A stretch of 64,000 nucleotides of DNA from a virus. The stretch covers positions 32,001-96,000 of IMG/VR virus record IMGVR_UViG_3300020401_000014. One strand, written 5' to 3'. Position 1 is the first letter of the stretch; the number at the start of each line of letters is the position of its first letter. A program made the position numbers and the translations under genes. Below, one piece after another: positions 1 to 64,000 of the stretch. The notes under the pieces were generated by a model. It was not told where the DNA came from and searched no databases. It saw only the letters and a program-made list of their open reading frames with translations.

Positions 1-194
1 ACACTATTAATGTCCAAACCGTCTTCGGCATCGCCTTCTTCGCTAGACTCTTTCTCTACTGGCCTTACTCTCTTTGTTGTTTTAACGCTTGCGCTGCTTC
101 CCATAAGCGGCTCACCGCAACTATTGCAGAAGTTAGGGGCGCGCATTGTATAAATATTTTTATGCCCGCATGACTTGCAGTAATGATATAACAT
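1..194 (-). CDS. zinc-ribbon protein (runs off the window edge)
   Basis: Manual translation MLYHYCKSCGHKNIYTMRAPNFCNSCGEPL shows two CxxC pairs; not in the ORF track. Confidence 0.6.
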   Translation of the reverse strand, partial: MLYHYCKSCGHKNIYTMRAPNFCNSCGEPLMGSSASVKTTKRVRPVEKESSEEGDAEDGLDINS

Positions 195-230
195 ATATTT
201 TATTATGCTTAGTTTATATTAAAATATCAA

Positions 231-824
231 CTAACACAAATAACCGCTAATCGCACGGGCCTGCATTCTCATAAATTTATCAAACTTTATATCTTTACAG
301 GAGACTTCAAATTTTTGCTTTTTAACCAAAAACTCTATCCCCAATATGCCAATTACTTTTCCATTTAAAGTTTTGATTGGGACGTTGTATATTGACTGAA
401 CGCCTTTTGATTTAAGCAGAGATTTAAATGCCTGGTCCTTTATATTGTCGGTATTTAAAGAATGAAAAACCCCATTAGATATTAATTCAGATATATAACT
501 TGTATAGTTTGAAATTCTATGCCCCTGAGAATTCAAAGACTCTGCACTAACCCCAGCCCTAACACACTCATAGGTGCAGCTAAATTTTTGCTGGCCTCTT
601 CCTGAAAAAAAATGTTCGCCATTATGAAACTCAAAAACATACGCCCTGGCGCAGTGGGTCTGAGATTGAATATATTCTAGCGCTTTATATATATTAATTC
701 CGGAGATCGTTGCAGATTCAAGCGTATTTTTTCTTTTATAATCAAATTTACTTTTTAGCCACACGGCCAAAACAGCACCAACCGCAGAGATCATCGAGGC
801 AATTATTATAGCAACATTTTCCAT
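231..824 (-). CDS. N-terminal TM plus GAF-like domain protein (T4 holin T-like architecture)
   Basis: Single N-terminal TM (VAIIIASMISAVGAVLAVWL), then YVFEFHNG..F...KFSCTYE GAF-like core; ATG at 824 preferred over GTG 839. Confidence 0.45.
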   Translation of the reverse strand: MENVAIIIASMISAVGAVLAVWLKSKFDYKRKNTLESATISGINIYKALEYIQSQTHCARAYVFEFHNGEHFFSGRGQQKFSCTYECVRAGVSAESLNSQGHRISNYTSYISELISNGVFHSLNTDNIKDQAFKSLLKSKGVQSIYNVPIKTLNGKVIGILGIEFLVKKQKFEVSCKDIKFDKFMRMQARAISGYLC

Positions 825-825
825 A

Positions 826-1113
826 TTACTTTTGTACACCTTTTGTTGACTTGCGGAGCATAAAAGAACAAGCGCCAGTAGATATTACAACCATTATTAA
901 TATTAAAAACAATCCCCATGCTGGACTAGTAGTATTTACTTGATTAGTTATTGCATCAAATTCTGATGGATCAATAGATCCATTTTTATCTAAATCTACT
1001 GCTTTGAATGATATAGAATTTATTTTGTGATTAACCGCCCCAGATTTAAAAATTTTAGGCGAAGACATACATCCGCAAATTAAAAATAGAAATATAATTG
1101 CTACAATTTTCAT
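826..1113 (-). CDS. EF-hand lipoprotein with C-terminal TM
   Basis: Lipobox-like LICGC, canonical EF loop DLDKNGSIDPSE, C-terminal hydrophobic helix. Confidence 0.55.
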   Translation of the reverse strand: MKIVAIIFLFLICGCMSSPKIFKSGAVNHKINSISFKAVDLDKNGSIDPSEFDAITNQVNTTSPAWGLFLILIMVVISTGACSFMLRKSTKGVQK

Positions 1114-1547
1114 CTTCTTTTACTAGGGATTGCATAAAAACCAATGACCATAAAACATAAGTCCATAAAAGACGAAAGCATAAGACCGCCTGTCAGTTGA
1201 ACGACGTGAAAATCTGTGCCCCCAAAAAACCAAGAAAATATCCCCCATTTAGCTCCATCTCCCATAGGAACAACCAGGTCATACTTTATATCTGGATTGT
1301 GCGCATAGTAAATCATAAGATAACAAAGAGTAAACGTTAAAGACATAAATAAAACTCTTCTTGTAACTTTAACAAAAGGATCGGAAGCGCTAGCTTTTTG
1401 ACTTGCAACCATTGCTTCCATCATTTCTTTATCTCTTGCAGCAAGCGCGAGCTGGTCTTGTCTTTTTTGTTCAAGCCAAGCATTAACTAAGTTTGCGCCA
1501 ATTTTTATCCCTGCGCCAAGAATAGTATTTAATATTGGGCCCATCAT
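1110..1547 (-). CDS. holin-like membrane protein (3TM holin-like)
   Basis: Amphipathic N-terminus, two hydrophobic segments, basic C-terminus (KRR), MM start. Confidence 0.45.
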   Translation of the reverse strand: MMGPILNTILGAGIKIGANLVNAWLEQKRQDQLALAARDKEMMEAMVASQKASASDPFVKVTRRVLFMSLTFTLCYLMIYYAHNPDIKYDLVVPMGDGAKWGIFSWFFGGTDFHVVQLTGGLMLSSFMDLCFMVIGFYAIPSKRR

Positions 1548-1732
1548 TTCTTTGAATTTTTACCTAAGTCTGCCATGCCTTGACCAACAACATAAGCCAG
1601 CATCGGCGTCATCATTGTGGTCACGGCCTCATGGTCTATATTTAGGCCCAGTATTTCGTTGCATAAAGGTATTGCGACAGCTATACAAGCTGCCCAAAAC
1701 TTTTTGCTTTTCCAGAATTGTTTTTCTTCCAT
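1544..1732 (-). CDS. small holin-like protein
   Basis: 62 aa, KSKKFW motif, two TMs, AYVVGQG..D motif, basic tail. Confidence 0.55.
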   Translation of the reverse strand: MEEKQFWKSKKFWAACIAVAIPLCNEILGLNIDHEAVTTMMTPMLAYVVGQGMADLGKNSKK

Positions 1733-1733
1733 T

Positions 1734-2864
1734 TTATTCCCCCTTTATTTCTTGTTCGTATTTCTGCTCCCAGTTAACTTCTTTATCTGTACTGCATTTA
1801 GAAAATGATAATGCACTAATTCCAGCAAGGATCAATGCGCCTATTCCAATAACTATTTTTGAACGTTTTTCAGAATCTTTTTTTGGTTTTGGTTCAGGTT
1901 TTGGAGCGGGCTTTGGCTTGGGTTCCGGCTCTGGATAAGGATGCGGAATTTCCGGTTCAGATTCAATTAGTTTTTCAACGTCTATTACACCGTATCCCCA
2001 CGCATTATCTTTACCCAACCTACCTTTATCCATAGTATATTTGAGCAAGTGTTCTCTAATTTGAGCCACCGTCTTGCAGTCATTTTGCCCCGTTTCTTTT
2101 TCTTGCTTTTTATGCTTTGCGAGCATCAAAGCAACCACTCCAGCGATAAATGGGCAGGCCATTGACGTGCCATTTAAACTGGCATAAGTATTATTTAAAA
2201 AAGTGCTGTATATATTTACTCCTGGCGCAGCCCATTCAACTTTTTCTCCTCTTGAAGAAAAGTTAGCTATTTGTCCGTTTTTATCATGTGCTGCAACAGC
2301 AATTGTTTCATCAAAAGCTGCAGGCCAGTTTACTCCTCCTTGCCCAGTGTTTCCCGCAGCGCAAATTACAGGAATATTCATATCATATAGTTTTTTAATT
2401 TTAGATTGCAATATTGGACTTGGACCGGAACCGCCCAAGCTCATGGAGACTATGTCGGGTTTTGTCCTTATTGCGTAATCTAAAGATTTTGCAAGCCCCA
2501 AATAGCTGCCTCCTCCAGACTTTGACAAGGCTTTAACGCATACAGCTTTTGCCTTCGGCGCCACGCCCACCATGCCAATTCCATTATTCTTAGCGCAAAT
2601 TATGCCAACACAATGGGTCTGATGTCCGTTTTCATCTTCCAATGGCTCACCTGGAATAAAATTTTCTCCAGGTATAGCATTTTCTTCTATATCTATATGG
2701 CTAGGAAAACCGGTATCTATAACCATAACTGTGATACCTTCTCCTTGTGTTACCTTCCAGGTTTCTGGAACATTAGACTGTCGCAAACCCCAATCTACAA
2801 GCTGACTTAATGAGCCTACGGTCTCATTAACTTCAATTTTTGGTAAATAAGTATTTTCACTCAT
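1734..2864 (-). CDS. subtilisin-family (S8) serine protease with Pro-rich linker and C-terminal TM
   Basis: Catalytic motifs VIDTG, HQTHCVG, AAGN, GTSMACP; (PEP/K)n linker; TM IVIGIGALILAGISALSF. Confidence 0.92.
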   Translation of the reverse strand: MSENTYLPKIEVNETVGSLSQLVDWGLRQSNVPETWKVTQGEGITVMVIDTGFPSHIDIEENAIPGENFIPGEPLEDENGHQTHCVGIICAKNNGIGMVGVAPKAKAVCVKALSKSGGGSYLGLAKSLDYAIRTKPDIVSMSLGGSGPSPILQSKIKKLYDMNIPVICAAGNTGQGGVNWPAAFDETIAVAAHDKNGQIANFSSRGEKVEWAAPGVNIYSTFLNNTYASLNGTSMACPFIAGVVALMLAKHKKQEKETGQNDCKTVAQIREHLLKYTMDKGRLGKDNAWGYGVIDVEKLIESEPEIPHPYPEPEPKPKPAPKPEPKPKKDSEKRSKIVIGIGALILAGISALSFSKCSTDKEVNWEQKYEQEIKGE

Positions 2865-2872
2865 AAAACAAG

Positions 2873-3595
2873 TTACACTTTTCTTGCGTCTAGCTTTCCA
2901 ATAATATATTTTAAGATCTCGCTCCTAAGTATATCTTCTTTGCCAAATTTAAAGCAATGAATGCCCATATCAATACTTTGCTTATCGTTAAATAGATCGA
3001 ACATTGGAGCAAATCCGCTCTTACCATTTATGTCGCTCTGCATAAAATCACCGCAAACAAAAAGCTTGCAATTATTTCCTATTCTTGTAATTAATGTAGT
3101 AAGCTCTCTGTAAGTAAAATTTTGCGCCTCATCGGCAACCACAATTTTATCTATCCAGCTTGACCCCCTTAAATAGTTTATAGGCATAGCGGAGATTCTT
3201 CCGCTATCCAGCATTTCCTTTTTAGCTGTATTGGTTCTTGGAAGCATTTCATATAATTTATCTTCTAACGGCGCCATATAAGGATTCAACTTTTCATCTA
3301 TGCCTCCAGGAAGTGCCCCAAGCCCTTTGTCTGCACTTTCGATCGCAGTTCTGACATAAAGCAGATCTAATTCTTCAAAAGCGCTCAATAGCCTAAGAGC
3401 GGAATAAACAGCCATATATGTTTTAGTCGAACCCGCAGGCCCTGCAATAAACATTATTTTTGTTTCTTCATTGAAAGCTAGAGATAAAAACCTTTTCTGT
3501 TTTTCTGTTAATTTTAATGAATTAACAGGAATATTTTGTTTAAGTTGCGGGATTTCAAAATCTGAAATATCTCTGTTGGACTTTTTAGTAGTCAT
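2873..3595 (-). CDS. phoH: PhoH-family ATPase
   Basis: GPAGSTKT Walker A, YLRG, VADEAQN, GDFMQSDI, DILRSE. Confidence 0.92.
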   Translation of the reverse strand: MTTKKSNRDISDFEIPQLKQNIPVNSLKLTEKQKRFLSLAFNEETKIMFIAGPAGSTKTYMAVYSALRLLSAFEELDLLYVRTAIESADKGLGALPGGIDEKLNPYMAPLEDKLYEMLPRTNTAKKEMLDSGRISAMPINYLRGSSWIDKIVVADEAQNFTYRELTTLITRIGNNCKLFVCGDFMQSDINGKSGFAPMFDLFNDKQSIDMGIHCFKFGKEDILRSEILKYIIGKLDARKV

Positions 3596-3643
3596 ACTAT
3601 AATATATAGTTACACAAACAATATGTGTATATTATAATATGTA

Positions 3644-3844
3644 ATGAAAAATAACGTCGCAATATTAAAACTTTTAAGCAAAAGCTTGAATGGTTACGAA
3701 TCCACGTGTTGGCTGAAAGCAGAAAATGAGCTGCTTGACGGTAAAAGCCCTGCGGAATATATGATAGAAGGTAAAACTTCTGATGTAGAAAAAATACTTC
3801 CCGCAGAAATTAAAAGAATAAAATCTAAGAAGAAAACCAACTAG
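3644..3844 (+). CDS. Xre/MbcA/ParS antitoxin C-terminal toxin-binding domain (DUF2384-like), stand-alone
   Basis: WLKAENELLDGKSPAEYMIEG matches the W...PN..L.G..P..L pattern. Confidence 0.7.
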   Translation: MKNNVAILKLLSKSLNGYESTCWLKAENELLDGKSPAEYMIEGKTSDVEKILPAEIKRIKSKKKTN

Positions 3845-4559
3845 GCTTAGGCATCAACTCTCTTGGCCATGTCACAGAAGCCAACGATGAAAGGTTTTCT
3901 ATTTTTGTGCCAGAACACCTTTTAATTGAATTAACTAATTTTTTCTTATCGTTAATTGGCATTGATTTATCTGACTTGATTTCTTGAACAGATAGCTCAA
4001 TATATACTTCAATAATTTTCTTCCATTGTTCTTGTGGCGATTCTCCTTTGCCGATGTAGTCTAGAAACATCTCTTCAATTGGAACTTTATAAAAAATTTC
4101 GCTACATAATAAATCGTCGATGATCTGATTAATTTTATTTTTAGCACAGGCATACTCTATTCCAGTAAAAAATTCTATTAAATTTTTTTTAGACTCAAAA
4201 CTTATTTTTTTTGCAGAACCTCTAGACAGAGGGTTTTTATCTTCCGGGAAAGAGTTTTTTATTTCTTGAACAAACTCAGGGGTGGGCTGCGCCTCTCCAT
4301 ATACTATTTGCCCAGATTTAACTCCATCAGGGGAATCAAATGAAGCCTCTAATATGCGCGTTTCATCTTTTATAATTATTTTTTTATTTCTATAAATTTC
4401 AAAACACTCAAAATGAAATGCGGGCTTATATATAATATTATGATCTCCAATAAATCGACCATGATTACAAAATAAACCCCTTGTAATAAAACCTCCTTCA
4501 GAGAAATATTTTAATTTAACTACATTATTACAAACTGCACCATACAATACATCATCCAT
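3825..4559 (-). CDS. hypothetical protein
   Basis: 244-aa ORF directly downstream of and co-oriented with the giant gene. Confidence 0.75.
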   Translation of the reverse strand: MDDVLYGAVCNNVVKLKYFSEGGFITRGLFCNHGRFIGDHNIIYKPAFHFECFEIYRNKKIIIKDETRILEASFDSPDGVKSGQIVYGEAQPTPEFVQEIKNSFPEDKNPLSRGSAKKISFESKKNLIEFFTGIEYACAKNKINQIIDDLLCSEIFYKVPIEEMFLDYIGKGESPQEQWKKIIEVYIELSVQEIKSDKSMPINDKKKLVNSIKRCSGTKIENLSSLASVTWPRELMPKPSWFSS

Positions 4560-4577
4560 AATATTATTATTTATATT

Positions 4578-7500
4578 TTATTGTGCAATATCAATTTCTA
4601 TATTTGTGTTGTGCCAATCTTTAATATTGATCATTGACCCAAGTAATGCTAATGCAAGCCCTCCGTTTTTGACTTTTAATATACCCGGAAACTTATTGTC
4701 TATTTCTGACTTCCACTTTTCTATTACCCCATGTATTCTAGCAAGACATTGATGGTGTTTTTTACCGCCAATATATATAACATCATGCTCAATCCATTTA
4801 TCCATACTTCTGTTTACTGACCCATCATCATTTTTATAAATGTCTGGATAACACTCCACTCCCCATTCGAATAAATCATTATCGCTAAGCCCTGCGTTTT
4901 GCGCTGCAGATCTAGCCAAATCTTCAGAAGAGTACTCTCCAGCAACACTTTCTTGAAGCCAATTCCTTCCAGCAATCCACTTACATTTTCTAGCATCATA
5001 CCAAACATAATCTAGACCCTCTCGCTTTTTGGCTAAATTTATTATATGTTTTTCTGCTAGAAGTTTTGCTTGATCTTTGCTAATTTGATGGTGTTTATGA
5101 TGTAATCCTACCTGAAAAGTCGTTGCAAGTGAGGTGGTATTATGTGACTCAGAATCTGTATAAGATTTATTTATTTTATTAGAATATGTATCCTTAAAAA
5201 TATCAAAATAATCAGACATTGCGATTCCTGCAAATCCGCCTTCAAGAACGTATGCATATTTATCGCTAGATGTATCAGATGGATTAATAAAACCTTGATG
5301 CCTGTATGTGGTCCCAGAGTCAATATAATTCATAGACTGATTATTTACATTTGTCTCCATGGACCATATCTTTCTAAGTTCAAAGCGCAAGTGCCTACGG
5401 TTTCTAATAGCGTGCGCAAAGTCTTCAAAGTAATTAAATTTTTTGTCGCTAACCAAAGCAAGTTTTCCGTCTGCAGATTGACTGTAAACATCCTCGCTTT
5501 GTATGGATACCGAATTAGCATAAATATCACCAAGAAACTCCATGTAATCATTTTTTCCTAAAAATGGAAACCTGACATCATTATTGCCATGCATACTCAC
5601 AACGTCCCAACTCTGAAGGCAAACGTAAAGTCCTCCCAAAACCAAGTAAACTTTACCCTTTACAAATTCAAAGTTAGACCTAAATTCGCCACCTCGATAA
5701 TATAACTCTGGTCCATATAAAACCGCACTCACAACTAAATTACCTGCGGAATTTGTATACTTATATAAAATTTGTGAATGATCTTTTTCTTCTTTGGTTA
5801 GCAACAAACCAGTACTTTCGACATGCATTTTATTTCTATTCGGCAAATAAAAAGCGCCATTAGGCACTTGAATTATGTCGTCTTGTTTTGTAAAACTTAA
5901 GTCCCCGCTAGCATCGATCGAATACAAACTAATAGCAGAATCATTTTTCCATGTAGATATATTCGATTCAGTCATTGTGTTCTCGCAATATACATTCGAT
6001 ATACCAGTAGGAGATCGATCAATATAATAATTTTCTTTTAACTGGTTGTAATAATCTGTAGAAAATTTAGGCGAACAATAAAAATCTTGATTTATCTCTC
6101 TTCCCCAAATATCTGTAGAAGCATCAGATCCTTTTGTAAAATTAGAAAATCCAAAATTATGCATTTCTGAAACAGCCTCCATATAGTCGGTAACTTGACC
6201 AAACGGATTTGGAAAAGCAGGTTTAGGAAATTTATATTTTACGTTTTTGACGGCTTGCAATGTTGGCGAAGTTTGCACCATGTCTCTTACATGGTAAAAA
6301 ATCTCAATAGGTATATTGTTTGCTATTTCTTCTGGGTCAGTTAAGACATTACCGCTTTCGTCTAAAATGCTTTCAACTCCATTAGCGTCAATTTGATTTT
6401 TCATTGCTTGAATCTGTGCGGATGTTCTTACTGCAAATCTAGGATTCACGCTGATTTTGGTTCCGTTAGCAAAAGTATATTCATAGTTTTGAATATAATT
6501 TGGAATGTTAGTGGGCACTCGGAAGTTAAAAATCCAAAACACTGGAGAATCATCTGGCTGGGTATTATCGCCTGCTGGAATTTCAGATTTGCTTTTCCTT
6601 TCATAACCAGAATCTCCCGTAGCATTTGTATGATATTCATCATAGTAACCAAGTACGTGATAAAATCTACCGAGAGAGTGCATATAATGAAATTTTTGTT
6701 GAGAAAAACCTGAATATCCTTGGAAATTAGACCAATAATTATCGAAGTATGAATTGTAAGCTGCTGACTGCGCCTGACTTTTTACTGCATACCAAAATGG
6801 ATAGTCTATACCTTTTATGTTTTTCGCTTGAGCAGATAAAGGTTCTGCCCGAGTATTTTCAGCCTCAACAATTGGATGCGTTTCATGCGGCATCAAGTCT
6901 GCAGGGGTCTCGTTATTTTGATTTGCTTTATTCCATTCAGCTCTATCAAAAAGATCAAAGTCCTTGATTTTATGAAAGTTAGTTAAATCGCTTTTTCTAG
7001 CAAAAGAAAAATCTATTTGCGAATGACCAATTGTTTGTTGCGGAATATACTCTTGCCGTAAATACGGATCTCCATCGACAATACTGTTTGAATTTAATTT
7101 TGCAGAAGTTACCTGGTGTGCGGTTCCAATTTGAGAACGAAATCTATGCAGTTCTTCGGGCTCAATTGCATTCCACCCGTTTTCATCAATGCCTGCATCT
7201 CTGGAATTGGACACAACAGGCTCTAAAGAATTAGAATTTACTGTAGAAACAAAACAAAAACCCTTATGAAAAACTCTTTCGCCGATATTATACTCAGACT
7301 TACTAACTATCTTATCAGATTCAAACCCATACCCCCATCTAGGAATGCTTTCCCCGAAAGGCAGTGAAGCCGGGTCCAGCATATAAGATCCAAGCAGAAA
7401 TTTATCGTGAGAATTTAAATCAAAAATTGTTAATTCTTTAAAAGCATCCGTTAGGCCTGAAAAGTCATCTTCGTTAATTTGCGAAGAAAACCATTCATCC

Positions 7501-10500
7501 CAAATACTATCTTCAAAGTTCGAAGGGTTGAGTATTTGCGAATCATTTAAAAAGCCTGCCAGCATGTTACTGTTAACATTACCCCCATAAATGTTGTCGA
7601 AATTTTTCATATCATAAGTGGTTAATGATGTAAAAACAGACCAATTCTCTTGCTTTGCAGCGTATTGAATAAAATTATTACTTTCTGACCACGGATTGTA
7701 ATATTGAGTATTATCTCTATTTTGCCAAGGCGCCGCAGATTCTGAAATGTGTGGTTTTGCCTCGAAATGAGTTTTATCGCTTAAAGGAAAAGTATTGGAA
7801 TTTTCAACTCCGTAATAATTTTCCATAAACGTAAACTCAGAAAAGGCTTGGTGATCTTGAATAGAGGTATCAATATTTTTTGAGTATTTTAGTTTTTTAG
7901 ATACATCTTTAACCAAATCCCACCAGCTTAATAATCCCTTTACAGGAGTCCTCAATGCTGCGGGAATTAGCGCTGGGTATTCCGTCGAATGCTCAAAATT
8001 TAACCAAGAGTAAACATTATCCCTTAAAGACTCTAAACCGGTTTTGTGGCCATATGGATTAGAAGAAAAATCTATAAGCCCAATATCTAACCTATCAATA
8101 CCTGCATAATTTGCTGGAGTATAATGTCCTATCACAAACCTTTGCGTAAGTGGGGTTGCATATTTGGCGCCTAATCCTTGCATAAAAGATGGAGCAAATG
8201 GATCTAAAACTGGCCAAGAGTAATATAATTCTCCGTTAAATAGAGTGTTCTTACGACCGAAACTAGAACTATTGGACAGCTCCCTGTCTAAAATTCTTCC
8301 GGTTGGTGCGTGAGAACTAACATGAGGCTTCCAGTTATTCGCGAGCAATTGAAAATCAGCGAAATTTAAAGATCCATATACGGTATTTTGTGAAACAAAA
8401 TTCAAATTAGAATAATCCCCTATATCCATATTAGTCGCGGCCTCAATCTCGGTTTGCCTTAAAGTTCCAGTTAACTGCTCCCATCTATTTGTATCATCTG
8501 CTGGACTTTGACTGTTGAACGCTTCTCCTGCAATTTCTACTTTTGCCCGATAAACTTGCCCTTCATCGAAAACGTATTCTCCTTCATTGTAATCATAGCC
8601 CCCAGACCAAGTTTGCCCCACAAATGCCTGCGAAGAGTTCTCGAAAGCAAAAAGATATCTTCCTCGGGCTCTATTAAAACCTAAAAAGTCAACGCAATTT
8701 AAGCTTCTTCCGCCGGAAATTGTTTGATTAAATTCAACGCCAACAGGGTCTGGATGAACCCAATCTCTGACAAAACCCTGCTGTAAATCAAGATAAAGAC
8801 TAGAAACATGAAATGGATTTTGAAGCCGAACTGCATTGGTCAAATCGTAATTAAAAGCTTTCACGCCAGCATGCTTTCTTATTATATTTTGACTTTCTGG
8901 AGATCTTACGCCCAACTCAGATCCCCTTTCGTTTGCGATTAATGCAGAATTATCTTTTAATCCAGACATTACGCCTCCAGTACCTGAAGTATATCCGAAA
9001 TTATAACCCCTAATATTTAATTTATTATTTGAATCAACATATATCATCGATGAAAAACTAAACAAATTTAATTTTTCTACAATAGTTTGTATTATATTTT
9101 TATTTTGTAAATCTGACACTTCCTCCCAATACAGCTCACTTCCTGCTTGCCCTGGAATGAAAACCATATTATCTTCAGTAAACGAAGACTGCCAATTTCG
9201 GCACCTTCTGTTTTTCATAAACAGGCTATTTACTTCGTTAGAAAAATTATCTGCTCCATTATTCTGTATACATTTGTATATTTTATTTTCATATGTTACA
9301 AGGGACGGAACTGTAGACTCGAATGCACTAGGTAAAGCATTAAATTTTATAGCACTATCTCTTCCAGAAGATAACTCCGGTCTTTCGGTTTGTATATATG
9401 TTTCAGTTTCTGCGTCATAAATTTGACCGCTTTTAATATGGGCTTGATAATTTTTTGCAGAGTCATATGGCTCAATAAAACTGTTTATTTCAGGAGTATT
9501 ATAAGTATGGCTAGTATATTGACCAACCCTGGAATTTAATGAAATTCTTGACTCGCTCATTTCTTTATATTTTTCTCCTTTTAAATAAAATTTATTTTTA
9601 AACTTTTGAGATAAAAATCTTTCCATAAACCAATCTTCTTTATCCCAAAAATCTACAGATTCAACAAATACAGTTTTGGCTTTAATTTCCGTGCCATCGT
9701 TATCTAAAATTAATGCTGGAGCACCAAGTTCTTGATAGTTTTCGAAGTAAGGATTAAGCCCGACCCCACCTGCCCTGTAAGATTTACCTCCAGATATAAA
9801 TGAAACGCAATCGCCCACTTTACTCATAAACGTAACACCATCAGCTATAAAACTCGGACCCTCAAGAAACTCAGACCGAAAACCAAACACTGTACCAAGC
9901 GGATTATCAGAGAGATACTCTCCTTTTTTGCTGCAAGAAATTTCATTATTTCCAATACCATATAAATTATTAGAAGAATCTAAAAATATACTGCCTTTTC
10001 CAGAAGCGTCAATTGCGGAAATTCTTACATTCTGTACAGCAGAAACGCTTTCAAAATTAAATATTTGGTGCGGATTTAAATAACAACGATCTGTTATGAA
10101 AAAACTATCTCCATAAGAATATCTGTGTTGAGACTTCATTCCTTTTGTATGATGAATTAAATCTTTTTTGCCTGCGAATATTATTACGTTATAAAATGAA
10201 TTATCGAATGGAGGGCTAGATGAATATCCAGGAGCCCATTCTCTTTCAAACATTTCACCGATAGTTCTAGCGCACACAACTTCACTAGACATTGCGTACC
10301 TATTAGAATTTTCAAAAGTAGCTTCCATTTCTGTCCAAAATCCAAGATCAAGCCACTTGCTACCAATAACTTTATCAGTTACTTTTACATTTGTGTTTCC
10401 TTGTGGAAGATATAGAATAGAAAAGAACGTTTCGTTTCTAACAAATACTTTATCTCCCACTGAATAGGTTGAGCTTTGTTTCCATGCGTTTACGGGCCAG

Positions 10501-13500
10501 ACTGGTTTAGGTATTTGTTTCCAGTGGCTTTTTTGATCAAAAGGCGATTGTGCATTATTTTGTATACATTCTAAATATAAAATATCATTGTTTACAGACC
10601 TTCCGTATAAATCATCTTGGATTAATCCGTTAAAATTATCATTGCGGGTAAACTTTTTATCAATTTGCTTGAAAGAGTTATCTCCAACGCCAAAAACTTT
10701 TCCAGATTCAGTTAATATTAAAGCATGAGAATCACCTAACTCTACAGATTTAGCCTTATCTCCGCCATATTCACTTGGATCATAAACCACTAATGATCCA
10801 TCTAGATTTGAGTCTGAAGAAGTATTTTGTTTGGTGATAGAATATCTTTTTGTTATGCCTTTTGGTGCAGGAACTTTTATTTTCTTTTCGTCAACCTGAG
10901 ACAAGCTGCCTATAAAGCCCACTTCTTCAGTGTTATTATCTTTTAATGATACGAAGTATAATGTTCTGTATAATTTTTCAGATTCGGCAAGTTCTATCTT
11001 CACAACGTCACCATTATTATATACGTACGAATCAAGCTGATTGTATGTTTGATCTATTTGAATTTCTCCAACAAGTACTTCGCCAAAAGAATCAAAAGAA
11101 ACAAGCCCATCATTATTATATGGGATAGATCCTGGGCTATGCTGAATTAGATTAAATCCATAATTTAATAAAAAAACATCAAAACTTGATCCGTTATCCC
11201 TGCGCGTCTTTTGATCGCTTTTAACTTCAAACCAGCAATTATATTTTGTAGTAAAATACCACTCACTGTCGGAATATTGTTTTAAATTACTAGGAGGTTC
11301 ATGTGTTCCGTTGCTTTTTGTAGTCCAACCAAATATATCATCATAAAACCAGTCTGCATTATGGCGCATAGAATCTATGCCCCTATAATATGAAGCGCTA
11401 GACTTAATTCTTTGAGATCCTCCAGCCTGAAGATATTGAGACTTTTCAACTCTTTGATTCCAAAACATTTGAGAATTCCAATCATAAAGACCTAATAATG
11501 CTAGTGGTACGCCAGGATACTGCGCTGAAAGTTGAGACTCTAATCCAGGCTGATTGTCAAAATAAAAATTCCAGTCTGTTAATTCTCCAAGAAAATAATT
11601 TACCCAACTCTTTTTCGGGAACCCTGCACTTAAAAACCTTTCGGTAAAATCAGACTGAATATATGTTTCAGAAATTTCGTAGTCGAATGGACTTGCGTCT
11701 AAACCAGTTATTGAACTATAATACTGCGAAACACCACCGCTTTCGAGAGAGAAACTTTGTGGGGTGATGTTTTTTTCGGCAGCTTGAACTTGAGTTAAAG
11801 GAGCATTTGTAACAGGGTCTTGAGTAACAACATGAAGCGTTGTACAACTGCTTAAGAACATAGGCTCGTCAAAAACTTCTACAAACGGAGTAACAGAAGC
11901 GGTAATTTCGTATTCTTCATTTAGCAAATTTAAATCTATTTCGCTGACTGTATCTAAATGTTCAGCAACAGGAACAACAAAAAAGCCTTGAGGTGGAATT
12001 GAGTTGCTTGCAGAGTAATTAAGAGTATCATTAAATAGCAAGGTAATTTCCATTTCAAGCTCTCCGTTTTCATCGAAATCTGCATAAGAGCCAAAATTAT
12101 GAGATGATCCAGATCCAAAATGCGAATTAACATGAAATGCGTCATGCCGCTCAAATTGAGCATCGCTCGTTAATTCTGCTCCTGGAGCACTTGGAAAACC
12201 GTCTATCAAACTAGCGTTATATAATGTTATGGCGGCTCCATAACCCTGTACGCCAAAACCTATAATTCTATTTTCATCCCGGTTAAGTATATGGTCAGAT
12301 GCAATGCCCCATTGATCAGCACTAAAATTTTCAGGACGAGAGCCCGTAAGACCAGATGAATTAATTATAAGGTCACGATTCGGGCCAGAAAAAGTAAATG
12401 TGCCATTATCATCATATGCTTCATAAATATAATTATCCCATCTAAAAAACCTTTGAAGAAACGCATATTGCCTAGCGTCGGCATCAAATTTATTATCATG
12501 CATGAAATCCCGCCCAGATGACGGTGCAAAATTTGGATTAAAGTAATAAAATCTTGTGCCGCCCAATGTAACAAATTCACCATTTTGGACATAAACATCA
12601 GGCACAGTTTTCCGCTGGCTATCGTCTTGAAAGTGGAAATCTGCAGTGCCCGTAGGAAGCATTGCTCCACTTGCTGATACTGTATTATATCCATCACCTA
12701 CGAAATTGTCGACCAAGCCGATTTCGAGAGGGTTACCGTTGTATATTATTGGTAGCGATCCAGCGCCAGGAAATCCTGCAAAACCAGGCGTCTCAATACC
12801 CCCAAAGCCCGGGGTGTCGTCGGAAAGATAGGCCCCAATCGAACTGAAACCGTACATAAATGCAGATCGAGAGAAATCCAGAAAAAGTGGGTCGCCTGGG
12901 TATTTGTGCGTTAGCGGCCATGTACTAAACAGAGCGTCAACATCTGTCATATACAGAGGTTTATAACCAGCATCTTGAAATATATAAAAACCAAAAGCTA
13001 CTCCTGTACTATTAAAATTTCCAGGTTTCTTGGTAAATTTTACTTTGAATGTTATAGATTCTGCTTCAACATTTAAATTGTACCTCCATACATCCAGAGA
13101 ATCTCTAGATCCAGTAGGAACAGTATCAAATGGACTAAGCATTGAAAACGCTTCTCTTACCGCGCCCCCTCTATAATGACCTAGCGCTCCTGATGCAATA
13201 TTGTTTCCAGAAAATTCTGTAACAAAATCAACATCTTCAGGAATATAGTTCCAACCTCCATTTCCGTAAATTATACCACCTTCTGTTCTGTAGCCAGGCC
13301 AAGCAGGAAGATTAGAATTAGAATCGTTTTTAATATTAAATTTATCGCCCCAATGCGCAGGAATCCAAGTTCTAGTGTTCCCAGCTTGATCGCCTGTTGG
13401 TATGGTGATATCAACAACAGTATTTACATCTATCTGTTTTGATCCATCGTTATCTAGTGCGCCGACTATTTCAAAAGAGTCGTCCACGATCAGATGCTCT

Positions 13501-16500
13501 CCGGGCATGGACACGGCGTCACCGGAAAAATTCGAATGAACAGTTCCTTTATGGTAATATTCGTCATCATCCTCTGCCACGTTAAAGTTTTGCAGTGCAA
13601 GTGCGTCGCGTAGTGATTCAGAAGACACCAAATTTATTGCTTCTGTAGGAAAAGTATAATTCCTTATAATTTCAACAGGTCTTGCACCCTGCCAATCTCT
13701 TCGATTAAAATAATGCGATACTCCGTCAGGACTAAATAAATTTGTGTGACCATCCGTACCAAAAGTAAAACTGGGATTTGTGACCGTGGCGTCCAATGGA
13801 ATTGGAAAAATTGTTAGGTGTGCATGTTGAGTTGTGTTCCAATTGTATGCGCTATAGAATCTTCTTGCTGGCCAAGAAACGCGCGTAGAATCATAAAAAG
13901 TATGTTGTGTATTTGAGACAACCACAGGATCTTGCGCCTCACCACCTTCTTCAACATCTTGATTTAGCCAGGCTCCAGTTCCTACTACCCAAGAATCTAC
14001 ATCTGCAGGTGTTTTATTATTTGCTTTGCTGGTTTTTGTATAACCCGTTCCGTCGGCAGCGTTAGCATCTTCATAGTGATATTGCATTGCAATAAGTAAT
14101 TCGATTTTTGGGTCTGCGCCACTTGAAAAAGTTTCTTGCACGTAAAAATCAGAATACTGCATTCTCCAGAGCTTGAATGCTGCATCAAAAAATATTAAAA
14201 TTTTTCCGTAAGCTGTATCTTTTTCGCTAACCCAAATTCCATAACCTTCTGAACGAGCGTCGGAATTAAATGGATGATTATACCATTGATTTAAATCATT
14301 AAACGCAGTAGCCATTCTGTATGTTCCGTTTACTTCTTGTCGCTCACAGTTTTCAATATTAACTGCACCAAAAAAATCTGGAGAAATTTGTATAAGGTGT
14401 TTCGCAGGAGTGCTAGACGCATAAGAAATCCCAGTATTACCAAAGGTTTTTAAAAACTCAAAATCTCTCTTAACAGAAGCGGGCGTTGGATCTTCTCCGT
14501 GAATTGATGGGTCGTATTCTCCTCCGTGATTTATTCCCTCATCTATAATGTGTTGCACCAATTCGTAAACCGTTAAATAACCCCTGGCAGTATAATAAGC
14601 TTCGCCAGCAGTATCTGACGCTCTATTTAAAATAAGGCGGTACACAGCATCGACCGTCGCATCTGAATTTACACCACTAAACCATGGAACATGAAAAACG
14701 CTGGTTGGACTATAAATCCCAAATTGATTAACTTCTATTCCGTTATGAGTTGTAACATCTGACTCTAAAGGTGCGCTGGTTATAAAAGATCCGTCTAGAG
14801 GATTAAAAAAATTGTAGATGCTATTATCTTTTCCTGCAATTTTACTTTCTCCACTTAAAATATCTGACTTATTTTGCAAATTAGATGAATCCACGGTGCC
14901 TTTTTCTGAATAAACCAAACCCCATGCGTCATTTGAATAAACGTATGGATCTGGACTCAATCGCAAATTACCAAAAGAGTCAAAATTTTGAATATCAATT
15001 TCAGAATTTAAGTTTAAATTTCCTTCGCTTGATAAATCAGAATCATCAAAACCTTGAATTTCAAATGCTGGACAAGCACAGACCGAACCTAATGCCTTAA
15101 CTTGCCCGCTAGAGTTGATATAAAAAGTAGAATATTTGTTGGTTGATGCCCAGGTTACATCTTCATCAGTTAATTTAGTTGCCCTAGGAACATAGGTTCT
15201 AGCAGGAATTACACTTTTAATATTACCAGATAAACCATCTTGCCACCTTTCTCCCCCTGCCAAATTTGATATTTCTAAAGATTTTGAAAATCTAGGATAA
15301 TTACCAAAAGTAATATTCGATTCGCTTACTAATTTGTAAAGTCCAAGAACATTATCTTTAGAGTCGTCAGACCCTTCTGGATATTCTCCTGAAACAAAAT
15401 CAAAAACAACATGATCAGGACAGCCAATAATTGGATCCCAAAAAGGTTTGCCCTGAACGTACAAAGTTTCTTTGGGCATGATTTGATTATTCGGATCTTC
15501 GTTGCTGTAAATTAAATTAGTATTGTAAAAACTTCTAAAATTTGTTGTTGTTCCAAAAGAGTCAAGAGACGAAGCCCCAATTAAGTCTCCTATTTTAAAT
15601 CTTGAAAGTGAAGTCGCTGGAGTTTGACTTGCGGGATTTATAATAGAAGATGAAAAATTAGGATGATTTTGATTTAATGCGTCCTCGCTAACCAATATTC
15701 CGTTCCACCCTATTGATGGCTCGGAACCTCCAAATGATAAATCAACAGTAGACACCTTATCTGATAAAAATTTAAATTGCGCAGCGTTGCTTTTTATTGT
15801 TTCTATATACTCAGATTTATCAGAAGTTTTATTATTTAATCTTTTAAAATTTTCAAAAATTGATACTTCTTGATAAGCATCAATATCGCCGATAACCATT
15901 TGATTTGAATCTGTAGGTGCATATTTTTGATCAATATTGAATGCGTGCAAACCTCCAGTTTGCCAAAACTCTGAAGGTTTGTAAGGTGGGGCATAAGCGC
16001 TGACAGTAGACATTACTCCTGATTGAGCTATCCATGATTTTGAAGAATTATATTGATCAGTAAAACTCCAATTTAAATTACTTATATATCCATTATAAGG
16101 ATTACTTATTTGACTGCTATTAATTACAGAGTGGCAGATTAATTCATATTCTGCAGGCAAAGACTTATAAAACCCAAAATTTTTAAAATATTTCCAAGCC
16201 ATTAATACCTTAGATTGATCATCTGCAAAAACACCCCTTTCATCTCCCAAATTATAATCACTACCTGTGGCCTGTAGTTTTAAATAATATTCTGCGTCAA
16301 AATGCAAAAAAGCTTCCATCATATCTTGAGTGGCCTCGCTAGATTTTTCTTGCAAACTTAAAGATGATGCTCTCTGGCCAATGCCAAAGTTGTCGTTAGC
16401 ATCTGCGCACAAACCCAAGGAATATCCTTGGTTATGACCAAATCCATACAATTTATTGTTAAATATAAATACTGTGTTTCCGCCTTCTGAATCAACCATT

Positions 16501-19500
16501 GTTACCCCCGACACAGAGGCCTCCTCAGTTGCATTTGAGTAATCAAAGTCGCCGTCGTTTTCTTCAAAGATTTTAACTTCTTGATTGCTGATCTGATCAA
16601 ATGGATACATTTTGTTATACGCAACACTTTCATCGCCATATTCATCTAGATCTATTTTTAGATCAGAAGTATCTTCAAGCAGCCCAATAAACCCAAACTC
16701 ACTACTATCTAAGCCAGACGCATACAATTTATTATTATTTATAATAAACCTATTCTTACAGAACATTGATGCTCCAGAACTTGCAAACTTTGAGCTGGTT
16801 TTTTCGGACTGATTTAGACCTTCAAACGGAATCTCGCTTACTGCGGTGGGGTCAGGATTATTTACTTTAACCTTAAAAGATATTACTCCAGAAGAAACCA
16901 ATCCCTCTCCTATGGAATTTATAGAATAGCCAGAAATTAAAGATGGATGCGAGTCTGTTATTTCAGGTTCATCAACAATGTTTTGCAATAATGTAGATTC
17001 TGTATTACCAAAAACACTTATGCAAATAGTTTTTTCTGATTCGCTAAATTGTCCATCATTTTGATATTCAAAATTTAATTGTATTTTTTCATCGTAATTA
17101 TATATTTTTGAGATATTATCATTTGTTCTAATTAGAACATCATCATCTCCATGCATTCCGGCGAGTAAACTGACCTTTCTAGGATTATGACCACCGTCGC
17201 CAGGCTGTAGATCTTTTTGGCACACAAAAAACACGATATCTCCTCCATGATCTGGTTCTCCCGAATAATTCGAAACTAAATTAAAAACAAGCAGCAAATC
17301 AGGCTCGGCTTGAACCGAGCCTTCTGTATGACATTCATATATTTTATTATCAAAAACAATTTTTTCACCAATTTTATAGGATTTTCTTTTTGATAATGAT
17401 GGATAAAATTCGTTAGGCCCACTATACTCACTGGGTCCATATTTTTGTATATTAGATTGCGAGATACCCTCTTCTTCATCAATCAATTCAAGAATTTCTT
17501 GGTATATGTAAATGTAATCCCCAGCACTATAATGAGAGCTTTCGTGATAATGTTGAACGATTGACCACTCGGGAGGCTCTAAAGCAGGGTTTAAGTTGTT
17601 GTTTAATTCTTTTGATATATAAATTTTATTTTGATAAGTCACTATATCTCCCTTAGAATAAACTTCGGACGGAGACCACTCAAGATTTAATAAATCACCA
17701 GTTTGAGAATCGGATCCAGGACCGTCAACATCCTTCCATTTAGGAGAACTTCTAAACAAATCTGAATGGTCGGAGATTTGGTCATAAAAATTATTTAGTT
17801 TTTTAAATCTAGAAAGAAGAGTATCTTTAGTAGATATTTCTGTATAAACTTGACTATATTCACCTTGTAGGTCTACTTGGCTATCTCCGCCCACAAATAT
17901 ATTTGAGTTAGAAAATAAATTTAAATCCACACCACTATTTATAATTGACCCTTCAGAAGAAAAGGGCGGAACATCGTCCGGCGCGGTAATAGGCTCGTTA
18001 TAGTCAGTGTTTTTGTCGTATTTTACAAATCCTGAATCTCCTGAACTAAGTTCAGCTGCAAAAATTACACCATCTTCTGTTTCATTATTATTTTGAAAAT
18101 TATTAGTAGGATTATTATGAGAAAGCAATCTATAATGATTTACTGCTCTATTAGGAGTATTTTTAAATAATTCTGTTTTCCCCGCGGATAATTCATAATA
18201 ATTACCACCATATTCCACAATACTGTACCTACTATATTCCCCATCTTCTGACCAGGTAACAGCATTTGCTGCAAAAGATGTTGTATCCTGATTACCAGAT
18301 GTCGCCTCGCTCATAGTGAAAAACGGTATTCTCAATCCGTCTGCATCCACTGGCGGATTACTAATAGACAAATTAGTAAATAACAAATCAAAAGAAATAC
18401 TTTTTTGATAATCTTCTCTCGGGGATCTAAGATATTCTCCTATTACATTTCCACTGGAAATTGAATTTAAAATTGCAGAATAACTGGTGATTAAAGTTCC
18501 ATTTTCTTCTTCTAGCTCAGGAGTAATTTCTAAAGATTCATCTTTTGATATTTCAATTGTTTCTCCATTATATTGCCGATCTGCTTGACCGACCTGATTT
18601 CCGCTTTCATCAAGAACTGTATATTTAAATTTTACAGTTGGATTATATTTTTCAAATAATTTTTGTAAATTAAATTTATCTGACAACTTTTCATCCACAA
18701 TAGAAGGGTTTCCTGACGCAAAATCTCTAGTAAAATCTACGTCAAAATTAGAATCCAGCCACGACTTAAAGTACTCTACTGCAGGATGTGCATTGTTAGA
18801 CACCAGAGGGTGATTTGCGGTCAAGCCTTTTCCGGTCACCCAGTTTACTCCAAATTCTGCTTGGGAAATGTAGGGGTGGTAAATTGAAGTCACCCTTAAA
18901 TTTTCAAGATTAAGCTCGGGGTTTGAATCGCTAATGTCCAAAGCATTTATCATGCTTGACGTAATATTTTTTACATTCGAACTCCAATAAAACGCTTCGC
19001 CTCTTACATCAAACGTTTTAACTTCGTCTGAATAAACTTTTATTTGTGATGAAAGCACGGTTTGATCTGTTTGTTCATAAACACCATCATTTAAGTAAAG
19101 ATAATCAAAAGACCTCGGGGACACAAAGTAAGTATTAGATTGATTATCTGACCCATATAATTTTTTTAATTCTCCTGTTCTTTTGGCGATAGGCTGCCAC
19201 CATTTTGTTCTAATTAATGAATGTACCGTGGAGCTTGTGCTGTAATTAGCAGGCCCGGATAACTCTAGATTAATGTTATAATTATAAACAGCTTTTTGTG
19301 ATTCTGTTTTTATGATTGTATCAAAATCAATTACTGGATCTTCTAAATCATAACCTGATGGAACCTCCTCAACCAAGCAAAACATCTTAATTTTTACGAA
19401 AAAGTCGTCGCCCATTTTTACTGCATCACCAATTTCGTAATAATTTTCAAAAGCAAGGTCGTAAGAACAATTTCCAGATCCATAAACATCTTTTTTATTT

Positions 19501-22500
19501 ATAGAGTTTCCATCAATTCCGTAGTAATCAATATTAGTATGGCCTGTATCCAATTGGCCTTGATTAAATTCTGCTTGAGTAATTTGTTTCCAAATTGTTT
19601 GAGATATAATATTTTGATTTATTAATTGATCAAACCTTTGGTTTGATTCCTGAACATTGGACACAAATTTATAATTTTTCGAACCTACGCTCGAATCTAT
19701 GTAGCCAGGAATTATTCCTGCGTAATCTTCAGGATTTTCGAGGTCTACATCAGAAGTATTTTTAAGGCATTTATAAACATGCACTGGCGTTTCAGCCTCA
19801 GCCGTAGAAAACAATAAAGACAACTCTTGCTCACTGTAACCAGATTGTTCTTCTAAGCCAAAAGTCCTAATCCATTCTTCATAAGTTTTATAAGTTCCAT
19901 CTGGCGACAAAACTTTAACTGGCCCAGAAGTTACAACAACCAGATCTCCAGGCGAATAATTACCTCCTTGAACCCATGACGGTAAGTTTGTTTCTGTATT
20001 GTTTTCTGCAATTTTATTGATGATTCCTTCTTCTGATACTGCCCGTTTCCAACCAAACCCAAGCGTCACGGCGCTTCTGCCGGATGTAGGCCAACTATTA
20101 GAATTGGCTAAAACTCTAAATGAGGTATATGTTGTAATTGAGGTTACTGAGGTGTTTATCCAAGCTAAATTATCATCTACCAAAACCAGCTTTGACCATA
20201 AACCAGGGTGTTCTAAAGGGTTTTTATCTTGGCTTGCTTTTTTCGCTCTAAAAAAATGATAAGCTTGTTTCGGCGAGAATCCAGCATTTTGTTTAATACA
20301 TTTGTAGTAAACCTTACTTGCACCCTCCCAACAGTAAATAATATCATCTATACTGTAATTTTGATCATGAAACCAAGGGTTTGTGCTTGATGTTGTTGTT
20401 TTTTCCCAATAATCTCCAGAAGAAAGCTTTACAATGGTTTGCGTTTTATATTCTTTAGAATCACTCCAGCTTATTGCTGCGTCTTCTAGTTTAATCGCGC
20501 CAGAACTTGCGCCAGTTTGTTTTCCGTGAGCGCTACCAACAACTAATTTAAATAAATCGCTCTGTTGCTGGGCAAAAGTTTCTCCAAGATCTAACCAGAG
20601 ATTATTTGTCATTGTGCCATGGTCTTCTAATTCAGAAAATTCTTCTTTAAGCTCGTCTGCGTTTATGCCGGGAAATCCAGTCTGCATAAGTCCTACAATC
20701 CTTTTAAATTTTGAAGATGATAGCGCGTCTGTTCTGAGAAGAATTGGGCGATACGCTCTATCTATAACTCTAGTTTCATCCTCATATACTAAACCAGCAT
20801 TTGCTTGCTGATCTGTTGGATTTAATGCGTTACCTAGAATCAAATAGTGAAGCGGCTGAGCCTGCGTTGTATCTGCAGCAACACTTTGGGTATTGATCAT
20901 TTGAGTAATATTCCCGTCGGTAATCGGATTATAACTATAATTTCTTGGTTCAGGGGGCTGACCATATTGCTGGAAAGGCCAACCAGAACCATGCAATCCA
21001 TTAAGAGGGTTGCCGTTAGAAAAAAGCTGCGGCGTAACCATTTCAATTCTTTGCCTAGAGAGCAGGTCTTCAATCATCAATACATATTTGCCAAGCAAAT
21101 GACTACCCTTATTTCCACCAGGATGCACGCCCCCTCTTCTTCTTGCATGAACATAGCCACGAGACATATAATAACAAGGAATTAAATTATCATACGTATA
21201 ATGAACAAGATCTCCAGTTGCATTTTCAATACTCACATTAGAAGGTGAAAAACTGTCGACATTTAAATATGAATTTATTTTATTATTGTCTATAGAATGG
21301 GTAGCAAAAGTAGATACGCCAGATATTGATAAAAATTTTATGCTAGTAGTTCTTCCGAATGTTACCGCTAACCTTGGTTGGCCTCCATGGTCTTTTCTTA
21401 AGTTTTTCGTATATATTAAAATATCATATTGTCCATCTTGAAAAGGTCCAGAAGAATTATTTGCCCCAGAATACCAAGGCCGACATTTACTTGAATGATA
21501 AAGATTTAATTTATTTCCCCATTTAGCCATTAAGTGCCCATATATATTTGATCCGCCACCAAAATCATTCATTCTTATTCTTGCTTTTGTTGGAATTATT
21601 GATTCGTTAGCAAGATTCTTGGAAACAGAACTAGAGTCTACTTGAAATCCTCTATGTGTCGCCTGCTTATTAACCAAATAGTCATATATAGAGCTTAATG
21701 AAGAATTAGGTCGATTAGTTGATGATGCATAATCTCTCCAAAAACTAGATGCATTATTCCATGGTATTTTGTCAAAATCATAATTTCCAGAAGCATCTCT
21801 TGCAGGAGTCTCAGTATTTTTTATACAAACTGCCAGTCTTGGGTGTTCGGTAGAATCAAAAGATTCATCCCAATTTGAAGGTATACTTGTGGTATCAATT
21901 TGTCCACTTACAATTGGCTGAAAATAGTTTACAAAATCTCCAACAGAATAAACCTCTGAAGAATTAAAAACTTGCGCGTCGATATTTGGGTCTGTAGGGC
22001 TATTTGTTGCGTCAATAATGTTAGTGTTTGCACCCAAATGTGCATTTAAAGATGTAGACGCAAATCCAAATTCTTTACTAGGCAAGGGTGTTTTTCCTAC
22101 GCCCGAAATAGCGAACTCTGGATAATTAACAGCTAATCTATCAAATCCAATGCCATCATCTAAATTAGGGCTTGGTTTTTTGGTTCTTACCACTCCGCCT
22201 CCCATAGAAGCACCTCCCGTAGGCCTTAAGGCTATAGCTGCTCCATTTTTATCACGCGGCAAAAAAGTTGCATTACAAACAATAAAAGGCATGTTAATAA
22301 ACTCAAACAAATTTAAGCATATTTCGTTTTCATTTACAGCATTACCAGAACCATTAATAAAATCATTCCTAGAAACCAATCTGACCCCTGTATGGTGAGT
22401 GATATTTAATTCCTCCATCGACTTCCATGAACTCGAAGAAGGTGGGTTAAAATCGCCAGCATTATTACCATCAACACAAACATATAAGTTTGTTGAGCTT

Positions 22501-22730
22501 GGTGTCGGCCTTTCTTCTCTTGACAAAAGATCCAGATCGTCACTATAGTAAATTGCAATGTGCCCGACTTGATACTGTGCCCCTAGACGAAACCTAGCGT
22601 ACCACATTGGCAGAGCGCCCGGTAAAGCCGCCCTGTGGGCGCCAAATATATTTCTATTAGATATTCCGGCAAAGGCGGGTTCTGCAGACAAAAAGTCTAA
22701 ATTAAAATCAATATGTACTCCGCCGCCCAT
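4578..22730 (-). CDS. giant 6050-aa virion/adhesin-like protein with CBM5/12-like, RCC1/BLIP-II-like and DUF4214-like modules
   Basis: Uninterrupted 18-kb ORF; about 15 W...Y..GD.V.Y....Y.C/S modules, about 5 'FI...GKVYG.G.N' RCC1-like blades, one VDAVYRLILNRASDTAGEAYY segment. Confidence 0.85.
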   Translation of the reverse strand: MGGGVHIDFNLDFLSAEPAFAGISNRNIFGAHRAALPGALPMWYARFRLGAQYQVGHIAIYYSDDLDLLSREERPTPSSTNLYVCVDGNNAGDFNPPSSSSWKSMEELNITHHTGVRLVSRNDFINGSGNAVNENEICLNLFEFINMPFIVCNATFLPRDKNGAAIALRPTGGASMGGGVVRTKKPSPNLDDGIGFDRLAVNYPEFAISGVGKTPLPSKEFGFASTSLNAHLGANTNIIDATNSPTDPNIDAQVFNSSEVYSVGDFVNYFQPIVSGQIDTTSIPSNWDESFDSTEHPRLAVCIKNTETPARDASGNYDFDKIPWNNASSFWRDYASSTNRPNSSLSSIYDYLVNKQATHRGFQVDSSSVSKNLANESIIPTKARIRMNDFGGGSNIYGHLMAKWGNKLNLYHSSKCRPWYSGANNSSGPFQDGQYDILIYTKNLRKDHGGQPRLAVTFGRTTSIKFLSISGVSTFATHSIDNNKINSYLNVDSFSPSNVSIENATGDLVHYTYDNLIPCYYMSRGYVHARRRGGVHPGGNKGSHLLGKYVLMIEDLLSRQRIEMVTPQLFSNGNPLNGLHGSGWPFQQYGQPPEPRNYSYNPITDGNITQMINTQSVAADTTQAQPLHYLILGNALNPTDQQANAGLVYEDETRVIDRAYRPILLRTDALSSSKFKRIVGLMQTGFPGINADELKEEFSELEDHGTMTNNLWLDLGETFAQQQSDLFKLVVGSAHGKQTGASSGAIKLEDAAISWSDSKEYKTQTIVKLSSGDYWEKTTTSSTNPWFHDQNYSIDDIIYCWEGASKVYYKCIKQNAGFSPKQAYHFFRAKKASQDKNPLEHPGLWSKLVLVDDNLAWINTSVTSITTYTSFRVLANSNSWPTSGRSAVTLGFGWKRAVSEEGIINKIAENNTETNLPSWVQGGNYSPGDLVVVTSGPVKVLSPDGTYKTYEEWIRTFGLEEQSGYSEQELSLLFSTAEAETPVHVYKCLKNTSDVDLENPEDYAGIIPGYIDSSVGSKNYKFVSNVQESNQRFDQLINQNIISQTIWKQITQAEFNQGQLDTGHTNIDYYGIDGNSINKKDVYGSGNCSYDLAFENYYEIGDAVKMGDDFFVKIKMFCLVEEVPSGYDLEDPVIDFDTIIKTESQKAVYNYNINLELSGPANYSTSSTVHSLIRTKWWQPIAKRTGELKKLYGSDNQSNTYFVSPRSFDYLYLNDGVYEQTDQTVLSSQIKVYSDEVKTFDVRGEAFYWSSNVKNITSSMINALDISDSNPELNLENLRVTSIYHPYISQAEFGVNWVTGKGLTANHPLVSNNAHPAVEYFKSWLDSNFDVDFTRDFASGNPSIVDEKLSDKFNLQKLFEKYNPTVKFKYTVLDESGNQVGQADRQYNGETIEISKDESLEITPELEEENGTLITSYSAILNSISSGNVIGEYLRSPREDYQKSISFDLLFTNLSISNPPVDADGLRIPFFTMSEATSGNQDTTSFAANAVTWSEDGEYSRYSIVEYGGNYYELSAGKTELFKNTPNRAVNHYRLLSHNNPTNNFQNNNETEDGVIFAAELSSGDSGFVKYDKNTDYNEPITAPDDVPPFSSEGSIINSGVDLNLFSNSNIFVGGDSQVDLQGEYSQVYTEISTKDTLLSRFKKLNNFYDQISDHSDLFRSSPKWKDVDGPGSDSQTGDLLNLEWSPSEVYSKGDIVTYQNKIYISKELNNNLNPALEPPEWSIVQHYHESSHYSAGDYIYIYQEILELIDEEEGISQSNIQKYGPSEYSGPNEFYPSLSKRKSYKIGEKIVFDNKIYECHTEGSVQAEPDLLLVFNLVSNYSGEPDHGGDIVFFVCQKDLQPGDGGHNPRKVSLLAGMHGDDDVLIRTNDNISKIYNYDEKIQLNFEYQNDGQFSESEKTICISVFGNTESTLLQNIVDEPEITDSHPSLISGYSINSIGEGLVSSGVISFKVKVNNPDPTAVSEIPFEGLNQSEKTSSKFASSGASMFCKNRFIINNNKLYASGLDSSEFGFIGLLEDTSDLKIDLDEYGDESVAYNKMYPFDQISNQEVKIFEENDGDFDYSNATEEASVSGVTMVDSEGGNTVFIFNNKLYGFGHNQGYSLGLCADANDNFGIGQRASSLSLQEKSSEATQDMMEAFLHFDAEYYLKLQATGSDYNLGDERGVFADDQSKVLMAWKYFKNFGFYKSLPAEYELICHSVINSSQISNPYNGYISNLNWSFTDQYNSSKSWIAQSGVMSTVSAYAPPYKPSEFWQTGGLHAFNIDQKYAPTDSNQMVIGDIDAYQEVSIFENFKRLNNKTSDKSEYIETIKSNAAQFKFLSDKVSTVDLSFGGSEPSIGWNGILVSEDALNQNHPNFSSSIINPASQTPATSLSRFKIGDLIGASSLDSFGTTTNFRSFYNTNLIYSNEDPNNQIMPKETLYVQGKPFWDPIIGCPDHVVFDFVSGEYPEGSDDSKDNVLGLYKLVSESNITFGNYPRFSKSLEISNLAGGERWQDGLSGNIKSVIPARTYVPRATKLTDEDVTWASTNKYSTFYINSSGQVKALGSVCACPAFEIQGFDDSDLSSEGNLNLNSEIDIQNFDSFGNLRLSPDPYVYSNDAWGLVYSEKGTVDSSNLQNKSDILSGESKIAGKDNSIYNFFNPLDGSFITSAPLESDVTTHNGIEVNQFGIYSPTSVFHVPWFSGVNSDATVDAVYRLILNRASDTAGEAYYTARGYLTVYELVQHIIDEGINHGGEYDPSIHGEDPTPASVKRDFEFLKTFGNTGISYASSTPAKHLIQISPDFFGAVNIENCERQEVNGTYRMATAFNDLNQWYNHPFNSDARSEGYGIWVSEKDTAYGKILIFFDAAFKLWRMQYSDFYVQETFSSGADPKIELLIAMQYHYEDANAADGTGYTKTSKANNKTPADVDSWVVGTGAWLNQDVEEGGEAQDPVVVSNTQHTFYDSTRVSWPARRFYSAYNWNTTQHAHLTIFPIPLDATVTNPSFTFGTDGHTNLFSPDGVSHYFNRRDWQGARPVEIIRNYTFPTEAINLVSSESLRDALALQNFNVAEDDDEYYHKGTVHSNFSGDAVSMPGEHLIVDDSFEIVGALDNDGSKQIDVNTVVDITIPTGDQAGNTRTWIPAHWGDKFNIKNDSNSNLPAWPGYRTEGGIIYGNGGWNYIPEDVDFVTEFSGNNIASGALGHYRGGAVREAFSMLSPFDTVPTGSRDSLDVWRYNLNVEAESITFKVKFTKKPGNFNSTGVAFGFYIFQDAGYKPLYMTDVDALFSTWPLTHKYPGDPLFLDFSRSAFMYGFSSIGAYLSDDTPGFGGIETPGFAGFPGAGSLPIIYNGNPLEIGLVDNFVGDGYNTVSASGAMLPTGTADFHFQDDSQRKTVPDVYVQNGEFVTLGGTRFYYFNPNFAPSSGRDFMHDNKFDADARQYAFLQRFFRWDNYIYEAYDDNGTFTFSGPNRDLIINSSGLTGSRPENFSADQWGIASDHILNRDENRIIGFGVQGYGAAITLYNASLIDGFPSAPGAELTSDAQFERHDAFHVNSHFGSGSSHNFGSYADFDENGELEMEITLLFNDTLNYSASNSIPPQGFFVVPVAEHLDTVSEIDLNLLNEEYEITASVTPFVEVFDEPMFLSSCTTLHVVTQDPVTNAPLTQVQAAEKNITPQSFSLESGGVSQYYSSITGLDASPFDYEISETYIQSDFTERFLSAGFPKKSWVNYFLGELTDWNFYFDNQPGLESQLSAQYPGVPLALLGLYDWNSQMFWNQRVEKSQYLQAGGSQRIKSSASYYRGIDSMRHNADWFYDDIFGWTTKSNGTHEPPSNLKQYSDSEWYFTTKYNCWFEVKSDQKTRRDNGSSFDVFLLNYGFNLIQHSPGSIPYNNDGLVSFDSFGEVLVGEIQIDQTYNQLDSYVYNNGDVVKIELAESEKLYRTLYFVSLKDNNTEEVGFIGSLSQVDEKKIKVPAPKGITKRYSITKQNTSSDSNLDGSLVVYDPSEYGGDKAKSVELGDSHALILTESGKVFGVGDNSFKQIDKKFTRNDNFNGLIQDDLYGRSVNNDILYLECIQNNAQSPFDQKSHWKQIPKPVWPVNAWKQSSTYSVGDKVFVRNETFFSILYLPQGNTNVKVTDKVIGSKWLDLGFWTEMEATFENSNRYAMSSEVVCARTIGEMFEREWAPGYSSSPPFDNSFYNVIIFAGKKDLIHHTKGMKSQHRYSYGDSFFITDRCYLNPHQIFNFESVSAVQNVRISAIDASGKGSIFLDSSNNLYGIGNNEISCSKKGEYLSDNPLGTVFGFRSEFLEGPSFIADGVTFMSKVGDCVSFISGGKSYRAGGVGLNPYFENYQELGAPALILDNDGTEIKAKTVFVESVDFWDKEDWFMERFLSQKFKNKFYLKGEKYKEMSESRISLNSRVGQYTSHTYNTPEINSFIEPYDSAKNYQAHIKSGQIYDAETETYIQTERPELSSGRDSAIKFNALPSAFESTVPSLVTYENKIYKCIQNNGADNFSNEVNSLFMKNRRCRNWQSSFTEDNMVFIPGQAGSELYWEEVSDLQNKNIIQTIVEKLNLFSFSSMIYVDSNNKLNIRGYNFGYTSGTGGVMSGLKDNSALIANERGSELGVRSPESQNIIRKHAGVKAFNYDLTNAVRLQNPFHVSSLYLDLQQGFVRDWVHPDPVGVEFNQTISGGRSLNCVDFLGFNRARGRYLFAFENSSQAFVGQTWSGGYDYNEGEYVFDEGQVYRAKVEIAGEAFNSQSPADDTNRWEQLTGTLRQTEIEAATNMDIGDYSNLNFVSQNTVYGSLNFADFQLLANNWKPHVSSHAPTGRILDRELSNSSSFGRKNTLFNGELYYSWPVLDPFAPSFMQGLGAKYATPLTQRFVIGHYTPANYAGIDRLDIGLIDFSSNPYGHKTGLESLRDNVYSWLNFEHSTEYPALIPAALRTPVKGLLSWWDLVKDVSKKLKYSKNIDTSIQDHQAFSEFTFMENYYGVENSNTFPLSDKTHFEAKPHISESAAPWQNRDNTQYYNPWSESNNFIQYAAKQENWSVFTSLTTYDMKNFDNIYGGNVNSNMLAGFLNDSQILNPSNFEDSIWDEWFSSQINEDDFSGLTDAFKELTIFDLNSHDKFLLGSYMLDPASLPFGESIPRWGYGFESDKIVSKSEYNIGERVFHKGFCFVSTVNSNSLEPVVSNSRDAGIDENGWNAIEPEELHRFRSQIGTAHQVTSAKLNSNSIVDGDPYLRQEYIPQQTIGHSQIDFSFARKSDLTNFHKIKDFDLFDRAEWNKANQNNETPADLMPHETHPIVEAENTRAEPLSAQAKNIKGIDYPFWYAVKSQAQSAAYNSYFDNYWSNFQGYSGFSQQKFHYMHSLGRFYHVLGYYDEYHTNATGDSGYERKSKSEIPAGDNTQPDDSPVFWIFNFRVPTNIPNYIQNYEYTFANGTKISVNPRFAVRTSAQIQAMKNQIDANGVESILDESGNVLTDPEEIANNIPIEIFYHVRDMVQTSPTLQAVKNVKYKFPKPAFPNPFGQVTDYMEAVSEMHNFGFSNFTKGSDASTDIWGREINQDFYCSPKFSTDYYNQLKENYYIDRSPTGISNVYCENTMTESNISTWKNDSAISLYSIDASGDLSFTKQDDIIQVPNGAFYLPNRNKMHVESTGLLLTKEEKDHSQILYKYTNSAGNLVVSAVLYGPELYYRGGEFRSNFEFVKGKVYLVLGGLYVCLQSWDVVSMHGNNDVRFPFLGKNDYMEFLGDIYANSVSIQSEDVYSQSADGKLALVSDKKFNYFEDFAHAIRNRRHLRFELRKIWSMETNVNNQSMNYIDSGTTYRHQGFINPSDTSSDKYAYVLEGGFAGIAMSDYFDIFKDTYSNKINKSYTDSESHNTTSLATTFQVGLHHKHHQISKDQAKLLAEKHIINLAKKREGLDYVWYDARKCKWIAGRNWLQESVAGEYSSEDLARSAAQNAGLSDNDLFEWGVECYPDIYKNDDGSVNRSMDKWIEHDVIYIGGKKHHQCLARIHGVIEKWKSEIDNKFPGILKVKNGGLALALLGSMINIKDWHNTNIEIDIAQ

Positions 22731-23244
22731 TTTTATAAAAAGTTACTTGAGAAAATTTTTTATCTTTGGGCGTGATTTCGGCTCCCAAAAACTTCAACCA
22801 TCGGATGCCTAATTTATTTTTATTTTCTACTATGTTTACAAGTATATCAAAATCTTCTCCAAATAGCCAATCAAAGTGGTCTTTTGATATTTTCATAAAT
22901 TCATATGCGCCCAGAATGCTTTTTAGGTTGCCATAACTTTTTTTCATTCCTCCTTTGAATTTTAATATGTCAAGAGAGCTTTTGGTTCCCAAGGCCCAGA
23001 CTCCGCCCACTCTTTCGTGAGGAGACTCATGCACGCCAAGGCACCCAACCAACGAATCATCGCTAAAACAAAACGAGAGGCTTCTTACTGAAGAATTAAA
23101 TGTACTAACAACATGCTCTTGATAGTTTTCCCAGCCCAAATATTGTGAGTGCCTTAAATCAACCTCTCTAGGATGCATGCACAACTCCATAATATCTCCA
23201 TCTTGCACGTCCCTGACATAGCCATTTTTACCTAAAATTTTCAT
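22708..23244 (-). CDS. GNAT-fold protein, T7 gp13/DUF2833-like
   Basis: VGCLGV..VGGVWALGT and LVNIVENKNKLGIRWLKFLG motifs. Confidence 0.6.
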   Translation of the reverse strand: MKILGKNGYVRDVQDGDIMELCMHPREVDLRHSQYLGWENYQEHVVSTFNSSVRSLSFCFSDDSLVGCLGVHESPHERVGGVWALGTKSSLDILKFKGGMKKSYGNLKSILGAYEFMKISKDHFDWLFGEDFDILVNIVENKNKLGIRWLKFLGAEITPKDKKFSQVTFYKNGRRSTY

Positions 23245-23284
23245 ACCGAACCTTATATATTATATACACAAGAGGCTGAATTTA

Positions 23285-24364
23285 TTAACTTTTATTGTGC
23301 TTAACTAGATTGTTTTGGAAAAATACTAAATTTTTGGGGTTCGTAGGAGAAAACCCTTTTAGCATAGCTCTATTTTGTTCTTCGTAAACATTTATATTTT
23401 CTTCGTGATTTTTTACTGCATTAATTAACTGATTCGCAGCAAAATTTATATTACAATCATTATAATAATATCCATATGATTTAATATATTCAGAATTATG
23501 TATAAGCGGTAAATTTAAATACAAAGCTTCTAAAAATAAATAATTTAAAATATTGTTTTCTTGATATGATAATACATATTTTCCTATACTATTAAATACA
23601 TCAAATGAACTCCAAGACCCACTTAAAAATAATTTCTTTACTTTATCTATATTTAATTGTCGCGTGAATTTAAAAATGTTTTTACTTTTTTTAAGCTTTT
23701 GAGTATTAAACATACTAAATGAGTCAAAGCTCTCGGGTGAAATATGATTTGCTCGCTCACAAATTAACATAGGTACTAGAGAATTCTTAAAAGCATTTTG
23801 ATTGTTTTCAAGTACAACTACATTCTTCTTTTCATTTTTAACTTTAAAATTTATATTTTTTTCGTTTTTCTTTATACTGATAAACATAGGCGACCAAAGG
23901 TATGGTGCGGCCTTTGACTCGCAGTCCATATTGTGATACGTTTTAGCATACTCCAACGAAGCTGCATGATGTTCTGGAACCCACACTTCATCAGCATACC
24001 AGGTTCTTGCTCGCATTTGCCTAGAGTTTACAAAATCCTCTTGGTCTATTGCTGCAGAGTAATAATGATCGTATAAAATAAACTTACAAGCTGGATTAGC
24101 TTCTTTTATTTTTGTATATTCTGCTTTAGAAAGCTCAAAGCAAGACATTATGACATAATCTATTTCAGGAAACTTTTCTAAATATACATCTTCTATATCA
24201 TAAAACTTACAATCTAGATTATTTTGCACATCAGACTTAAATCTATTTAACAAAAAAACATTAAATCCTGCTTTTTCGATAGATTTATACATAAAAATTG
24301 AGGCTTGAATTGCAGATTTTTTCCAAACTGAACTGCCTAAATCGCAAGTAATAAAAATATTCAT
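23285..24364 (-). CDS. DUF2827-family glycosyltransferase-like protein
   Basis: WVPEH, APYLWSP, EN.LNYLFLEALYLNLPLIHNS..YGYYY motifs. Confidence 0.75.
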   Translation of the reverse strand: MNIFITCDLGSSVWKKSAIQASIFMYKSIEKAGFNVFLLNRFKSDVQNNLDCKFYDIEDVYLEKFPEIDYVIMSCFELSKAEYTKIKEANPACKFILYDHYYSAAIDQEDFVNSRQMRARTWYADEVWVPEHHAASLEYAKTYHNMDCESKAAPYLWSPMFISIKKNEKNINFKVKNEKKNVVVLENNQNAFKNSLVPMLICERANHISPESFDSFSMFNTQKLKKSKNIFKFTRQLNIDKVKKLFLSGSWSSFDVFNSIGKYVLSYQENNILNYLFLEALYLNLPLIHNSEYIKSYGYYYNDCNINFAANQLINAVKNHEENINVYEEQNRAMLKGFSPTNPKNLVFFQNNLVKHNKS

Positions 24365-24402
24365 AAATACGTGTAATCTATTTTACACAAATATAACGCA
24401 TA

Positions 24403-25227
24403 ATGGAGATACCAAAGATCATTCATCAAAGCCACAAAGGGCCAGAGTCTACAATACCTGAGCGAGAATTAAAAATCAGGTCTAAGCTTTTAATGAATCA
24501 TGCTGACTGGGAATATAAGTACTGGACAGACGAAGATAATAGAAAATTAATAACAGACCATTATCCTTGGTTTTTGAAAACATACGATCAATATGCTTAT
24601 CCAATACAAAGAGCAGATGTTGCCAGATATTTTTATATGCACAAATATGGCGGGGTATATTTAGATTTAGACATGTTTTCCTTGCAGCCAATGGACGAAT
24701 TATTTCAAAGAATTAACGATAATGAAGCTCAATTTCTTGTAAACGTCACAGGACATAAATCGGTTGTATTATTTGAAGAGTATCCAAACGCTTATGGAGC
24801 ACAGAAATCCATTTATAACGCCATACTTGCCTCCGAAAGAGGGGCGGATTTTTGGATGCTATGCTTTTATATGCTAGCCCAAGAGCAAAAATTACAAAAC
24901 TACGAAGACATTGGAATGGAAAATACAGTTTTCAGAACTACTGGCCCTAGGTTTCTCCATAGTGCCGCAAACGCACATATTAACATGTCTTATTTAAAAA
25001 ATTTATGTATACTGCCTTACTTTTATACAAACCCTGTTTGCCTAAGGGTAAAAGGTAGCGATAATCAACTAGTATTATTTAATAAGTATAACATCAAATC
25101 TTTATTTCAAAAAGCAAATCTTGATGGCGGTTGGTTGTTGGTGCCGAAAGATTATCAAACAAAAGAGCTGCTCGCTGATTCTTACTTTATGCACTTATCA
25201 GCTAGGACCTGGAGCCATGAAAGATAG
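24403..25227 (+). CDS. GT32 (OCH1/SUR1-like) DxD glycosyltransferase
   Basis: IPKIIHQ, YKYWTD, RADVARY...YGGVYLDLD, TTGPRFL. Confidence 0.9.
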   Translation: MEIPKIIHQSHKGPESTIPERELKIRSKLLMNHADWEYKYWTDEDNRKLITDHYPWFLKTYDQYAYPIQRADVARYFYMHKYGGVYLDLDMFSLQPMDELFQRINDNEAQFLVNVTGHKSVVLFEEYPNAYGAQKSIYNAILASERGADFWMLCFYMLAQEQKLQNYEDIGMENTVFRTTGPRFLHSAANAHINMSYLKNLCILPYFYTNPVCLRVKGSDNQLVLFNKYNIKSLFQKANLDGGWLLVPKDYQTKELLADSYFMHLSARTWSHER

Positions 25228-26455
25228 AATTATATTTGACAATAGGTTTCTATTTGATCATCAATTTGAATTTGAAGGTTTTTTTATGGATTGTGAAATT
25301 GGTAGTGAAGAATTTTTTAGCTACATTTGCAAAAAACTTATACCTCTAACAAATGATAAAAATGCAATGCAAAACTTGCTAGGAGACTTCAAATATTATC
25401 CTGAAGATTACAGAGGTGAATACGACCATGCCGTAGCAAACCACAACTACAATCAGTTTTTAAACCTCTATACCACACCCAATCCTAGGTGCTGGGTTGA
25501 CAAATTTAAAAATGTATTTAGCGATACAAGTGGATTTATTCACGAAGGTTGGGATTTAGCAATAAAAGAATTTAAGCCATTCTGGGGTTTGGGAGACGTT
25601 AATTTTATGACTTTTTTTGAGTCGCATTTTGGCTGGTTTTCTAATGAAGAAAGTATGATGGAGTTTTCTGGCATGAATATATCTATGCTTTGCGAGTTAT
25701 TTCCTAAGGAAAAATTTGTGGCAATAGTACACGACCCATTTGATACCAGTAAGTACATAAATAAAATTACTCCATATCCAGATGAAGTTCTAGATATTAT
25801 ATCCAAACAATGCTTGGGGATGTATTTTCTTAGCGATTGTGAGGTAGATAAATATAAATCTTTTTTTAGATCTAAAGGAATCAACATTCCTTGTGAAAAA
25901 ATTTTACATCCCATCAAAAAGATTGAGAAAATTTTCGACATAGAGGGCTTTTTATCTAGACCAAAAAGAAAACTAACCTCTTCAGGAATACATTTAAGAA
26001 ACCCTTTTGATTTTACCAAAATGATGGTTCCAGCAAATTACTCAAAAAGATTAATACCATGGGAGATAAGGCTGCAAAACGCATATTCAAACCCAGGAGC
26101 AAATGCAGACGACATTGAAAAAACACCACCAATCTCTATTAAAGAATACTACAAATTATACGAAACTGATATATTTTTCTTGAGCACTTTTGATTGTTCT
26201 GCAAATAATGTAGTATTAGATTGCATAGATTGTGCAACACCAATTTTAGTAAAAAGAAACCCTTCCATGGAAGAATATTTGGGACCTAAATACCCGTTGT
26301 TTTTTGATGACATAATTGATGCGCACGTTTTATTATCGTCTGATATTAATATAGTTAAAGCCCACGAATACCTAAAAAGCATTAGGCAGAAATTTTTAAA
26401 GATAGGCTCTATATACAATCAAATTAAAAATACAGATATATATAAGTCAATTTAA
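25217..26455 (+). CDS. glycosyltransferase-like protein
   Basis: SANNVVLDCI..TPILVKR.P..EYLG..YPLF GT-B-like C-terminus; ATG 25217 preferred. Confidence 0.55.
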   Translation: MKDRIIFDNRFLFDHQFEFEGFFMDCEIGSEEFFSYICKKLIPLTNDKNAMQNLLGDFKYYPEDYRGEYDHAVANHNYNQFLNLYTTPNPRCWVDKFKNVFSDTSGFIHEGWDLAIKEFKPFWGLGDVNFMTFFESHFGWFSNEESMMEFSGMNISMLCELFPKEKFVAIVHDPFDTSKYINKITPYPDEVLDIISKQCLGMYFLSDCEVDKYKSFFRSKGINIPCEKILHPIKKIEKIFDIEGFLSRPKRKLTSSGIHLRNPFDFTKMMVPANYSKRLIPWEIRLQNAYSNPGANADDIEKTPPISIKEYYKLYETDIFFLSTFDCSANNVVLDCIDCATPILVKRNPSMEEYLGPKYPLFFDDIIDAHVLLSSDINIVKAHEYLKSIRQKFLKIGSIYNQIKNTDIYKSI

Positions 26456-27262
26456 ATCGTCTGCCCACTCCTTTACGACTGAACCGTAAATTTTAAAAAA
26501 TTCATCAAAATGATCCTGCAGAACATCAAAAGCCGCTTTCCGTTCGTCTTCAGACAGAGGTTTTTTACTTCTAGCATGCCCTACCTTGTTTTTCATTTCT
26601 AAATCGGTTACGCCTAAAAATTTAAATATTTCACTATATTGATCTTGCCCTGCGGGTATTGTTTGTCCATTTTGGTATTCTACATTTTCTTTATAGCATG
26701 GGGGCATTAAGCGTTCCTGTATGACAAATAACATTTTATCTCTTTTAAAATATTTTAAGTATGACTCTAGTGTTGACGCATAATTATACTTTGTAAACGC
26801 TTGATGGTTTTTTAAATTATAAATAAAATCTTCACTAGGGTCCCATTGTTGATTATTTGGCTTGCACCACTGCTCGCCTCTAGCCAAGCACTGCTGATAG
26901 TGATTATAAGCAGAGTATGCTCGGTCTATTGGGTTTCTGAATGTAAAAATTAATTTTACGTTAGGCACAATCTGACTCATCCTTTTTGCTGAAAATTCTG
27001 GCCTAAGAGAATAGCTGGGAGATTTTTCTCCGCACACTTTTAAGTCTGTGTTAAATTTAGATTTATACCAATTTAAAGCTTCTTCATGAGGCATTTCATG
27101 AAAACCTTTAGACTTGCAAAAAAAATTTATTTCGGGTCTTGCGGCGCAATATTGACCCTCGCAATAAGCCATGTAAATATCTGGATGATTATCCAGATTT
27201 TTTCTGAGAGCTGTGGTGCCTGATTTTTGAAAACCAGGAATTATAAAGTCAGGAAGCCTCAT
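26447..27262 (-). CDS. sulfotransferase (heparan-sulfate sulfotransferase-like)
   Basis: 5'-PSB motif PDFIIPGFQKSGTT, E..FF, GEKSPSY, 3'-PB motif RNPIDRAYS. Confidence 0.92.
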   Translation of the reverse strand: MRLPDFIIPGFQKSGTTALRKNLDNHPDIYMAYCEGQYCAARPEINFFCKSKGFHEMPHEEALNWYKSKFNTDLKVCGEKSPSYSLRPEFSAKRMSQIVPNVKLIFTFRNPIDRAYSAYNHYQQCLARGEQWCKPNNQQWDPSEDFIYNLKNHQAFTKYNYASTLESYLKYFKRDKMLFVIQERLMPPCYKENVEYQNGQTIPAGQDQYSEIFKFLGVTDLEMKNKVGHARSKKPLSEDERKAAFDVLQDHFDEFFKIYGSVVKEWADDLN

Positions 27263-27264
27263 GA

Positions 27265-28341
27265 TTATTTTTCAGTTATAAGGATATATTTCAAAAAGTC
27301 TTTTATGGTTTTTTCTCGCTCTTCGGATGTTTTTTTACCACAGAAATATTCCTCTTCGTGAAACATTGACCAGAACGACCCTTCTATATCGCATTTTAAC
27401 TCTTCTGCAGAAGGTCTAGTAGACATGACTTCTGCAAGAGCTTTCAGGCTAAGAGCGTTCAGTTTGGCAAGACTGTTTTGAATATATTCGTTAACTTCTT
27501 CTAGCGTAATTTCTTTGAAGCATTTTTCTGCATGTCGCTTTTGTTCTAAAAACTTTTTGACACCTAATCCAACTTCTTCTCCATTATGATCAAAATGCGT
27601 GCAAACCATTTGTGAATCTAAAACAATATCATAACCTCTAAGTTTTATATCATTGCATAAACAAATATCTGGACCCCAAAAGTAAGATTTTGTTCCTTCT
27701 GGAATTTCTACTCTAAGAGGCAAGCAGTCCTTGACAACACTACTCCTCCATAATGCACACCCTGTGCCGCAGTGAGTGATATCTAGCTCTCCCATCCCCC
27801 AAACATCGTCAATATCGCACATCCCATCTTTTTTTAGATTACGCGCAACGGAGACCATACGAGAGCTATCTTCCCTGCTCCAGTCTGGGTTAGTAAAGTA
27901 ATATCCAGTCATACATCCAATGCGATTATTCTTCATCATTGAAACTAAAAATGCCATTAATATATGAGAAGGACAAAGGACGTCGTCGTCTAAAGTAAAA
28001 ATATAGTCAGATTTACAATACTCAAAGCCAAAATTAAATGCGTCTGCTGTTGATTTATGCTTTTTGTATGCATTCTCTGAATCCCTTGCTTTTTCAATAA
28101 CATCAGGCAGCCCAGCGGTGCAATTAATGATGTTGATTTCTTTAAACGCTTCATTGGCATTATGTTCAGCAAGAGTATCTTGCATAATTTTAGAAAAGCT
28201 TGGGTCGCAAGCATTATCTACTACCGTTAAAGATACATTAGGCACGGAACTACCCATAGTAAACAAGGAGCTGGCCCATGACTCTAAAACCCCAACCTTG
28301 CCACATACAACAGTCAATATATCAACAGATGGAAATGCCAT
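27265..28341 (-). CDS. GT2-family glycosyltransferase
   Basis: VVDNA, DYIFTLDDDV, GTGCALW, GPDICLC..GY.I.LD. Confidence 0.8.
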   Translation of the reverse strand: MAFPSVDILTVVCGKVGVLESWASSLFTMGSSVPNVSLTVVDNACDPSFSKIMQDTLAEHNANEAFKEINIINCTAGLPDVIEKARDSENAYKKHKSTADAFNFGFEYCKSDYIFTLDDDVLCPSHILMAFLVSMMKNNRIGCMTGYYFTNPDWSREDSSRMVSVARNLKKDGMCDIDDVWGMGELDITHCGTGCALWRSSVVKDCLPLRVEIPEGTKSYFWGPDICLCNDIKLRGYDIVLDSQMVCTHFDHNGEEVGLGVKKFLEQKRHAEKCFKEITLEEVNEYIQNSLAKLNALSLKALAEVMSTRPSAEELKCDIEGSFWSMFHEEEYFCGKKTSEEREKTIKDFLKYILITEK

Positions 28342-28385
28342 ATAATTATTTACACGGCTCGCACATCAAGGTGTACATTATTTTA

Positions 28386-29111
28386 ATGAAAATTGCATTA
28401 ATTCAGCTAGGAGACAAAGAGTACGCCGCAGAAAATATAGGCTGCCTTCATTTAAATAGTTTATACTGTGAAAAATATGGTTATTCGCATATAGTCGAGA
28501 GCTTAAATTTTCCAGACATAGAAGCCACTTATCAAAAGCCATATATATTACTAAAGTACATGCATGATTTTGATTATGTTATATGGGCAGATCTTGACTC
28601 TGCAATTATAAATCATGAGATTAAATTGGAAGATATAATTAATTCATACTCAGACAAAGATTATTTAATTTTTAAAGATCCTGGGAACTGGGATTTTAAT
28701 GCTGGAATTTTAGTTTTTAAAAATTGCTTAAGTAATACCAAGCTGCTTTGGCAATGGTGGAATATGTGCCCTAAAGTGCCTCACCCCGAATGGAGAAAAG
28801 TTGGAGGCGATCAAGAGCTACTACATCAATTGCTAGAGTCAAAAGGTCCGATAGATTCGCTCCCGGCAAAAATTATGAATCAACACCCTAAGAATTTTAT
28901 TGCTGGAGATTTTTTGATTCACTTTATGGGCTATTTCTCTGAAGACGTTAAAACTCATATGTGTTTTCTTGTTGGACAAAACAAAGATTCCGAATGGAAC
29001 GGTAGGTACTTAGAAGCTTTTGGAAAAATTCATCCAACCATAACTGATCGACTTGAGGGTAATCATCTTGATACTATAAAGCCAGAGGAAATTGTTAATT
29101 TGATGTTATAG
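28386..29111 (+). CDS. GT34 (GMA12/MNN10-like) glycosyltransferase
   Basis: KYGY, KP.IL, DYVIWADLDS, FNAG, GDQE, GDFLIHFMG; ATG 28386 preferred. Confidence 0.8.
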   Translation: MKIALIQLGDKEYAAENIGCLHLNSLYCEKYGYSHIVESLNFPDIEATYQKPYILLKYMHDFDYVIWADLDSAIINHEIKLEDIINSYSDKDYLIFKDPGNWDFNAGILVFKNCLSNTKLLWQWWNMCPKVPHPEWRKVGGDQELLHQLLESKGPIDSLPAKIMNQHPKNFIAGDFLIHFMGYFSEDVKTHMCFLVGQNKDSEWNGRYLEAFGKIHPTITDRLEGNHLDTIKPEEIVNLML

Positions 29112-29419
29112 AGTTATATGCCTATCAGCTTGAGGCGATACCAATTCAATAAATAATATTTACTAATTTAAATTATAATTATTTCGGCTGACGCCGGAAT
29201 CGCCTGGGGGGCATATACAAAATCATTATTAAAACAAAATAATGATAGAAAAACTATATTAAAAACATAATATATTATATGCAAACAATCAATTTGTTAC
29301 GAAAAAAAATGAAAACAAAATTTAAACAGCGTGGTGAAAAAATAAGAAAAGAGGTTTACGTTTGATGGTATTCGTTTTTACAGTCTACGACAAAGCCCCG
29401 AAAGTTATAATACAAAACA

Positions 29420-29998
29420 ATGAATGATGATATATATAATTTAATTAAAGAGTATACTTGTCTTAATGTATATGAAATAAATTATCTTATTGATGTTGTA
29501 TATAATGCTCCTATTGGTAATATAGTTATTGCTGGTACTTATTTAGGAGGAGATGTAATGTCTATGATGTTAACTAGTCCAGATAGAGAATACCATGTAA
29601 TTGACTCCTTTCAGGGTTTAGCTCCTCCCGGACAAGAAGATATGTGTGATAACCCTTGTGTGGAAGGTGAGTTTAATGCAGGAGGGGTAGATAAGTGGCT
29701 AAGTAATTTTAAAAAGAAAAAAATCAGAGAGCCGCGAACATACCCCATGTTTATAGATGAAAATACAATACAATCAGTCGATGTTAGCAATATTGCCGTA
29801 TTATGGATGGATCTTGATCATTATGTTCCAACTAAAACTTGCTTAGATCATTTCTACGATAAAATAGTTGACGGAGGTAAAATACTAACTCATGATTACG
29901 GTTTTTATAAATGCCCTGGAATTAAAAAAGCCTGCGACCCGTATGCAAAAAACTGGCATAAACCAGCAAATACTGGCATAGGGACAATTAGCATATGA
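29420..29998 (+). CDS. TylF/MycF/NovP-family O-methyltransferase
   Basis: G.Y.GG, DSFQGLAP, LWMDLDHYVPTK, GG.ILTHDY. Confidence 0.85.
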   Translation: MNDDIYNLIKEYTCLNVYEINYLIDVVYNAPIGNIVIAGTYLGGDVMSMMLTSPDREYHVIDSFQGLAPPGQEDMCDNPCVEGEFNAGGVDKWLSNFKKKKIREPRTYPMFIDENTIQSVDVSNIAVLWMDLDHYVPTKTCLDHFYDKIVDGGKILTHDYGFYKCPGIKKACDPYAKNWHKPANTGIGTISI

Positions 29999-30747
29999 GT
30001 TTTAAAATGATAAAAATTATTGGCGAGCGAAACTCGGGAACACATTGGCTGAAGCACTTAATCTCTACAAATAGTGATGCCGAGGTTTGCGATGAAGACA
30101 AACATTTATTTAAATTAAAAGCAAAAAACATAAAATCATTAAAAACAGTAGATCTTTTTTCAGAATCAGAATACATAAACTGCCTTAACCTAAATTCTCC
30201 TGATGTTCTAAGTATTTATATATACAAATCAACACTAAGCTGGATTGCCTCCATGCACAAAACTCCATACCACGCCTGGGAAATGGCGGACATAAACGAA
30301 GACGGGTTACTCTGCTCAAACAAAAAAATGTCTGAATTTATTAGATCAAAATGGACAGAAAGAGGTGGTTGGATCACAGACTATAAAAATAACCCTTCAG
30401 CATACGGTGTGCTTGCTGAATATGAAAACGTGATTGACTTAAGAAATAAAAAACACGAGTCGGTTTTTAGCCTCGCCTCTCAGTGTCCTAATTTTAAATT
30501 TGTTAAATATGAAAATCTTTTGTTTAACACAGAGACTGTGCTGTCAAATATATTATTAAAAGAAGATATTTTATTACCAAACAACCAAAGCAAAACTCAT
30601 AAAAACTCAAAATTGTGGTCTGAGCAAAGAAAGAATTATTACAAAAACCAAGAATACAAGCTTTTATTTAGTCAAGAAGACTGCGAGTTTATATCCTCCC
30701 AAATAAATCATGACTTTGAATTTAAGCTAGATTTTTTGTCTAATTAA
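29995..30747 (+). CDS. sulfotransferase-like protein
   Basis: GERNSGTHWL PAPS-loop-like motif, K...SW..SM, VKYENL. Confidence 0.6.
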   Translation: MSFKMIKIIGERNSGTHWLKHLISTNSDAEVCDEDKHLFKLKAKNIKSLKTVDLFSESEYINCLNLNSPDVLSIYIYKSTLSWIASMHKTPYHAWEMADINEDGLLCSNKKMSEFIRSKWTERGGWITDYKNNPSAYGVLAEYENVIDLRNKKHESVFSLASQCPNFKFVKYENLLFNTETVLSNILLKEDILLPNNQSKTHKNSKLWSEQRKNYYKNQEYKLLFSQEDCEFISSQINHDFEFKLDFLSN

Positions 30748-31126
30748 TTTTAATTTGTTTTGGCTTACATTTTTCCGCTTTAGGAATTTTAATTTCTAGT
30801 ATTCCATTTTCTACTTTTGCTTCAATTTTGCTAGCGTCAACATCTGGTCCGAGCTTGAAAGTTCGGTCAATTGACGTATGCATATGCGAATTGATATCTT
30901 TCTCTCCTGTTACGCGTAATATAGCATTTTCAGCTGTAATAGTGACGTCTGATTTAGACATCCCTGGAATTTGCGCAGTGATAACATAATTATCCTCCTT
31001 TTGATCGATTGTTGTTCGGTATTTATAGGAATCTATACTTGAGTCGATCACATTGTTAATCGCTTCATCAAAAACGCCTAACAATTCAGTCTCCCCAAAG
31101 AAGTTAGTGAATAGTGAATTTTTCAT
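30740..31126 (-). CDS. hsp20: small heat shock protein (Hsp20)
   Basis: IPGMSKSDVTI, R.FKL..DVD..IEAKVENGILEIKIPK; ATG 31126 preferred. Confidence 0.92.
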   Translation of the reverse strand: MKNSLFTNFFGETELLGVFDEAINNVIDSSIDSYKYRTTIDQKEDNYVITAQIPGMSKSDVTITAENAILRVTGEKDINSHMHTSIDRTFKLGPDVDASKIEAKVENGILEIKIPKAEKCKPKQIKIN

Positions 31127-31139
31127 ATGCAAGTATATT

Positions 31140-31155
31140 TGCATACTTCATGCCA
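31140..31155 (-). promoter_or_regulatory. sigma54-type -24/-12 promoter of hsp20
   Basis: Minus strand TGGCATGAAGTATGCA, GG and GC separated by 10 nt. Confidence 0.55.
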
Positions 31156-31204
31156 ATTTAAAAACCGCTATAATAAAGCCTGACAGGATAAAACTGAGAC
31201 AAAA

Positions 31205-32014
31205 TTACTCAGGGCGCTTTCCGAGGGGTTTGCCGTCCTGGCCAATTTGTCCCGATCTTATTTTTGTGGCGGAGACATCTTGCATTTCTTTGCTTAATTC
31301 TAGCTGCTCAATATTATAACCCACACCTCTGCCGTAAAAAACGTCTGTAATATTAGGGAGTTCAACAACCCGGATTTTATCTCCAAATTCAACGCAAGCT
31401 TTTTCTATTTCGTATTTTACCTTTTCAAAATCATACGGATTACTGTCATCAGTTCCAGCAACATCCCTTAATGCAATGCAACATTGACCAACCCGTTGAA
31501 TAGATTCTTGTACTAAAGTTTTGTGGCCTATATGAAATGGCTGATATCTGCCAATTAAAAGTGCTGTTGGGGCCTGGTTGTCCCATTTCTCTGTTTCATA
31601 TATTTTTCTAAGAACTTTTTCAACCCATTCTTCTGGCGAACCATCAGTTAATCTTACGTCGTAATTCATGGGTCTTTCGAATAGCTTATTAGTATCTTCA
31701 TATCTACCTTCAAGAATTCTATCTACCCATATTATTAAATCAGCATTAAATACATCCCTGGTTTCTTTAGTTGGGCAGCAAAAATCCGCTATAACAAAAT
31801 TTCCACCCATGGCAGCCCAATCACTTAGCTTGCCTAATCTTCTAGCATGCTCTATTCTATCTTCTTCAGAAAATCCCAAATCTTTGTGGATTTCTTGCCT
31901 TATAGCATCAGCATTAAACCATACCGCTCCAAGTGCAGGTACAAGAAGTTCTGCCAGGGTAGTTTTACCACTCCCAGGCAATCCCATTATTAATATTTTT
32001 CTTTTAAGTTTCAT
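31205..32014 (-). CDS. adenylyl-sulfate kinase-like domain fused to HIGH-motif nucleotidyltransferase
   Basis: GLPGSGKTT, NAD.IR..I..DLGFS.EDR; C-terminal GRYQPFHIGH and SATKIR. Confidence 0.85.
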   Translation of the reverse strand: MKLKRKILIMGLPGSGKTTLAELLVPALGAVWFNADAIRQEIHKDLGFSEEDRIEHARRLGKLSDWAAMGGNFVIADFCCPTKETRDVFNADLIIWVDRILEGRYEDTNKLFERPMNYDVRLTDGSPEEWVEKVLRKIYETEKWDNQAPTALLIGRYQPFHIGHKTLVQESIQRVGQCCIALRDVAGTDDSNPYDFEKVKYEIEKACVEFGDKIRVVELPNITDVFYGRGVGYNIEQLELSKEMQDVSATKIRSGQIGQDGKPLGKRPE

Positions 32015-32294
32015 TTTTTAATTTTATAATTAATTCCTGACTGTTTTCAGAATCAGGGTTCCAGTTTATACATTCAATGATTTCGGTAGAATATTCAAAT
32101 TCACTTTGGCGGCATTCTGAATTAATGTATTGTTTAGTTTTTTTTAATTCTTGCTGCAAAATTTTTAATATATACATAGTGTCTTGTAGTTTGTATTTAC
32201 AAGCATTTAAATTAAATTGTAATCCTTTTAACCATATCATATCTTGTTCGTCTGGCATATATTTAGATACACCCCCTGGCTTTTTTTTGGGCAA
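32004..32294 (-). CDS. hypothetical protein
   Basis: ORF coupled to the kinase gene. Confidence 0.55.
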   Translation of the reverse strand: MPKKKPGGVSKYMPDEQDMIWLKGLQFNLNACKYKLQDTMYILKILQQELKKTKQYINSECRQSEFEYSTEIIECINWNPDSENSQELIIKLKNET

Positions 32295-32511
32295 GCTAAT
32301 TTGTTATAATTTATATTTTTGTTTTGATATTGAAAAATACCACCCCCCGCCGGATTTCTTTGTCACATTTTAAAAATCAATTCACAAAATGGGTAGGGTT
32401 GCCATGCGGGGGTATATCAGTCCGGCTTATAGGCTCATTAGTTAAGCTACAAACGAACTAATAAGTCATTTTTTTCTCGCTTTTTTCGGTTTTTTCTGTT
32501 ACCTTATAGGT

Positions 32512-32712
32512 ATGAAAATGATTGATACTAGAAAAGAAATCCTCGAATCTCGGATCGAGGGAATCCACCACGCCATCGCAAAGATGCGTGAAGACGCAAC
32601 CTCTGCAACCCGTGCCAATGTTGAAATGGCAATCGAAATGCTTGCACTTCCCGAGCTTGAAAAGATCGAGTCTCAGCTTGCTGAAGTGCTTGCCGAAGTT
32701 GAAAACTCTTAA
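32512..32712 (+). CDS. small helical early protein
   Basis: ATG 6 nt after extended -10 TG-T-TACCTT. Confidence 0.75.
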   Translation: MKMIDTRKEILESRIEGIHHAIAKMREDATSATRANVEMAIEMLALPELEKIESQLAEVLAEVENS

Positions 32713-32760
32713 CTCATTTTTTTTGCTTGACCTTTAGCCTTTAATCCTTAGAATATAATC

Positions 32761-32868
32761 ATGAAAGTAAAAGTTAGAATCCCAATGGTCTTCTCCAAAG
32801 CCCGCCCTCACAAACTCAAAAACAAGGTTTTGCCACGCAAGGCAAAGCACAAAAAAACTTTCGCCTAA
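32761..32868 (+). CDS. 35-aa basic peptide, ArfA-like
   Basis: MKVKVRIPMVFSKARPHKLKNKVLPRKAKHKKTFA; own TTGACC-16-TAGAAT promoter; below the ORF-track cutoff. Confidence 0.7.
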   Translation: MKVKVRIPMVFSKARPHKLKNKVLPRKAKHKKTFA

Positions 32869-32916
32869 ACGCATTTTTTTCTTGCAATTATCAAATCAAT
32901 CCTTATACTTAGTAAT

Positions 32917-33207
32917 ATGATCAAAAATAAAAATATCGAAGCAATCGCAAACGCAGTCGCTAACGCAAGCGACACCAAGCTCACAGGTCAGTTCGCTGAT
33001 CTCCTCGCTGATCTCAAGGAAGAGATCGCCAACGAGGAGTTTACCCTTGAGCATGGTATCCAACACGCCTCCGAGCGTGACATCGAGGACGAGTTCGTTT
33101 CTCTTGATGCAGTCGAAGCAGAAGAAGACGAAGACTTCGACAATGACGAAAACCTCACCGACATGAATTGCATCAGTGGTGCAATGCGTGACATCTTTGA
33201 ATCCTAA
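32917..33207 (+). CDS. highly acidic small protein
   Basis: D/E-rich C-terminal half (EAEEDEDFDNDE). Confidence 0.75.
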   Translation: MIKNKNIEAIANAVANASDTKLTGQFADLLADLKEEIANEEFTLEHGIQHASERDIEDEFVSLDAVEAEEDEDFDNDENLTDMNCISGAMRDIFES

Positions 33208-33220
33208 ACGAAAGGCTAAT

Positions 33221-33382
33221 ATGTACATCCTTAAATCTATACTCAACCAAGCGGGTGCCGTTTGGGTTGTCGAATCCATAGCAATGCGGAAGCGTGATGC
33301 CGAAAGGCTCTTACGCTCTCGTCTTGCCCACAACGACGGCTCTCGTCGTTATGGTCTTTTCCCTGCTAACGCTTCAAGCTAA
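33221..33382 (+). CDS. hypothetical protein
   Basis: ATG 33221 preferred; abuts the next ORF. Confidence 0.55.
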   Translation: MYILKSILNQAGAVWVVESIAMRKRDAERLLRSRLAHNDGSRRYGLFPANASS

Positions 33383-33607
33383 ATGGAAGGCTATAATGGC
33401 TGGGCTAATTGGCAGACTTGGAATGTCGCCCTATGGCTAGGCAACGACGAAAGTTTATACAAACTTGCTAGGCGTTTTGTACACTACAAAGATCTAGCCA
33501 ACTATCTAATAGAATCGGGCACTACTAGCACACCCGACGGTGCGGACTACCAAGACCCTGAGCTTGACACCCACGCACTTGACGAGTTGCTAATGGACGA
33601 ATTCTAA
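33383..33607 (+). CDS. conserved phage protein (YNGW.NW.TW motif)
   Basis: MEGYNGWANWQTWNVALWLGNDE motif common in phage early regions. Confidence 0.8.
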   Translation: MEGYNGWANWQTWNVALWLGNDESLYKLARRFVHYKDLANYLIESGTTSTPDGADYQDPELDTHALDELLMDEF

Positions 33608-33681
33608 ATCCTTGACAGTCAAGAATTTAGGGCTCCGCCGGCCCCGGGTTTTGCCGGAAATGCTTGTGCTTCAAGCGTTTA
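33605..33681 (+). repeat. palindrome doublet 1 (25-bp sites, 52-bp period)
   Basis: TAAATCCTTGACAGTCAAGAATTTA at 33605 and GAAATGCTTGTGCTTCAAGCGTTTA at 33657. Confidence 0.85.
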
Positions 33682-33705
33682 GGCAGGTTATCAGCGCGAC
33701 TTATA

Positions 33706-33722
33706 AGCTCATTAGTTGAGCT
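33706..33722. promoter_or_regulatory. AGCTCA-N5-TGAGCT palindrome (also 34714-34730; variant 32432-32448)
   Basis: Three copies, each centred 72-73 nt upstream of an ATG. Confidence 0.6.
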
Positions 33723-33786
33723 ACAAACGTACCTAATGGGTCATTTTCTTGTCGCTTTTTTGGGTTTTATATGCTACTGTATAAGT

Positions 33787-33978
33787 ATGATTAAAATAAT
33801 AGAAGTACTAATGAAAAGAGATCAACTTTCCGAAGAGGAAGCAACCGACCAAGTCGCCGCATTTCAATCTGAGATGTGGCTCGATGTCGCACAGGGTGGC
33901 GATGTCTGTGAATGGGAACACGCTTTCACTTCCGAGTTTGGGCTTGAGCCGGATTTCTTCGAGCTTTTAATCCTGTGA
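33787..33978 (+). CDS. conserved phage protein
   Basis: MIKIIEVLMKRD.LS.EEA...FGLEPDF; ATG follows the -10 box. Confidence 0.75.
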   Translation: MIKIIEVLMKRDQLSEEEATDQVAAFQSEMWLDVAQGGDVCEWEHAFTSEFGLEPDFFELLIL

Positions 33979-34044
33979 TAATAAAATGCCGAATGTGAAT
34001 AACTTTTGCTCGACTTTTACCAAAAAATTTAATAGAATACGAAT

Positions 34045-34287
34045 ATGTTAGAAAAATTAGAAAAACTCCAAAAAGATCTTGCTTGGTGGCAAGACAAACT
34101 CAACCGATCACGCAAGGAATCGACTCGCTCGATTCGTGCCGTTCATGTGCAACACTTGCAAGATGAGATTGCAAAGCTCACGCAACAAATCCGAGAGCGT
34201 GACTTGGAAATGCTCGATCTCAAAATCGCTCGTATAGATGCCCAAATCAAAAATCGCTCTTGGCAAAGAAGAGAGCAAAACGCTTAA
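34045..34287 (+). CDS. small coiled-coil protein
   Basis: TCGACT-17-TAGAAT-6-ATG. Confidence 0.75.
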   Translation: MLEKLEKLQKDLAWWQDKLNRSRKESTRSIRAVHVQHLQDEIAKLTQQIRERDLEMLDLKIARIDAQIKNRSWQRREQNA

Positions 34288-34291
34288 GCTT

Positions 34292-34633
34292 ATGAGAAAA
34301 GTAACACAACAAATAAAAGAAGCATTCGAACAACGCAAAGCCAAGACTGTTGGCAATACTCACACCGACGGAGAAAGCGTGTGGCTACATGGTAACAAGA
34401 TAGTGACCCGCGACCCTAGTGGCGTTGTAATGGCTACGCTTGCAGGTTGGAACACTCCAACCACAAGAGAAAGAGTCAACGGAATAACAGGATTAGGCTT
34501 TCACCAAGTAAACTTCGAAGCTTGCCTGAACGGTCAGATAGTTGACCCATTCGCTTGGTTTGTCAAGACGCACGAACCCAAGACTACCAAGCAAGTCTTG
34601 CCTCCACTTCCTAAGTCGTTGAGCGTCAAGTAA
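34292..34633 (+). CDS. conserved phage protein
   Basis: LHGNKI...GWNTPTTRERVNG motif; ATG 34292 preferred. Confidence 0.75.
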   Translation: MRKVTQQIKEAFEQRKAKTVGNTHTDGESVWLHGNKIVTRDPSGVVMATLAGWNTPTTRERVNGITGLGFHQVNFEACLNGQIVDPFAWFVKTHEPKTTKQVLPPLPKSLSVK

Positions 34634-34688
34634 TTAGGGCTCTGCCGGTCCCGGGTTTTGCCGGAAATGCTTGTGCTTCAAGTGTTTA
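34612..34688 (+). repeat. palindrome doublet 2
   Basis: TAAGTCGTTGAGCGTCAAGTAATTA at 34612 and GAAATGCTTGTGCTTCAAGTGTTTA at 34664. Confidence 0.85.
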
Positions 34689-34793
34689 CGCAAAGCTATC
34701 AGTAAGACTTATAAGCTCATTAGTTGAGCTACAAACGCAAATAATAGCGTTTTTTTTCTCGCTTTTTCGGGTTTTATCTGATACATTGTATGT

Positions 34794-34994
34794 ATGATTA
34801 AAAATGATAAAGTAATACAAGTAAGAATCAAGAGATGGTCAACGCATTGGGCTGTCAAAATCTTCGACCAAGGAGTCGATGCAGAAGGCAACGAACGCCC
34901 ACGCGTTCGAACCGCTTCAAGTCAATCTCATCTCAATAGAATCATGCGAGATGAAGGTCTCAATCAGTTTCGTTTTAATGTTGTTTTTCAATAA
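34794..34994 (+). CDS. hypothetical protein
   Basis: ORF follows a repeated promoter module. Confidence 0.7.
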   Translation: MIKNDKVIQVRIKRWSTHWAVKIFDQGVDAEGNERPRVRTASSQSHLNRIMRDEGLNQFRFNVVFQ

Positions 34995-35034
34995 TAAAGC
35001 TTGACTTTCACTCTTTAATCCTTAGAATATAATT

Positions 35035-35235
35035 ATGTTTGAATCACAAGACATTGATTACATCGCACAGAAAGCTTATGAAGCGGGCTTCGAAGGTAGC
35101 GATTCCGAAGAGCTTCCAAAGCGTTTGAGCGATCAACTCGAAACAGGCTTCGAGTATGTTTGGCTCGACAATTACCGCAAGGGGCAAGACGATGCTTTCC
35201 GCATCGTTTTGGCTGAATCTCCAACTTGGGAGTAA
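35035..35235 (+). CDS. small acidic protein
   Basis: TTGACT-16-TAGAAT-6-ATG. Confidence 0.75.
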   Translation: MFESQDIDYIAQKAYEAGFEGSDSEELPKRLSDQLETGFEYVWLDNYRKGQDDAFRIVLAESPTWE

Positions 35236-35238
35236 GAT

Positions 35239-35520
35239 ATGGCTTGGATGGACGAAATTGACTTTTCTCGTGAACCCAACAGTAGGGAATGGGTAGGAAT
35301 GTGTAGACGCAACCAAGCTCGTTGGGATGCACACAATACGGGCGAAAAGGTATACATTCTTGACATAGAGAACCGCTTACTTGATCACAAGTTTCAGGTT
35401 CATCAACGTGCAAAAAACGCTTGGCAAGCTGCACTAAGATACTACAAAGGACTTGACCACCAAGTGCCTGCTTGGACTTGGAAGTGTACCAAAGTTGTAA
35501 AAGCTACCCTAAAGCCTTAA
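35239..35520 (+). CDS. hypothetical protein
   Basis: Starts 3 nt after the previous ORF; stop codon lies inside a palindrome. Confidence 0.7.
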   Translation: MAWMDEIDFSREPNSREWVGMCRRNQARWDAHNTGEKVYILDIENRLLDHKFQVHQRAKNAWQAALRYYKGLDHQVPAWTWKCTKVVKATLKP

Positions 35521-35586
35521 TAATCAATGTTTTAGGGCAAATCGCCGCTGTCGTCGCCGCGCAAATGCTTGATAAACAAATACTTA
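35510..35586 (+). repeat. palindrome doublet 3
   Basis: TAAAGCCTTAATAATCAATGTTTTA at 35510 and CAAATGCTTGATAAACAAATACTTA at 35562. Confidence 0.85.
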
Positions 35587-35646
35587 CAAGATAAAAAAAA
35601 TGAAAAAAAAGCTTGCAATTGCTTGCAATACATGCTACCTTTAGGT

Positions 35647-35835
35647 ATGACTAAATCAGAAATCGAAAGCCACATCTCTCACCTTCACGCTCACCTTCAG
35701 ACCGCTGATCTCAGCGAGCCTGATCGGGTTTCGCTCCGCAACGAGATCGGGCATTGGCAGGACAAGCTCGCCCTTCTCGAATTCCAAAGCGAGGGCGAGG
35801 ACTTCGACTTTGGTCACCACTCCGAATGGGAGTGA
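35647..35835 (+). CDS. 62-aa protein, paralog A (C-terminus FQSEGEDFDFGHHSEWE)
   Basis: Paralog of 36149-36337; ATG 35647. Confidence 0.8.
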   Translation: MTKSEIESHISHLHAHLQTADLSEPDRVSLRNEIGHWQDKLALLEFQSEGEDFDFGHHSEWE

Positions 35836-35837
35836 CC

Positions 35838-35914
35838 TAAGTCGTTAATAGTAAATGTTTTAGGGCAAATCGCCACTGTCGCTGCCGCGTAAATGCTTGA
35901 TAAACAAAGACTTG
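35838..35914 (+). repeat. palindrome doublet 4
   Basis: TAAGTCGTTAATAGTAAATGTTTTA at 35838 and TAAATGCTTGATAAACAAAGACTTG at 35890. Confidence 0.85.
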
Positions 35915-36148
35915 CAGGATAAAAAAAATGAAAAAAAATGAAAAAAAAGCTTGACTTTTCGGCTTTTCTGTGGTAGAGTATACTCATAATAAGATAAAAA
36001 ATATAACCAACACCAAAAATGACAAATCTAACTGAGCGAGAAAAAATCCTTATCATCACAAAAATAATTCAAAAAAAAGCTTGACTTTTGCCAATTCATC
36101 TGATAAATTCTAAATATAAAATAAAGAAAACCCAACACAAAAAAAATT

Positions 36149-36337
36149 ATGACTAAAACCGAAATGCTCAACAAAATCTCTCTCCTCCGCGAAGTCCTTG
36201 CGGACTCCGTTTTGTCCTCCGCTGATCTCGTTGCGATCCGCAACGAAATCGGTGACCTTCAGGACAAGGTCGCTCTCCTCGACTTCCAAAGCGAAGGCGA
36301 GGACTTCGACTTCGGTCATCACTCCGAATGGGAGTGA
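36149..36337 (+). CDS. 62-aa protein, paralog B
   Basis: Last 17 residues identical to 35647-35835. Confidence 0.8.
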   Translation: MTKTEMLNKISLLREVLADSVLSSADLVAIRNEIGDLQDKVALLDFQSEGEDFDFGHHSEWE

Positions 36338-36383
36338 AAAAAAACCTTGACTTTCACTCTTAAATCACTAGAATAGTAATCAT

Positions 36384-36644
36384 ATGTTAAATACTTCAAA
36401 TAGAAATATCCCAACTCGCAGAGTCGAGTTTCTCAATGTCACTCTTCGCATCGTGCAGTCTTCAGTCGAAGACCCAACCGAAACGAGAGTTTTCAATACC
36501 AAGGTTTCGGCTGATCTTGACCAAGACCTTGACCACTTTTGGGCTTTGTCCGAAGCTCGTCGCCTAGAAGGCAACGCATGGAACACCGAAGAGGTTTCCG
36601 TTGAGCATTCATTCATTGACTCAACCGATCAATTCGTTTACTAA
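36384..36644 (+). CDS. hypothetical protein
   Basis: Own TTGACT...TAGAAT promoter. Confidence 0.7.
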   Translation: MLNTSNRNIPTRRVEFLNVTLRIVQSSVEDPTETRVFNTKVSADLDQDLDHFWALSEARRLEGNAWNTEEVSVEHSFIDSTDQFVY

Positions 36645-36832
36645 TGAGAATAATTGACATCGAACGAAACGAAAACCTGTCCGAGTGGCTCAATGTCCGA
36701 ATCTTTGGCAAGGTTGTAGAAACTGAAAAGTCGCTTGCTTTGGCAATGCAAAAAGCAAAAGAATTGCAAGCACGAGAAAAAGAAAACACTCGCACCCCTT
36801 TCATTATAATAGTAAAAGACAATGCAAAATAA
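36644..36832 (+). CDS. hypothetical protein
   Basis: TAATG coupling to the previous ORF. Confidence 0.7.
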   Translation: MRIIDIERNENLSEWLNVRIFGKVVETEKSLALAMQKAKELQAREKENTRTPFIIIVKDNAK

Positions 36833-37010
36833 AATAATCAAAGAAAAAATATCGAACCTCACCTCCACGCTTCAAGCTCTCACATTGCAAAAAATGAACG
36901 CTTTGAGAGTTGGCAACCGCAAGGAAGCTGAAGCAATTCAATCCGTACAAGTTGACATTGATAATAAGATTGTGCAACTTGAGAGAGCAATAAGACTCAT
37001 TAGATCATGA
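36822..37010 (+). CDS. small coiled-coil protein
   Basis: Overlapping operon ORF. Confidence 0.65.
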   Translation: MQNKIIKEKISNLTSTLQALTLQKMNALRVGNRKEAEAIQSVQVDIDNKIVQLERAIRLIRS

Positions 37011-37084
37011 CTTGGGACATTGTACTATTCTTGCCTTGGGTTGTAGTATTCTACTGCATGCACAAGAGCATTATAAGCTCTTGA
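37007..37084 (+). CDS. 25-aa hydrophobic peptide
   Basis: ATGA overlap; MTWDIVLFLPWVVVFYCMHKSIISS; stop codon inside a palindrome. Confidence 0.45.
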   Translation: MTWDIVLFLPWVVVFYCMHKSIISS

Positions 37085-37150
37085 TAATCAAGCTTTTAGG
37101 GCACGGCCGGCCTCCGGTTTTGACGTAAAACCTTGATAAACAACATCTTA
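37074..37150 (+). repeat. palindrome doublet 5
   Basis: TAAGCTCTTGATAATCAAGCTTTTA at 37074 and TAAAACCTTGATAAACAACATCTTA at 37126. Confidence 0.85.
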
Positions 37151-37224
37151 GGGTGATAGAATTGTGCAAAAAAGTAGTTGAAAGTTTTTCTTGACTTTTA
37201 GGCTTTGATATGTTACCTTAAGGT

Positions 37225-37407
37225 ATGATTAAATTAAATGATGTAGTTCGTGTCAAATATGGCACTCACAAGGGTAAAACCTTTCAAGTCGTGGGCTTCG
37301 CTCGCAAAGATAGCCTTGGCAAGTTAATCACTTGCAGGTTATACCGCTCTCAATATCGGTTTAACTTCATGCCTTGGCAAATTGAGATTCATCCTTTTTT
37401 TGCTTGA
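37225..37407 (+). CDS. KOW/SH3-like small protein
   Basis: LNDVVRVKYGTHKGKTFQVV KOW-like motif. Confidence 0.6.
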   Translation: MIKLNDVVRVKYGTHKGKTFQVVGFARKDSLGKLITCRLYRSQYRFNFMPWQIEIHPFFA

Positions 37408-37437
37408 CTTTCACTCTCCAAACCTTAGAATATAGTT

Positions 37438-37677
37438 ATGTTAGATCAAAATAGAAAATCTCAATTCCCTGAGCTAGATCTCTCGCTCGAAATGTCAAAG
37501 CTAGAAGGCAAGCTTCGTTTTCTTGCTACTTGCTCCGAAAAAGTCAGCGAATGGACTCCGAGCTTTACACAAGCCGAAACGATTCTCGAATCGCTTGGAC
37601 ATATCCAAGCCATAAGAAAAGACTTTGAAGAGTTGCAAGAGTTGCAACGCAAAAAATTGCTTGACTCCATCTCTTAA
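37438..37677 (+). CDS. hypothetical helical protein
   Basis: TTGACT..TAGAAT-6-ATG. Confidence 0.7.
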   Translation: MLDQNRKSQFPELDLSLEMSKLEGKLRFLATCSEKVSEWTPSFTQAETILESLGHIQAIRKDFEELQELQRKKLLDSIS

Positions 37678-37694
37678 CCTGTCATAATAGAATC

Positions 37695-37829
37695 ATGAAC
37701 GAAAGACAAAAAGAACTCACCCAAATCATTAACGAACACACTGAGCTTGCCGAACAAGGTTGCATTGAGTCGATGCAAATTGTGATCAATGCCCAAATAG
37801 AGCTTGACCAAATCACCGCAAACCAATAA
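37695..37829 (+). CDS. 44-aa helical protein
   Basis: MNERQKELTQIINEH...; own promoter; below the ORF-track cutoff. Confidence 0.6.
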   Translation: MNERQKELTQIINEHTELAEQGCIESMQIVINAQIELDQITANQ

Positions 37830-37912
37830 TGGAATTAGTCATTCTTGTAATCGTTTCGGGTTTGATCGGTGGCATTAAAGAATTGATCTATCCAACTCTA
37901 GAACGCAAGTAA
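37829..37912 (+). CDS. 27-aa membrane peptide
   Basis: TAATG coupling; MELVILVIVSGLIGGIKELIYPTLERK; stop codon inside a palindrome. Confidence 0.5.
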   Translation: MELVILVIVSGLIGGIKELIYPTLERK

Positions 37913-38025
37913 CTGATAGTCAAGCTTTTACGGCAAAGCCGGCCCCAAAAAATTACGTAAATACTTGATAAACAAAGTTTTACATAAAATAACATGGCCG
38001 CAAATCCCTGAATATCAGGGACTTA
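37906..38025 (+). repeat. palindrome doublet 6 plus a third site at the convergence point
   Basis: Sites at 37906, 37958 (+52) and 38001 (CAAATCCCTGAATATCAGGGACTTA). Confidence 0.85.
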
Positions 38026-38045
38026 CGCATGATTAAAAAATATGT

Positions 38046-38103
38046 TATTTGGCTATTTGGCTATTCTATTTGGCTATTTGGCTGTTCTATTTGGCTATTT
38101 GCC
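38046..38103. repeat. 21-bp tandem repeat (TATTTGGCTATTTGGCTRTTC) x2.8
   Basis: Read directly from the sequence; six TATTTGSC octamers. Confidence 0.85.
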
Positions 38104-38119
38104 TCTTCTAAATATATAA

Positions 38120-38329
38120 TTATACATAGTCGGCATGGGCGTATAACTTTCCTTCTGTATAGTTAGCTTTTCTTGTTATGTCAACAAAGTTTCTCGCCTT
38201 GACATTTGCTTCTACGCAAGCTTTGCCCAATACTTTCTCATCACTCTCTAATACTCTTCTTGCACAGACTTCTGCGATGATAGGAACTTTGTCGTTGGAT
38301 AATGTTAAGATAAATTTTGTTTTGTTCAT
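38120..38329 (-). CDS. hypothetical protein
   Basis: TTGACT-16-TATAAT-6-ATG. Confidence 0.7.
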   Translation of the reverse strand: MNKTKFILTLSNDKVPIIAEVCARRVLESDEKVLGKACVEANVKARNFVDITRKANYTEGKLYAHADYV

Positions 38330-38352
38330 GGCTTAATTATATCAGATTGAGA

Positions 38353-39087
38353 TTAAGAGTCAATACCTTCTTGCACAAAACCTGTCGCATCCTTCTTTGC
38401 CATACCTTTTTCGATAAGCCCGACAACAACGCCACGCTTGTCAAGGAAACGCAAATCCGTGTCATCACCATTGACAACTTCGTAGCCTTTCCAAGTTTTG
38501 GGCAACTGATTGCGAAATACCACGGCAACATTACCGCCCATCGCAAGAACCATTTCACACTTGGCATCATTGTTTTCGCTACGAGAGAAGGTCAAGTGAT
38601 AATTGGAAGGAAACTTTTCGCCTTTGATAAAAGGCTTGCCAAGAAAGTTGCTCATTCTTTTGAACGACTTTGTATAATCATAGAATTGAGTTTTGCCAAA
38701 CTTCTCAAAGATAGTAACACCATCCTCATTAATCTCATTCTCCCAACTGATGTCGCTCGTAAGGTTTAAACGAAATACCGCTTGCATTTCCTTTTTGAGA
38801 GAGCTTTTGATGGTCGAAGTAATCTCTTTGGACAACTTAGTAAAGAAGTCCATTTTTTGCTCAAAGAATAGCTTTGTCTTGGCAATGCGTGATTGCTGAA
38901 CGCTATTCATTTGCCCACGACCAGCCGTGTTGAGACATGACATTGTGCAACCTTTAGAACGCCAACGGCAAACTTCATAGCCTGCAAGATTGGCGGGGGC
39001 AAGATGAATGCCTTTCGTGATGTAACCCATTTTCTCGCCCTTGAGAATTTTTTGGTTACCTGATGTGAGAAGAGTTGTTTTAATCAT
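38353..39087 (-). CDS. GP88-like Cys-motif phage protein
   Basis: LAPA..AGYEVC.W.S.GC..SCL..AGRG, RLNLTSD, FYDYTK, GDDTDLRFLD. Confidence 0.65.
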   Translation of the reverse strand: MIKTTLLTSGNQKILKGEKMGYITKGIHLAPANLAGYEVCRWRSKGCTMSCLNTAGRGQMNSVQQSRIAKTKLFFEQKMDFFTKLSKEITSTIKSSLKKEMQAVFRLNLTSDISWENEINEDGVTIFEKFGKTQFYDYTKSFKRMSNFLGKPFIKGEKFPSNYHLTFSRSENNDAKCEMVLAMGGNVAVVFRNQLPKTWKGYEVVNGDDTDLRFLDKRGVVVGLIEKGMAKKDATGFVQEGIDS

Positions 39088-39110
39088 GATACTATACTAA
39101 TGGAAATAAA

Positions 39111-39527
39111 TTAATCTGTCAAGCCCCGAATAGCCTCAACCAAAACTTTGTCTTGATAAAGTTTGCAAATACTAGCAAACCATCTTGGCTTCTTGTTTTT
39201 GACATCAACAAAAGACTCGTACTTGTAAGGATTGTATGTTATCTCAACGAAGTCAACCCATCCATGCCATACGGTGTCTTCATAAAATCTAAGGTAACCT
39301 GAAATACCGGCATGAACATTCTTGCTCTTTTCACGAAGCACACGCTCACGACCTTTTTGGTTTACTTTCATTGTTGCTGAATATATAGCAATTGGAGATC
39401 CATCCGAATGAGCTTTAACTAGTCCATCCTGGCGAATGCTCCAACAATCTTTGTGAAGGTTTTTATATACAAACACCTTGCGATCATAGTCGATGTTATA
39501 GCGAGAGTCGTTTTTTGTTCTAATCAT
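39111..39527 (-). CDS. conserved phage protein
   Basis: VYKNLHKDCWSIR...GRERVLREK.KNVHA motif. Confidence 0.8.
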   Translation of the reverse strand: MIRTKNDSRYNIDYDRKVFVYKNLHKDCWSIRQDGLVKAHSDGSPIAIYSATMKVNQKGRERVLREKSKNVHAGISGYLRFYEDTVWHGWVDFVEITYNPYKYESFVDVKNKKPRWFASICKLYQDKVLVEAIRGLTD

Positions 39528-39579
39528 ACATATATAATAACATATAGAGCCCGTATGTCAAGCCTTTTTTATCTTTTCG

Positions 39580-39656
39580 CAAGTGTATGATTGTCAAGGT
39601 TTTGCGTAAAAACTTTGGGCCGGCAGTTACCTAAAATGTTGCAAACCAACAACTTA
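39580..39656 (-). repeat. palindrome doublet 7 (inverted orientation)
   Basis: Sites at 39580 and 39632; GCCGGCCC spacer reads on the minus strand. Confidence 0.8.
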
Positions 39657-39678
39657 TAACTTAAGAAATTTAACTAAT

Positions 39679-39708
39679 AAAAAAACCCTTGGTTTCCCAA
39701 GGGTTTTT
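39679..39708 (-). terminator. intrinsic terminator
   Basis: AAAAAAACCCTTGG-TTTC-CCAAGGGTTTTT hairpin flanked by A/T tracts. Confidence 0.8.
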
Positions 39709-39732
39709 GAGGTTAGGCTAAGCCTATCCGAG

Positions 39733-39960
39733 TTAAGCGCCCGCACGCTTGAAAAAGCGTGAGGCAACTTTTGCACGGATAACCTTTGCACGATTAACAC
39801 GACGCTCGCCTCCATTGGTATCCTTAAAGCGGATAACCTTGGAGTTGTAGTCATGAACTTTAGCTGAGTAAAGCTCACGCTTGAGACCATTCTTGAGGAG
39901 AACGGATACAAACCGACCTTTGCGTGCGTCTAGGACTTCGTTGATGTTACGACATTTCAT
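39733..39960 (-). CDS. small beta-rich protein
   Basis: Strong codon bias; directly upstream of the terminator. Confidence 0.7.
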   Translation of the reverse strand: MKCRNINEVLDARKGRFVSVLLKNGLKRELYSAKVHDYNSKVIRFKDTNGGERRVNRAKVIRAKVASRFFKRAGA

Positions 39961-39991
39961 GATATGTAGTTCCTTTGGTTGATGGTTAAAG

Positions 39992-40789
39992 TTAAGCTAC
40001 AAGCTCGACCTGCTCGACTCCTGCGATAGGATCGAAAGCATTGTGAAAGATTTCAGAGCGTTTGGGCAAGTGCATGACATTGCGTCCTTTGCTCACTTCC
40101 GTGAAAGCATTGTACAATGAATTGAGATTGCGGTCTTGGAAAACCTTGTGATCGGAATCTTTCCATTGCTCCCATGCTTGAGCAAGAGTAGACTGACCAA
40201 TAAGATTAGTCTTGATACCCGCCTCGTAGACATCGAAAATAAGATGTTGAGCTTCACGATCGTTGAGTGCAACCTCCTTGTAAGAGTCAACTCTCTTGTT
40301 TTGATGCGTCCACATTGGAATAAGATGCTCGGTGATCTTTTCTACACGCTGAAGAAGTTCTTTGCGGACTTCGCCAACATGCTTGCGAGTGAATACAACA
40401 TCGTTGTGGAATACGAGGTTGTCACAAATGAATGGTGCATCACCCGCACACAATCCCGCTGCGAAAAGTTTGTCATGCGAATTACGCATTCCAACTACGC
40501 AACCACGCTCCTTGCCGTTGTCGGCAATCTCTGCGTGATGAACTTGAAACATTCCAAAGTAGTGTTCACCCGCTTTGGTCAAGTTGTGGCATTCGTTTAC
40601 GATCTCGAAACCTTTTTCTTCAAGAGTGTTGCGAGTAACATCGACAACGCTTGCATGAGGCACAGGCTTCCAACGATTAGTTTCCTTTGGAGTAGGAACT
40701 CTGCGGACAGAATCCATGTCCACGACATTTGATTTTGAGCCACAAATCCGAAGATTGAGGCGTGGAATTTCATAGGTTGTTTCTAACAT
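39992..40789 (-). CDS. DUF932-family protein
   Basis: WKPVPH, RNSHDK...G...F.CDN...RKH motifs. Confidence 0.8.
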   Translation of the reverse strand: MLETTYEIPRLNLRICGSKSNVVDMDSVRRVPTPKETNRWKPVPHASVVDVTRNTLEEKGFEIVNECHNLTKAGEHYFGMFQVHHAEIADNGKERGCVVGMRNSHDKLFAAGLCAGDAPFICDNLVFHNDVVFTRKHVGEVRKELLQRVEKITEHLIPMWTHQNKRVDSYKEVALNDREAQHLIFDVYEAGIKTNLIGQSTLAQAWEQWKDSDHKVFQDRNLNSLYNAFTEVSKGRNVMHLPKRSEIFHNAFDPIAGVEQVELVA

Positions 40790-40859
40790 AATTTTTTAAG
40801 TTTAGGATTTTTGATTGTTATGATATAAGTATAAGTTAATATATAGCAAAAGTCAAGCA

Positions 40860-41129
40860 TTAATTTTGCGAATTCTTGTTTTGTGTGATGCCATACTGAA
40901 GGTCTTCCCAAGCTTGGGCTTTCTTGGCAATAATGTTAAGAGCAAACTTGATATGCATAAGAGTCTCTTGTTGTTCTTCGTCAAGCTCTCCGCTTGCAAG
41001 TGCGGGAACAATAAACCAATCACCCAATACATCGGTGACTGCATCCATTGCCTTTGTTGCACTGATATCTGATGCTGAAAAGATATCTTCGTTTTCGTCG
41101 TTGTTAGTGAAGTCTTTCTCAATCCTCAT
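40860..41129 (-). CDS. hypothetical acidic protein
   Basis: ATG 41129 follows a -10-like box. Confidence 0.6.
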   Translation of the reverse strand: MRIEKDFTNNDENEDIFSASDISATKAMDAVTDVLGDWFIVPALASGELDEEQQETLMHIKFALNIIAKKAQAWEDLQYGITQNKNSQN

Positions 41130-41201
41130 ACATATAATTATGACAGGTTCTGAGCTAATTGCAAGCATAAAATGACTAGTAAATGCATTTTTTTCAGTAC
41201 T

Positions 41202-41278
41202 TAAGTGCTTGATAACCAAGGTTTTGCGCCAAAACCGGAAGGCCCAAATCCCCCAAAAGCTTGGGGGATAAGGACTTA
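41202..41278 (-). repeat. palindrome doublet 8
   Basis: TAAGTGCTTGATAACCAAGGTTTTG at 41202 and CAAAAGCTTGGGGGATAAGGACTTA at 41254. Confidence 0.8.
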
Positions 41279-41289
41279 GGGAAGGGTTT

Positions 41290-41448
41290 TTAGAAAACCC
41301 TTTTTTCTAATTTGTAGAGCTTTTCTAACATGGAATCATGCAATTTTCTTTTCTCTACAAAATCTTCGCAATAAGCACCCGAAGACTCAGCAAGCATTAG
41401 CTCAAAGCCAAGCTCCCGAATGCTTTTTTTCAACGCTTCGATGTTCAT
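41290..41448 (-). CDS. 52-aa helical protein
   Basis: MNIEALKKSIRELGFEL...; manual translation. Confidence 0.55.
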   Translation of the reverse strand: MNIEALKKSIRELGFELMLAESSGAYCEDFVEKRKLHDSMLEKLYKLEKRVF

Positions 41449-41449
41449 G

Positions 41450-41680
41450 TTATACCTTTGCGAGAGCTTTCACACGATCATACCTAAAAGAGCGAATGCC
41501 CTTTCTGTTGTGGCAGAACGCACGAAACCCGACAACATTACGACCTTCGTGATTGTTCCCAAACTCGTAGTCATGCTGAGGTTTGTTGATGGTATAACTT
41601 TCCGTTCTTCCATCTTCAGTAGTATATACCACTTGATACTTAGGAGAGAACAGGTTCTTGATTTTGCTTAGTAGCTTCAT
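41450..41680 (-). CDS. stand-alone WYL-like domain protein
   Basis: VVY..EDG..E...I.KP...FRAFCHNRKGIRSFRYDRV. Confidence 0.6.
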   Translation of the reverse strand: MKLLSKIKNLFSPKYQVVYTTEDGRTESYTINKPQHDYEFGNNHEGRNVVGFRAFCHNRKGIRSFRYDRVKALAKV

Positions 41681-41912
41681 AAGCGATCCTTTCGTTTTGG
41701 ATTTGTTCTAGTTGATTGAGAACTGCTTGACATTGATCATGCGTCTCGTAATGTAAAGTAATTAGATCGGGGTATTCGTTTTCACCCCTTCTGTACCAAT
41801 CGGGCAAACGCTCCTCGAAGTACATTTCCCAAAGCCCTGACTCTTCATTAAAAGTGGGTTTGTCGAGAGGTGGTAACTCGCAGTTTTCTTGAATGTATTC
41901 TAAATTTAACAT
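41640..41912 (-). CDS. hypothetical protein
   Basis: ORF with an upstream TTGACT promoter. Confidence 0.65.
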   Translation of the reverse strand: MLNLEYIQENCELPPLDKPTFNEESGLWEMYFEERLPDWYRRGENEYPDLITLHYETHDQCQAVLNQLEQIQNERIAYEATKQNQEPVLS

Positions 41913-41935
41913 GATATAATTCTCTCAAAAATAGA

Positions 41936-42121
41936 CTAAGAAGTCAAGCCTTTTTTTGCTTCTTGAGCTTTTTTTACCTTTTGCGTGACCATCACATTTG
42001 GATTGTTGATGTGTGGGACAAGTGGCTTTGCTCCTGTGTGAGACTGTTGCTTTGCCTTTTTATATAAATCCAAGTGTTGTTCTTGACTTGGCACTCCTCT
42101 TTCTCTGTTTCTTTTACCCAT
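41936..42121 (-). CDS. small basic protein
   Basis: Coupled ORF. Confidence 0.45.
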   Translation of the reverse strand: MGKRNRERGVPSQEQHLDLYKKAKQQSHTGAKPLVPHINNPNVMVTQKVKKAQEAKKGLTS

Positions 42122-42317
42122 TTTTGGCTTCCTCTATGATTTGTTCTAGTTGTGCAAGCACGGACTTTTTGTTGCCTTTAAGTCCAAACTCGCTTTTGAC
42201 GATTGAATATGCTGATTGACCTCTTCGCTTCATTCCAAGACACTCTAGCTTGAGTGCGGATCTGAGGCTAAGAATTCTATATAGTTCTATATGTTCGGAT
42301 GTGTCTAATGCTATCAT
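42114..42317 (-). CDS. conserved phage protein
   Basis: LRSALKLECLGMKRRGQSAYSIVK motif. Confidence 0.7.
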   Translation of the reverse strand: MIALDTSEHIELYRILSLRSALKLECLGMKRRGQSAYSIVKSEFGLKGNKKSVLAQLEQIIEEAKNG

Positions 42318-42323
42318 AATGTT

Positions 42324-42548
42324 TTAGATGTTTGCTGATTGAAAAGATGCTTCTATTCTACGCTCATCTCGCAAACTTGTCAAGTCTGAAATGATGTCAT
42401 CTAAGACTTCATCGAATGACTGAAAAGTACTGCCGAGCGGAAACTTGTCGGGGTGGCGTTCGTGTTGGTCAAGGCAAACCTTGGACATTGGATCTGCCCA
42501 AGCAAGATTTCCCTTAACGATTTGGATTACTAATTCTGCTTCTGTCAT
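42324..42548 (-). CDS. hypothetical protein
   Basis: TTGACA-17-TAGTAT-6-ATG. Confidence 0.75.
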   Translation of the reverse strand: MTEAELVIQIVKGNLAWADPMSKVCLDQHERHPDKFPLGSTFQSFDEVLDDIISDLTSLRDERRIEASFQSANI

Positions 42549-42782
42549 GGTATAATACTAAGCTAGTTTGAAATATATGTCAACCACTAAATCCAAGAAA
42601 ATGAACGATTGCGATATATATAAAGATGATTAATGCTGCTAGTGCGAATGTTTGTTGGTATGTCATGGTAAATTGGTAGGATTTTTTTGACAAATCAGGA
42701 ATCCCATAAACCTGTTAATTAGCTAGTTTGGATTTTCTACTTACTAATTTCAGCTACTCATCCGCTATACTAAAGTGTGAAC

Positions 42783-42858
42783 CTCTTTCTCTCTCCCGAA
42801 GGTTGTAGGCGTGTGCTGACGCCTCGTTGTTCAATGCTTTCGCATCTACAGAAAGAGC
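42783..42858 (-). ncRNA. structured multibranch RNA directly 3' of the tRNA-like element
   Basis: 8-bp CTCTTTCT/AGAAAGAG stem enclosing ATGC-GAAA-GCAT, AGGCGT-CAGCAC-ACGCCT and CC-TTCG-GG hairpins. Confidence 0.45.
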
Positions 42859-42991
42859 AGTCCCCTGCAGGATTCGAACCTGCGTTTCCTACATCCTCAT
42901 CGGATTACTCCTTACCAATGATCAGTTGGCTACAGACTAACTAGTATCCTGTTGTGGAGTGGCGTCCTAGGCCGTACTAGACGAAGGGGAC
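42859..42991 (-). tRNA. tRNA-like RNA (Glu-type scaffold) with a ~60-nt expanded anticodon arm
   Basis: Perfect 7-bp acceptor GTCCCCT/AGGGGAC, D arm GTCTAGTACGGCCTAGGAC, T arm GCAGG-TTCGAAT-CCTGC; 133 nt; no encoded CCA. Confidence 0.8.
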
Positions 42992-43073
42992 ACAAATTGA
43001 AATTGATTATCAAAAGAACTATATATCATTATGACAGAAAAACGCTCCGTGTCAACACTTTTTTTTCGTTACC

Positions 43074-43209
43074 TAAATCGTTGGCGCAGAAGAAAATAGG
43101 AAAAATATATAAAACCTTTAAAAAAACTTTCGTAAGTCGTTGGCGCAGAAGAAAATACAACAAATCTCAGTGGGCGATTTTCCATAAGTTGTTGATAATC
43201 AACTACCTT
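43074..43209. repeat. palindrome doublet 9 plus a degenerate third site
   Basis: Sites at 43074, 43133 and 43185 (43133 to 43185 = 52). Confidence 0.7.
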
Positions 43210-43383
43210 GGTCGCCGCCTCAAGTTAAAATAAATTCATAAGTATAATATTTGTCACTTTATTATTTACAATTATATAATTCACAATATTTATATTTGTC
43301 TTATTTACCATTCCTGTATTGCTAATTTAATTCCTGCTATTGCTCCTATTGCTAGTATTAATAATATCTCCATATAATATATG

Positions 43384-43995
43384 TTATGTTGTTTTGGAAT
43401 ACTGTTTCCATATCTCTAGGTCAAGATCGGTAACTGACTTACCAAGTATGCGAGCAATGTTTTTAAAGATGTTTGCAAAATAGAAGTATGTATTCTCGTT
43501 TTGTGGCGTGCTTTTGGGTGCATCCTTGTAACCCTGATCCCTAAGGAAACTAAGTATATGAGTATCGAGCATCGGCTCGTCGAAATCCTCACGAGAGTGA
43601 GAAAGAAAAAATCTTGCGGTTTTTAGCCCAATACCACGAACCTGAAGAAGGCGTGCCAAGGATACTGTGCGCAGGTCTCCAAGCTTGAGAACATCGCAAT
43701 AACTGTTGTAGCGTTGCTTGTATGGACTGATTGCTGCCCAATGCATGATCTCCATCAGGCGATTGTCGCCATCAAGACGATTGCCATGCCAAGTGCGTCG
43801 CATATGTTTAAGCTTGTTCATGCCATCAAACGGAGCGTTGTGCCCTGTAATGTTTTGAACTCGCTCTAGAAATACTTCTAGCTTCGGAGCTTCTACTGCA
43901 GACTTCTTGCCCGCGACATTAATACAAAACAATAAAAACTCTTGTAGTTCTGATTGTGTGCGATTATAATTTGTTACTTCTGCTGGATTTATCAT
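43384..43995 (-). CDS. HhH DNA glycosylase-like protein (OGG/AP-lyase-like)
   Basis: LLQVRGIGLKTARFFL HhH motif and LDTHIL. Confidence 0.75.
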   Translation of the reverse strand: MINPAEVTNYNRTQSELQEFLLFCINVAGKKSAVEAPKLEVFLERVQNITGHNAPFDGMNKLKHMRRTWHGNRLDGDNRLMEIMHWAAISPYKQRYNSYCDVLKLGDLRTVSLARLLQVRGIGLKTARFFLSHSREDFDEPMLDTHILSFLRDQGYKDAPKSTPQNENTYFYFANIFKNIARILGKSVTDLDLEIWKQYSKTT

Positions 43996-44144
43996 AATGC
44001 TTTATCTACGATCTTTGCGAGTCGAAGGAGTTCTGTTCTAGCTTCTCTTTTTGCTGTAAAAGCTGCGTTTTCATTTTCAAGGACTGCGATGTATATCTTA
44101 ACGCAAGCCTCCCAAGTTGGTGTGATATCTATTGTTTCTGTCAT
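43992..44144 (-). CDS. 50-aa protein
   Basis: MTETIDITPTWEACVKI; TTGACA-17-TAGTAT-6-ATG; ATGA coupling. Confidence 0.7.
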   Translation of the reverse strand: MTETIDITPTWEACVKIYIAVLENENAAFTAKREARTELLRLAKIVDKAL

Positions 44145-44153
44145 GATATAATA

Positions 44154-44411
44154 CTAGTTGAATTTGTAGTCTGTGTCAACATAAATGTGTTGCCCGCCAT
44201 ATAAACAATCTGCAATATATACATCTAAATATTTTAATTGTTGCTTTGCTTTAAGTGGATATCCTCTTTTCAATAATAATCTAATCAATTCAACTCTATG
44301 TTGTATGTCTTGTTTTTGATTATATTCTAATCTATGACTATTATCTACTACTAAATCAGCAATATCTAATAAGCCATACTCTACTGCATCGTGTTCTGCT
44401 TTATACTTCAT
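44154..44411 (-). CDS. hypothetical protein
   Basis: AT-rich ORF. Confidence 0.55.
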   Translation of the reverse strand: MKYKAEHDAVEYGLLDIADLVVDNSHRLEYNQKQDIQHRVELIRLLLKRGYPLKAKQQLKYLDVYIADCLYGGQHIYVDTDYKFN

Positions 44412-44423
44412 AATATATAATAA

Positions 44424-44678
44424 TTAGTTGGCGACATTAAATACTTCGCGAAGTTTTTCCATATCTTTCGACCACAAGAAAACAGACCTCACATAGTCCG
44501 TATCTTCTGCCTCGACCTTTTCCATGCGTTCAATCGCTTCCCATGCAGGAAGACGCTCACGCTCCATTCTACCCCATTGTATGACTACTTTCGTGTGCGG
44601 AAAGTATTCTACGAGTTCTTTAAGTTGACAATCGGTTATATAACCCATGTTTACGAAGATTTGCATTAGTGTGTTCAT
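44424..44678 (-). CDS. hypothetical protein
   Basis: Start moved to ATG 44678 (TTGACA-17-TAGTAT-7-ATG). Confidence 0.7.
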   Translation of the reverse strand: MNTLMQIFVNMGYITDCQLKELVEYFPHTKVVIQWGRMERERLPAWEAIERMEKVEAEDTDYVRSVFLWSKDMEKLREVFNVAN

Positions 44679-44718
44679 GCTATCTATACTAGAGGCATAA
44701 TCGATCCTTGTCAACAAT

Positions 44719-44754
44719 AAAAAAACCCTCTCCGATTTCTCAGAGAGGGTTTTT
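44719..44754 (-). terminator. intrinsic terminator downstream of the ncRNA
   Basis: CCCTCTCTG-AGAAAT-CGGAGAGGG-TTTTTTT on the minus strand. Confidence 0.85.
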
Positions 44755-44846
44755 AAGACCAAAGGCTTTTATTGAGTTACCTTTGAAGCGATGATAGTAA
44801 CTAGAGGCAACACACAACCTCCGCATATTTGCTCAGAAAAAATAGA

Positions 44847-45031
44847 TGTGGGGGAGGACTACTGAATACCTCCAACTTTTCGGCGTGAACATCAGTTCAG
44901 GATTACCTACTTCGAACCACAGATTAGACTTGGCATTCGTCATCGACTCATCCGATTGGACTCTATCGCCCCGCCACAGGGAATCTGCGTACTTTAGCCC
45001 GCTCACGACAGGTTTAGTTCAGTCACCCACA
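44847..45031 (-). ncRNA. 6S (SsrS)-like RNA
   Basis: 185-nt GC-rich rod: TGTGGG/CCCACA, ACTGAA/TTCAGT, CGTGAGC/GTTCACG, 11/27-nt central bubble, CGCAGATT/AATCTGTG; alternative TGAAC/GTTCA hairpin as in 6S. Confidence 0.6.
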
Positions 45032-45125
45032 GGAAGGATTATAAGCCCTTCCAAAGTGTTTAAAATGTTAAAGATCAATTTATTTTATTTATTTGAGTTT
45101 GGTTCTCAATTTTGATTATGTAATA

Positions 45126-45154
45126 ATTATACTATATATTTAGTTATTTGTCAA
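45126..45154 (-). promoter_or_regulatory. perfect sigma70 promoter not followed by an ATG
   Basis: TTGACA-17-TATAAT; predicted TSS near 45119. Confidence 0.85.
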
Positions 45155-45352
45155 TGATTTTTTTTGAATTTCTGCTTTTTCTTTTAATTCATCATATATT
45201 AAGCATTGTATTCTCCATAAACCATGATCCTTCATATTAAGACCGAGTTCTTCGTTAAGCAAGTCTCTAATCTTTTTACATATAGCAGTTGCTTCTTCTT
45301 TGAAAGCGTAATCACAAACTTGAAGCTTAGGAGAGTCAGTCAATTCAATCAT
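45140..45352 (-). CDS. hypothetical protein
   Basis: Coupled ORF. Confidence 0.6.
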   Translation of the reverse strand: MIELTDSPKLQVCDYAFKEEATAICKKIRDLLNEELGLNMKDHGLWRIQCLIYDELKEKAEIQKKSLTNN

Positions 45353-45549
45353 GCCCGAACTCCTTTGCCAAGTGCTTGTGCGGATAGCATTTTGCGTTTT
45401 ACATCTGCTTGTTCTGCCAACATAGTATGATAATATATACTATCTTCTGCAATAGAACCATATCCCGCAAATTTATTATTGTTTATATAATGTCCACTTT
45501 TAATTTTGTTCATTATATCTGATGATCGTGCGTTTTTAGCTATACTCAT
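45349..45549 (-). CDS. hypothetical protein
   Basis: Coupled ORF. Confidence 0.55.
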   Translation of the reverse strand: MSIAKNARSSDIMNKIKSGHYINNNKFAGYGSIAEDSIYYHTMLAEQADVKRKMLSAQALGKGVRA

Positions 45550-45569
45550 AATTATATTTATATTAGTTG

Positions 45570-45854
45570 TTATCGTCTTGCAATTATATCTGCAATTCTT
45601 TGTAGTTGTACTGTATTCTTATCTATTGATGATCTTATATCATCGAGATAACCATTGGTGCATTGAGATTGATCCTCGATCTTGTCTCCAAGGAAACCAA
45701 GATGTTGTACAAGCTCAGATGAGTTGCCACTCAAGTGAATAGCAAGGTTACTTACCTCTTGTGCGAGATTAGGTTGCTTGCGTAGCGTTTCGTGTGTGCT
45801 AACCTGTGAAGGTTGCCGATTGAGATATTCAAGTTGTTCTTCTGCGTAATTCAT
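45570..45854 (-). CDS. hypothetical protein
   Basis: Start moved to ATG 45854 by the promoter rule. Confidence 0.65.
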   Translation of the reverse strand: MNYAEEQLEYLNRQPSQVSTHETLRKQPNLAQEVSNLAIHLSGNSSELVQHLGFLGDKIEDQSQCTNGYLDDIRSSIDKNTVQLQRIADIIARR

Positions 45855-45886
45855 GAGTATAAGTATGAGGCAATATGTCGATCTTG

Positions 45887-46126
45887 TCAAGACTTTTTTT
45901 TCGATGTGTCGATTTTGTGGTTAGTTGTACCCATATTCTTAAAAGAGGTTTGGTATCCGTTTCGCCATATTGTTATTTGATCTCCATCTCTTAATATATT
46001 TGCAATACTCATTATATTTTCAATAAAGGTAGCTTGCTCTTCATTATATTTGTTTATTTTATCTTCATAAGTTGGATATTCATCTCCACTATCAGATAAG
46101 AACTTATTATAGTCATATTCAGTCAT
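45887..46126 (-). CDS. hypothetical protein
   Basis: Operon ORF. Confidence 0.55.
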   Translation of the reverse strand: MTEYDYNKFLSDSGDEYPTYEDKINKYNEEQATFIENIMSIANILRDGDQITIWRNGYQTSFKNMGTTNHKIDTSKKKS

Positions 46127-46127
46127 A

Positions 46128-46340
46128 TTATGCCTCCCATAGATATATATATTTGCCTGTTATCTTTCTACTATACTTATTTAGGTTAAAACCACTCATA
46201 AATTCTATTACTTTACTTATATTTTTATCTTCAATAGTTAAAATAATTTGATTAGTTGTTTTGTCTATTACTTCACCCTTATATTTGTTATTTATATTTG
46301 GCTTAAAGTCGTTTGTAAATGCCTCTTTAGTTAATTGCAC
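46128..46340 (-). CDS. hypothetical protein
   Basis: AT-rich operon ORF. Confidence 0.5.
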   Translation of the reverse strand: MQLTKEAFTNDFKPNINNKYKGEVIDKTTNQIILTIEDKNISKVIEFMSGFNLNKYSRKITGKYIYLWEA

Positions 46341-46530
46341 AACGCTTATCTTCTCCTAGATCATTAACATAGTATATATTAGTAAAAACATCATTAACAG
46401 ATTCGCCATTATTTGTTATTTTATTAATATCAGTTATAATATTTTCAATAGTGTCGTCTGTATCTGATTTATTTTGTTTGATGTTATTATATTCGTCTAA
46501 CAATGTGTTTATTAATTGTGCAGTAGTCAT
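46327..46530 (-). CDS. hypothetical protein
   Basis: ATGA coupling. Confidence 0.5.
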   Translation of the reverse strand: MTTAQLINTLLDEYNNIKQNKSDTDDTIENIITDINKITNNGESVNDVFTNIYYVNDLGEDKRCAIN

Positions 46531-46742
46531 GGTTTAAATTCGTATGTATCATATTTGTCGCTATCGGGGTCAAAATGTGGGAATAGAACGCTGATCTCGT
46601 TGTCTAGTACGCTCTCATACCTTGGGTAACCCTCATCGTCATGCCAATAGCCTCTTATTTGCGTCTTCTCAAGGAACATAGGGTCAAATGTCTCAAACAT
46701 ATGATACTCTACATACTTTAATGACCTTGCTTCTATGTCCAT
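46527..46742 (-). CDS. hypothetical protein
   Basis: TTGACA-17-AATACT-7-ATG. Confidence 0.7.
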   Translation of the reverse strand: MDIEARSLKYVEYHMFETFDPMFLEKTQIRGYWHDDEGYPRYESVLDNEISVLFPHFDPDSDKYDTYEFKP

Positions 46743-47260
46743 GCTTATAAGTATTGACTATATTTAGGACTTTGTCAATCGAAAATTTGCGAACCGCCAA
46801 ATAAATATATATTAATAAGTTAAAATATATTAAAAAGAGCAGTAATTCGTTTAAATGTTTGGAAATCCGTATTTATTTCGCTTACCTTTATTTATATTTG
46901 GCTTAGTATTATTATCAATTTTCAATTCGCAATTATTTGATTTATTATTATTAGTTAAATTAAGATAAGTATTACGCACAAACAATTTTTCTTTTATTTG
47001 ATTTAATATTTTTGTTATTTTCATTTGATCGCTATTTATATTTATACTATTATTTATATATATTGAAGTCGCGTACTCCACTCTGAACCACTTTGACCCA
47101 CAATGAAACACCTTGGAATCCCTTTATTTACAAAGGTTTATATACAAATCAATTATAATCAATAACTTAATATAAATCAAGTAATATTATTAGTGTGTTG
47201 TATGTTTCTTATTCTGTTATATATGTATAAGTATATTAAAATGTTATTATTTTATTTGTA

Positions 47261-47455
47261 TTACTTATCATATAATAAATAACAATCATCTAGCTCAATA
47301 TAAAGATGACGCAATTCTCTTTGTACAAATTCAATATATTCTTCATCTCGTTCTGATTCTAAAAATAATGTATCAAGTTCAGCAGTTTTATCTTTTATTG
47401 AGAGTTGAATATCTCTTATTCTGTCTTTAAGATTAGTTGTATTTGAATTAGTCAT
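47261..47455 (-). CDS. small coiled-coil protein
   Basis: Heptad pattern. Confidence 0.6.
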   Translation of the reverse strand: MTNSNTTNLKDRIRDIQLSIKDKTAELDTLFLESERDEEYIEFVQRELRHLYIELDDCYLLYDK

Positions 47456-47557
47456 TATATGTAAATAAAATTAACATTAGCATAAGTATTGCCGACCCGA
47501 TCCCTACAATCACAAGTAGATCATTCAAGTACCCGATTATTTCCGACATATACATGA

Positions 47558-47968
47558 TCAATACCAACAATGATAGAAAACTTTGTTTCCGTTTTTAATT
47601 GCTTCTCTAGCTTGCTCAATGAAGTCAAGATCGGTTGACTTATGAAAATAATCTTTGCCTTTATGTGGATTGCCGTTCTCGTCTTCCCAAGCAAACGAAT
47701 CATCCCCAAAGAAAAACCCACTTGTTTCGGGCAAATCCTTGTTGCATACATGAGCTTCAAGTTGCTCCAAGTCGGATTCATCTATTGGCAAAGGAATGCA
47801 GTTGAAATCGCCAAATTCACTTTGAACATTTGGATCGAGGTTTGGTTTGCCTTTGGCTCGCCAAAGTTGCTCCATCCATCCTTGCAAGCGATTGTGCTTT
47901 CTCCAATAGCAAATTTCAGTTTGCTCTCCATCTGAATTTTCGTAGTATGCAGTTTGATCTAATCCCAT
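47558..47968 (-). CDS. conserved phage protein (MGLD..Y...YWRK.N.L.GW)
   Basis: Recognisable family motif ending F YHCW. Confidence 0.8.
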   Translation of the reverse strand: MGLDQTAYYENSDGEQTEICYWRKHNRLQGWMEQLWRAKGKPNLDPNVQSEFGDFNCIPLPIDESDLEQLEAHVCNKDLPETSGFFFGDDSFAWEDENGNPHKGKDYFHKSTDLDFIEQAREAIKNGNKVFYHCWY

Positions 47969-48059
47969 AATATATAAAGTTTAGTTTAATTTGCTCTTAT
48001 TGTCAATACTTTTTTTTGTTTCGGCTCTTAATTTTCTTAATTGCTCGATAAAATATATT

Positions 48060-48317
48060 TTAAAATTCGCCAACATCGTCAAGGTTAATTGGAAATGCCA
48101 TTGGGAGAAAAGCGAGAGCATGACAAAGATCATACTCCATTCGCTTGTAATCTCCTCTTTGATGAAAGAACTGCAAAGTATTAATCAAGTGACTAAGATA
48201 TTCATGCACTTGCTCCATACTATTGAGATCATCATGCTTGGCTTTTATTCGCTCTAATACTTGAGTAAGCTCTGATTGAAGGATGTGGATTTTAAGCTCG
48301 TTCTCTTCGTTGTTCAC
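48060..48317 (-). CDS. hypothetical protein
   Basis: Coupled ORF. Confidence 0.6.
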   Translation of the reverse strand: MNNEENELKIHILQSELTQVLERIKAKHDDLNSMEQVHEYLSHLINTLQFFHQRGDYKRMEYDLCHALAFLPMAFPINLDDVGEF

Positions 48318-48565
48318 GATGCAGAAATCAAAGCTTGATGAATAATATTTCTAGTCTTGTAATCAAGAATCCTACCTTCATCATCTTGGGGCAACTCACT
48401 TAAAACCTCTTCTAAATTTAAATTATGAAGTTGGCATAAGCAAGCGACTTTTCTATAAATACCAATTTCTTTATATTTAAGAATTGCCCAAGAAGCATCT
48501 ATTGTTGCAGAATCAGAAGAGCAAATTGCATCAGTTAATTTATTTGTCTCGATAGTTGTATCCAT
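48314..48565 (-). CDS. hypothetical protein
   Basis: TGATG coupling to rIIB. Confidence 0.6.
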   Translation of the reverse strand: MDTTIETNKLTDAICSSDSATIDASWAILKYKEIGIYRKVACLCQLHNLNLEEVLSELPQDDEGRILDYKTRNIIHQALISAS

Positions 48566-49656
48566 CACAATTCTAAAACTCTCCAATTTGACATGATCTT
48601 GTCTTCATCTTCTTCTATATCAAAACCCATATCTCCAAGAAGAATCGCAATGTCACGCACTCTCCAACCTTCTTCACGACTAACTTTCAAGTCAGCAATG
48701 TGTTTAAGAGTAACTTCTTCGCCATTCTCCATTTTGTTTTCGATATAATTGCGAACCGCAAGTCTTGAAACCGCATCTTCTGAATCATCAAAAGGTTCGT
48801 CATCCCAATCTCCTTCGATTTCAGAATCGTCATGCTCGTAATCGCTATCGCTTCCGTAGATAGGCTTATTAGCCTCGTAGACTACCTTATCTAGCTCTTG
48901 ACGAGAATCGGTAATGTCTGCGACTACCCTGTATTTAGAAACCCTTAGTTTCTGAAATTCACAATCGGTAGGAACGCTGACTGCATCTTGAGGATCGAAC
49001 TCCACAAGAAGCAAGCGACCTTCACTTCCCGCCCAATTATTTGCGTAATCATACGATCCAATATGCAAACCATGTGAACAATGATTATCCTTATTGTCAT
49101 CGCAACTTCTACGCTGAATCTCGATAGTTTCACCGACTCCATTGTAGATTTGGTGACGACTATTGGTTTGACCTTGCACAACAATAGTATCGGCATTGCC
49201 TGTGTTGCTCCAAAAGTCATTTTGGACTCCTTTGTAACCCAATACCTTGCCTTCGGGAGTGATCGGAAGTGACCGATAACCAAGGAAAGTATAAAGTTCA
49301 TCAACAGAATTAGAAGATGGATTGTTCATCAATCGTCCAATGTAGTTAGTAATCGGAGTAGAATCTTTCATTCCACTACGCAACATATCCAAGAGTTTGT
49401 CAACAACTACTCCATGTAGTCGATGCTTGCCCTTGTAATATAGCACTTCATCTCTAACTTCTACATCACCCTCTACGAAGTCCGTAATAGCTTTCTTTAC
49501 ATCAAGCAATTCGGGAACATCTTCGTAACGACCTTCAAAGATTGCAGATCGCAAAGCGGAGAAGTTGGCATTGTCCTTTCGGATGGTGTAAGGTTTTCCA
49601 TCATAAAAGATAGTGATGGAATCCTCGCTCAAGTTATACGCTAATTTTTCGCTCAT
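48565..49656 (-). CDS. rIIB: rIIB-like protein
   Basis: NPS..SVDELYTFL, ITPEG..LGYKGV, D.N.DNHCS.GLHIG, DPQDAVSVP.D...KLRV.KY; directly downstream of rIIA. Confidence 0.8.
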   Translation of the reverse strand: MSEKLAYNLSEDSITIFYDGKPYTIRKDNANFSALRSAIFEGRYEDVPELLDVKKAITDFVEGDVEVRDEVLYYKGKHRLHGVVVDKLLDMLRSGMKDSTPITNYIGRLMNNPSSNSVDELYTFLGYRSLPITPEGKVLGYKGVQNDFWSNTGNADTIVVQGQTNSRHQIYNGVGETIEIQRRSCDDNKDNHCSHGLHIGSYDYANNWAGSEGRLLLVEFDPQDAVSVPTDCEFQKLRVSKYRVVADITDSRQELDKVVYEANKPIYGSDSDYEHDDSEIEGDWDDEPFDDSEDAVSRLAVRNYIENKMENGEEVTLKHIADLKVSREEGWRVRDIAILLGDMGFDIEEDEDKIMSNWRVLEL

Positions 49657-49735
49657 AATGTTTTGTCTGTTATAGTAATAATATTAGTTGAAATTGTTGT
49701 CAAAGTCAAGAAAAAAGATTCGGGGAGAGGCATTT

Positions 49736-52021
49736 TCATGCCTCTTCCCCTTGCTTATCACACATAGAAATATAATCAATGATATTCTTGCCGAAGTTGT
49801 CTTCGTTGTAATTGATCCATCCGTAAACTTTTGAACATATATTCGCAAGTAATGGGTACTTGTCGTCAATGTCTTTGCAGAGGTAATCGAAACTCTTCCA
49901 TTTATATTTAGAAGAGAAATTCTTGTCGAACCACTCCTTGTCTTCTTCTTGCACCAACTTTTTAAGTTTAAACAATGTGCTGATAACAAGGTCATCGTTT
50001 TGAGAATCCGCTAGAATTTGCATAGCTTGTAGAATATCGTTGTCTTTGTCAAAAGTCTTATGCAGTATGCTTCTGAAGCTTGTATTGCCCAAAATATTCT
50101 CTAGCTTCTTTACATTGTTCATTTCATGCCTATGCTCTTGATATGCCATTCTACGCTCTCCACGCAAGAGATCGGCTTTTCTGCGAAGCAATGCACCCTT
50201 GGCTACTTTGATGCGATGATCTTGCCATTCAATCCATTTAGATTTGTCAAGCTTTTTTACATCTGACTTACGGATGCCATAGACTTCAACCTTGCGGTCA
50301 TCATCAAGGTTCTTGAACAAGGCTTGTAAACCTTTGTAGTCACGCTTCAATGAATCTAATTCATATCCAATTCTACCGCATGGTTTATAATTACTAATAG
50401 CAATATATACAAGATAGGAGTCATCGTCTAAATCTTTCTCAAGGTCTTCGACTTCTGATCCATTTCTCCATTGATCTGAATTTCTGTATCCACAAGGATC
50501 ATATAGAAAAGTTGGTACAGATGCACGACTTTCGCCACTTGCTCTTGTGCCTTGCTTGAGTTTTGCTTTCTCAACATTGCTAGTATAATACAAGTTGTCC
50601 TTAGATACAAGATTGAGTTGCCAACCATCTTCATCACCGAACATATATTGGCTACCAACATCAGTATAAGATACCACATATACACCCACAATAGAGTCAT
50701 CACTATTGAACATAGTTCTTGCTCGTAGAGCATTACCATGCGAAGATGCAATGTCTTGCAAGATGAGTCGGTTGTTCTTGTGAACATCCACTCTGCTTAC
50801 TTTTTGACTTCTTACTTTATATCCATCGGTAACATCTTTGTCTTCGACTTTAGTATATTCAGTAATAGTAATATCTTCATTGTACTGATAGTTTCTATGA
50901 AAGGTTGCACCCAAAATTGGAATACCTTTCCATTTAAAACTATTTTGAAAAATGCTTCGTAGTTCGTATGGCAAAGCATTAATAACTTGTGCATACTTTG
51001 CTTTCGCATCCCATAGGCAAGTTGCTCCACCAAGTTTTTCCTTGGCAATCTCTTGAATGTCATCGTACATTTTCCTAAGATGTTGAACAATAGCTTTTTG
51101 CGTAGCTTTGTTATATTCCAAAGACTCACGACTATGATGCAATTTTAGTTCGCCAATGTCGAATCTAAGATATACATTATCTTCATCACATATATTCTTT
51201 AGAGGAGCATAATCGTAACCTTCTTCTACATAATTTTTGAAATCAATAGAATTGGTATTGATAGGATAATGCACTCTGCCCATGAAAGCATGAGATTGAG
51301 AATGGCTTCTTCTCCAATAGTCTTGCTTGTCATCAATGATAAACCAAGACTTGTCCTTGGCTTCAAGCACAACATCGTACTTGTCAAAAAATTGTTCGTC
51401 ATCACCAATGCCAATGAATTTGGGCATTTCTTCTTCGCTGAAGAAGCGGAAGAATGCTTTGACAATTTCTCTGAACTTGTCTACATCTTCATCTGCAATG
51501 GCAACTTCTACCGACAAACCACTTGGTTCGTTGCTAGGTTCTTTGTGCATCTCTACAATCTTGGTATCGTCATCTTCATTGACAAATATATTGTAAGAAG
51601 ATTTAGTTCCACCATGATACGAAACGCAAGTAAAATTGTTTCCATAAGACAATGGAGCAAATTTACCGATACCGAAAGCACCAATATATGAATTGGAATT
51701 ACGCTTGGTACTTTTGCCGTACTTTGAGTATAAACCGAATACATCTTCTTTGCTCAAACCACTACCAAAGTCACGAACGCAAAAGTTTGGATTAAACTTA
51801 GATGGCAAAGTAATCTCGACTTTGCGAGTAGCATTTGCTTCTTTGTTTGCATCCAATGCGTTTGCACTAATCTCACGCACAACTGCGAGAGGTGGATTGG
51901 AATAGTTGTTGCGAAGAAGAGAAGCGACATAACGCATATCTTCGGCATCAATGGTACAATTTACGGAATCGAAATCGTGAGACGATACGACTCGTTTGGA
52001 TTTTTCTTGTGTGATAATCAT
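49736..52021 (-). CDS. rIIA: rIIA-like protein with N-terminal GHKL ATPase
   Basis: VREISANALDA, VRDFGSGL, STKR.SN..IGAFGIGKFAPLSY. Confidence 0.85.
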   Translation of the reverse strand: MIITQEKSKRVVSSHDFDSVNCTIDAEDMRYVASLLRNNYSNPPLAVVREISANALDANKEANATRKVEITLPSKFNPNFCVRDFGSGLSKEDVFGLYSKYGKSTKRNSNSYIGAFGIGKFAPLSYGNNFTCVSYHGGTKSSYNIFVNEDDDTKIVEMHKEPSNEPSGLSVEVAIADEDVDKFREIVKAFFRFFSEEEMPKFIGIGDDEQFFDKYDVVLEAKDKSWFIIDDKQDYWRRSHSQSHAFMGRVHYPINTNSIDFKNYVEEGYDYAPLKNICDEDNVYLRFDIGELKLHHSRESLEYNKATQKAIVQHLRKMYDDIQEIAKEKLGGATCLWDAKAKYAQVINALPYELRSIFQNSFKWKGIPILGATFHRNYQYNEDITITEYTKVEDKDVTDGYKVRSQKVSRVDVHKNNRLILQDIASSHGNALRARTMFNSDDSIVGVYVVSYTDVGSQYMFGDEDGWQLNLVSKDNLYYTSNVEKAKLKQGTRASGESRASVPTFLYDPCGYRNSDQWRNGSEVEDLEKDLDDDSYLVYIAISNYKPCGRIGYELDSLKRDYKGLQALFKNLDDDRKVEVYGIRKSDVKKLDKSKWIEWQDHRIKVAKGALLRRKADLLRGERRMAYQEHRHEMNNVKKLENILGNTSFRSILHKTFDKDNDILQAMQILADSQNDDLVISTLFKLKKLVQEEDKEWFDKNFSSKYKWKSFDYLCKDIDDKYPLLANICSKVYGWINYNEDNFGKNIIDYISMCDKQGEEA

Positions 52022-52258
52022 AATTTTCTAAGTGTTATATAATAAGTTTGACAGGTTTCTAGGATATGTCAACCCTTTTTTTTGATTAGACCAAAATTTG
52101 TTCGTCACCAAAGAGAAGATACTTGGCTTGCACAAGACAATTTATCTCATGTATATATCTTTCTTCATTCTCTTGAGTGTCGATATTGTAATTCTCGATC
52201 TCTTCTATTTTTAAATTAATTAGTTCTTTTAGCTTTTCCATTGTTGAATATAATTACA

Positions 52259-52582
52259 CTATTCGTGATGCAAAAAGATCGGAGTATATTCTCCCATGTA
52301 AGCACCTTCAATATTAAAATCGTAGAATTCAACTGCTTCTTCGTATGTCATACCATCTCGTTCCATCAAGGTTTCTATGATATTGTATACGCTATAAATG
52401 ATGCGACCATCTTTGTCGTATCCTTCGATAGCATTATCAAGACCATCAAGCACAACTGATTCGGGGTTTAATTCTTTGATAGTTTCAAGAAGTTGTTCTA
52501 TGCGTTCTGAACGATGCCTTCTGATCGTCTCTAAAATATCTTCAGCGGTTTCTGTTTCTTCGTTTGTCATAATAGTATTCAA
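52259..52582 (-). CDS. conserved phage protein
   Basis: DGLDNAI.G..IYS..II.TL..DGMT.EEA.EFYDFNI.GAYMGE.TPIF. Confidence 0.8.
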   Translation of the reverse strand: MNTIMTNEETETAEDILETIRRHRSERIEQLLETIKELNPESVVLDGLDNAIEGYDKDGRIIYSVYNIIETLMERDGMTYEEAVEFYDFNIEGAYMGEYTPIFLHHE

Positions 52583-52590
52583 TCAGAATG

Positions 52591-53166
52591 TTAAACGCTT
52601 GTCAACATTTTATTTTCTCTGTGCAAAGGTAATACTCTTTCTATTAGAAAATCTACTACTGCCCAAGATATATCAAGCATTTCTTGGCACTCTCTGCGAT
52701 CTCCACCATATTGAGATTGGTTCGCTGAAAAGTGAACTTGGTATCCTTCCGCATCGGTAGCAACATTTGGATCATAGTGCATAACCCAATTTCCTTGGGC
52801 ATCTTGCTTGTATTCTCCACGCTGATGATCGCTTGTTATATATGCAATAGCATTAGGCGAAGTCCATTTGTTTACCCCATTAGAATATTGTTTCTTGATA
52901 TTATATTTTACGAAGTCAATTTCTGCACAAGGAAAGTCTTGCTTGAAGCTATGCAATCGAACGGATACTCCAACTGCCTTCTTGACAACTCCACCATATT
53001 TTCCAAATGCATTTTCTGTAAGTACATTTATGAAACTACTCTTGGTAGTATATGATGCCGTTTGAATTTCATCTTCAAATTGACTGCTAATTTTATTTCG
53101 CTTAATGAAAATACTTTCGGGGCTGAAATCATGCCAATGTATTTGTTTTGTGTTCCAATAATTCAT
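52591..53166 (-). CDS. hypothetical protein
   Basis: 191-aa operon ORF. Confidence 0.7.
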   Translation of the reverse strand: MNYWNTKQIHWHDFSPESIFIKRNKISSQFEDEIQTASYTTKSSFINVLTENAFGKYGGVVKKAVGVSVRLHSFKQDFPCAEIDFVKYNIKKQYSNGVNKWTSPNAIAYITSDHQRGEYKQDAQGNWVMHYDPNVATDAEGYQVHFSANQSQYGGDRRECQEMLDISWAVVDFLIERVLPLHRENKMLTSV

Positions 53167-53357
53167 TAGTTAAGATATTTTAAATGTTCTTTTGTGTCAA
53201 CTCCTTCGGGAATTTCTTGTCCATAATATTCAATTCTATGCAATATATGTTTAACAATCATAGTTCTTACTGCATCATTAGAGAAGTCTATTTTCTTTAT
53301 ATCTTTAAAGTCTGATAAAGCTTCTTCACCTAATTTAATTTTATCTTGTAGGTTCAT
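53166..53357 (-). CDS. hypothetical protein
   Basis: TAATG coupling. Confidence 0.55.
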   Translation of the reverse strand: MNLQDKIKLGEEALSDFKDIKKIDFSNDAVRTMIVKHILHRIEYYGQEIPEGVDTKEHLKYLN

Positions 53358-53367
53358 GTTAATAATA

Positions 53368-53574
53368 CTATGCTAGTTTTTCCCATGTGTCAACATCTAA
53401 ATTCATGCACTCGCTCATGGGCGAATCTTCTTCAACGCTATTGATTGAAATTGTAATCTTCTCTTTATATTCGGTAGAGTCATTCGGAAGAAAATGCAAT
53501 TTGATTCCACCTTCTCTTATGTCAATAAAGTCTGATTCTGCTAAACCAAGATTAATTTTATATTCTTTAGTCAT
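53368..53574 (-). CDS. hypothetical protein
   Basis: Operon ORF. Confidence 0.55.
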   Translation of the reverse strand: MTKEYKINLGLAESDFIDIREGGIKLHFLPNDSTEYKEKITISINSVEEDSPMSECMNLDVDTWEKLA

Positions 53575-53575
53575 T

Positions 53576-54346
53576 TTATTTTTCTAAGCAATAACTCCAA
53601 TAGCGAGAATTTCTTCTGCCTTGAACTTTGTTCCAATAGATTTCTCTAGCAACATTCGGAGCGACTCCATACTTGTTGCAACGATCAAGCCACTCGTTTT
53701 CCATATGCTCATAGACCGCAAGATTCGATGCGTGACCATTAGAAAGATCGTGACCCATGAAGCGAAGCAAGTGAACATCCAAGCAACATAGTTGCGAATC
53801 GGTTGGATTAGACAATGCAATGGCATAGGTTGTCTTTGCGTTGCCAAGACCATAAATTTGACCGATCATGCGATTACGAAACTCTTGCCATGTTTCGTCA
53901 TCTTGCTTGTAGAACTGACTTGGGTTCTCACGAAACTTTTCTACAAGTTGCCATAAGCCAATGTTTCTACGCTTGTTGATGCCAACCCTAGCATCCGTAA
54001 CCATGTTTGCTAGAACATCTTTGTCAAGAGTCCATGACATATCTTTTGTTGCGTATTCGTATCCACGCACATTAGATTCCCATGTGGTATGTACTGACAT
54101 GATGGCAAAGACCCAACGCTTGAAGCACTCTGCATGAGAGTCAACCTTGAGGCTATCCCAATAGTCGGTTTCTGTCTTAACAAGCTTGAGCGTAAGATTG
54201 TCAAAGAAGCGATCAACATTCTTGAGTTGATCCACTTTGTGCAATGCTTGAGCTTGCTCAACATTTTGCTTAAAGGGAAATAGCATCTGATCGAAACTAT
54301 TCGTTAAATCAAAATTTAATAATTTTTCTGTTAGTGTGATTTGCAT
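53576..54346 (-). CDS. second HhH DNA glycosylase-like protein
   Basis: IYGLGNAKTTYAI HhH-like motif and CLDVHLLRF; ATG 54346 preferred. Confidence 0.65.
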   Translation of the reverse strand: MQITLTEKLLNFDLTNSFDQMLFPFKQNVEQAQALHKVDQLKNVDRFFDNLTLKLVKTETDYWDSLKVDSHAECFKRWVFAIMSVHTTWESNVRGYEYATKDMSWTLDKDVLANMVTDARVGINKRRNIGLWQLVEKFRENPSQFYKQDDETWQEFRNRMIGQIYGLGNAKTTYAIALSNPTDSQLCCLDVHLLRFMGHDLSNGHASNLAVYEHMENEWLDRCNKYGVAPNVAREIYWNKVQGRRNSRYWSYCLEK

Positions 54347-54437
54347 GATGTAAATAAGTATTGAGGAAAAATGCTTGATTGTCAAGCTTTTTCTGAAAAT
54401 GCTTATAAGTTTCTCATTATAAGTCGTTTAAATATAA

Positions 54438-55625
54438 TTACTCGTAATCTCTGAATGCAAGTGCATACGGAAATCGTGGAATGCCATCGGGAGTTAGTTC
54501 AAAGAATTTAATTGTAGCATATTTGCCAATGTAATCATCCTTATTATTTAGAATTTCTGCTAGATAGTCAAAGTTACCCTTAATATTTGAGTTGAAATGT
54601 TTATCTTGTTTGGGACAATAACATACAAGATGCTTTGCCGTTCCTGTTCTATTTCCATTACCCTCTTCAATATCTGTTACAAGATATTCTGCATCCATAA
54701 AATCTTTACGCTTGAGTAGTTTTGCACTACGCTTGCCTTGTTCGTATCCATGATTAATGCGGATCATTTGACCTTCGTAGCCACTACCTATATATCGTTT
54801 ATATATATCATTAAGATCATCCCTGTCAAACGCAACTTGGGTATTAACCATTTTTATATATTCACTATCAAATATATCCATGCCAAAGAAACGCTCTGTA
54901 AATAAATCTGTTGGTTCATTTACATTTGTTTGCGGAATATCGTATATCCAATATTGAACAAGCGATCTTGATTCTAGCAAAGCATTATTAAATTTATTTA
55001 CTTTATTTAAATAAGATTTATCTGTATCTGATTTACTACGAACAGGTTTTTGTTTTCTTACTAATGAAACTATTTTATTAAAATCATGTTTCAAGTCGTG
55101 ATTATATAATTCACCATCAAGTACCATTGTAGGATCATCTTCAAAATATTGAGAGAGTTCTTCTGTAATGTGTGGGACTGCATCAATCACTCTGCCATTA
55201 CGAGTCCTCGCAACGACTTCATCTCCTTCTTTGCGTACAATACAACGAATACCATCTAGCTTTGGTTGGGAATAAACAACTTGTTTTGAGTATGCTTCTT
55301 CAACTTCTGCCTTGCGATCATCATAAGATTGTGCAAGCATGGGGTCAAAATAAGACTTTGACTCTGCATCTTCGGGAGTCTTAGCATAACCTTCTTTGAG
55401 TTTCTTTTCCCATTTTGCCATTGCTTCTAAAACCGCTTGCTCTGCATCGGTAGTCTCATTACTTCTTCCTATATTTTTAGCAGTAGAAGTTGTTGGTTTA
55501 TCTTGCGTTAGCTTCATGCCAACTAAACCCTTTACTGCATAAAAGGAGTTGTCATCAATGTGCATCGTCCATTCTCTAAGTCTGCCTTGAGAATCTACTT
55601 TGTATAGTTTTTCTAGTGTTTGCAT
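54438..55625 (-). CDS. lig: ATP-dependent DNA ligase
   Basis: QPKLDGIRC (KxDG), LDGELY, YEGQMIR, LLKRKDF, GIPRFP; start ATG 55625 by the promoter rule. Confidence 0.92.
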   Translation of the reverse strand: MQTLEKLYKVDSQGRLREWTMHIDDNSFYAVKGLVGMKLTQDKPTTSTAKNIGRSNETTDAEQAVLEAMAKWEKKLKEGYAKTPEDAESKSYFDPMLAQSYDDRKAEVEEAYSKQVVYSQPKLDGIRCIVRKEGDEVVARTRNGRVIDAVPHITEELSQYFEDDPTMVLDGELYNHDLKHDFNKIVSLVRKQKPVRSKSDTDKSYLNKVNKFNNALLESRSLVQYWIYDIPQTNVNEPTDLFTERFFGMDIFDSEYIKMVNTQVAFDRDDLNDIYKRYIGSGYEGQMIRINHGYEQGKRSAKLLKRKDFMDAEYLVTDIEEGNGNRTGTAKHLVCYCPKQDKHFNSNIKGNFDYLAEILNNKDDYIGKYATIKFFELTPDGIPRFPYALAFRDYE

Positions 55626-55667
55626 AAGTTTAATATGACAGAGTTTGATGCCCCTGTCAAGCATTTT

Positions 55668-55787
55668 TTAAATCCAAGTGACTTTTCCACCATCGAGTTC
55701 TTCTTGGGTGACTTCTACCCAATCGCCACTCTCCATGTCTTGATACCAAAAAGAGTCGGTATAGCTATCGTATTTTAATGAGTCCAT
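55668..55787 (-). CDS. 39-aa acidic peptide
   Basis: MDSLKYDSYTDSFWYQDMESGDW...; TAATG coupling. Confidence 0.5.
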   Translation of the reverse strand: MDSLKYDSYTDSFWYQDMESGDWVEVTQEELDGGKVTWI

Positions 55788-56020
55788 TATTGTATTCTTC
55801 CGTTGCCATCAAGCACATTGCGTAAGCAACTTGACTGACCCTTGCGAGAGGTCATGCGTTTAGCATTGTCAAATGCTTCGCTTGATTTATATTGTACCAT
55901 GATGGGTGTTGATTTGTCAAGATAGACTACCATACCCTTGCGAGGTTGAGAGTCTGCTTGTCGTTTTGCGTTCGCAATAGAACGCTCAATGTCTTGTAAG
56001 AATGCTTGTGCGGTGTTCAT
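55787..56020 (-). CDS. hypothetical protein
   Basis: TTGACA-17-TAGTCT-7-ATG. Confidence 0.65.
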   Translation of the reverse strand: MNTAQAFLQDIERSIANAKRQADSQPRKGMVVYLDKSTPIMVQYKSSEAFDNAKRMTSRKGQSSCLRNVLDGNGRIQ

Positions 56021-56064
56021 GTTAATAAGACTAAAGACAACCACAAAAGTTGTCAAGCCTAAAA

Positions 56065-56271
56065 TTAATCTTCAGCAGTAGCGATGACAAAAAGCTGAAC
56101 CCCATCCTTGCCATCTCCACACAAACCAAAAGTATCGACTACCTCTTGGAAGATTGCTCCATCTTCGGGATATATATTAAGTATTTGTCCAACTTTGTCT
56201 CCTTTATTTGGCTTTGCCAAATCCCAATTATGCTTTTTTAATAAAGCCATTTGTTGTTTATTTAATTTCAT
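56065..56271 (-). CDS. hypothetical protein
   Basis: Operon ORF. Confidence 0.55.
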   Translation of the reverse strand: MKLNKQQMALLKKHNWDLAKPNKGDKVGQILNIYPEDGAIFQEVVDTFGLCGDGKDGVQLFVIATAED

Positions 56272-56272
56272 A

Positions 56273-56503
56273 TCAAGAACCTAAGAAACCCGATATTTCC
56301 CATACATCATCAAAGCCAAGCAAAGCCTCTGTATCTCCACCAATGTAATCTCCGTAAAAGCCATCTTTATTTTCAACAATTAAAGTATGTCTTGATTTTT
56401 GAATAGATTTTACAATACCTTCTTGTTCAATATCACTCTTAAAACCAACCCATTCGCCAACTTTAAGATCAAAAGTTTCATCCCATTTATTTGTTATTTT
56501 CAT
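56273..56503 (-). CDS. SH3-like small protein
   Basis: LKVGEWVGFKSDIEQEG.V; ATG 56503 preferred. Confidence 0.6.
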   Translation of the reverse strand: MKITNKWDETFDLKVGEWVGFKSDIEQEGIVKSIQKSRHTLIVENKDGFYGDYIGGDTEALLGFDDVWEISGFLGS

Positions 56504-56672
56504 TATTGTCTCCAAATAATTCATTCCATTCTTCTTCAATTTCAAGATCAGAAATATTATCTAATCCTTCAAATCCATCTACAAGTAAATTTATAATATC
56601 TGCAATATTCATATTCTGTGCTTCTCGTTCTGCAAGATCATATCGCATATCATCTACATCTCGTTTACTCAT
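56487..56672 (-). CDS. small acidic protein
   Basis: ATGA coupling. Confidence 0.6.
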   Translation of the reverse strand: MSKRDVDDMRYDLAEREAQNMNIADIINLLVDGFEGLDNISDLEIEEEWNELFGDNNENNK

Positions 56673-56806
56673 TTCTTTCGCTTATTATATTTACTGCCAT
56701 TTCCAAAAGCACCTGTTGGAGTCGCAACTCCACCCTTTGAGCCTGTCTTGCCTTTGCCTAGCTTTTTCTTGCCAATAAGATATTTATTAATATTTATTTG
56801 TTTCAT
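56669..56806 (-). CDS. 45-aa Lys/Gly-rich peptide
   Basis: MKQININKYLIGKKKLGKGKTGSKGGVATPTGAFGNGSKYNKRKK; TTGACA-17-TAGTGT-7-ATG. Confidence 0.65.
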   Translation of the reverse strand: MKQININKYLIGKKKLGKGKTGSKGGVATPTGAFGNGSKYNKRKK

Positions 56807-57049
56807 GCAAATAACACTAGACTAAAATCGGGAGTTTGTCAAGCAATTATTTTTTGAGCGGTGGAAATCTGCCCCAATTACCCATGCCATCGTAGTCTGC
56901 AAAGTCACCCATATATTCATTTATATATACATGAGAGGTTTTATTTGGCTTATTGGATTTTACTTTTTTAGTCGTAAAAAATTTTAGAATATATTTAATC
57001 ATAGTATTTGTTGCAATGTATATAACGATTCAAACTAAGAAACGGATCA

Positions 57050-57268
57050 TTAATAATCATTTTCATGCACTTCTTGCTCCATCTCTTTTTTTATTTCTTT
57101 ATATATTTTATGTAACAAATCTTTTTGAGCATTATAAACGAGAAGCTTATCGTCTTTATTTGAACTATTTACTCTAGGATACTCTATTTGGCGATCAACA
57201 CTTCTTACTGCATACAATGCCATGTTAAATCCATGCCTTGCCCCACTATTAAATTCATCGTGTGCCAT
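57050..57268 (-). CDS. hypothetical protein
   Basis: ORF. Confidence 0.5.
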   Translation of the reverse strand: MAHDEFNSGARHGFNMALYAVRSVDRQIEYPRVNSSNKDDKLLVYNAQKDLLHKIYKEIKKEMEQEVHENDY

Positions 57269-57376
57269 TACTTCTTAAATTTATTATCAATCCAAACTTT
57301 ATAAGTATAGAGTGCCATCAACATAAATGTCAACAACAAACCATCAGTCCAAGATAAATCCCATAATTCTTTTATT

Positions 57377-57637
57377 TCACTCATATTTACTTATTTCTCC
57401 ATTTTTTAAATTTAATTCTCTTTCAATTTCTTTGGCAACATTTTCACCAACAGATATTTCGTGATCTTTAGATAAAGTTTCTAATAGCTCAACTAAATTT
57501 TTTCCTGTTTTATCTCTGCCTTCTTCTCCCGCAAAAAATAAATTATCTTTAGTTTGCAAAATAAAATCATTGTTTACTCTAAGTAATATATGATTTATTG
57601 CATCCTCGCTACCTCTTACTCCTAATTGTATTTTCAT
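57377..57637 (-). CDS. hypothetical protein
   Basis: ORF. Confidence 0.55.
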   Translation of the reverse strand: MKIQLGVRGSEDAINHILLRVNNDFILQTKDNLFFAGEEGRDKTGKNLVELLETLSKDHEISVGENVAKEIERELNLKNGEISKYE

Positions 57638-57829
57638 TCGTAATTACTCAATAGAAATAATGAAAACAAACATAATAAAATAACCATCAATAATAAACTC
57701 ATATTATTTAGAAAATATTTTTTTGTAAATAGAAACCATAATATATAATGCTAATGGACATACTGCTGAAATCAAAAAACTAAACCAAGGCTCAGAAATC
57801 ATTGCAAAGTTTACTTAAATATATTTTTA

Positions 57830-58357
57830 TCAATTCCAATTCCAATTATTGAAAGAAAATTTACTATCAATATTTGCCCCATTTTTTGTTACCCTAATAA
57901 GAACAAAATTTTTAATGTATTTCCGTTTTAATAAATCATCAACGCAATTCGTAAGTCTTGTAATATGTTTACTCTGCATACTTGATTGTGTTTCATTAAT
58001 AACAAAAACATAACTAAAAGATTTAATTTTATTTATATATTTCGAGATGTACGCTTGTCCCGCCATCTCCTCAATTCTGTTGTTTATATTTTTAGCAAAG
58101 GAAGTCGCAGATATAGACTTTAATTCAATCGCATCCTTGGTTTTATTTGCAAAAAACTTATTCAGAAAATGAGTTTTATTTTTAAAAACCAAATCATACC
58201 TTTTATTGCCAACTTTACTTTTACAAATAATTTTATTTTTAGTAATTATTTTCTTATTTAAATAATCATAAACAGAATCTAAATGCTTGTCGCTTTTAAC
58301 TTGATTACCAATCGCAGAGCAATCAGAAACTAATTTATTTCTTTGGGTTTGATTCAC
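57830..58357 (-). CDS. PD-(D/E)xK nuclease, XhoI/PaeR7I-like
   Basis: K.YDLV...AIELKS..SF.KN.NNR.EE..G motif. Confidence 0.6.
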   Translation of the reverse strand: MNQTQRNKLVSDCSAIGNQVKSDKHLDSVYDYLNKKIITKNKIICKSKVGNKRYDLVFKNKTHFLNKFFANKTKDAIELKSISATSFAKNINNRIEEMAGQAYISKYINKIKSFSYVFVINETQSSMQSKHITRLTNCVDDLLKRKYIKNFVLIRVTKNGANIDSKFSFNNWNWN

Positions 58358-58472
58358 TTTTAATTACATATTTTGCAATCAATGGATGTTTCTACGCAAT
58401 AACAACTATTTAATATATTTATTGCAGAGCAACCACACAAAAATGCAGTAATTAAAATAATTATAAATTTTT

Positions 58473-58697
58473 TCATTTTACTTGCCTCTTGTACTCCCAT
58501 ACTTCAGTTTGTATTTGATCGTCTAGTGTTTTAGATACAGATTTTTGTAAAGTAAGAATTGAAGCGTCAATAAAGCCAAGCCTATTAAACTCTGCGTCAT
58601 TCAAGCTAGAACCCATATCTAGATCGTCAAGAATTAGCTCGCATGAACTAATTATTTGCTTTAAAAGTATTTCTTCTTTTGATTCGTTGTGATTCAT
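58473..58697 (-). CDS. hypothetical protein
   Basis: TTGACT-17-TAGTAT-7-ATG. Confidence 0.7.
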   Translation of the reverse strand: MNHNESKEEILLKQIISSCELILDDLDMGSSLNDAEFNRLGFIDASILTLQKSVSKTLDDQIQTEVWEYKRQVK

Positions 58698-58958
58698 GGT
58701 AATAATACTACCAATATAAAACTAAAAAGTCAAGCAAAATTATTGATTTAACGAAGATAATAAAATTAAACAGTATTTATCAACTTCTATCTCAATCTCT
58801 TTTGCAAGTTGTTTGCGAAAAGACTCACTTGCCATGTTCGGCTGAAGGTCTTTGTATTTGTTTAATATATTTTCTATTCTTTGATGTAAGTCCATTATTT
58901 TTATTAATTGGGTTATTTGTAGATTGCCTAATGCAACCCTCGATTATAGAATAACCTG

Positions 58959-59258
58959 TCATTCTTTTATTAAACCTTCTGATTCTAATAAACAAAACGA
59001 CATTGATTCTAATTCAAAACTTGCTTGCTTTTCGCTAAAAAATTTATGTCTGTCATCTAGTCTTTTAAATAGATTACTCGCCACTTCAATTCTTTGATTA
59101 TATGGCAATATATTTAAATCATTTACAATTTCCTTCCAAAAAGCATACGAAAATCTTTTTCTAATTTTTTTATATGAATGAAAGGTTTTGAGGTCTTTCT
59201 GTTTTAATGGAAAACCTCTTTCCCAACATCTGTGCATATGTGATTTAGTCGGTATCAT
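58959..59258 (-). CDS. hypothetical protein
   Basis: Operon ORF. Confidence 0.55.
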   Translation of the reverse strand: MIPTKSHMHRCWERGFPLKQKDLKTFHSYKKIRKRFSYAFWKEIVNDLNILPYNQRIEVASNLFKRLDDRHKFFSEKQASFELESMSFCLLESEGLIKE

Positions 59259-59448
59259 CGCAACCTTTTATAGCTTTTGATGGCTCATAATCTTTATTGA
59301 ATTGTGAGAAGAAAGAACCATATTGATCATAAAACGCATTTACTACTTCAACTGCTTTTAATATTCTTAAATGCTCGTCTGTTCTTTCTCCCAAGGCAGA
59401 TATTTCTGCTTCATTTGCGACAATCTGTAATGCCTCTTTAAGATTCAT
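59245..59448 (-). CDS. hypothetical protein
   Basis: MNLKEALQIV; N-terminus resembles the neighbour MEIEEAIKII. Confidence 0.6.
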   Translation of the reverse strand: MNLKEALQIVANEAEISALGERTDEHLRILKAVEVVNAFYDQYGSFFSQFNKDYEPSKAIKGCDDTD

Positions 59449-59635
59449 TTGTTTTATCGGATGGGATGTAGTCGGGCATTGGAGTGTCAGGAGTTGTTCC
59501 TTGCAATTCAAAGAATTGAACCATTGATTTTACAAGTGCCAACGCTTGTTGTTTACCAATAGATTTTTCTTTAGATTCATTAATATGTTCTTCCGCTTCA
59601 TTTACGATAATTTTAATTGCTTCTTCTATTTCCAT
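59438..59635 (-). CDS. hypothetical protein
   Basis: TAATG coupling. Confidence 0.6.
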   Translation of the reverse strand: MEIEEAIKIIVNEAEEHINESKEKSIGKQQALALVKSMVQFFELQGTTPDTPMPDYIPSDKTNES

Positions 59636-59880
59636 TATTTTAAATTTCCTTGTTTAATTAATTGTTCCATGCACTCCCAAGTCGCATCGCATCTCACTTT
59701 ATGCAACTCCATCATGCCTATTAAAATATTCATTTTTTGATCTTCTGTTAAACTTTCTTCTGTATCAAATTCTTTGTGCATCATGGATTCAATATCTTCA
59801 GTTATTTGATAAAGTGAGGTAATAAGTTCTTCTAGCTTGAATCGATCTACTTCTTTTTTAATCGGTGTAATAATTTCCAT
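59635..59880 (-). CDS. conserved phage protein
   Basis: DRFKLEE.I..NILIGM.ELH..R..LW..EQL motif. Confidence 0.7.
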   Translation of the reverse strand: MEIITPIKKEVDRFKLEELITSLYQITEDIESMMHKEFDTEESLTEDQKMNILIGMMELHKVRCDATWECMEQLIKQGNLK

Positions 59881-59890
59881 AATTGTAATC

Positions 59891-61003
59891 TTATACTAAT
59901 TCTGCTTTGTTGTCAACTGCATTTTCCCAACCTTCTGCATAACCTTTTGTATAATGATAATTAGATGTTGGAGAATGTAATTCCATGCCTTCAATCAGTT
60001 TTTGTATAGCAATATCTTTGAGCTTTACTTCGCATTCCCATTTAGCTTCGTTATTTGGATCAATAGCAATAACAGGGGGATAGTTGCCTAGTGCAAAATA
60101 ATCTGCGTGTGACCTTGGCTTTTCGGGTTTACCTTCTGACCAATGGAAGACAGGAGCAATGAAATCTCCGCTATCTTGATCTACCCATGTATACGCACAA
60201 CGCTCTGCTTGGAATGTAGTGTTGCGTTCTTCTGATGGATTGCAAAAGTCGTGAAGATTGTCGTAGCAAACAGGAAGGTTGAAATTGTATTTGTGAAATA
60301 TATATTCACTAAATGAAATAATATTGTCTACATTCCAAAAACCTTTGTCTTCGTTTTCGATAGTTAGACGATTAAAAACACCTTCATCACAACGCATAAG
60401 ATTATTGTAAAATCTATCTGCCATTTCTTTGATACGAGCGTTGTTGATCGAGAAAGGGTCTAAATCCATTTTGTCGGATATTTCGGGCGGTGTAGCATTG
60501 ATATGAATATTCATGGGTGCTTCATGGGTTTGTGGCAATCCCATTGTGTCCATAATCCACGCTTGCATATTAAGTTCTACAATCGTTTTGTTCACCGATG
60601 TTTCATTAGTTGAGGCAAGCACATTGAATTGATCGGGGTGCATACCTACTGATATTCCATAATCTTCTGCCATGAAACCTGCAAGCAGAAGTTCTCGTTT
60701 GACTATATCAAGATTATGTATGTCTGAAATAGATAGATCAAGAGTTGGGTCACTAATGAGAGGCAATATATTACTACTGAGCCTGTAATGAGCAAGCCCA
60801 ATATCACGACAATGTGAAAGTATATGTTGAGTTGCATACGCATTGTGCAAAATTCTTTCAGAAAGTTCTTTAATCGCTTCATACCTGTCATGTTTTACAC
60901 ACAGATCATTAAAACGCTTGCGAGTCATCGTGCGAAAAGAATATTTTTGTTTATCTTTGAGCTTGAGTTGCTCGCTGATGCAAGTAAGTCCTAATTTAGT
61001 CAT
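59891..61003 (-). CDS. uvsE: UV-damage endonuclease
   Basis: YRLSS, MHPDQF.VL.S, NIH, LTIENED, P.CYD.LH, FHWSE, RSHADY, E.KLKD.A. Confidence 0.92.
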   Translation of the reverse strand: MTKLGLTCISEQLKLKDKQKYSFRTMTRKRFNDLCVKHDRYEAIKELSERILHNAYATQHILSHCRDIGLAHYRLSSNILPLISDPTLDLSISDIHNLDIVKRELLLAGFMAEDYGISVGMHPDQFNVLASTNETSVNKTIVELNMQAWIMDTMGLPQTHEAPMNIHINATPPEISDKMDLDPFSINNARIKEMADRFYNNLMRCDEGVFNRLTIENEDKGFWNVDNIISFSEYIFHKYNFNLPVCYDNLHDFCNPSEERNTTFQAERCAYTWVDQDSGDFIAPVFHWSEGKPEKPRSHADYFALGNYPPVIAIDPNNEAKWECEVKLKDIAIQKLIEGMELHSPTSNYHYTKGYAEGWENAVDNKAELV

Positions 61004-61042
61004 GTAAGAATAATCTCATAGATTGATTGGTTTGTCAAGCAA

Positions 61043-61294
61043 TTAATTTTTTTCATTGATTGATAGGTTGAGATGATAGTCGTCCTCTGATTTACTGATA
61101 GTAATATTTACATCACTACAATCTTCACTATACATGAGAAAAGCAATGATGTCTTGAATATTGCTTGGGCTAAGACCGCCATGCGTTGACCCTGTTGAAT
61201 AAGTCCCAAGCTTTTCCATCGTTTCGATTATTAAATTCTTTAGTTCTTCTTGAGAAGATGGGGGAAGTTCATTATCGTTATTAAAACTTATCAT
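61043..61294 (-). CDS. hypothetical protein
   Basis: ORF. Confidence 0.55.
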   Translation of the reverse strand: MISFNNDNELPPSSQEELKNLIIETMEKLGTYSTGSTHGGLSPSNIQDIIAFLMYSEDCSDVNITISKSEDDYHLNLSINEKN

Positions 61295-61482
61295 TTTCTG
61301 CTAAAAATAAAATCAATGATAATAATAAATGCAATGATCGCACCCATTATCATTTCCATAGACATAAAGTTTATTTCTTTTTCCAATTTATTTGCTCGTA
61401 ATTTCTTTTGAATTTATTTGAAACATTTCTAGGCGAATCACCCTTGCCATTCTGACCTTTTGATTGAGAGGATTTATTTGGC

Positions 61483-61710
61483 TTACTTGTCTTTGCAGTC
61501 TTCGCTTTCAAAATATTTCTCTAAACCTTCTAGGCGATCAATCGCATCAATATACATACAGAGAGCTTGCTCTGCATTTTTATAATAATCATCAGTAGAA
61601 TGATCTCCAATACCAACTGCGTGATTAGATAACAAATCAAGCGTAAGCTTTGCTTTGTCCAAGTCTGCGTGGGCAGAACTTTTTAACATATTATATAATT
61701 CACTCTTCAT
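61483..61710 (-). CDS. conserved phage protein
   Basis: KAKLTL.LL..HAVGIGDHS motif. Confidence 0.75.
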   Translation of the reverse strand: MKSELYNMLKSSAHADLDKAKLTLDLLSNHAVGIGDHSTDDYYKNAEQALCMYIDAIDRLEGLEKYFESEDCKDK

Positions 61711-61787
61711 TTTTAAATATTAACATAAAACTTGCATAAATACAATAACAAAGCACTCCAATGGCACAAAAACTTTGCCAAAACCAA

Positions 61788-62549
61788 TTAATTATTTTTT
61801 TCATTTGTAAATTCGGGATAAAATTTTCCATATTGAGGTAGATAGTGTTTGATTTGCATATCAGATAAATCTTTTAAATGTTTATTATTTTGCATTAAAC
61901 TAGATGACTGCCTGTACCAATCTTGAATACATATTCTAGGTAAAGAATAGTAGGTTTTTTCTTGCATTGGTGCTTGTATATATCCGATCAAGTCTTCAAC
62001 ACAGGTGTTTGGCTCTTTATCAATAAAAGTCATTAACTCTTTATGTCGATCCAACATTAAATTAATTGCATTGCGACTATAATAAAAACCGCCAAGACAA
62101 CAAGCAAAATTAAATCCGTTATAAAAATAAATATCATTATGGTTGGGTGCATTGTTTAATATATGATATGGAATTCTATCAAATTTAATTATATCTACAT
62201 CGTTATTTTGTATAAATTCATTAACAATGCCTCTCCAATTATTTACAAATATTACATCATCCTCAAAAACAAAAACATGATCTAAACCCATATCTTGGGC
62301 GGTCTGAATGCATTTAACATGGTTCTTGTATAAAGATAAAAATTGCTCTGAACGAGTTGAAGACGCAGAAAACTTCTCCGCTTCAATGAAAAAATAATTT
62401 TTATTTAGACGAGTACGCATTCGCTCGGCTTTGCCTGAATCAACAGAAATAACAATCGAAAAAATGAATTCTTCAAAAGAAGCGTCATTGTTTATTTTTA
62501 TAAAATTATTATTAAATTCAATAGAATTAATGTATCTAAGTTGACTCAT
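61788..62549 (-). CDS. GT25-family glycosyltransferase
   Basis: R.ERM, A.KF, H...IQ.A...G.DH.FVFEDDV, C.GG.YYS. Confidence 0.75.
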   Translation of the reverse strand: MSQLRYINSIEFNNNFIKINNDASFEEFIFSIVISVDSGKAERMRTRLNKNYFFIEAEKFSASSTRSEQFLSLYKNHVKCIQTAQDMGLDHVFVFEDDVIFVNNWRGIVNEFIQNNDVDIIKFDRIPYHILNNAPNHNDIYFYNGFNFACCLGGFYYSRNAINLMLDRHKELMTFIDKEPNTCVEDLIGYIQAPMQEKTYYSLPRICIQDWYRQSSSLMQNNKHLKDLSDMQIKHYLPQYGKFYPEFTNEKNN

Positions 62550-62881
62550 TTATTGTAAGCATACAAAGCGTCTTTTGTACTAATATTTATATTTCTAGTG
62601 CTTTTCTCAATTTTCTTTCTGCACTCTATATTTGATTTGTACATCTCTTGTTGAAACTTTAGTTCGGTTTTTGCCCCTTGCAAAGTAGAAATAGCTTTAT
62701 TTTCAGTCATTTTGCCATGAAGGACTTGGGTGACACAAATTTTTACTTCTCTTGCAGTAATCCGATAAGGAAAGTTTCTGCAAAGAAACTTATAAAACTT
62801 ACCGCTTATTTTTCCGTGCTTTAATTTCTTGTGCAAGAATCTTCTGTACGCACAATTTTTAGTATTATGTAATGTTTTCAT
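62546..62881 (-). CDS. basic hypothetical protein
   Basis: ATGA coupling. Confidence 0.55.
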   Translation of the reverse strand: MKTLHNTKNCAYRRFLHKKLKHGKISGKFYKFLCRNFPYRITAREVKICVTQVLHGKMTENKAISTLQGAKTELKFQQEMYKSNIECRKKIEKSTRNINISTKDALYAYNK

Positions 62882-63096
62882 TTATTTCGTCTTTTTTTAT
62901 TCATCCAATATTGAGAGCTTTGTCTTAATTGGTCATTAGATTCTCTGACATATTCTAAAACGCTACTTGCTATTTCAATTTTTGTATCAGTATAAATTGA
63001 CTTTGGGGAATCTTTTACTTCTTCCAAGATGTGTTGGATAAAATCTATATAGGGGCAGGTTAAACTAGGAACTTCGGGGGAGTTATCTTTTTGCAT
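62878..63096 (-). CDS. hypothetical protein
   Basis: VPSLTCPYID motif; coupled ORF. Confidence 0.6.
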   Translation of the reverse strand: MQKDNSPEVPSLTCPYIDFIQHILEEVKDSPKSIYTDTKIEIASSVLEYVRESNDQLRQSSQYWMNKKRRNK

Positions 63097-63301
63097 CTTT
63101 TTTTAATTTGTGCCTATTAAGAAAATCGCTACATTGAAGTAGTAAAGTGTCTGTCTCCCAATCTTCTTTTGACAAGAAAGATTGATTATCAAGCAAAGAT
63201 TGAGCGTGAGCTATTATTTGATGAAGTAAAATTTGTCGATCAACTTTTTGTACTCTTTTCATTATTTATATAATGATGACATATTTTTAAATATTTGTCA
63301 A

Positions 63302-63601
63302 TCATAATCCGTGATTTTTTTTATCTTCATCAGTCCATTCTTGGTCAAAAAGCTCTTCCATAATATTAGTTGAAAACTCTTCTACCGAATGTCCTTGAGG
63401 CATAAGGGATTGAATATAGGCTACAACTTTCTTTCCGACTTCGTCATGTATAGGAGAAAAAGTATAAGTGGTCATATCTTTATCGCTACCATATCCAAAC
63501 TCAATAACAATGTGGCAATCGTCTATCACTTCTTTATTTGTGATCGGACAAGTTTGATCTAAAGTCTCGTCATAAAATGGATCTGATTTTTTACTCATCA
63601 A
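63302..63601 (-). CDS. hypothetical protein
   Basis: FGYGSDKD motif; operon ORF. Confidence 0.6.
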   Translation of the reverse strand: MMSKKSDPFYDETLDQTCPITNKEVIDDCHIVIEFGYGSDKDMTTYTFSPIHDEVGKKVVAYIQSLMPQGHSVEEFSTNIMEELFDQEWTDEDKKNHGL

Positions 63602-63938
63602 AAAACAATCCTTTCATAGTATCGTTCCATTCTTTTTGTGTTTCTAGCATTTCTTGTTTATTTACTTCAAACCATTCCTTGTCTTCTTCGACTCTCCATG
63701 CTCCTTCTTCGGGATAATCAATGTAACACCAATGGGTTACATCTCCTGTTAAAAAACCTGAATGGCTACCAAATACATGATTATTTGAATTGGGGTAATC
63801 TTCATCTCTGCCATAATAAAAACCCGTCCATACTCCTGTTCCTTCAAAGAAATAAAGCAATCTTCTAGCTTCTTCGGGAACTTGATCTTCAATTTTAGTC
63901 CAATTAATCATTTTCCATTTTCGCAATCTTTGTGCCAA
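63591..63938 (-). CDS. DUF551-like protein
   Basis: NWTKIEDQVPE...VTHW motif. Confidence 0.7.
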   Translation of the reverse strand: MAQRLRKWKMINWTKIEDQVPEEARRLLYFFEGTGVWTGFYYGRDEDYPNSNNHVFGSHSGFLTGDVTHWCYIDYPEEGAWRVEEDKEWFEVNKQEMLETQKEWNDTMKGLFFDE

Positions 63939-64000
63939 TCGCCTACTATTTTATTTGAGTGGCTTTTACCCCAAAATCCACATAGACATGGGTCATTTGA

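Follow-up and report, generated by a model that had tools for sequence, protein, structure and literature searches.

Paired palindromes mark the ends of early gene modules in a large marine phage and may be protein-bound boundaries that double as gene-shuffling joints

The window analysed here is a 64,000-nucleotide stretch of the genome of an uncultured marine phage of about 200 kb. Its early region carries nine 77-base elements. Each consists of two look-alike 25-base palindromes around a GC-rich spacer of 27 bp. The proteins present include rIIA, rIIB and a Kyanoviridae Gp96-like protein. The doublets and the single palindromes of the same family are listed below.

33605..33681, + strand: doublet 1, palindromes 33605-33629 and 33657-33681 with a 27-bp GC spacer between them; the TAA stop of ORF 33383-33607 forms its first three bases
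34612..34688, + strand: doublet 2, sharing 88% identity with doublet 1 across 82 nt; ORF 34238-34633 has its stop within the first palindrome
35510..35586, + strand: doublet 3, a palindrome pair; the stop of ORF 35239-35520 lies inside its first palindrome
35838..35914, + strand: doublet 4, sharing 88% identity with doublet 3 across 103 nt; the stop codon before it ends at 35835, and an A-rich tract and a promoter (35951-35979) lie downstream
37074..37150, + strand: doublet 5; a TTGACT promoter (37191) and a leaderless ATG (37225) come after it
37906..37982, + strand: doublet 6, the final doublet of the + block
38001..38025, no strand assigned: extra single palindrome, 43 bp beyond doublet 6's second palindrome (given 20.4 by the PWM, whose training set does not include it), just ahead of a small hydrophobic-peptide ORF (38029-38166)
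39580..39656, − strand: doublet 7, inverted polarity, followed by a promoter (39561-39534) and a leaderless ATG (39527) on the − strand; a bidirectional terminator-like hairpin (39681-39708) lies just upstream
41202..41278, − strand: doublet 8, inverted polarity
43074..43098, − strand: extra palindrome, a 24/25 match to the palindrome at 43133, 59 bp off; it may be the scar of a cassette loss
43133..43209, − strand: doublet 9, the weakest copy, inverted polarity, followed by a promoter (43055-43028) on the − strand
54368..54392, no strand assigned: lone member of this palindrome family, lying between the ligase gene and the gene that follows

All nine doublets of the original prediction are recovered at their predicted starts, and the two palindromes begin exactly 52 bp apart in 9/9. 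The degenerate pattern TAARNNNTTGANNNTCAANNNYTTA, scanned over the 64 kb with at most two mismatches, gives 16 matches against 0.53 expected from shuffles (largest shuffle, 4); 15 of the 16 fall within 33.6–43.2 kb. A repeat search independently recovers a 69-nt family of seven copies. As predicted, the spacers are GC-rich (44–81%, against about 35–40% in the surroundings) and diverged (mean pairwise identity 0.52), yet their length is 27 bp in all nine. Their polarity, 5'-GGG...CG-3' along the direction of transcription, flips between the + block (33.6–38.0 kb) and the − block (39.6–43.2 kb), again as described earlier. The isolated palindrome at 54368–54392 reads as an A-tract, a 6-bp stem, a 3-nt loop and a T-tract, and resembles a small bidirectional intrinsic terminator.

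The elements are situated at or just past a stop codon, are co-oriented with transcription and mark the ends of small gene modules, which agrees with the proposal that doublets separate modules and follow gene orientation. Measured from the outer edge of the element, the upstream stop falls at about −21 to +11 bp in most copies. Stops inside the first palindrome had been claimed for five doublets. Four are found there (33605, 34612, 35510 and, on the − strand, 39656), whereas the stop at doublet 4 (35838) ends 2 nt before the palindrome. The next ATG follows the element by 50–140 bp. Each module has its own sigma70-type promoters and leaderless starts: an A-rich tract, TTGAC, an extended −10 and a leaderless ATG lie downstream at a variable 20–45 bp. 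The modules at doublets 1/2 and 3/4, which had been called duplicated, are duplicated in their non-coding regulatory part, but the genes behind them are unrelated.

A sigma70-type promoter of a leaderless gene occurs within about 20–110 bp after every doublet. This would fit activator or architectural sites serving the next promoter, for example with the assistance of IHF, and having no 3'-end role for the upstream module. Half-site CAA-N4-TTA fits the core of the IHF consensus; the core CAA-N4-TTR is found in 208/320 half-sites (66%) and the full IHF 13-mer WATCAANNNNTTR in 35/320. Strong IHF sites have an upstream A-tract, as does the motif of phage DLP6 compared below. However, the distance from the doublet to the −35 is variable, while that to the upstream stop is tight. 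The same promoter module is found without a doublet at 32415–32515, and many promoters of the region have none. A role confined to the next promoter is decidedly unlikely.

The element is kept in about 30 of 49 related IMG/VR loci; mis-binned relatives are found in MAGs of several phyla. The spacing is conserved in these relatives, where 140 pairs have exactly 52 bp but just 4 have 51 and 3 have 53, and is fixed within each lineage at 52, 42, 48–50 or 55 bp. The idea that two proteins bind the same face of the helix, five turns apart, is weakened by this diversity: the simple same-face model fails across lineages because 48–50 and 55 bp are not whole helical turns. Spacers in relatives are 52–56% identical and invariant in length. 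The half-site is TAA-N4-TTG / CAA-N4-TTA, and TAAGTCGTTG occurs in most relatives. Positions A2, A3, T9, A17, T23 and T24 are at least 96% conserved. Lineages that have no palindromes retain a G-run/C-run palindrome at the same place. The matches are clustered rather than scattered genome-wide. In a complete relative of 211 kb, 19/20 pattern matches lie in 1.9–16.7 kb (reversed control, 0–1), and a PWM scan places 16/20 in 1.9–12.7 kb against about 1 in shuffles.

Short sequences with terminal inverted symmetry in many copies could also be selfish miniature elements (MITE, REPIN or BIME-like) spreading inside the phage genome. Near-identical copies with identical spacer and second palindrome do exist within single relatives (L019, at 13820 and 15023; L040, at 14253 and 15550). 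Such spreading is nevertheless very improbable. The elements are confined to about 5–7% of the complete relative's genome, occupy the same syntenic positions across lineages and are always co-oriented with transcription. Their flanks have no target-site duplication, no RAYT or transposase occurs in three complete relatives, and purifying selection acts on the motif positions while the remainder drifts.

The palindromes might function as RNA hairpins or as protein-binding sites on duplex DNA. The consensus is a perfect palindrome, its centre is anti-complementary, and pairing at each variable position is just as frequent as in shuffles. Covariation is found neither within either palindrome nor between the two. 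The spacers have more stable folds than shuffles do (mean z −1.4), with the sense strand ahead of the antisense (p=1e-4). The RNA folds predicted for the nine copies in the window do not agree. Intrinsic termination is tentative because many spacers have no T-tract and, in a fixed-register test, one of two mini-hairpins alone exceeds controls. A contig from an RNA library spans doublet 3; if this contig is RNA, doublet 3 is leaky as a terminator.

A plain cassette of the promoter-early stem-loop (PeSL) type would need no dedicated binder. The palindromes and GC core would be RNA hairpins, acting as tandem weak terminators or 3'-end stabilisers, and their repetition would merely supply recombination homology. 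The position between stop and promoter is that of PeSLs (PMC2839356, PMC4122927), the spacers have hairpin potential, and a stem with a T-tract can be read in the 54368 copy and in several others of the window. An indel within a palindrome and an enrichment of breakpoints, both detailed below, would also fit. Against this stand the absence of compensatory changes, the variation of the folds from copy to copy and the exact length of a diverged spacer, which is unexpected for hairpins. In addition, the stems of relatives have no T-tracts behind them, and the DLP6 half-sites are direct repeats, unable to form a hairpin. On balance this explanation is unlikely.

Two protein dimers on the duplex are favoured over hairpins because covariation is absent and spacing is strict over diverged spacers. 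This comparison of sequences supports the original proposal of two dimers at a fixed distance, as do the symmetry of the consensus and the direct-repeat half-sites of DLP6. Candidates for the binder are a phage protein that lacks annotation and an IHF-type architectural protein of the host. Pfam and PHROGs searches of 53 small early ORFs return no DNA-binding protein, and the three complete relatives have no HU/IHF gene. In a presence/absence scan no gene family tracks the palindromes cleanly. Presumably, judging by the geometry of the IHF-H' structure, the dyad cores lie 2 bp too close for a symmetric IHF-type complex.

The region also bears traces of gene exchange. A single-gene indel of 274 bp breaks within a palindrome, taking out exactly one promoter-plus-ORF unit together with one palindrome. 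Cassette order varies among relatives. Homology breakpoints are enriched 2.1-fold at doublets, but 86% of them lie elsewhere, and joints in natural populations are mostly at promoter/start-codon borders. Of the earlier suggestion of shuffling sites, one part holds: the repeats are used as recombination joints, as in PeSL shuffling. The part that required a site-specific system is not supported.

In such a system, integron-like or other, a recombinase would excise or insert one- or two-gene cassettes at the dyads. Paired inverted repeats around a variable GC-rich centre, abutting a stop and co-oriented with the gene, are attC-like; the precision of the indel and the differing cassette order are also in keeping with this. 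Yet the three complete relatives have no tyrosine (PF00589) or serine (PF00239) recombinase and no RAYT or Y1 transposase (PF01797), while control genomes are positive, 14/14 of them for PF00589. No tyrosine recombinase is encoded in the window, as had been noted. Folded-strand covariation is lacking, the modules carry their own promoters, and most breakpoints and population joints fall outside doublets, chiefly at promoters. The core orientation, GTT...AAC, is opposite to the AAC...GTT of attC simple sites. The integron-like model of the original prediction is thereby rendered very improbable. For DNA-entry or replication signals, also suggested, nothing was found in support.

The explanation that we prefer, with a probability of about 0.45, is that the doublets are protein-bound terminator or insulator units that double as gene-shuffling joints and are not integron sites. 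The 77-bp unit would be a composite boundary at the 3' end of an early module of one to six genes. Its GC-rich core may be the counterpart of the lone GC hairpin in palindrome-less lineages and of the DLP6 terminator hairpin. This core would be clamped by the two 25-bp dyad-symmetric sites, each read as duplex by a sequence-specific dimer, with the two dimers at a lineage-specific fixed distance. The bound complex would most likely stop or insulate transcription arriving from the upstream module, and thus keep read-through away from the strong sigma70-type promoter that drives the next leaderless gene. Through these units the entire early region could be switched together. Because they are repeated along it, they and the conserved promoters would provide homology for PeSL-like gain, loss and exchange of modules. 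It is a long shot that the putative clamp protein, besides switching early-region transcription, catalyses the exchange of promoter-plus-gene cassettes or strongly stimulates it. If so, this would be a cassette system of a lytic phage that uses no known recombinase family.

Large uncultured marine phages contain long blocks of tiny genes, the regulation and reshuffling of which are largely unknown. This clade shows a sharply defined and conserved punctuation mark. Its exact geometry implies a specific trans-acting factor, and the doublet is a simple pull-down probe with which to find it. Should the binder be a host protein of IHF type, these phages would be building transcriptional boundaries from host architectural proteins.

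Several known systems invite comparison. The attC sites of integrons likewise comprise two inverted-repeat pairs that flank a variable, GC-rich, imperfectly symmetric centre, and lie right after the cassette ORF in the same orientation. Integron cassettes are mostly promoterless, and attC works as a folded single strand in which structure is conserved instead of sequence. Here the cassettes carry promoters and element length is fixed within a genome; integrase, folded-strand covariation and GTTRRRY/RYYYAAC cores in attC orientation are absent. The BIME/RIP and REPIN elements of bacteria also consist of palindromic units in pairs, located behind genes in intergenic DNA. Some of these elements are bound by IHF or gyrase and influence termination or the stability of mRNA. 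REPs are GC-rich, hairpin-forming, distributed genome-wide and tied to RAYT transposases, whereas the present palindromes are AT-rich and restricted to one region, with neither structural covariation nor a RAYT.

Stenotrophomonas phage DLP6 (KU682439), a T4-like phage with which a complete relative shares about 10 ORFs, has CAACGACTTA repeats before terminators, listed as parts of the predicted terminators (PMC5349666). There are 24 copies of the 10-mer in DLP6, against 0–1 for a control. As here, the identical 10-mer abuts a GC-rich hairpin, 4–45 bp past stops and before a promoter, and usually occurs in pairs with an exact period. The DLP6 copies differ in being direct rather than inverted repeats (period 25–26 bp), both upstream of the hairpin; they extend over 34–145 kb instead of forming one block, and the hairpins have T-tracts. 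The two phages share almost no proteins, so a host factor, or chance, may account for the likeness. The shared 10-mer beside terminators of a cultured phage makes the question testable at the bench.

The closest known system appears, by analogy, to be the PeSL terminator–promoter cassettes of T4-type phages (Arbiol et al. 2010, PMC2839356; Comeau et al. 2014, PMC4122927). Both are composite non-coding units between the stop of a small early gene and the next strong sigma70-type promoter. Both recur in many copies across a plastic region whose small genes have no known function, and serve as joints for the insertion, deletion and replacement of modules. In place of a simple stem-loop, the present unit has two 25-bp dyads that flank a GC core at a distance exact for each lineage; such precision without covariation points to a bound protein. 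Its genes, moreover, are leaderless. The PeSL idea would thus extend beyond the classical T4-type phages, to leaderless single-gene units.

The nine doublets, 77-bp units in which two 25-bp palindromes flank a GC-rich 27-bp spacer (the GC core), lie at 33605-43209 as the original prediction placed them, and their palindromes start exactly 52 bp apart in every pair (9/9). A degenerate consensus with at most two mismatches finds 16 sites in the window, against 0.53 in shuffled sequence, and 15 of the 16 fall within 33.6-43.2 kb. The same palindrome family was recovered by an independent repeat finder; a weight-matrix scan of the 64 kb added only single palindromes at 38001, 43074 and 54368. Window copies retain no more than an invariant skeleton, TAA-N4-TTG and CAA-N4-TTA. 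The spacers had been described as diverged at fixed spacing and as flipping in polarity, and both descriptions hold. Mean spacer identity is 52% with a length of 27 bp throughout, and the order 5'-GGG...CG-3' follows transcription, reversing between the plus block (to 38.0 kb) and the minus block (from 39.6 kb). Five upstream stop codons had been assigned to the interior of the first palindrome; four are inside, and the fifth ends 2 nt before it. Readings of the 77-nt unit as a tRNA or other known RNA were rejected (ARAGORN none, Rfam none relevant), as were readings of the palindromes as MotA boxes or FNR/CRP boxes, which misfit both the spacing and the consensus of relatives.

The window belongs to a marine phage that is uncultured. 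No closely matching genome, cultured phages included, occurs among 50,697 deposited phage genomes; window DNA is present in marine metagenomes of many studies. Relatives were represented by 49 IMG/VR loci recruited by search with a Gp37/Gp68-like protein (window 38353-39087, minus strand), their sources including several contigs of 184-211 kb rated complete by CheckV. Doublets were found in about 30 of the 49. In non-unique counts, a spacing of exactly 52 bp is seen in 140 pairs, 51 bp in 4 and 53 bp in 3; in other lineages the distance is 42 bp (17 pairs), 48-50 bp (29) or 55 bp (11). Each genome keeps to a nearly constant value, as the predicted fixed spacing entails, but the argument from five helical turns does not generalize across lineages, since these other distances are also used. 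In most relatives the consensus is TAAGTCGTTG-N5-CAACGACTTA, then GGGCAAACCGCCCTGGGCGGTTTTGCG, then TAACTCGTTG-N5-CAACGACTTA, then CAACAAAAT. Among 160 distinct palindromes, conservation reaches at least 96% at A2, A3, T9, A17, T23 and T24, and positions 4-7, 11-15 and 19-22 drift. Genome-wide scatter was not seen: of 20 pattern matches in a complete 211-kb relative, 19 fall in 1.9-16.7 kb (reversed control 0-1), and of 20 matrix matches there, 16 fall in 1.9-12.7 kb (about one in shuffles).

A scan for the full palindrome across 185,579 species genomes returned isolated single matches in many phyla, with multiple copies only on mis-binned contigs of phage relatives. It yielded neither host nor regulon, and the reading as a host regulon was rejected. 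Doublet arrays of the 42- or 53-bp classes occur on five contigs (L083, L113, L116, L151 and L166) in metagenome bins (MAGs) of Enterobacterales, Rhodobacteraceae, Bdellovibrionota and others; they probably come from phages and were binned wrongly with bacteria.

The units occupy a regular place between genes. In most copies the upstream ORF ends close to the first palindrome, its stop codon falling within about -21 to +11 bp of the outer edge, and the next gene starts 50-140 bp downstream. Beyond the second palindrome lies an A-rich tract; the -35 element that follows, TTGAC, varies in distance (20-45 bp), and after it come an extended -10 element and, about 6 nt on, an ATG. Judged by its elements, this is a predicted leaderless promoter of sigma70 type, often with a Met-Ile-Lys start; since many genes begin in this way, the conserved promoter module extends into the first codons. 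Two promoter-module families recur, TTGACT-N16-TAGAAT-N6-ATG and the extended -10 type TGnTACnnT-N6-ATG.

Features of the window (coordinates, strand where assigned, description)
4578-22730, minus strand: 6050-aa ORF with weak CBM5/12 and RCC1-repeat matches
32415-32463, 33689-33737, 34697-34745: 49-nt conserved module with hairpin AGCTCA-TTAGT-TGAGCT, between doublet and promoter, in one place without a doublet
32458-32515, 33733-33790, 34740-34797, 37185-37224: promoter modules, one conserved family, ending directly in a leaderless ATG
32718-32779, 34992-35053, 37395-37456: promoter modules, the other conserved family, ending likewise
44843-45052, minus strand: full-length manA RNA motif (RF01745, 73.4 bits, gathering score 55.2)
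48565-49656: rIIB
49736-52021: rIIA
54438-55664: ATP-dependent ligase

Some gene boundaries lack doublets. Each unit in the window ends a module of one to six genes, and junctions within a module can have a promoter without a spacer; the promoter at 35001, for example, comes after a stop at 34994. Where genes in an array are leaderless, read-through would not express downstream genes but could occlude their promoters, which makes a boundary element at these places plausible. The arrangement ATTGTGCAA-N5-TAGTTGAAAG upstream of TTGACT promoters (window 37151-37190) is common to the window, the 52-bp lineages and lineages without palindromes (intergenic regions of the related loci L030 and L020). 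N4-type hairpin promoters with a virion RNA polymerase were rejected, as the 6050-aa ORF does not match any polymerase; a PHROG search with this ORF also gave no match. An iteron array at the convergence point (38033-38104, about eight copies of TATTTGGCT) was rejected too, because the repeats form the body of a small plus-strand ORF (38029-38166) that opens with ATGATTAAAAAA and whose product is a hydrophobic, repetitive peptide (IWLFG repeats). The position of this ORF is kept in relatives (about 4470-4540 in locus L001, about 8100-8240 in locus L017), and a TGG insertion at 38065 is polymorphic in natural populations. The manA RNA stretch has many natural variants. A related natural strain has a contig that precisely lacks positions 42859-42991 (42866 is joined to 42998), where neither ARAGORN nor Rfam makes a call.

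A related motif is found in DLP6, a cultured Stenotrophomonas phage (KU682439.2). CAACGACTTA occurs there in 24 copies (34.6-144.8 kb; control 0-1), inside a conserved TGTAAAATCAACGACTTA. Most of them form direct doublets (period 25-26 bp), which cannot pair mutually, whereas in this clade the copies form inverted pairs. The DLP6 motif directly adjoins canonical hairpin-plus-T terminators, 4-45 bp past annotated stops and about 100 bp ahead of the next gene. The DLP6 genome paper (PMC5349666) does not treat the repeats as a motif, and CAACGACTTA is absent from T4, HTVC008M, RpAliso and CM1.

Whether the palindromes act as RNA hairpins or as protein sites can be judged from their variation. The consensus palindrome is perfect, but its arms vary independently. 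At each variable position, bases pair just as often as shuffles predict, both within a palindrome and between the two, and complementarity of the 5-nt centre is below chance. Such independence fits identical subunits reading two half-sites on duplex DNA, not a selected stem. The same reading also fits the nine window units, whose RNA folds have no shared structure, the invariant length of the diverged spacers and the direct doublets of DLP6. Each palindrome is thus a predicted binding site of a dimer, with two dimers per unit, as originally proposed; the support is indirect.

The GC core differs in character among classes. In the 52-bp class, spacers fold more stably than their shuffled versions do (mean z -1.4), with the sense strand stabler than the antisense (p = 1e-4). 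A fixed-register test gave 67% pairing for one mini-hairpin, H1, against 60% in controls, with compensatory-looking variants (GGGC/GCCC, GGGA/TCCC, GGCC/GGCC); pairing of a second in the spacer, H2, was not above controls. Spacers of the 42- and 50-bp classes are almost pure G+C without T-tracts. In L030 and L020 a G-run/C-run palindrome, then ATTGTGCAA and a promoter, stands at the equivalent intergenic position. This arrangement, together with that of DLP6, makes the GC core terminator-like by position and by homology of layout, with intrinsic termination putative. One RNA-library contig spans 34769-35868, across doublet 3 (35510-35586); it cannot reveal transcript ends, and in contig data stretches without RNA cover are uninformative.

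Several searches were directed at the protein that would bind the palindromes. Pfam and PHROGs gave no DNA-binding domain among 53 small early ORFs, no HU/IHF-family gene was found in three complete relatives, and gene presence in palindrome-rich and palindrome-poor loci gave no clean tracker (best 17/23 versus 0/8, confounded by relatedness). A comparison of a complete relative with DLP6 returned housekeeping genes and a tRNA look-alike and nothing else. Because DLP6 and this clade share almost no proteins, a host factor or coincidence is favoured over a common phage protein. Host IHF may be such a factor: the invariant half-site CAA-N4-TTA is the core of the IHF consensus WATCAANNNNTTR, and the DLP6 version, AAAATCAACGACTTA, fits that consensus in full, A-tract included. 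Of 320 half-sites, 208 match the core and 35 the full 13-mer. This candidate sits less easily with the relatives, where the N4 (CGAC) and positions 5-7 are conserved as well, and with geometry, the two cores being 2 bp nearer each other than a symmetric IHF-type complex requires.

The units had also been likened to the ends of integron cassettes. That analogy fails its defining tests: three complete relatives contain no tyrosine recombinase, serine recombinase or Y1 transposase (control genomes were positive), and covariation is lacking between and within palindromes. Breakpoints do favour the doublets in part. Alignment ends (at least 85% identity), which are non-independent events, are 2.1-fold enriched there (13.5% versus 6.4%, p = 7e-10), but 86% lie outside. 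A 274-bp segment holding a promoter, a 66-codon leaderless ORF and one palindrome is present in two of five aligned relatives and missing from three; its junction lies inside a palindrome, leaving a palindrome-spacer-palindrome-spacer-palindrome triplet. The order of inter-doublet segments varies among relatives, and duplicated non-coding modules (doublet, hairpin, promoter) precede unrelated genes. Joints in natural-population contigs are chiefly at conserved -35/ATG borders (37199/37200, 34790, 32516, 37402), with only two at doublets (35527 and 35835). The repeats serve as recombination joints, but in a limited role.

Promoter-early stem-loop (PeSL) cassettes of T4-type phages undergo homologous exchange between repeated regulatory DNA (PMC2839356, PMC4122927). 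Exchange at the doublets follows this pattern and not that of site-specific recombination. The element fits best as a variant of the PeSL-type terminator-promoter boundary cassettes; what sets it apart is a pair of operator-like dyads, exactly spaced, with a GC core between them.

What the first reader, a model, noticed from the sequence alone, without database searches (positions are those of the whole stretch)
42859..42991. tRNA scaffold carrying a ~60-nt structured insert in the anticodon arm
Seen: acceptor, D and T arms are canonical and resemble bacterial tRNA-Glu, but the molecule is 133 nt. The anticodon region can fold as an extended bulged helix (CC/GG, AC/GT, TCC/GGA, GGAT/ATCC, ACT/AGT) tipped by GCCAA-CTGATCA-TTGGT, a 7-nt anticodon-like loop reading GAU. 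I could not restore a canonical anticodon arm by removing one intron at the usual positions. It has its own promoter (TTGACA at 43050-43055, CATAAT at 43028-43033). Inference: a non-canonical intron, or a tRNA mimic stabilised by normal end processing, for example a decoy for anticodon nucleases or a ligand for synthetases or the ribosome.
Basis: partly seen in the sequence, partly recalled or inferred. Interest (0 to 1): 0.75.

Follow-up and report, generated by a model that had tools for sequence, protein, structure and literature searches.

The report
Non-decoding tRNA-shaped marine phage RNA
An uncultured marine phage makes, from its own promoter, a tRNA-shaped RNA whose anticodon loop is replaced by two hairpins with self-complementary tips and which is joined to a second, very conserved folded RNA; it belongs to a large family (about 100 variants, one copy per phage genome) that is in no RNA catalogue and whose job is still unknown.

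Summary
The 133-nt element (42859-42991, minus strand) is real and functional-looking, but it is not a lone oddity. It is one member of a large, uncatalogued RNA family of uncultured marine phages, and this scan had already noted the family on other DNA.

Every member has the same parts:
- a sigma-70-type promoter and a conserved ~30-nt leader;
- a tRNA cloverleaf whose stems covary freely;
- in place of the anticodon loop, an extended stem ending in a three-way junction with two hairpins;
- directly after the discriminator, a ~78-nt four-way-junction domain with invariant junction bases.

The two hairpin loops carry 6-nt palindromes (ACUAGU-type and UGAUCA-type). These change between phages yet stay palindromic, including through G-U intermediates. 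That pattern points to loop-loop self-pairing between molecules.

The rest of the proposed bulged helix is not conserved.

No single excision restores a normal anticodon loop across the family, so an ordinary intron is unlikely. A pseudogene is excluded.

Best reading: a non-decoding tRNA-shaped scaffold, cut out by tRNA-processing enzymes, that displays self-associating loops. Its function is unknown, and I found no Rfam family or paper for it.

The parts
43028..43055 (-). Promoter: -35 TTGACA (43055-43050), 16-nt spacer, TG-extended -10 CATAAT (43033-43028)
   Evidence: Consensus scan gives 11 of 12 matches. The promoter is kept in near-identical strains while the sequence upstream diverges. 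Equivalent promoters stand before family members in other phages.
42992..43021 (-). ~30-nt 5' leader, conserved across the family, ending in U at -1 before G1
   Evidence: Unique in the window. Nearly the same leader precedes different tRNA bodies in L059, L062, L064, L068 and L078. The transcription start is inferred from the -10 box and is not mapped.
42859..42991 (-). tRNA-shaped RNA. Acceptor 42991-42985 with 42866-42860; D arm 42982-42964; T arm 42883-42867; variable loop 42887-42884; discriminator U 42859.
   Evidence: Model R2 hit at 55.8 bits, E about 3e-12. All six helices covary in 18 relatives on a MAFFT alignment: 94.6% of cells paired, 24 pairs with changes on both sides, 0 of 500 shuffles as high. 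In this lineage U2-A71 changes to C2-G71.
42907..42962 (-). Anticodon stem without an anticodon loop: CC (42962-42961) pairs with GG (42889-42888), then 42960-42956 pairs with 42911-42907. It ends in a three-way junction with joining bases 42955-42953, 42931 and 42913-42912.
   Evidence: Helix 3: 6 of 6 pairs show changes on both sides. The CC/GG pair and the longer inner helix are kept in L119, L127, L163 and L206.
42932..42952 (-). Hairpin H1: 4-bp stem and a 13-nt loop holding the palindrome ACUAGU (42945-42940)
   Evidence: The stem covaries (helix 4). In relatives the loop hexamer is ACUAGU, UCUAGA, CCUAGG, ACAUGU, GCUAGU or UCUAGG: 47 of 50 type-A sequences are palindromic if G-U is allowed.
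42914..42930 (-). Hairpin H2: 5-bp stem and a 7-nt anticodon-loop-like loop (42925-42919) holding the palindrome UGAUCA
   Evidence: The stem covaries (helix 5). In this lineage C-G changes to U-A and G-U to A-U. In relatives the loop core is GAUC, AGCU or CAUG, always a palindrome.
42890..42906 (-). 17-nt insertion in the 3' strand of the anticodon stem, specific to this lineage; in this copy it can form a small hairpin
   Evidence: Absent from most of the family. It is 13 nt with a different sequence in L151, L196, L206, L119 and L163. It is rearranged in L049 and in the X15 contig.
42781..42858 (-). Conserved 3' domain, a four-way junction. P1 is 42857-42850 with 42790-42783. It has three hairpins capped by GNRA- or UNCG-type loops and invariant joining strands.
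   Evidence: Model R1 hit at 113.8 bits. P1 and P2 covary: 98.6% of cells paired, 8 pairs with changes on both sides, 0 of 500 shuffles as high. P3 and P4 stems are invariant while their loops vary in length and sequence. It has the same position, starting 1-3 nt after the discriminator, in all ~100 members.

Best explanation
The element is the tRNA-shaped half of a two-part, non-coding and non-decoding RNA. That RNA belongs to a large, so far uncatalogued family in ~180-kb uncultured marine phages, with one copy per genome, in the early region, under a strong sigma-70-type promoter.

Shown:
- The cloverleaf shape, the extended anticodon stem, the two hairpins and the 3' four-way junction are all maintained by compensatory changes.
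- Their sequences drift, apart from the loop palindromes and the junction bases of the 3' domain.

Inferred:
1. The tRNA shape serves recognition by shape-reading enzymes: RNase P at G1, a 3' endonuclease such as RNase Z after the discriminator, and perhaps the CCA-adding enzyme. This would give the RNA defined ends and stability, and would separate it from, or position it against, the 3' domain.
2. The two loops, each carrying a hexamer that stays self-complementary while it changes, pair with the same loops of a second molecule (kissing loops). The RNA would then act as a dimer or a higher oligomer.
3. It does not read codons.

The biological role is unknown. Candidates include titration or scaffolding of a host or phage factor that binds tRNA-shaped RNA.
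For: Family and copy number:
- 17 and 27 IMG/VR loci and 120 or more marine metagenome loci carry the unit, giving about 96 distinct tRNA-shaped bodies.
- The model finds one copy in each of five large contigs, including a 100%-complete 180-kb genome.

Structure:
- Covariation supports all six helices of the tRNA-shaped part and P1/P2 of the 3' domain.
- The window copy is a full-length model hit.
- Strains 95-100% identical to the window vary only in the D-loop, at T-loop purine-57, in hairpin loops, by compensatory pairs, or in the lineage-specific insertion. Flanks outside promoter-to-domain diverge.

Non-decoding:
- There is no 7-nt loop on the anticodon stem.
- No excision restores U33 and purine-37 family-wide.
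- Acceptor stems and discriminators are not those of one amino-acid identity.

Self-pairing loops:
- The H1 hexamer occurs as three different Watson-Crick palindromes at the outer pair (A..U, U..A, C..G), with G..U and U..G intermediates, and one inner double change (CUAG to CAUG).
- Counted as pairs, 97% of cells pair, 4 of 6 pairs change on both sides, and 0 of 500 shuffles are as high.
- In the type-B sub-family two copies of the same hexamer pair with each other within one molecule.
- G-U but not A-C states fit RNA of this strand.

Processing model: in 7 relatives the 3' domain is bracketed by a second tRNA-shaped module, a 64-nt tmRNA-like domain.
Against: - No experiment or read-level RNA data: expression, ends, CCA addition, dimerisation and cleavage are all unobserved. 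The RNA-library contigs that cover the locus are unspliced and may derive from DNA.
- The palindrome covariation rests on few independent changes: about 8 hexamer types, with 3 of 50 sequences non-palindromic.
- A palindrome can also be a DNA site for a dimeric protein.
- Six-base kissing contacts are weak on their own.
- One sub-family (L061, L058, L091, L109, L132, L179) has a 4-bp helix flanked by two 3-nt bulges at the position of a canonical 37/38 intron. Excision there would leave an Arg(CCU)-like loop, so splicing in some members cannot be excluded.
- The host is unknown, so the processing enzymes are assumed.
Confidence: 0.6

Rival explanations
1. It is a precursor tRNA with an unconventional intron. 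The two-hairpin module, possibly after dimerisation or with help from the 3' domain or a phage enzyme, is cut out and the halves are joined, giving a working (perhaps regulated) tRNA.
For: - ARAGORN with the intron option can always propose a tRNA.
- Several bodies look like ordinary tRNAs of different types.
- The L061/L132/L109 sub-family has bulge-helix-bulge-like geometry at position 37/38 that would leave a CUCCUUA loop.
- Predicted introns in phage tRNAs have a precedent in Lak megaphages (PMC6784885).
Against: - No split restores U33 in more than 41% of members, against more than 99% in real tRNAs.
- Some members have no spare loop bases (L072 type).
- The window copy has a continuous helix with no 3' bulge.
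- ARAGORN's anticodon for the same sequence changes with the flanks supplied.
- One copy per genome with ever-changing tRNA identity is not how a decoding need behaves.
- No intron-less allele was found.
- Bacteria are not known to have a bulge-helix-bulge endonuclease (own knowledge).
Confidence: 0.13
2. The tRNA-shaped part is only punctuation. It exists so that RNase P and RNase Z release the conserved 3' domain, which is the real effector (an aptamer, a protein sponge or a new self-cleaving ribozyme). The inserts merely stop the scaffold from entering translation.
For: - The 3' domain is by far the most conserved part, with invariant junction bases over all members, while tRNA bodies are exchanged freely.
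- In 7 relatives the domain is bracketed by two tRNA-shaped modules.
- RNA-library contigs show the identical 84-nt domain behind a different T arm.
- HDV-like theta ribozymes directly after phage tRNAs are a precedent for position (PMC10879173).
Against: - It does not explain why the insert keeps two hairpins with conserved loop flanks and covarying palindromes.
- The domain does not thread as an HDV-like double pseudoknot, and no Rfam ribozyme or riboswitch matches at E up to 10.
- This reading overlaps with the best explanation rather than excluding it.
Confidence: 0.15
3. It is a decoy for a host tRNA-directed defence or tRNA-binding factor (an anticodon nuclease, a synthetase or the ribosome). 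H2 would imitate an anticodon stem-loop.
For: - H2 in the window is a 5-bp stem with a 7-nt loop and U at the position of U33.
- The tRNA elbow is preserved.
- It is an early gene under a strong promoter.
Against: - The H2 loop varies to 5-nt AGCU-type and CAUG-type loops that are not anticodon-loop-like. What is kept is palindromy.
- The distance from acceptor end to loop is far longer than in a tRNA.
- Acceptor identity is not kept.
- No defence gene or host is known for these phages.
Confidence: 0.07
4. It is a decayed tRNA gene (pseudogene), or the palindromes act as DNA sites (recombination, replication or operator sites) rather than in RNA.
For: - No standard tRNA call.
- Palindromic hexamers are typical sites of dimeric DNA-binding proteins.
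- tRNA genes are common integration sites (own knowledge).
Against: - Compensatory changes keep every helix.
- The promoter and one copy per genome are conserved over about 100 variants.
- G-U intermediates occur in stems and palindromes on the transcribed strand only.
- The palindrome sequence itself changes between phages, which a fixed protein site would not tolerate.
Confidence: 0.05

Closest known systems
Phage T4 species 1 and 2 RNAs (rnaC, rnaD): small stable RNAs of unknown function at the end of the T4 tRNA cluster
   Same: Both are phage-encoded stable non-coding RNAs linked to tRNA genes. rnaC carries a tRNA-type T arm near its 3' end and gives a weak hit to the family model (16.5 bits). 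Function is unknown in both.
   Different: In rnaC I saw no full cloverleaf, no two-hairpin module with palindromic loops and no counterpart of the 3' four-way-junction domain. The sequences are unrelated.
Predicted tRNA introns of Lak megaphages (Devoto et al. 2019, PMC6784885)
   Same: Both are phage tRNA-like genes that are too long, are missed by bacterial tRNA settings, and carry conserved inserted sequence in the anticodon region.
   Different: The Lak cases were defined by alleles with and without the insert and restore a normal tRNA. Here no insert-free allele was found and excision does not restore a normal loop. The Lak cases are not described with a conserved 3' domain.
Theta (HDV-like) ribozymes next to phage tRNAs (Kienbeck et al. 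2024, PMC10879173)
   Same: Both are a compact conserved RNA fold that starts within a few nucleotides of a phage tRNA end. A possible role in 3'-end formation applies to both.
   Different: Theta ribozymes are ~50-60-nt nested double pseudoknots. This domain is a 78-nt four-way junction that I could not thread as HDV-like and that no Rfam model matches. Self-cleavage is untested.
phi29 prohead (packaging) RNA
   Same: From own knowledge of the pRNA literature: a single-copy, early-promoter phage RNA built around a three-way junction whose two loops make intermolecular loop-loop contacts to form an oligomer. It also has a second 3' domain.
   Different: pRNA loops are complementary to each other (head-to-tail ring), not self-complementary. 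pRNA has no tRNA shape. There is no Rfam pRNA match in the window, the phage lineage is different, and a packaging role is untested here.
ROOL and GOLLD RNAs (Kretsch et al. 2025, PMC12286853)
   Same: Both are phage or prophage RNAs of unknown function found near or around tRNAs. They self-assemble through kissing loops whose intermolecular pairs covary. GOLLD has a conserved 3' region and a variable 5' region.
   Different: ROOL and GOLLD are 500-800 nt or more and form cages, against about 210 nt here. There is no Rfam match to either, and assembly here is only inferred.

Membership tests
Uncatalogued marine-phage family 'tRNA-shaped RNA + conserved 3' domain' (defined here) | Full-length match to the covariance model of the tRNA-shaped part with its two-hairpin module | tested here: met
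   R2 hit at 55.8 bits, E about 3e-12, exactly 42859-42991, the only hit in the window.
Uncatalogued marine-phage family 'tRNA-shaped RNA + conserved 3' domain' (defined here) | Conserved four-way-junction domain starting 1-3 nt after the discriminator | tested here: met
   R1 hit at 113.8 bits at 42781-42860. The window domain is identical to that of L061.
Uncatalogued marine-phage family 'tRNA-shaped RNA + conserved 3' domain' (defined here) | Own sigma-70-type promoter plus conserved leader; single copy per genome | tested here: met
   The single copy was shown for five relatives; the window's whole genome is not held.
Uncatalogued marine-phage family 'tRNA-shaped RNA + conserved 3' domain' (defined here) | Self-complementary hexamers in both hairpin loops | tested here: met
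   ACUAGU at 42945-42940 and UGAUCA at 42924-42919. Family statistics.
Canonical tRNA (Rfam RF00005) | Acceptor, D and T arms with conserved elbow bases | tested here: met
   The D-loop GG and the T-loop are kept in variants.
Canonical tRNA (Rfam RF00005) | 5-bp anticodon stem closed by a 7-nt loop with U33 and an anticodon | tested here: not met
   The stem runs on into a three-way junction. There is no ARAGORN call and no Rfam tRNA match up to E 10.
Intron-containing tRNA (bulge-helix-bulge type) | 4-bp helix flanked by two 3-nt bulges; excision leaves a normal anticodon loop | tested here: not met
   The window copy has a continuous 5-bp inner helix without a 3' bulge. Family-wide restoration fails. 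Only the L061-type sub-family has such geometry.
Intron-containing tRNA (bulge-helix-bulge type) | Spliced product exists | tested here: inconclusive
   Only assembled contigs of RNA libraries could be laid. They cover the unspliced form and cannot show absence of a spliced one.
tRNA with group I intron | Self-splicing intron of about 200 nt or more with a group I core | tested here: not met
   The extra sequence is about 60 nt, and there is no Rfam intron match.
tmRNA | tRNA-like domain formed by the two ends, G3-U70, and an internal tag reading frame | tested here: not met
   ARAGORN tmRNA search negative. Rfam matches only the 18-nt T arm (10.9 bits). Pair 3:70 is C-G.
HDV-like / theta ribozyme (for the 3' domain) | Nested double pseudoknot (P1, P1.1, P2, P3, P4) with cleavage at its 5' end | tested here: not met
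   The covariation-supported fold is a four-way junction. Hand threading failed, and there is no Rfam HDV-family match. The position next to a tRNA end is shared.
HDV-like / theta ribozyme (for the 3' domain) | Self-cleavage activity | not testable with these tools
   Needs an in vitro transcription and cleavage assay.
ROOL / GOLLD / phi29 pRNA (self-assembling phage RNAs) | Match to the family model | tested here: not met
   The Rfam gathering scan of the whole window returns only manA.
ROOL / GOLLD / phi29 pRNA (self-assembling phage RNAs) | Homo-oligomer held by loop-loop pairs | not testable with these tools
   Only indirect evidence: the palindromes covary.

The most novel reading that the evidence does not exclude
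The RNA is a new class of self-assembling phage RNA. A tRNA-shaped handle displays two different self-complementary kissing loops, so that molecules join H1-to-H1 and H2-to-H2 into closed dimers, rings or chains. This would be a small marine counterpart of phi29 pRNA or the ROOL/GOLLD assemblies. The ultra-conserved 3' domain would be a new catalytic or ligand- or protein-binding core released or positioned by tRNA-processing enzymes.
Probability: 0.3. Interest if true: 0.85.

Novelty: new variant of a known kind. Interest (0 to 1): 0.7.

Why it matters
Phage tRNA-like stable RNAs have been known since T4 species 1 and 2 RNAs, yet none has a function.

This is a large natural series: about 100 sequence variants, one per genome, in abundant uncultured ocean phages. 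Evolution has marked what matters in it:
- the tRNA shape;
- two loops that must stay self-complementary;
- a 78-nt junction with invariant bases.

That makes several questions directly testable with short synthetic RNAs:
- Do small natural RNAs use programmable kissing loops to oligomerise?
- Is the 3' domain a new ribozyme or aptamer?
- What do shape-only tRNA mimics do during infection?

It also matters for annotation. These genes are invisible to tRNA finders and to Rfam, or are mis-called as intron-bearing or suppressor tRNAs. Such mis-calls could feed false inferences of stop-codon recoding.

Tried and rejected
- **Exact 17-mer of the tip hairpin in IMG/VR:** six hits, all chance matches inside unrelated sequence.
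- **Patterns for the window's own tRNA body, with or without a long insert, in IMG/VR:** none found. So there is no insert-free allele, and no copy of the window itself.
- **Synteny route:** 28 relatives were found through the upstream 203-aa gene. They lack the element at that locus by BLAST and ARAGORN. The unit sits elsewhere in such genomes: L089 lies on the same IMG/VR contig as L029, and L078 on the same contig as L022.
- **GenBank phages:** no DNA match. The DnaE-type polymerase of the complete relative is at most 34% identical to any isolate, so the host stays unknown.
- **Sequencing runs:** only assembled contigs could be laid. No joint (skipped stretch) was seen and no ends can be read. 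This says nothing about splicing or processing.
- **ARAGORN intron calls:** rejected as evidence because they are mutually inconsistent.
- **Hammerhead-like letters** in the lineage-specific insertion (a GAUGAG ... GAAAC run): rejected, because the stretch is not conserved even in 95%-identical strains and Rfam finds no hammerhead.
- **HDV-like, hatchet, twister-sister or hairpin-ribozyme readings of the 3' domain:** none fits the covarying four-way junction, and there is no Rfam match.
- **Base pairing between the invariant junction strand of the 3' domain and the T-loop:** a 6-nt complementarity was noted, but neither side varies, so it cannot be tested.
- **Pairing of the H2 loop with the 3' tail of 16S rRNA:** 5 bp are possible, but the AGCU-type loops could not do it.
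- **Fixed neighbouring protein gene:** none found among 33 loci.
- **Literature searches** for such an RNA: none found.

Full report
**What is at the coordinates.**
On the minus strand, 42991-42859 reads as a tRNA cloverleaf. It has a 7-bp acceptor stem, a D arm, a T arm with the standard T-loop, a 4-nt variable loop and discriminator U. About 60 extra bases sit where the anticodon loop should be.
- ARAGORN with default settings finds no tRNA or tmRNA anywhere in the window.
- Rfam at gathering thresholds finds only a manA RNA at 44843-45052.
- A permissive Rfam scan of 42500-43400 finds nothing but the 18-nt T arm.
- The single-sequence fold is not more stable than shuffles (z = -1.4), so the sequence alone cannot settle the fold.
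- The window is phage DNA: rIIA-like, DNA ligase, UvdE, GP88 and DUF932 genes, and a 6050-aa ORF. No whole genome is held for it.

**Close relatives.**
Exact-protein look-ups of the two flanking genes found about 18 contigs from Tara and other ocean metagenomes. They carry the element at 94.8-100% identity. The alignment shows a sharply bounded conserved block, running from the -35 box to about 85 nt past the tRNA 3' end, inside diverged flanks.

Inside the block, changes fall in these places:
- the D-loop, with GG kept;
- T-loop position 57, G to A;
- hairpin loops;
- one G-U to A-U change;
- a 17-nt stretch that is rearranged.

A 93%-identical contig from an RNA library adds two clean compensatory changes, U2-A71 to C2-G71 and a C-G to U-A in the tip hairpin (the same states occur in L196). 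This pattern is purifying selection on a structured RNA, not decay.

**A family, not a singleton.**
The same run-laying showed the 84 nt just downstream (42864-42781) at 100% identity behind a different T arm. Searching that downstream sequence gave:
- 17 and then 27 IMG/VR loci;
- 4 contigs binned into marine or other MAGs.

Parsing gave about 96 distinct tRNA-shaped bodies of 95-200 nt. All stand immediately 5' of the same domain, most behind a similar promoter and leader. A covariance model of the domain finds exactly one copy in each of five large contigs, including a 180-kb contig rated 100% complete. That genome also has three ordinary tRNAs.

These phages have rIIA, a large terminase, ribonucleotide reductase, a DnaE-type polymerase and a Lon-like protease. 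They have no close cultured relative. The host is unknown.

**The fold.**
I used a MAFFT alignment of 18 'type A' members, not fitted to any structure. On it, the six-helix model is 94.6% paired. Its helices are acceptor, D, extended anticodon stem, H1, H2 and T. 24 of 32 pairs show changes on both sides, and no shuffle or slid register comes close.

In the window:
- CC (42962-42961) pairs with GG (42889-42888);
- 42960-42956 pairs with 42911-42907;
- H1 is 42952-42932 and H2 is 42930-42914.

The 17 nt at 42906-42890 are an insertion in the 3' strand of the stem. It is found only in this lineage, where it is 13-17 nt long and variable. The other four proposed pairings use this variable insertion and are not conserved.

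**The 3' domain.**
A model built from five members recovers all the others. P1 and P2 covary strongly: 98.6% of cells paired and 8 pairs with double changes. P3 and P4 have invariant stems, but their loops vary in length and swap between UNCG- and GNRA-type caps. One member has a 36-nt insertion in P2. The roughly 21 joining bases are invariant.
- It is a four-way junction, not an HDV-like double pseudoknot.
- It matches no Rfam family.
- In seven relatives it is followed at once by a 64-nt tmRNA-like tRNA domain with G3-U70 and an encoded ACCA end. There, two tRNA-shaped modules bracket the domain. This suggests that tRNA-processing enzymes cut it out.

**Is it an intron?**
- For 75 members with a clear anticodon stem, I joined x bases from the 5' flank of the insert to 7-x bases from its 3' flank. 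No x gives U33 in more than 41%, or U33 plus purine-37 in more than 32%.
- Members of the L072 type have the hairpins directly on the stem.
- ARAGORN's intron mode calls the same window sequence Pyl(CUA) or Pro(UGG) depending on the flanks supplied.
- No insert-free allele was found.
- One sub-family (L061, L058, L091, L109, L132, L179) does have a 4-bp helix flanked by 3-nt bulges at the canonical intron site. I therefore keep splicing as a minority rival.
- Lak megaphage tRNA introns are the published precedent.

**The loops.**
The H1 loop holds a hexamer that is ACUAGU in the window. Elsewhere it is UCUAGA, CCUAGG or ACAUGU, with GCUAGU and UCUAGG as G-U intermediates. 47 of 50 type-A sequences are palindromic. 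The H2 loop holds UGAUCA, or in other members AGCU- or CAUG-centred palindromes.

Treated formally as pairs, these positions are 97% paired, 4 of 6 show double changes, and 0 of 500 shuffles reach this. Such pairs cannot form within one loop. In the type-B sub-family two copies of the hexamer pair in cis.

The simplest reading is loop-loop pairing between two molecules. The counts are small and the inference is indirect.

**What it is like.**
| Known RNA | Shared trait | Source |
|---|---|---|
| T4 rnaC/rnaD | tRNA-linked phage stable RNA of unknown function | |
| Theta ribozymes | A fold directly after a phage tRNA | |
| phi29 pRNA | Three-way junction with intermolecular loops | own knowledge |
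| ROOL/GOLLD | Kissing-loop assemblies near phage tRNAs | |

The element is a member of none of these. Five literature searches found no description of it.

**Earlier notes of this scan.**
Other windows had already been read in the same way. One note pointed to the abutting 3' fold. Others described tRNA-shaped marine-phage RNAs with self-pairing loops and a conserved tail. I treated them as leads. The family, the folds, the palindromes and the intron test above were all re-derived here from the sequences.

**Verdict.**
- Of the interpretation, the mimic half is supported and the intron half is not.
- The element is a real, conserved, apparently undescribed phage RNA whose mechanism (shape-directed processing plus self-association) is inferred and whose function is open.

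Noticed in passing
window 44843-45052 (minus): Full-length manA RNA (Rfam RF01745, 73.4 bits against a gathering score of 55.2). Another first-reader note on this window read the same stretch as a candidate 6S RNA.
   Followed up: partly
L130:1315-1378, L153, L105, L154, L171, L187, L080 (related marine loci): A 64-nt element that matches only the two ends of the Rfam tmRNA model (60 bits). It has an acceptor stem with G3-U70, a T arm and an encoded ACCA, and no mRNA-like part. It sits directly after the conserved 3' domain. It looks like a phage 'tmRNA tRNA-like domain only' gene. It is absent from the window.
   Followed up: partly
L131:1-160; G003 (L225) 157110-157473: Relatives of this phage clade carry tmRNA genes. 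One is the 3' part of a tmRNA (Rfam 75.6 bits) just upstream of the unit in L131. The other is an ARAGORN tmRNA call in the complete 180-kb relative.
   Followed up: no
window 4578-22730 (minus): A single open reading frame of 6050 aa. The complete relative has ORFs of 3710 and 2270 aa.
   Followed up: no
window 43066-43160 (minus): Two direct copies of a ~24-nt motif lie just upstream of the promoter of the RNA gene. This is the region where near-identical strains diverge.
   Followed up: no
L227-L230 (GTDB genome contigs): The 3' domain occurs on contigs of MAGs labelled Rickettsiales (two), Halobacteriovorax and Enterobacterales. One contig is 16,249 nt long, the same length as a Tara phage contig found earlier. 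These are probably phage contigs binned into MAGs, and at most a weak host hint.
   Followed up: no
L078:11537-11656: In one member the P2 hairpin of the 3' domain carries a ~36-nt structured insertion, while all junction bases stay the same. P2 is therefore a tolerated expansion site.
   Followed up: no
window 49736-52021 (minus): The 761-aa protein with a GHKL ATPase domain corresponds to the rIIA-like protein of the complete relative. The weak Pfam LEF-8 match is probably spurious.
   Followed up: partly
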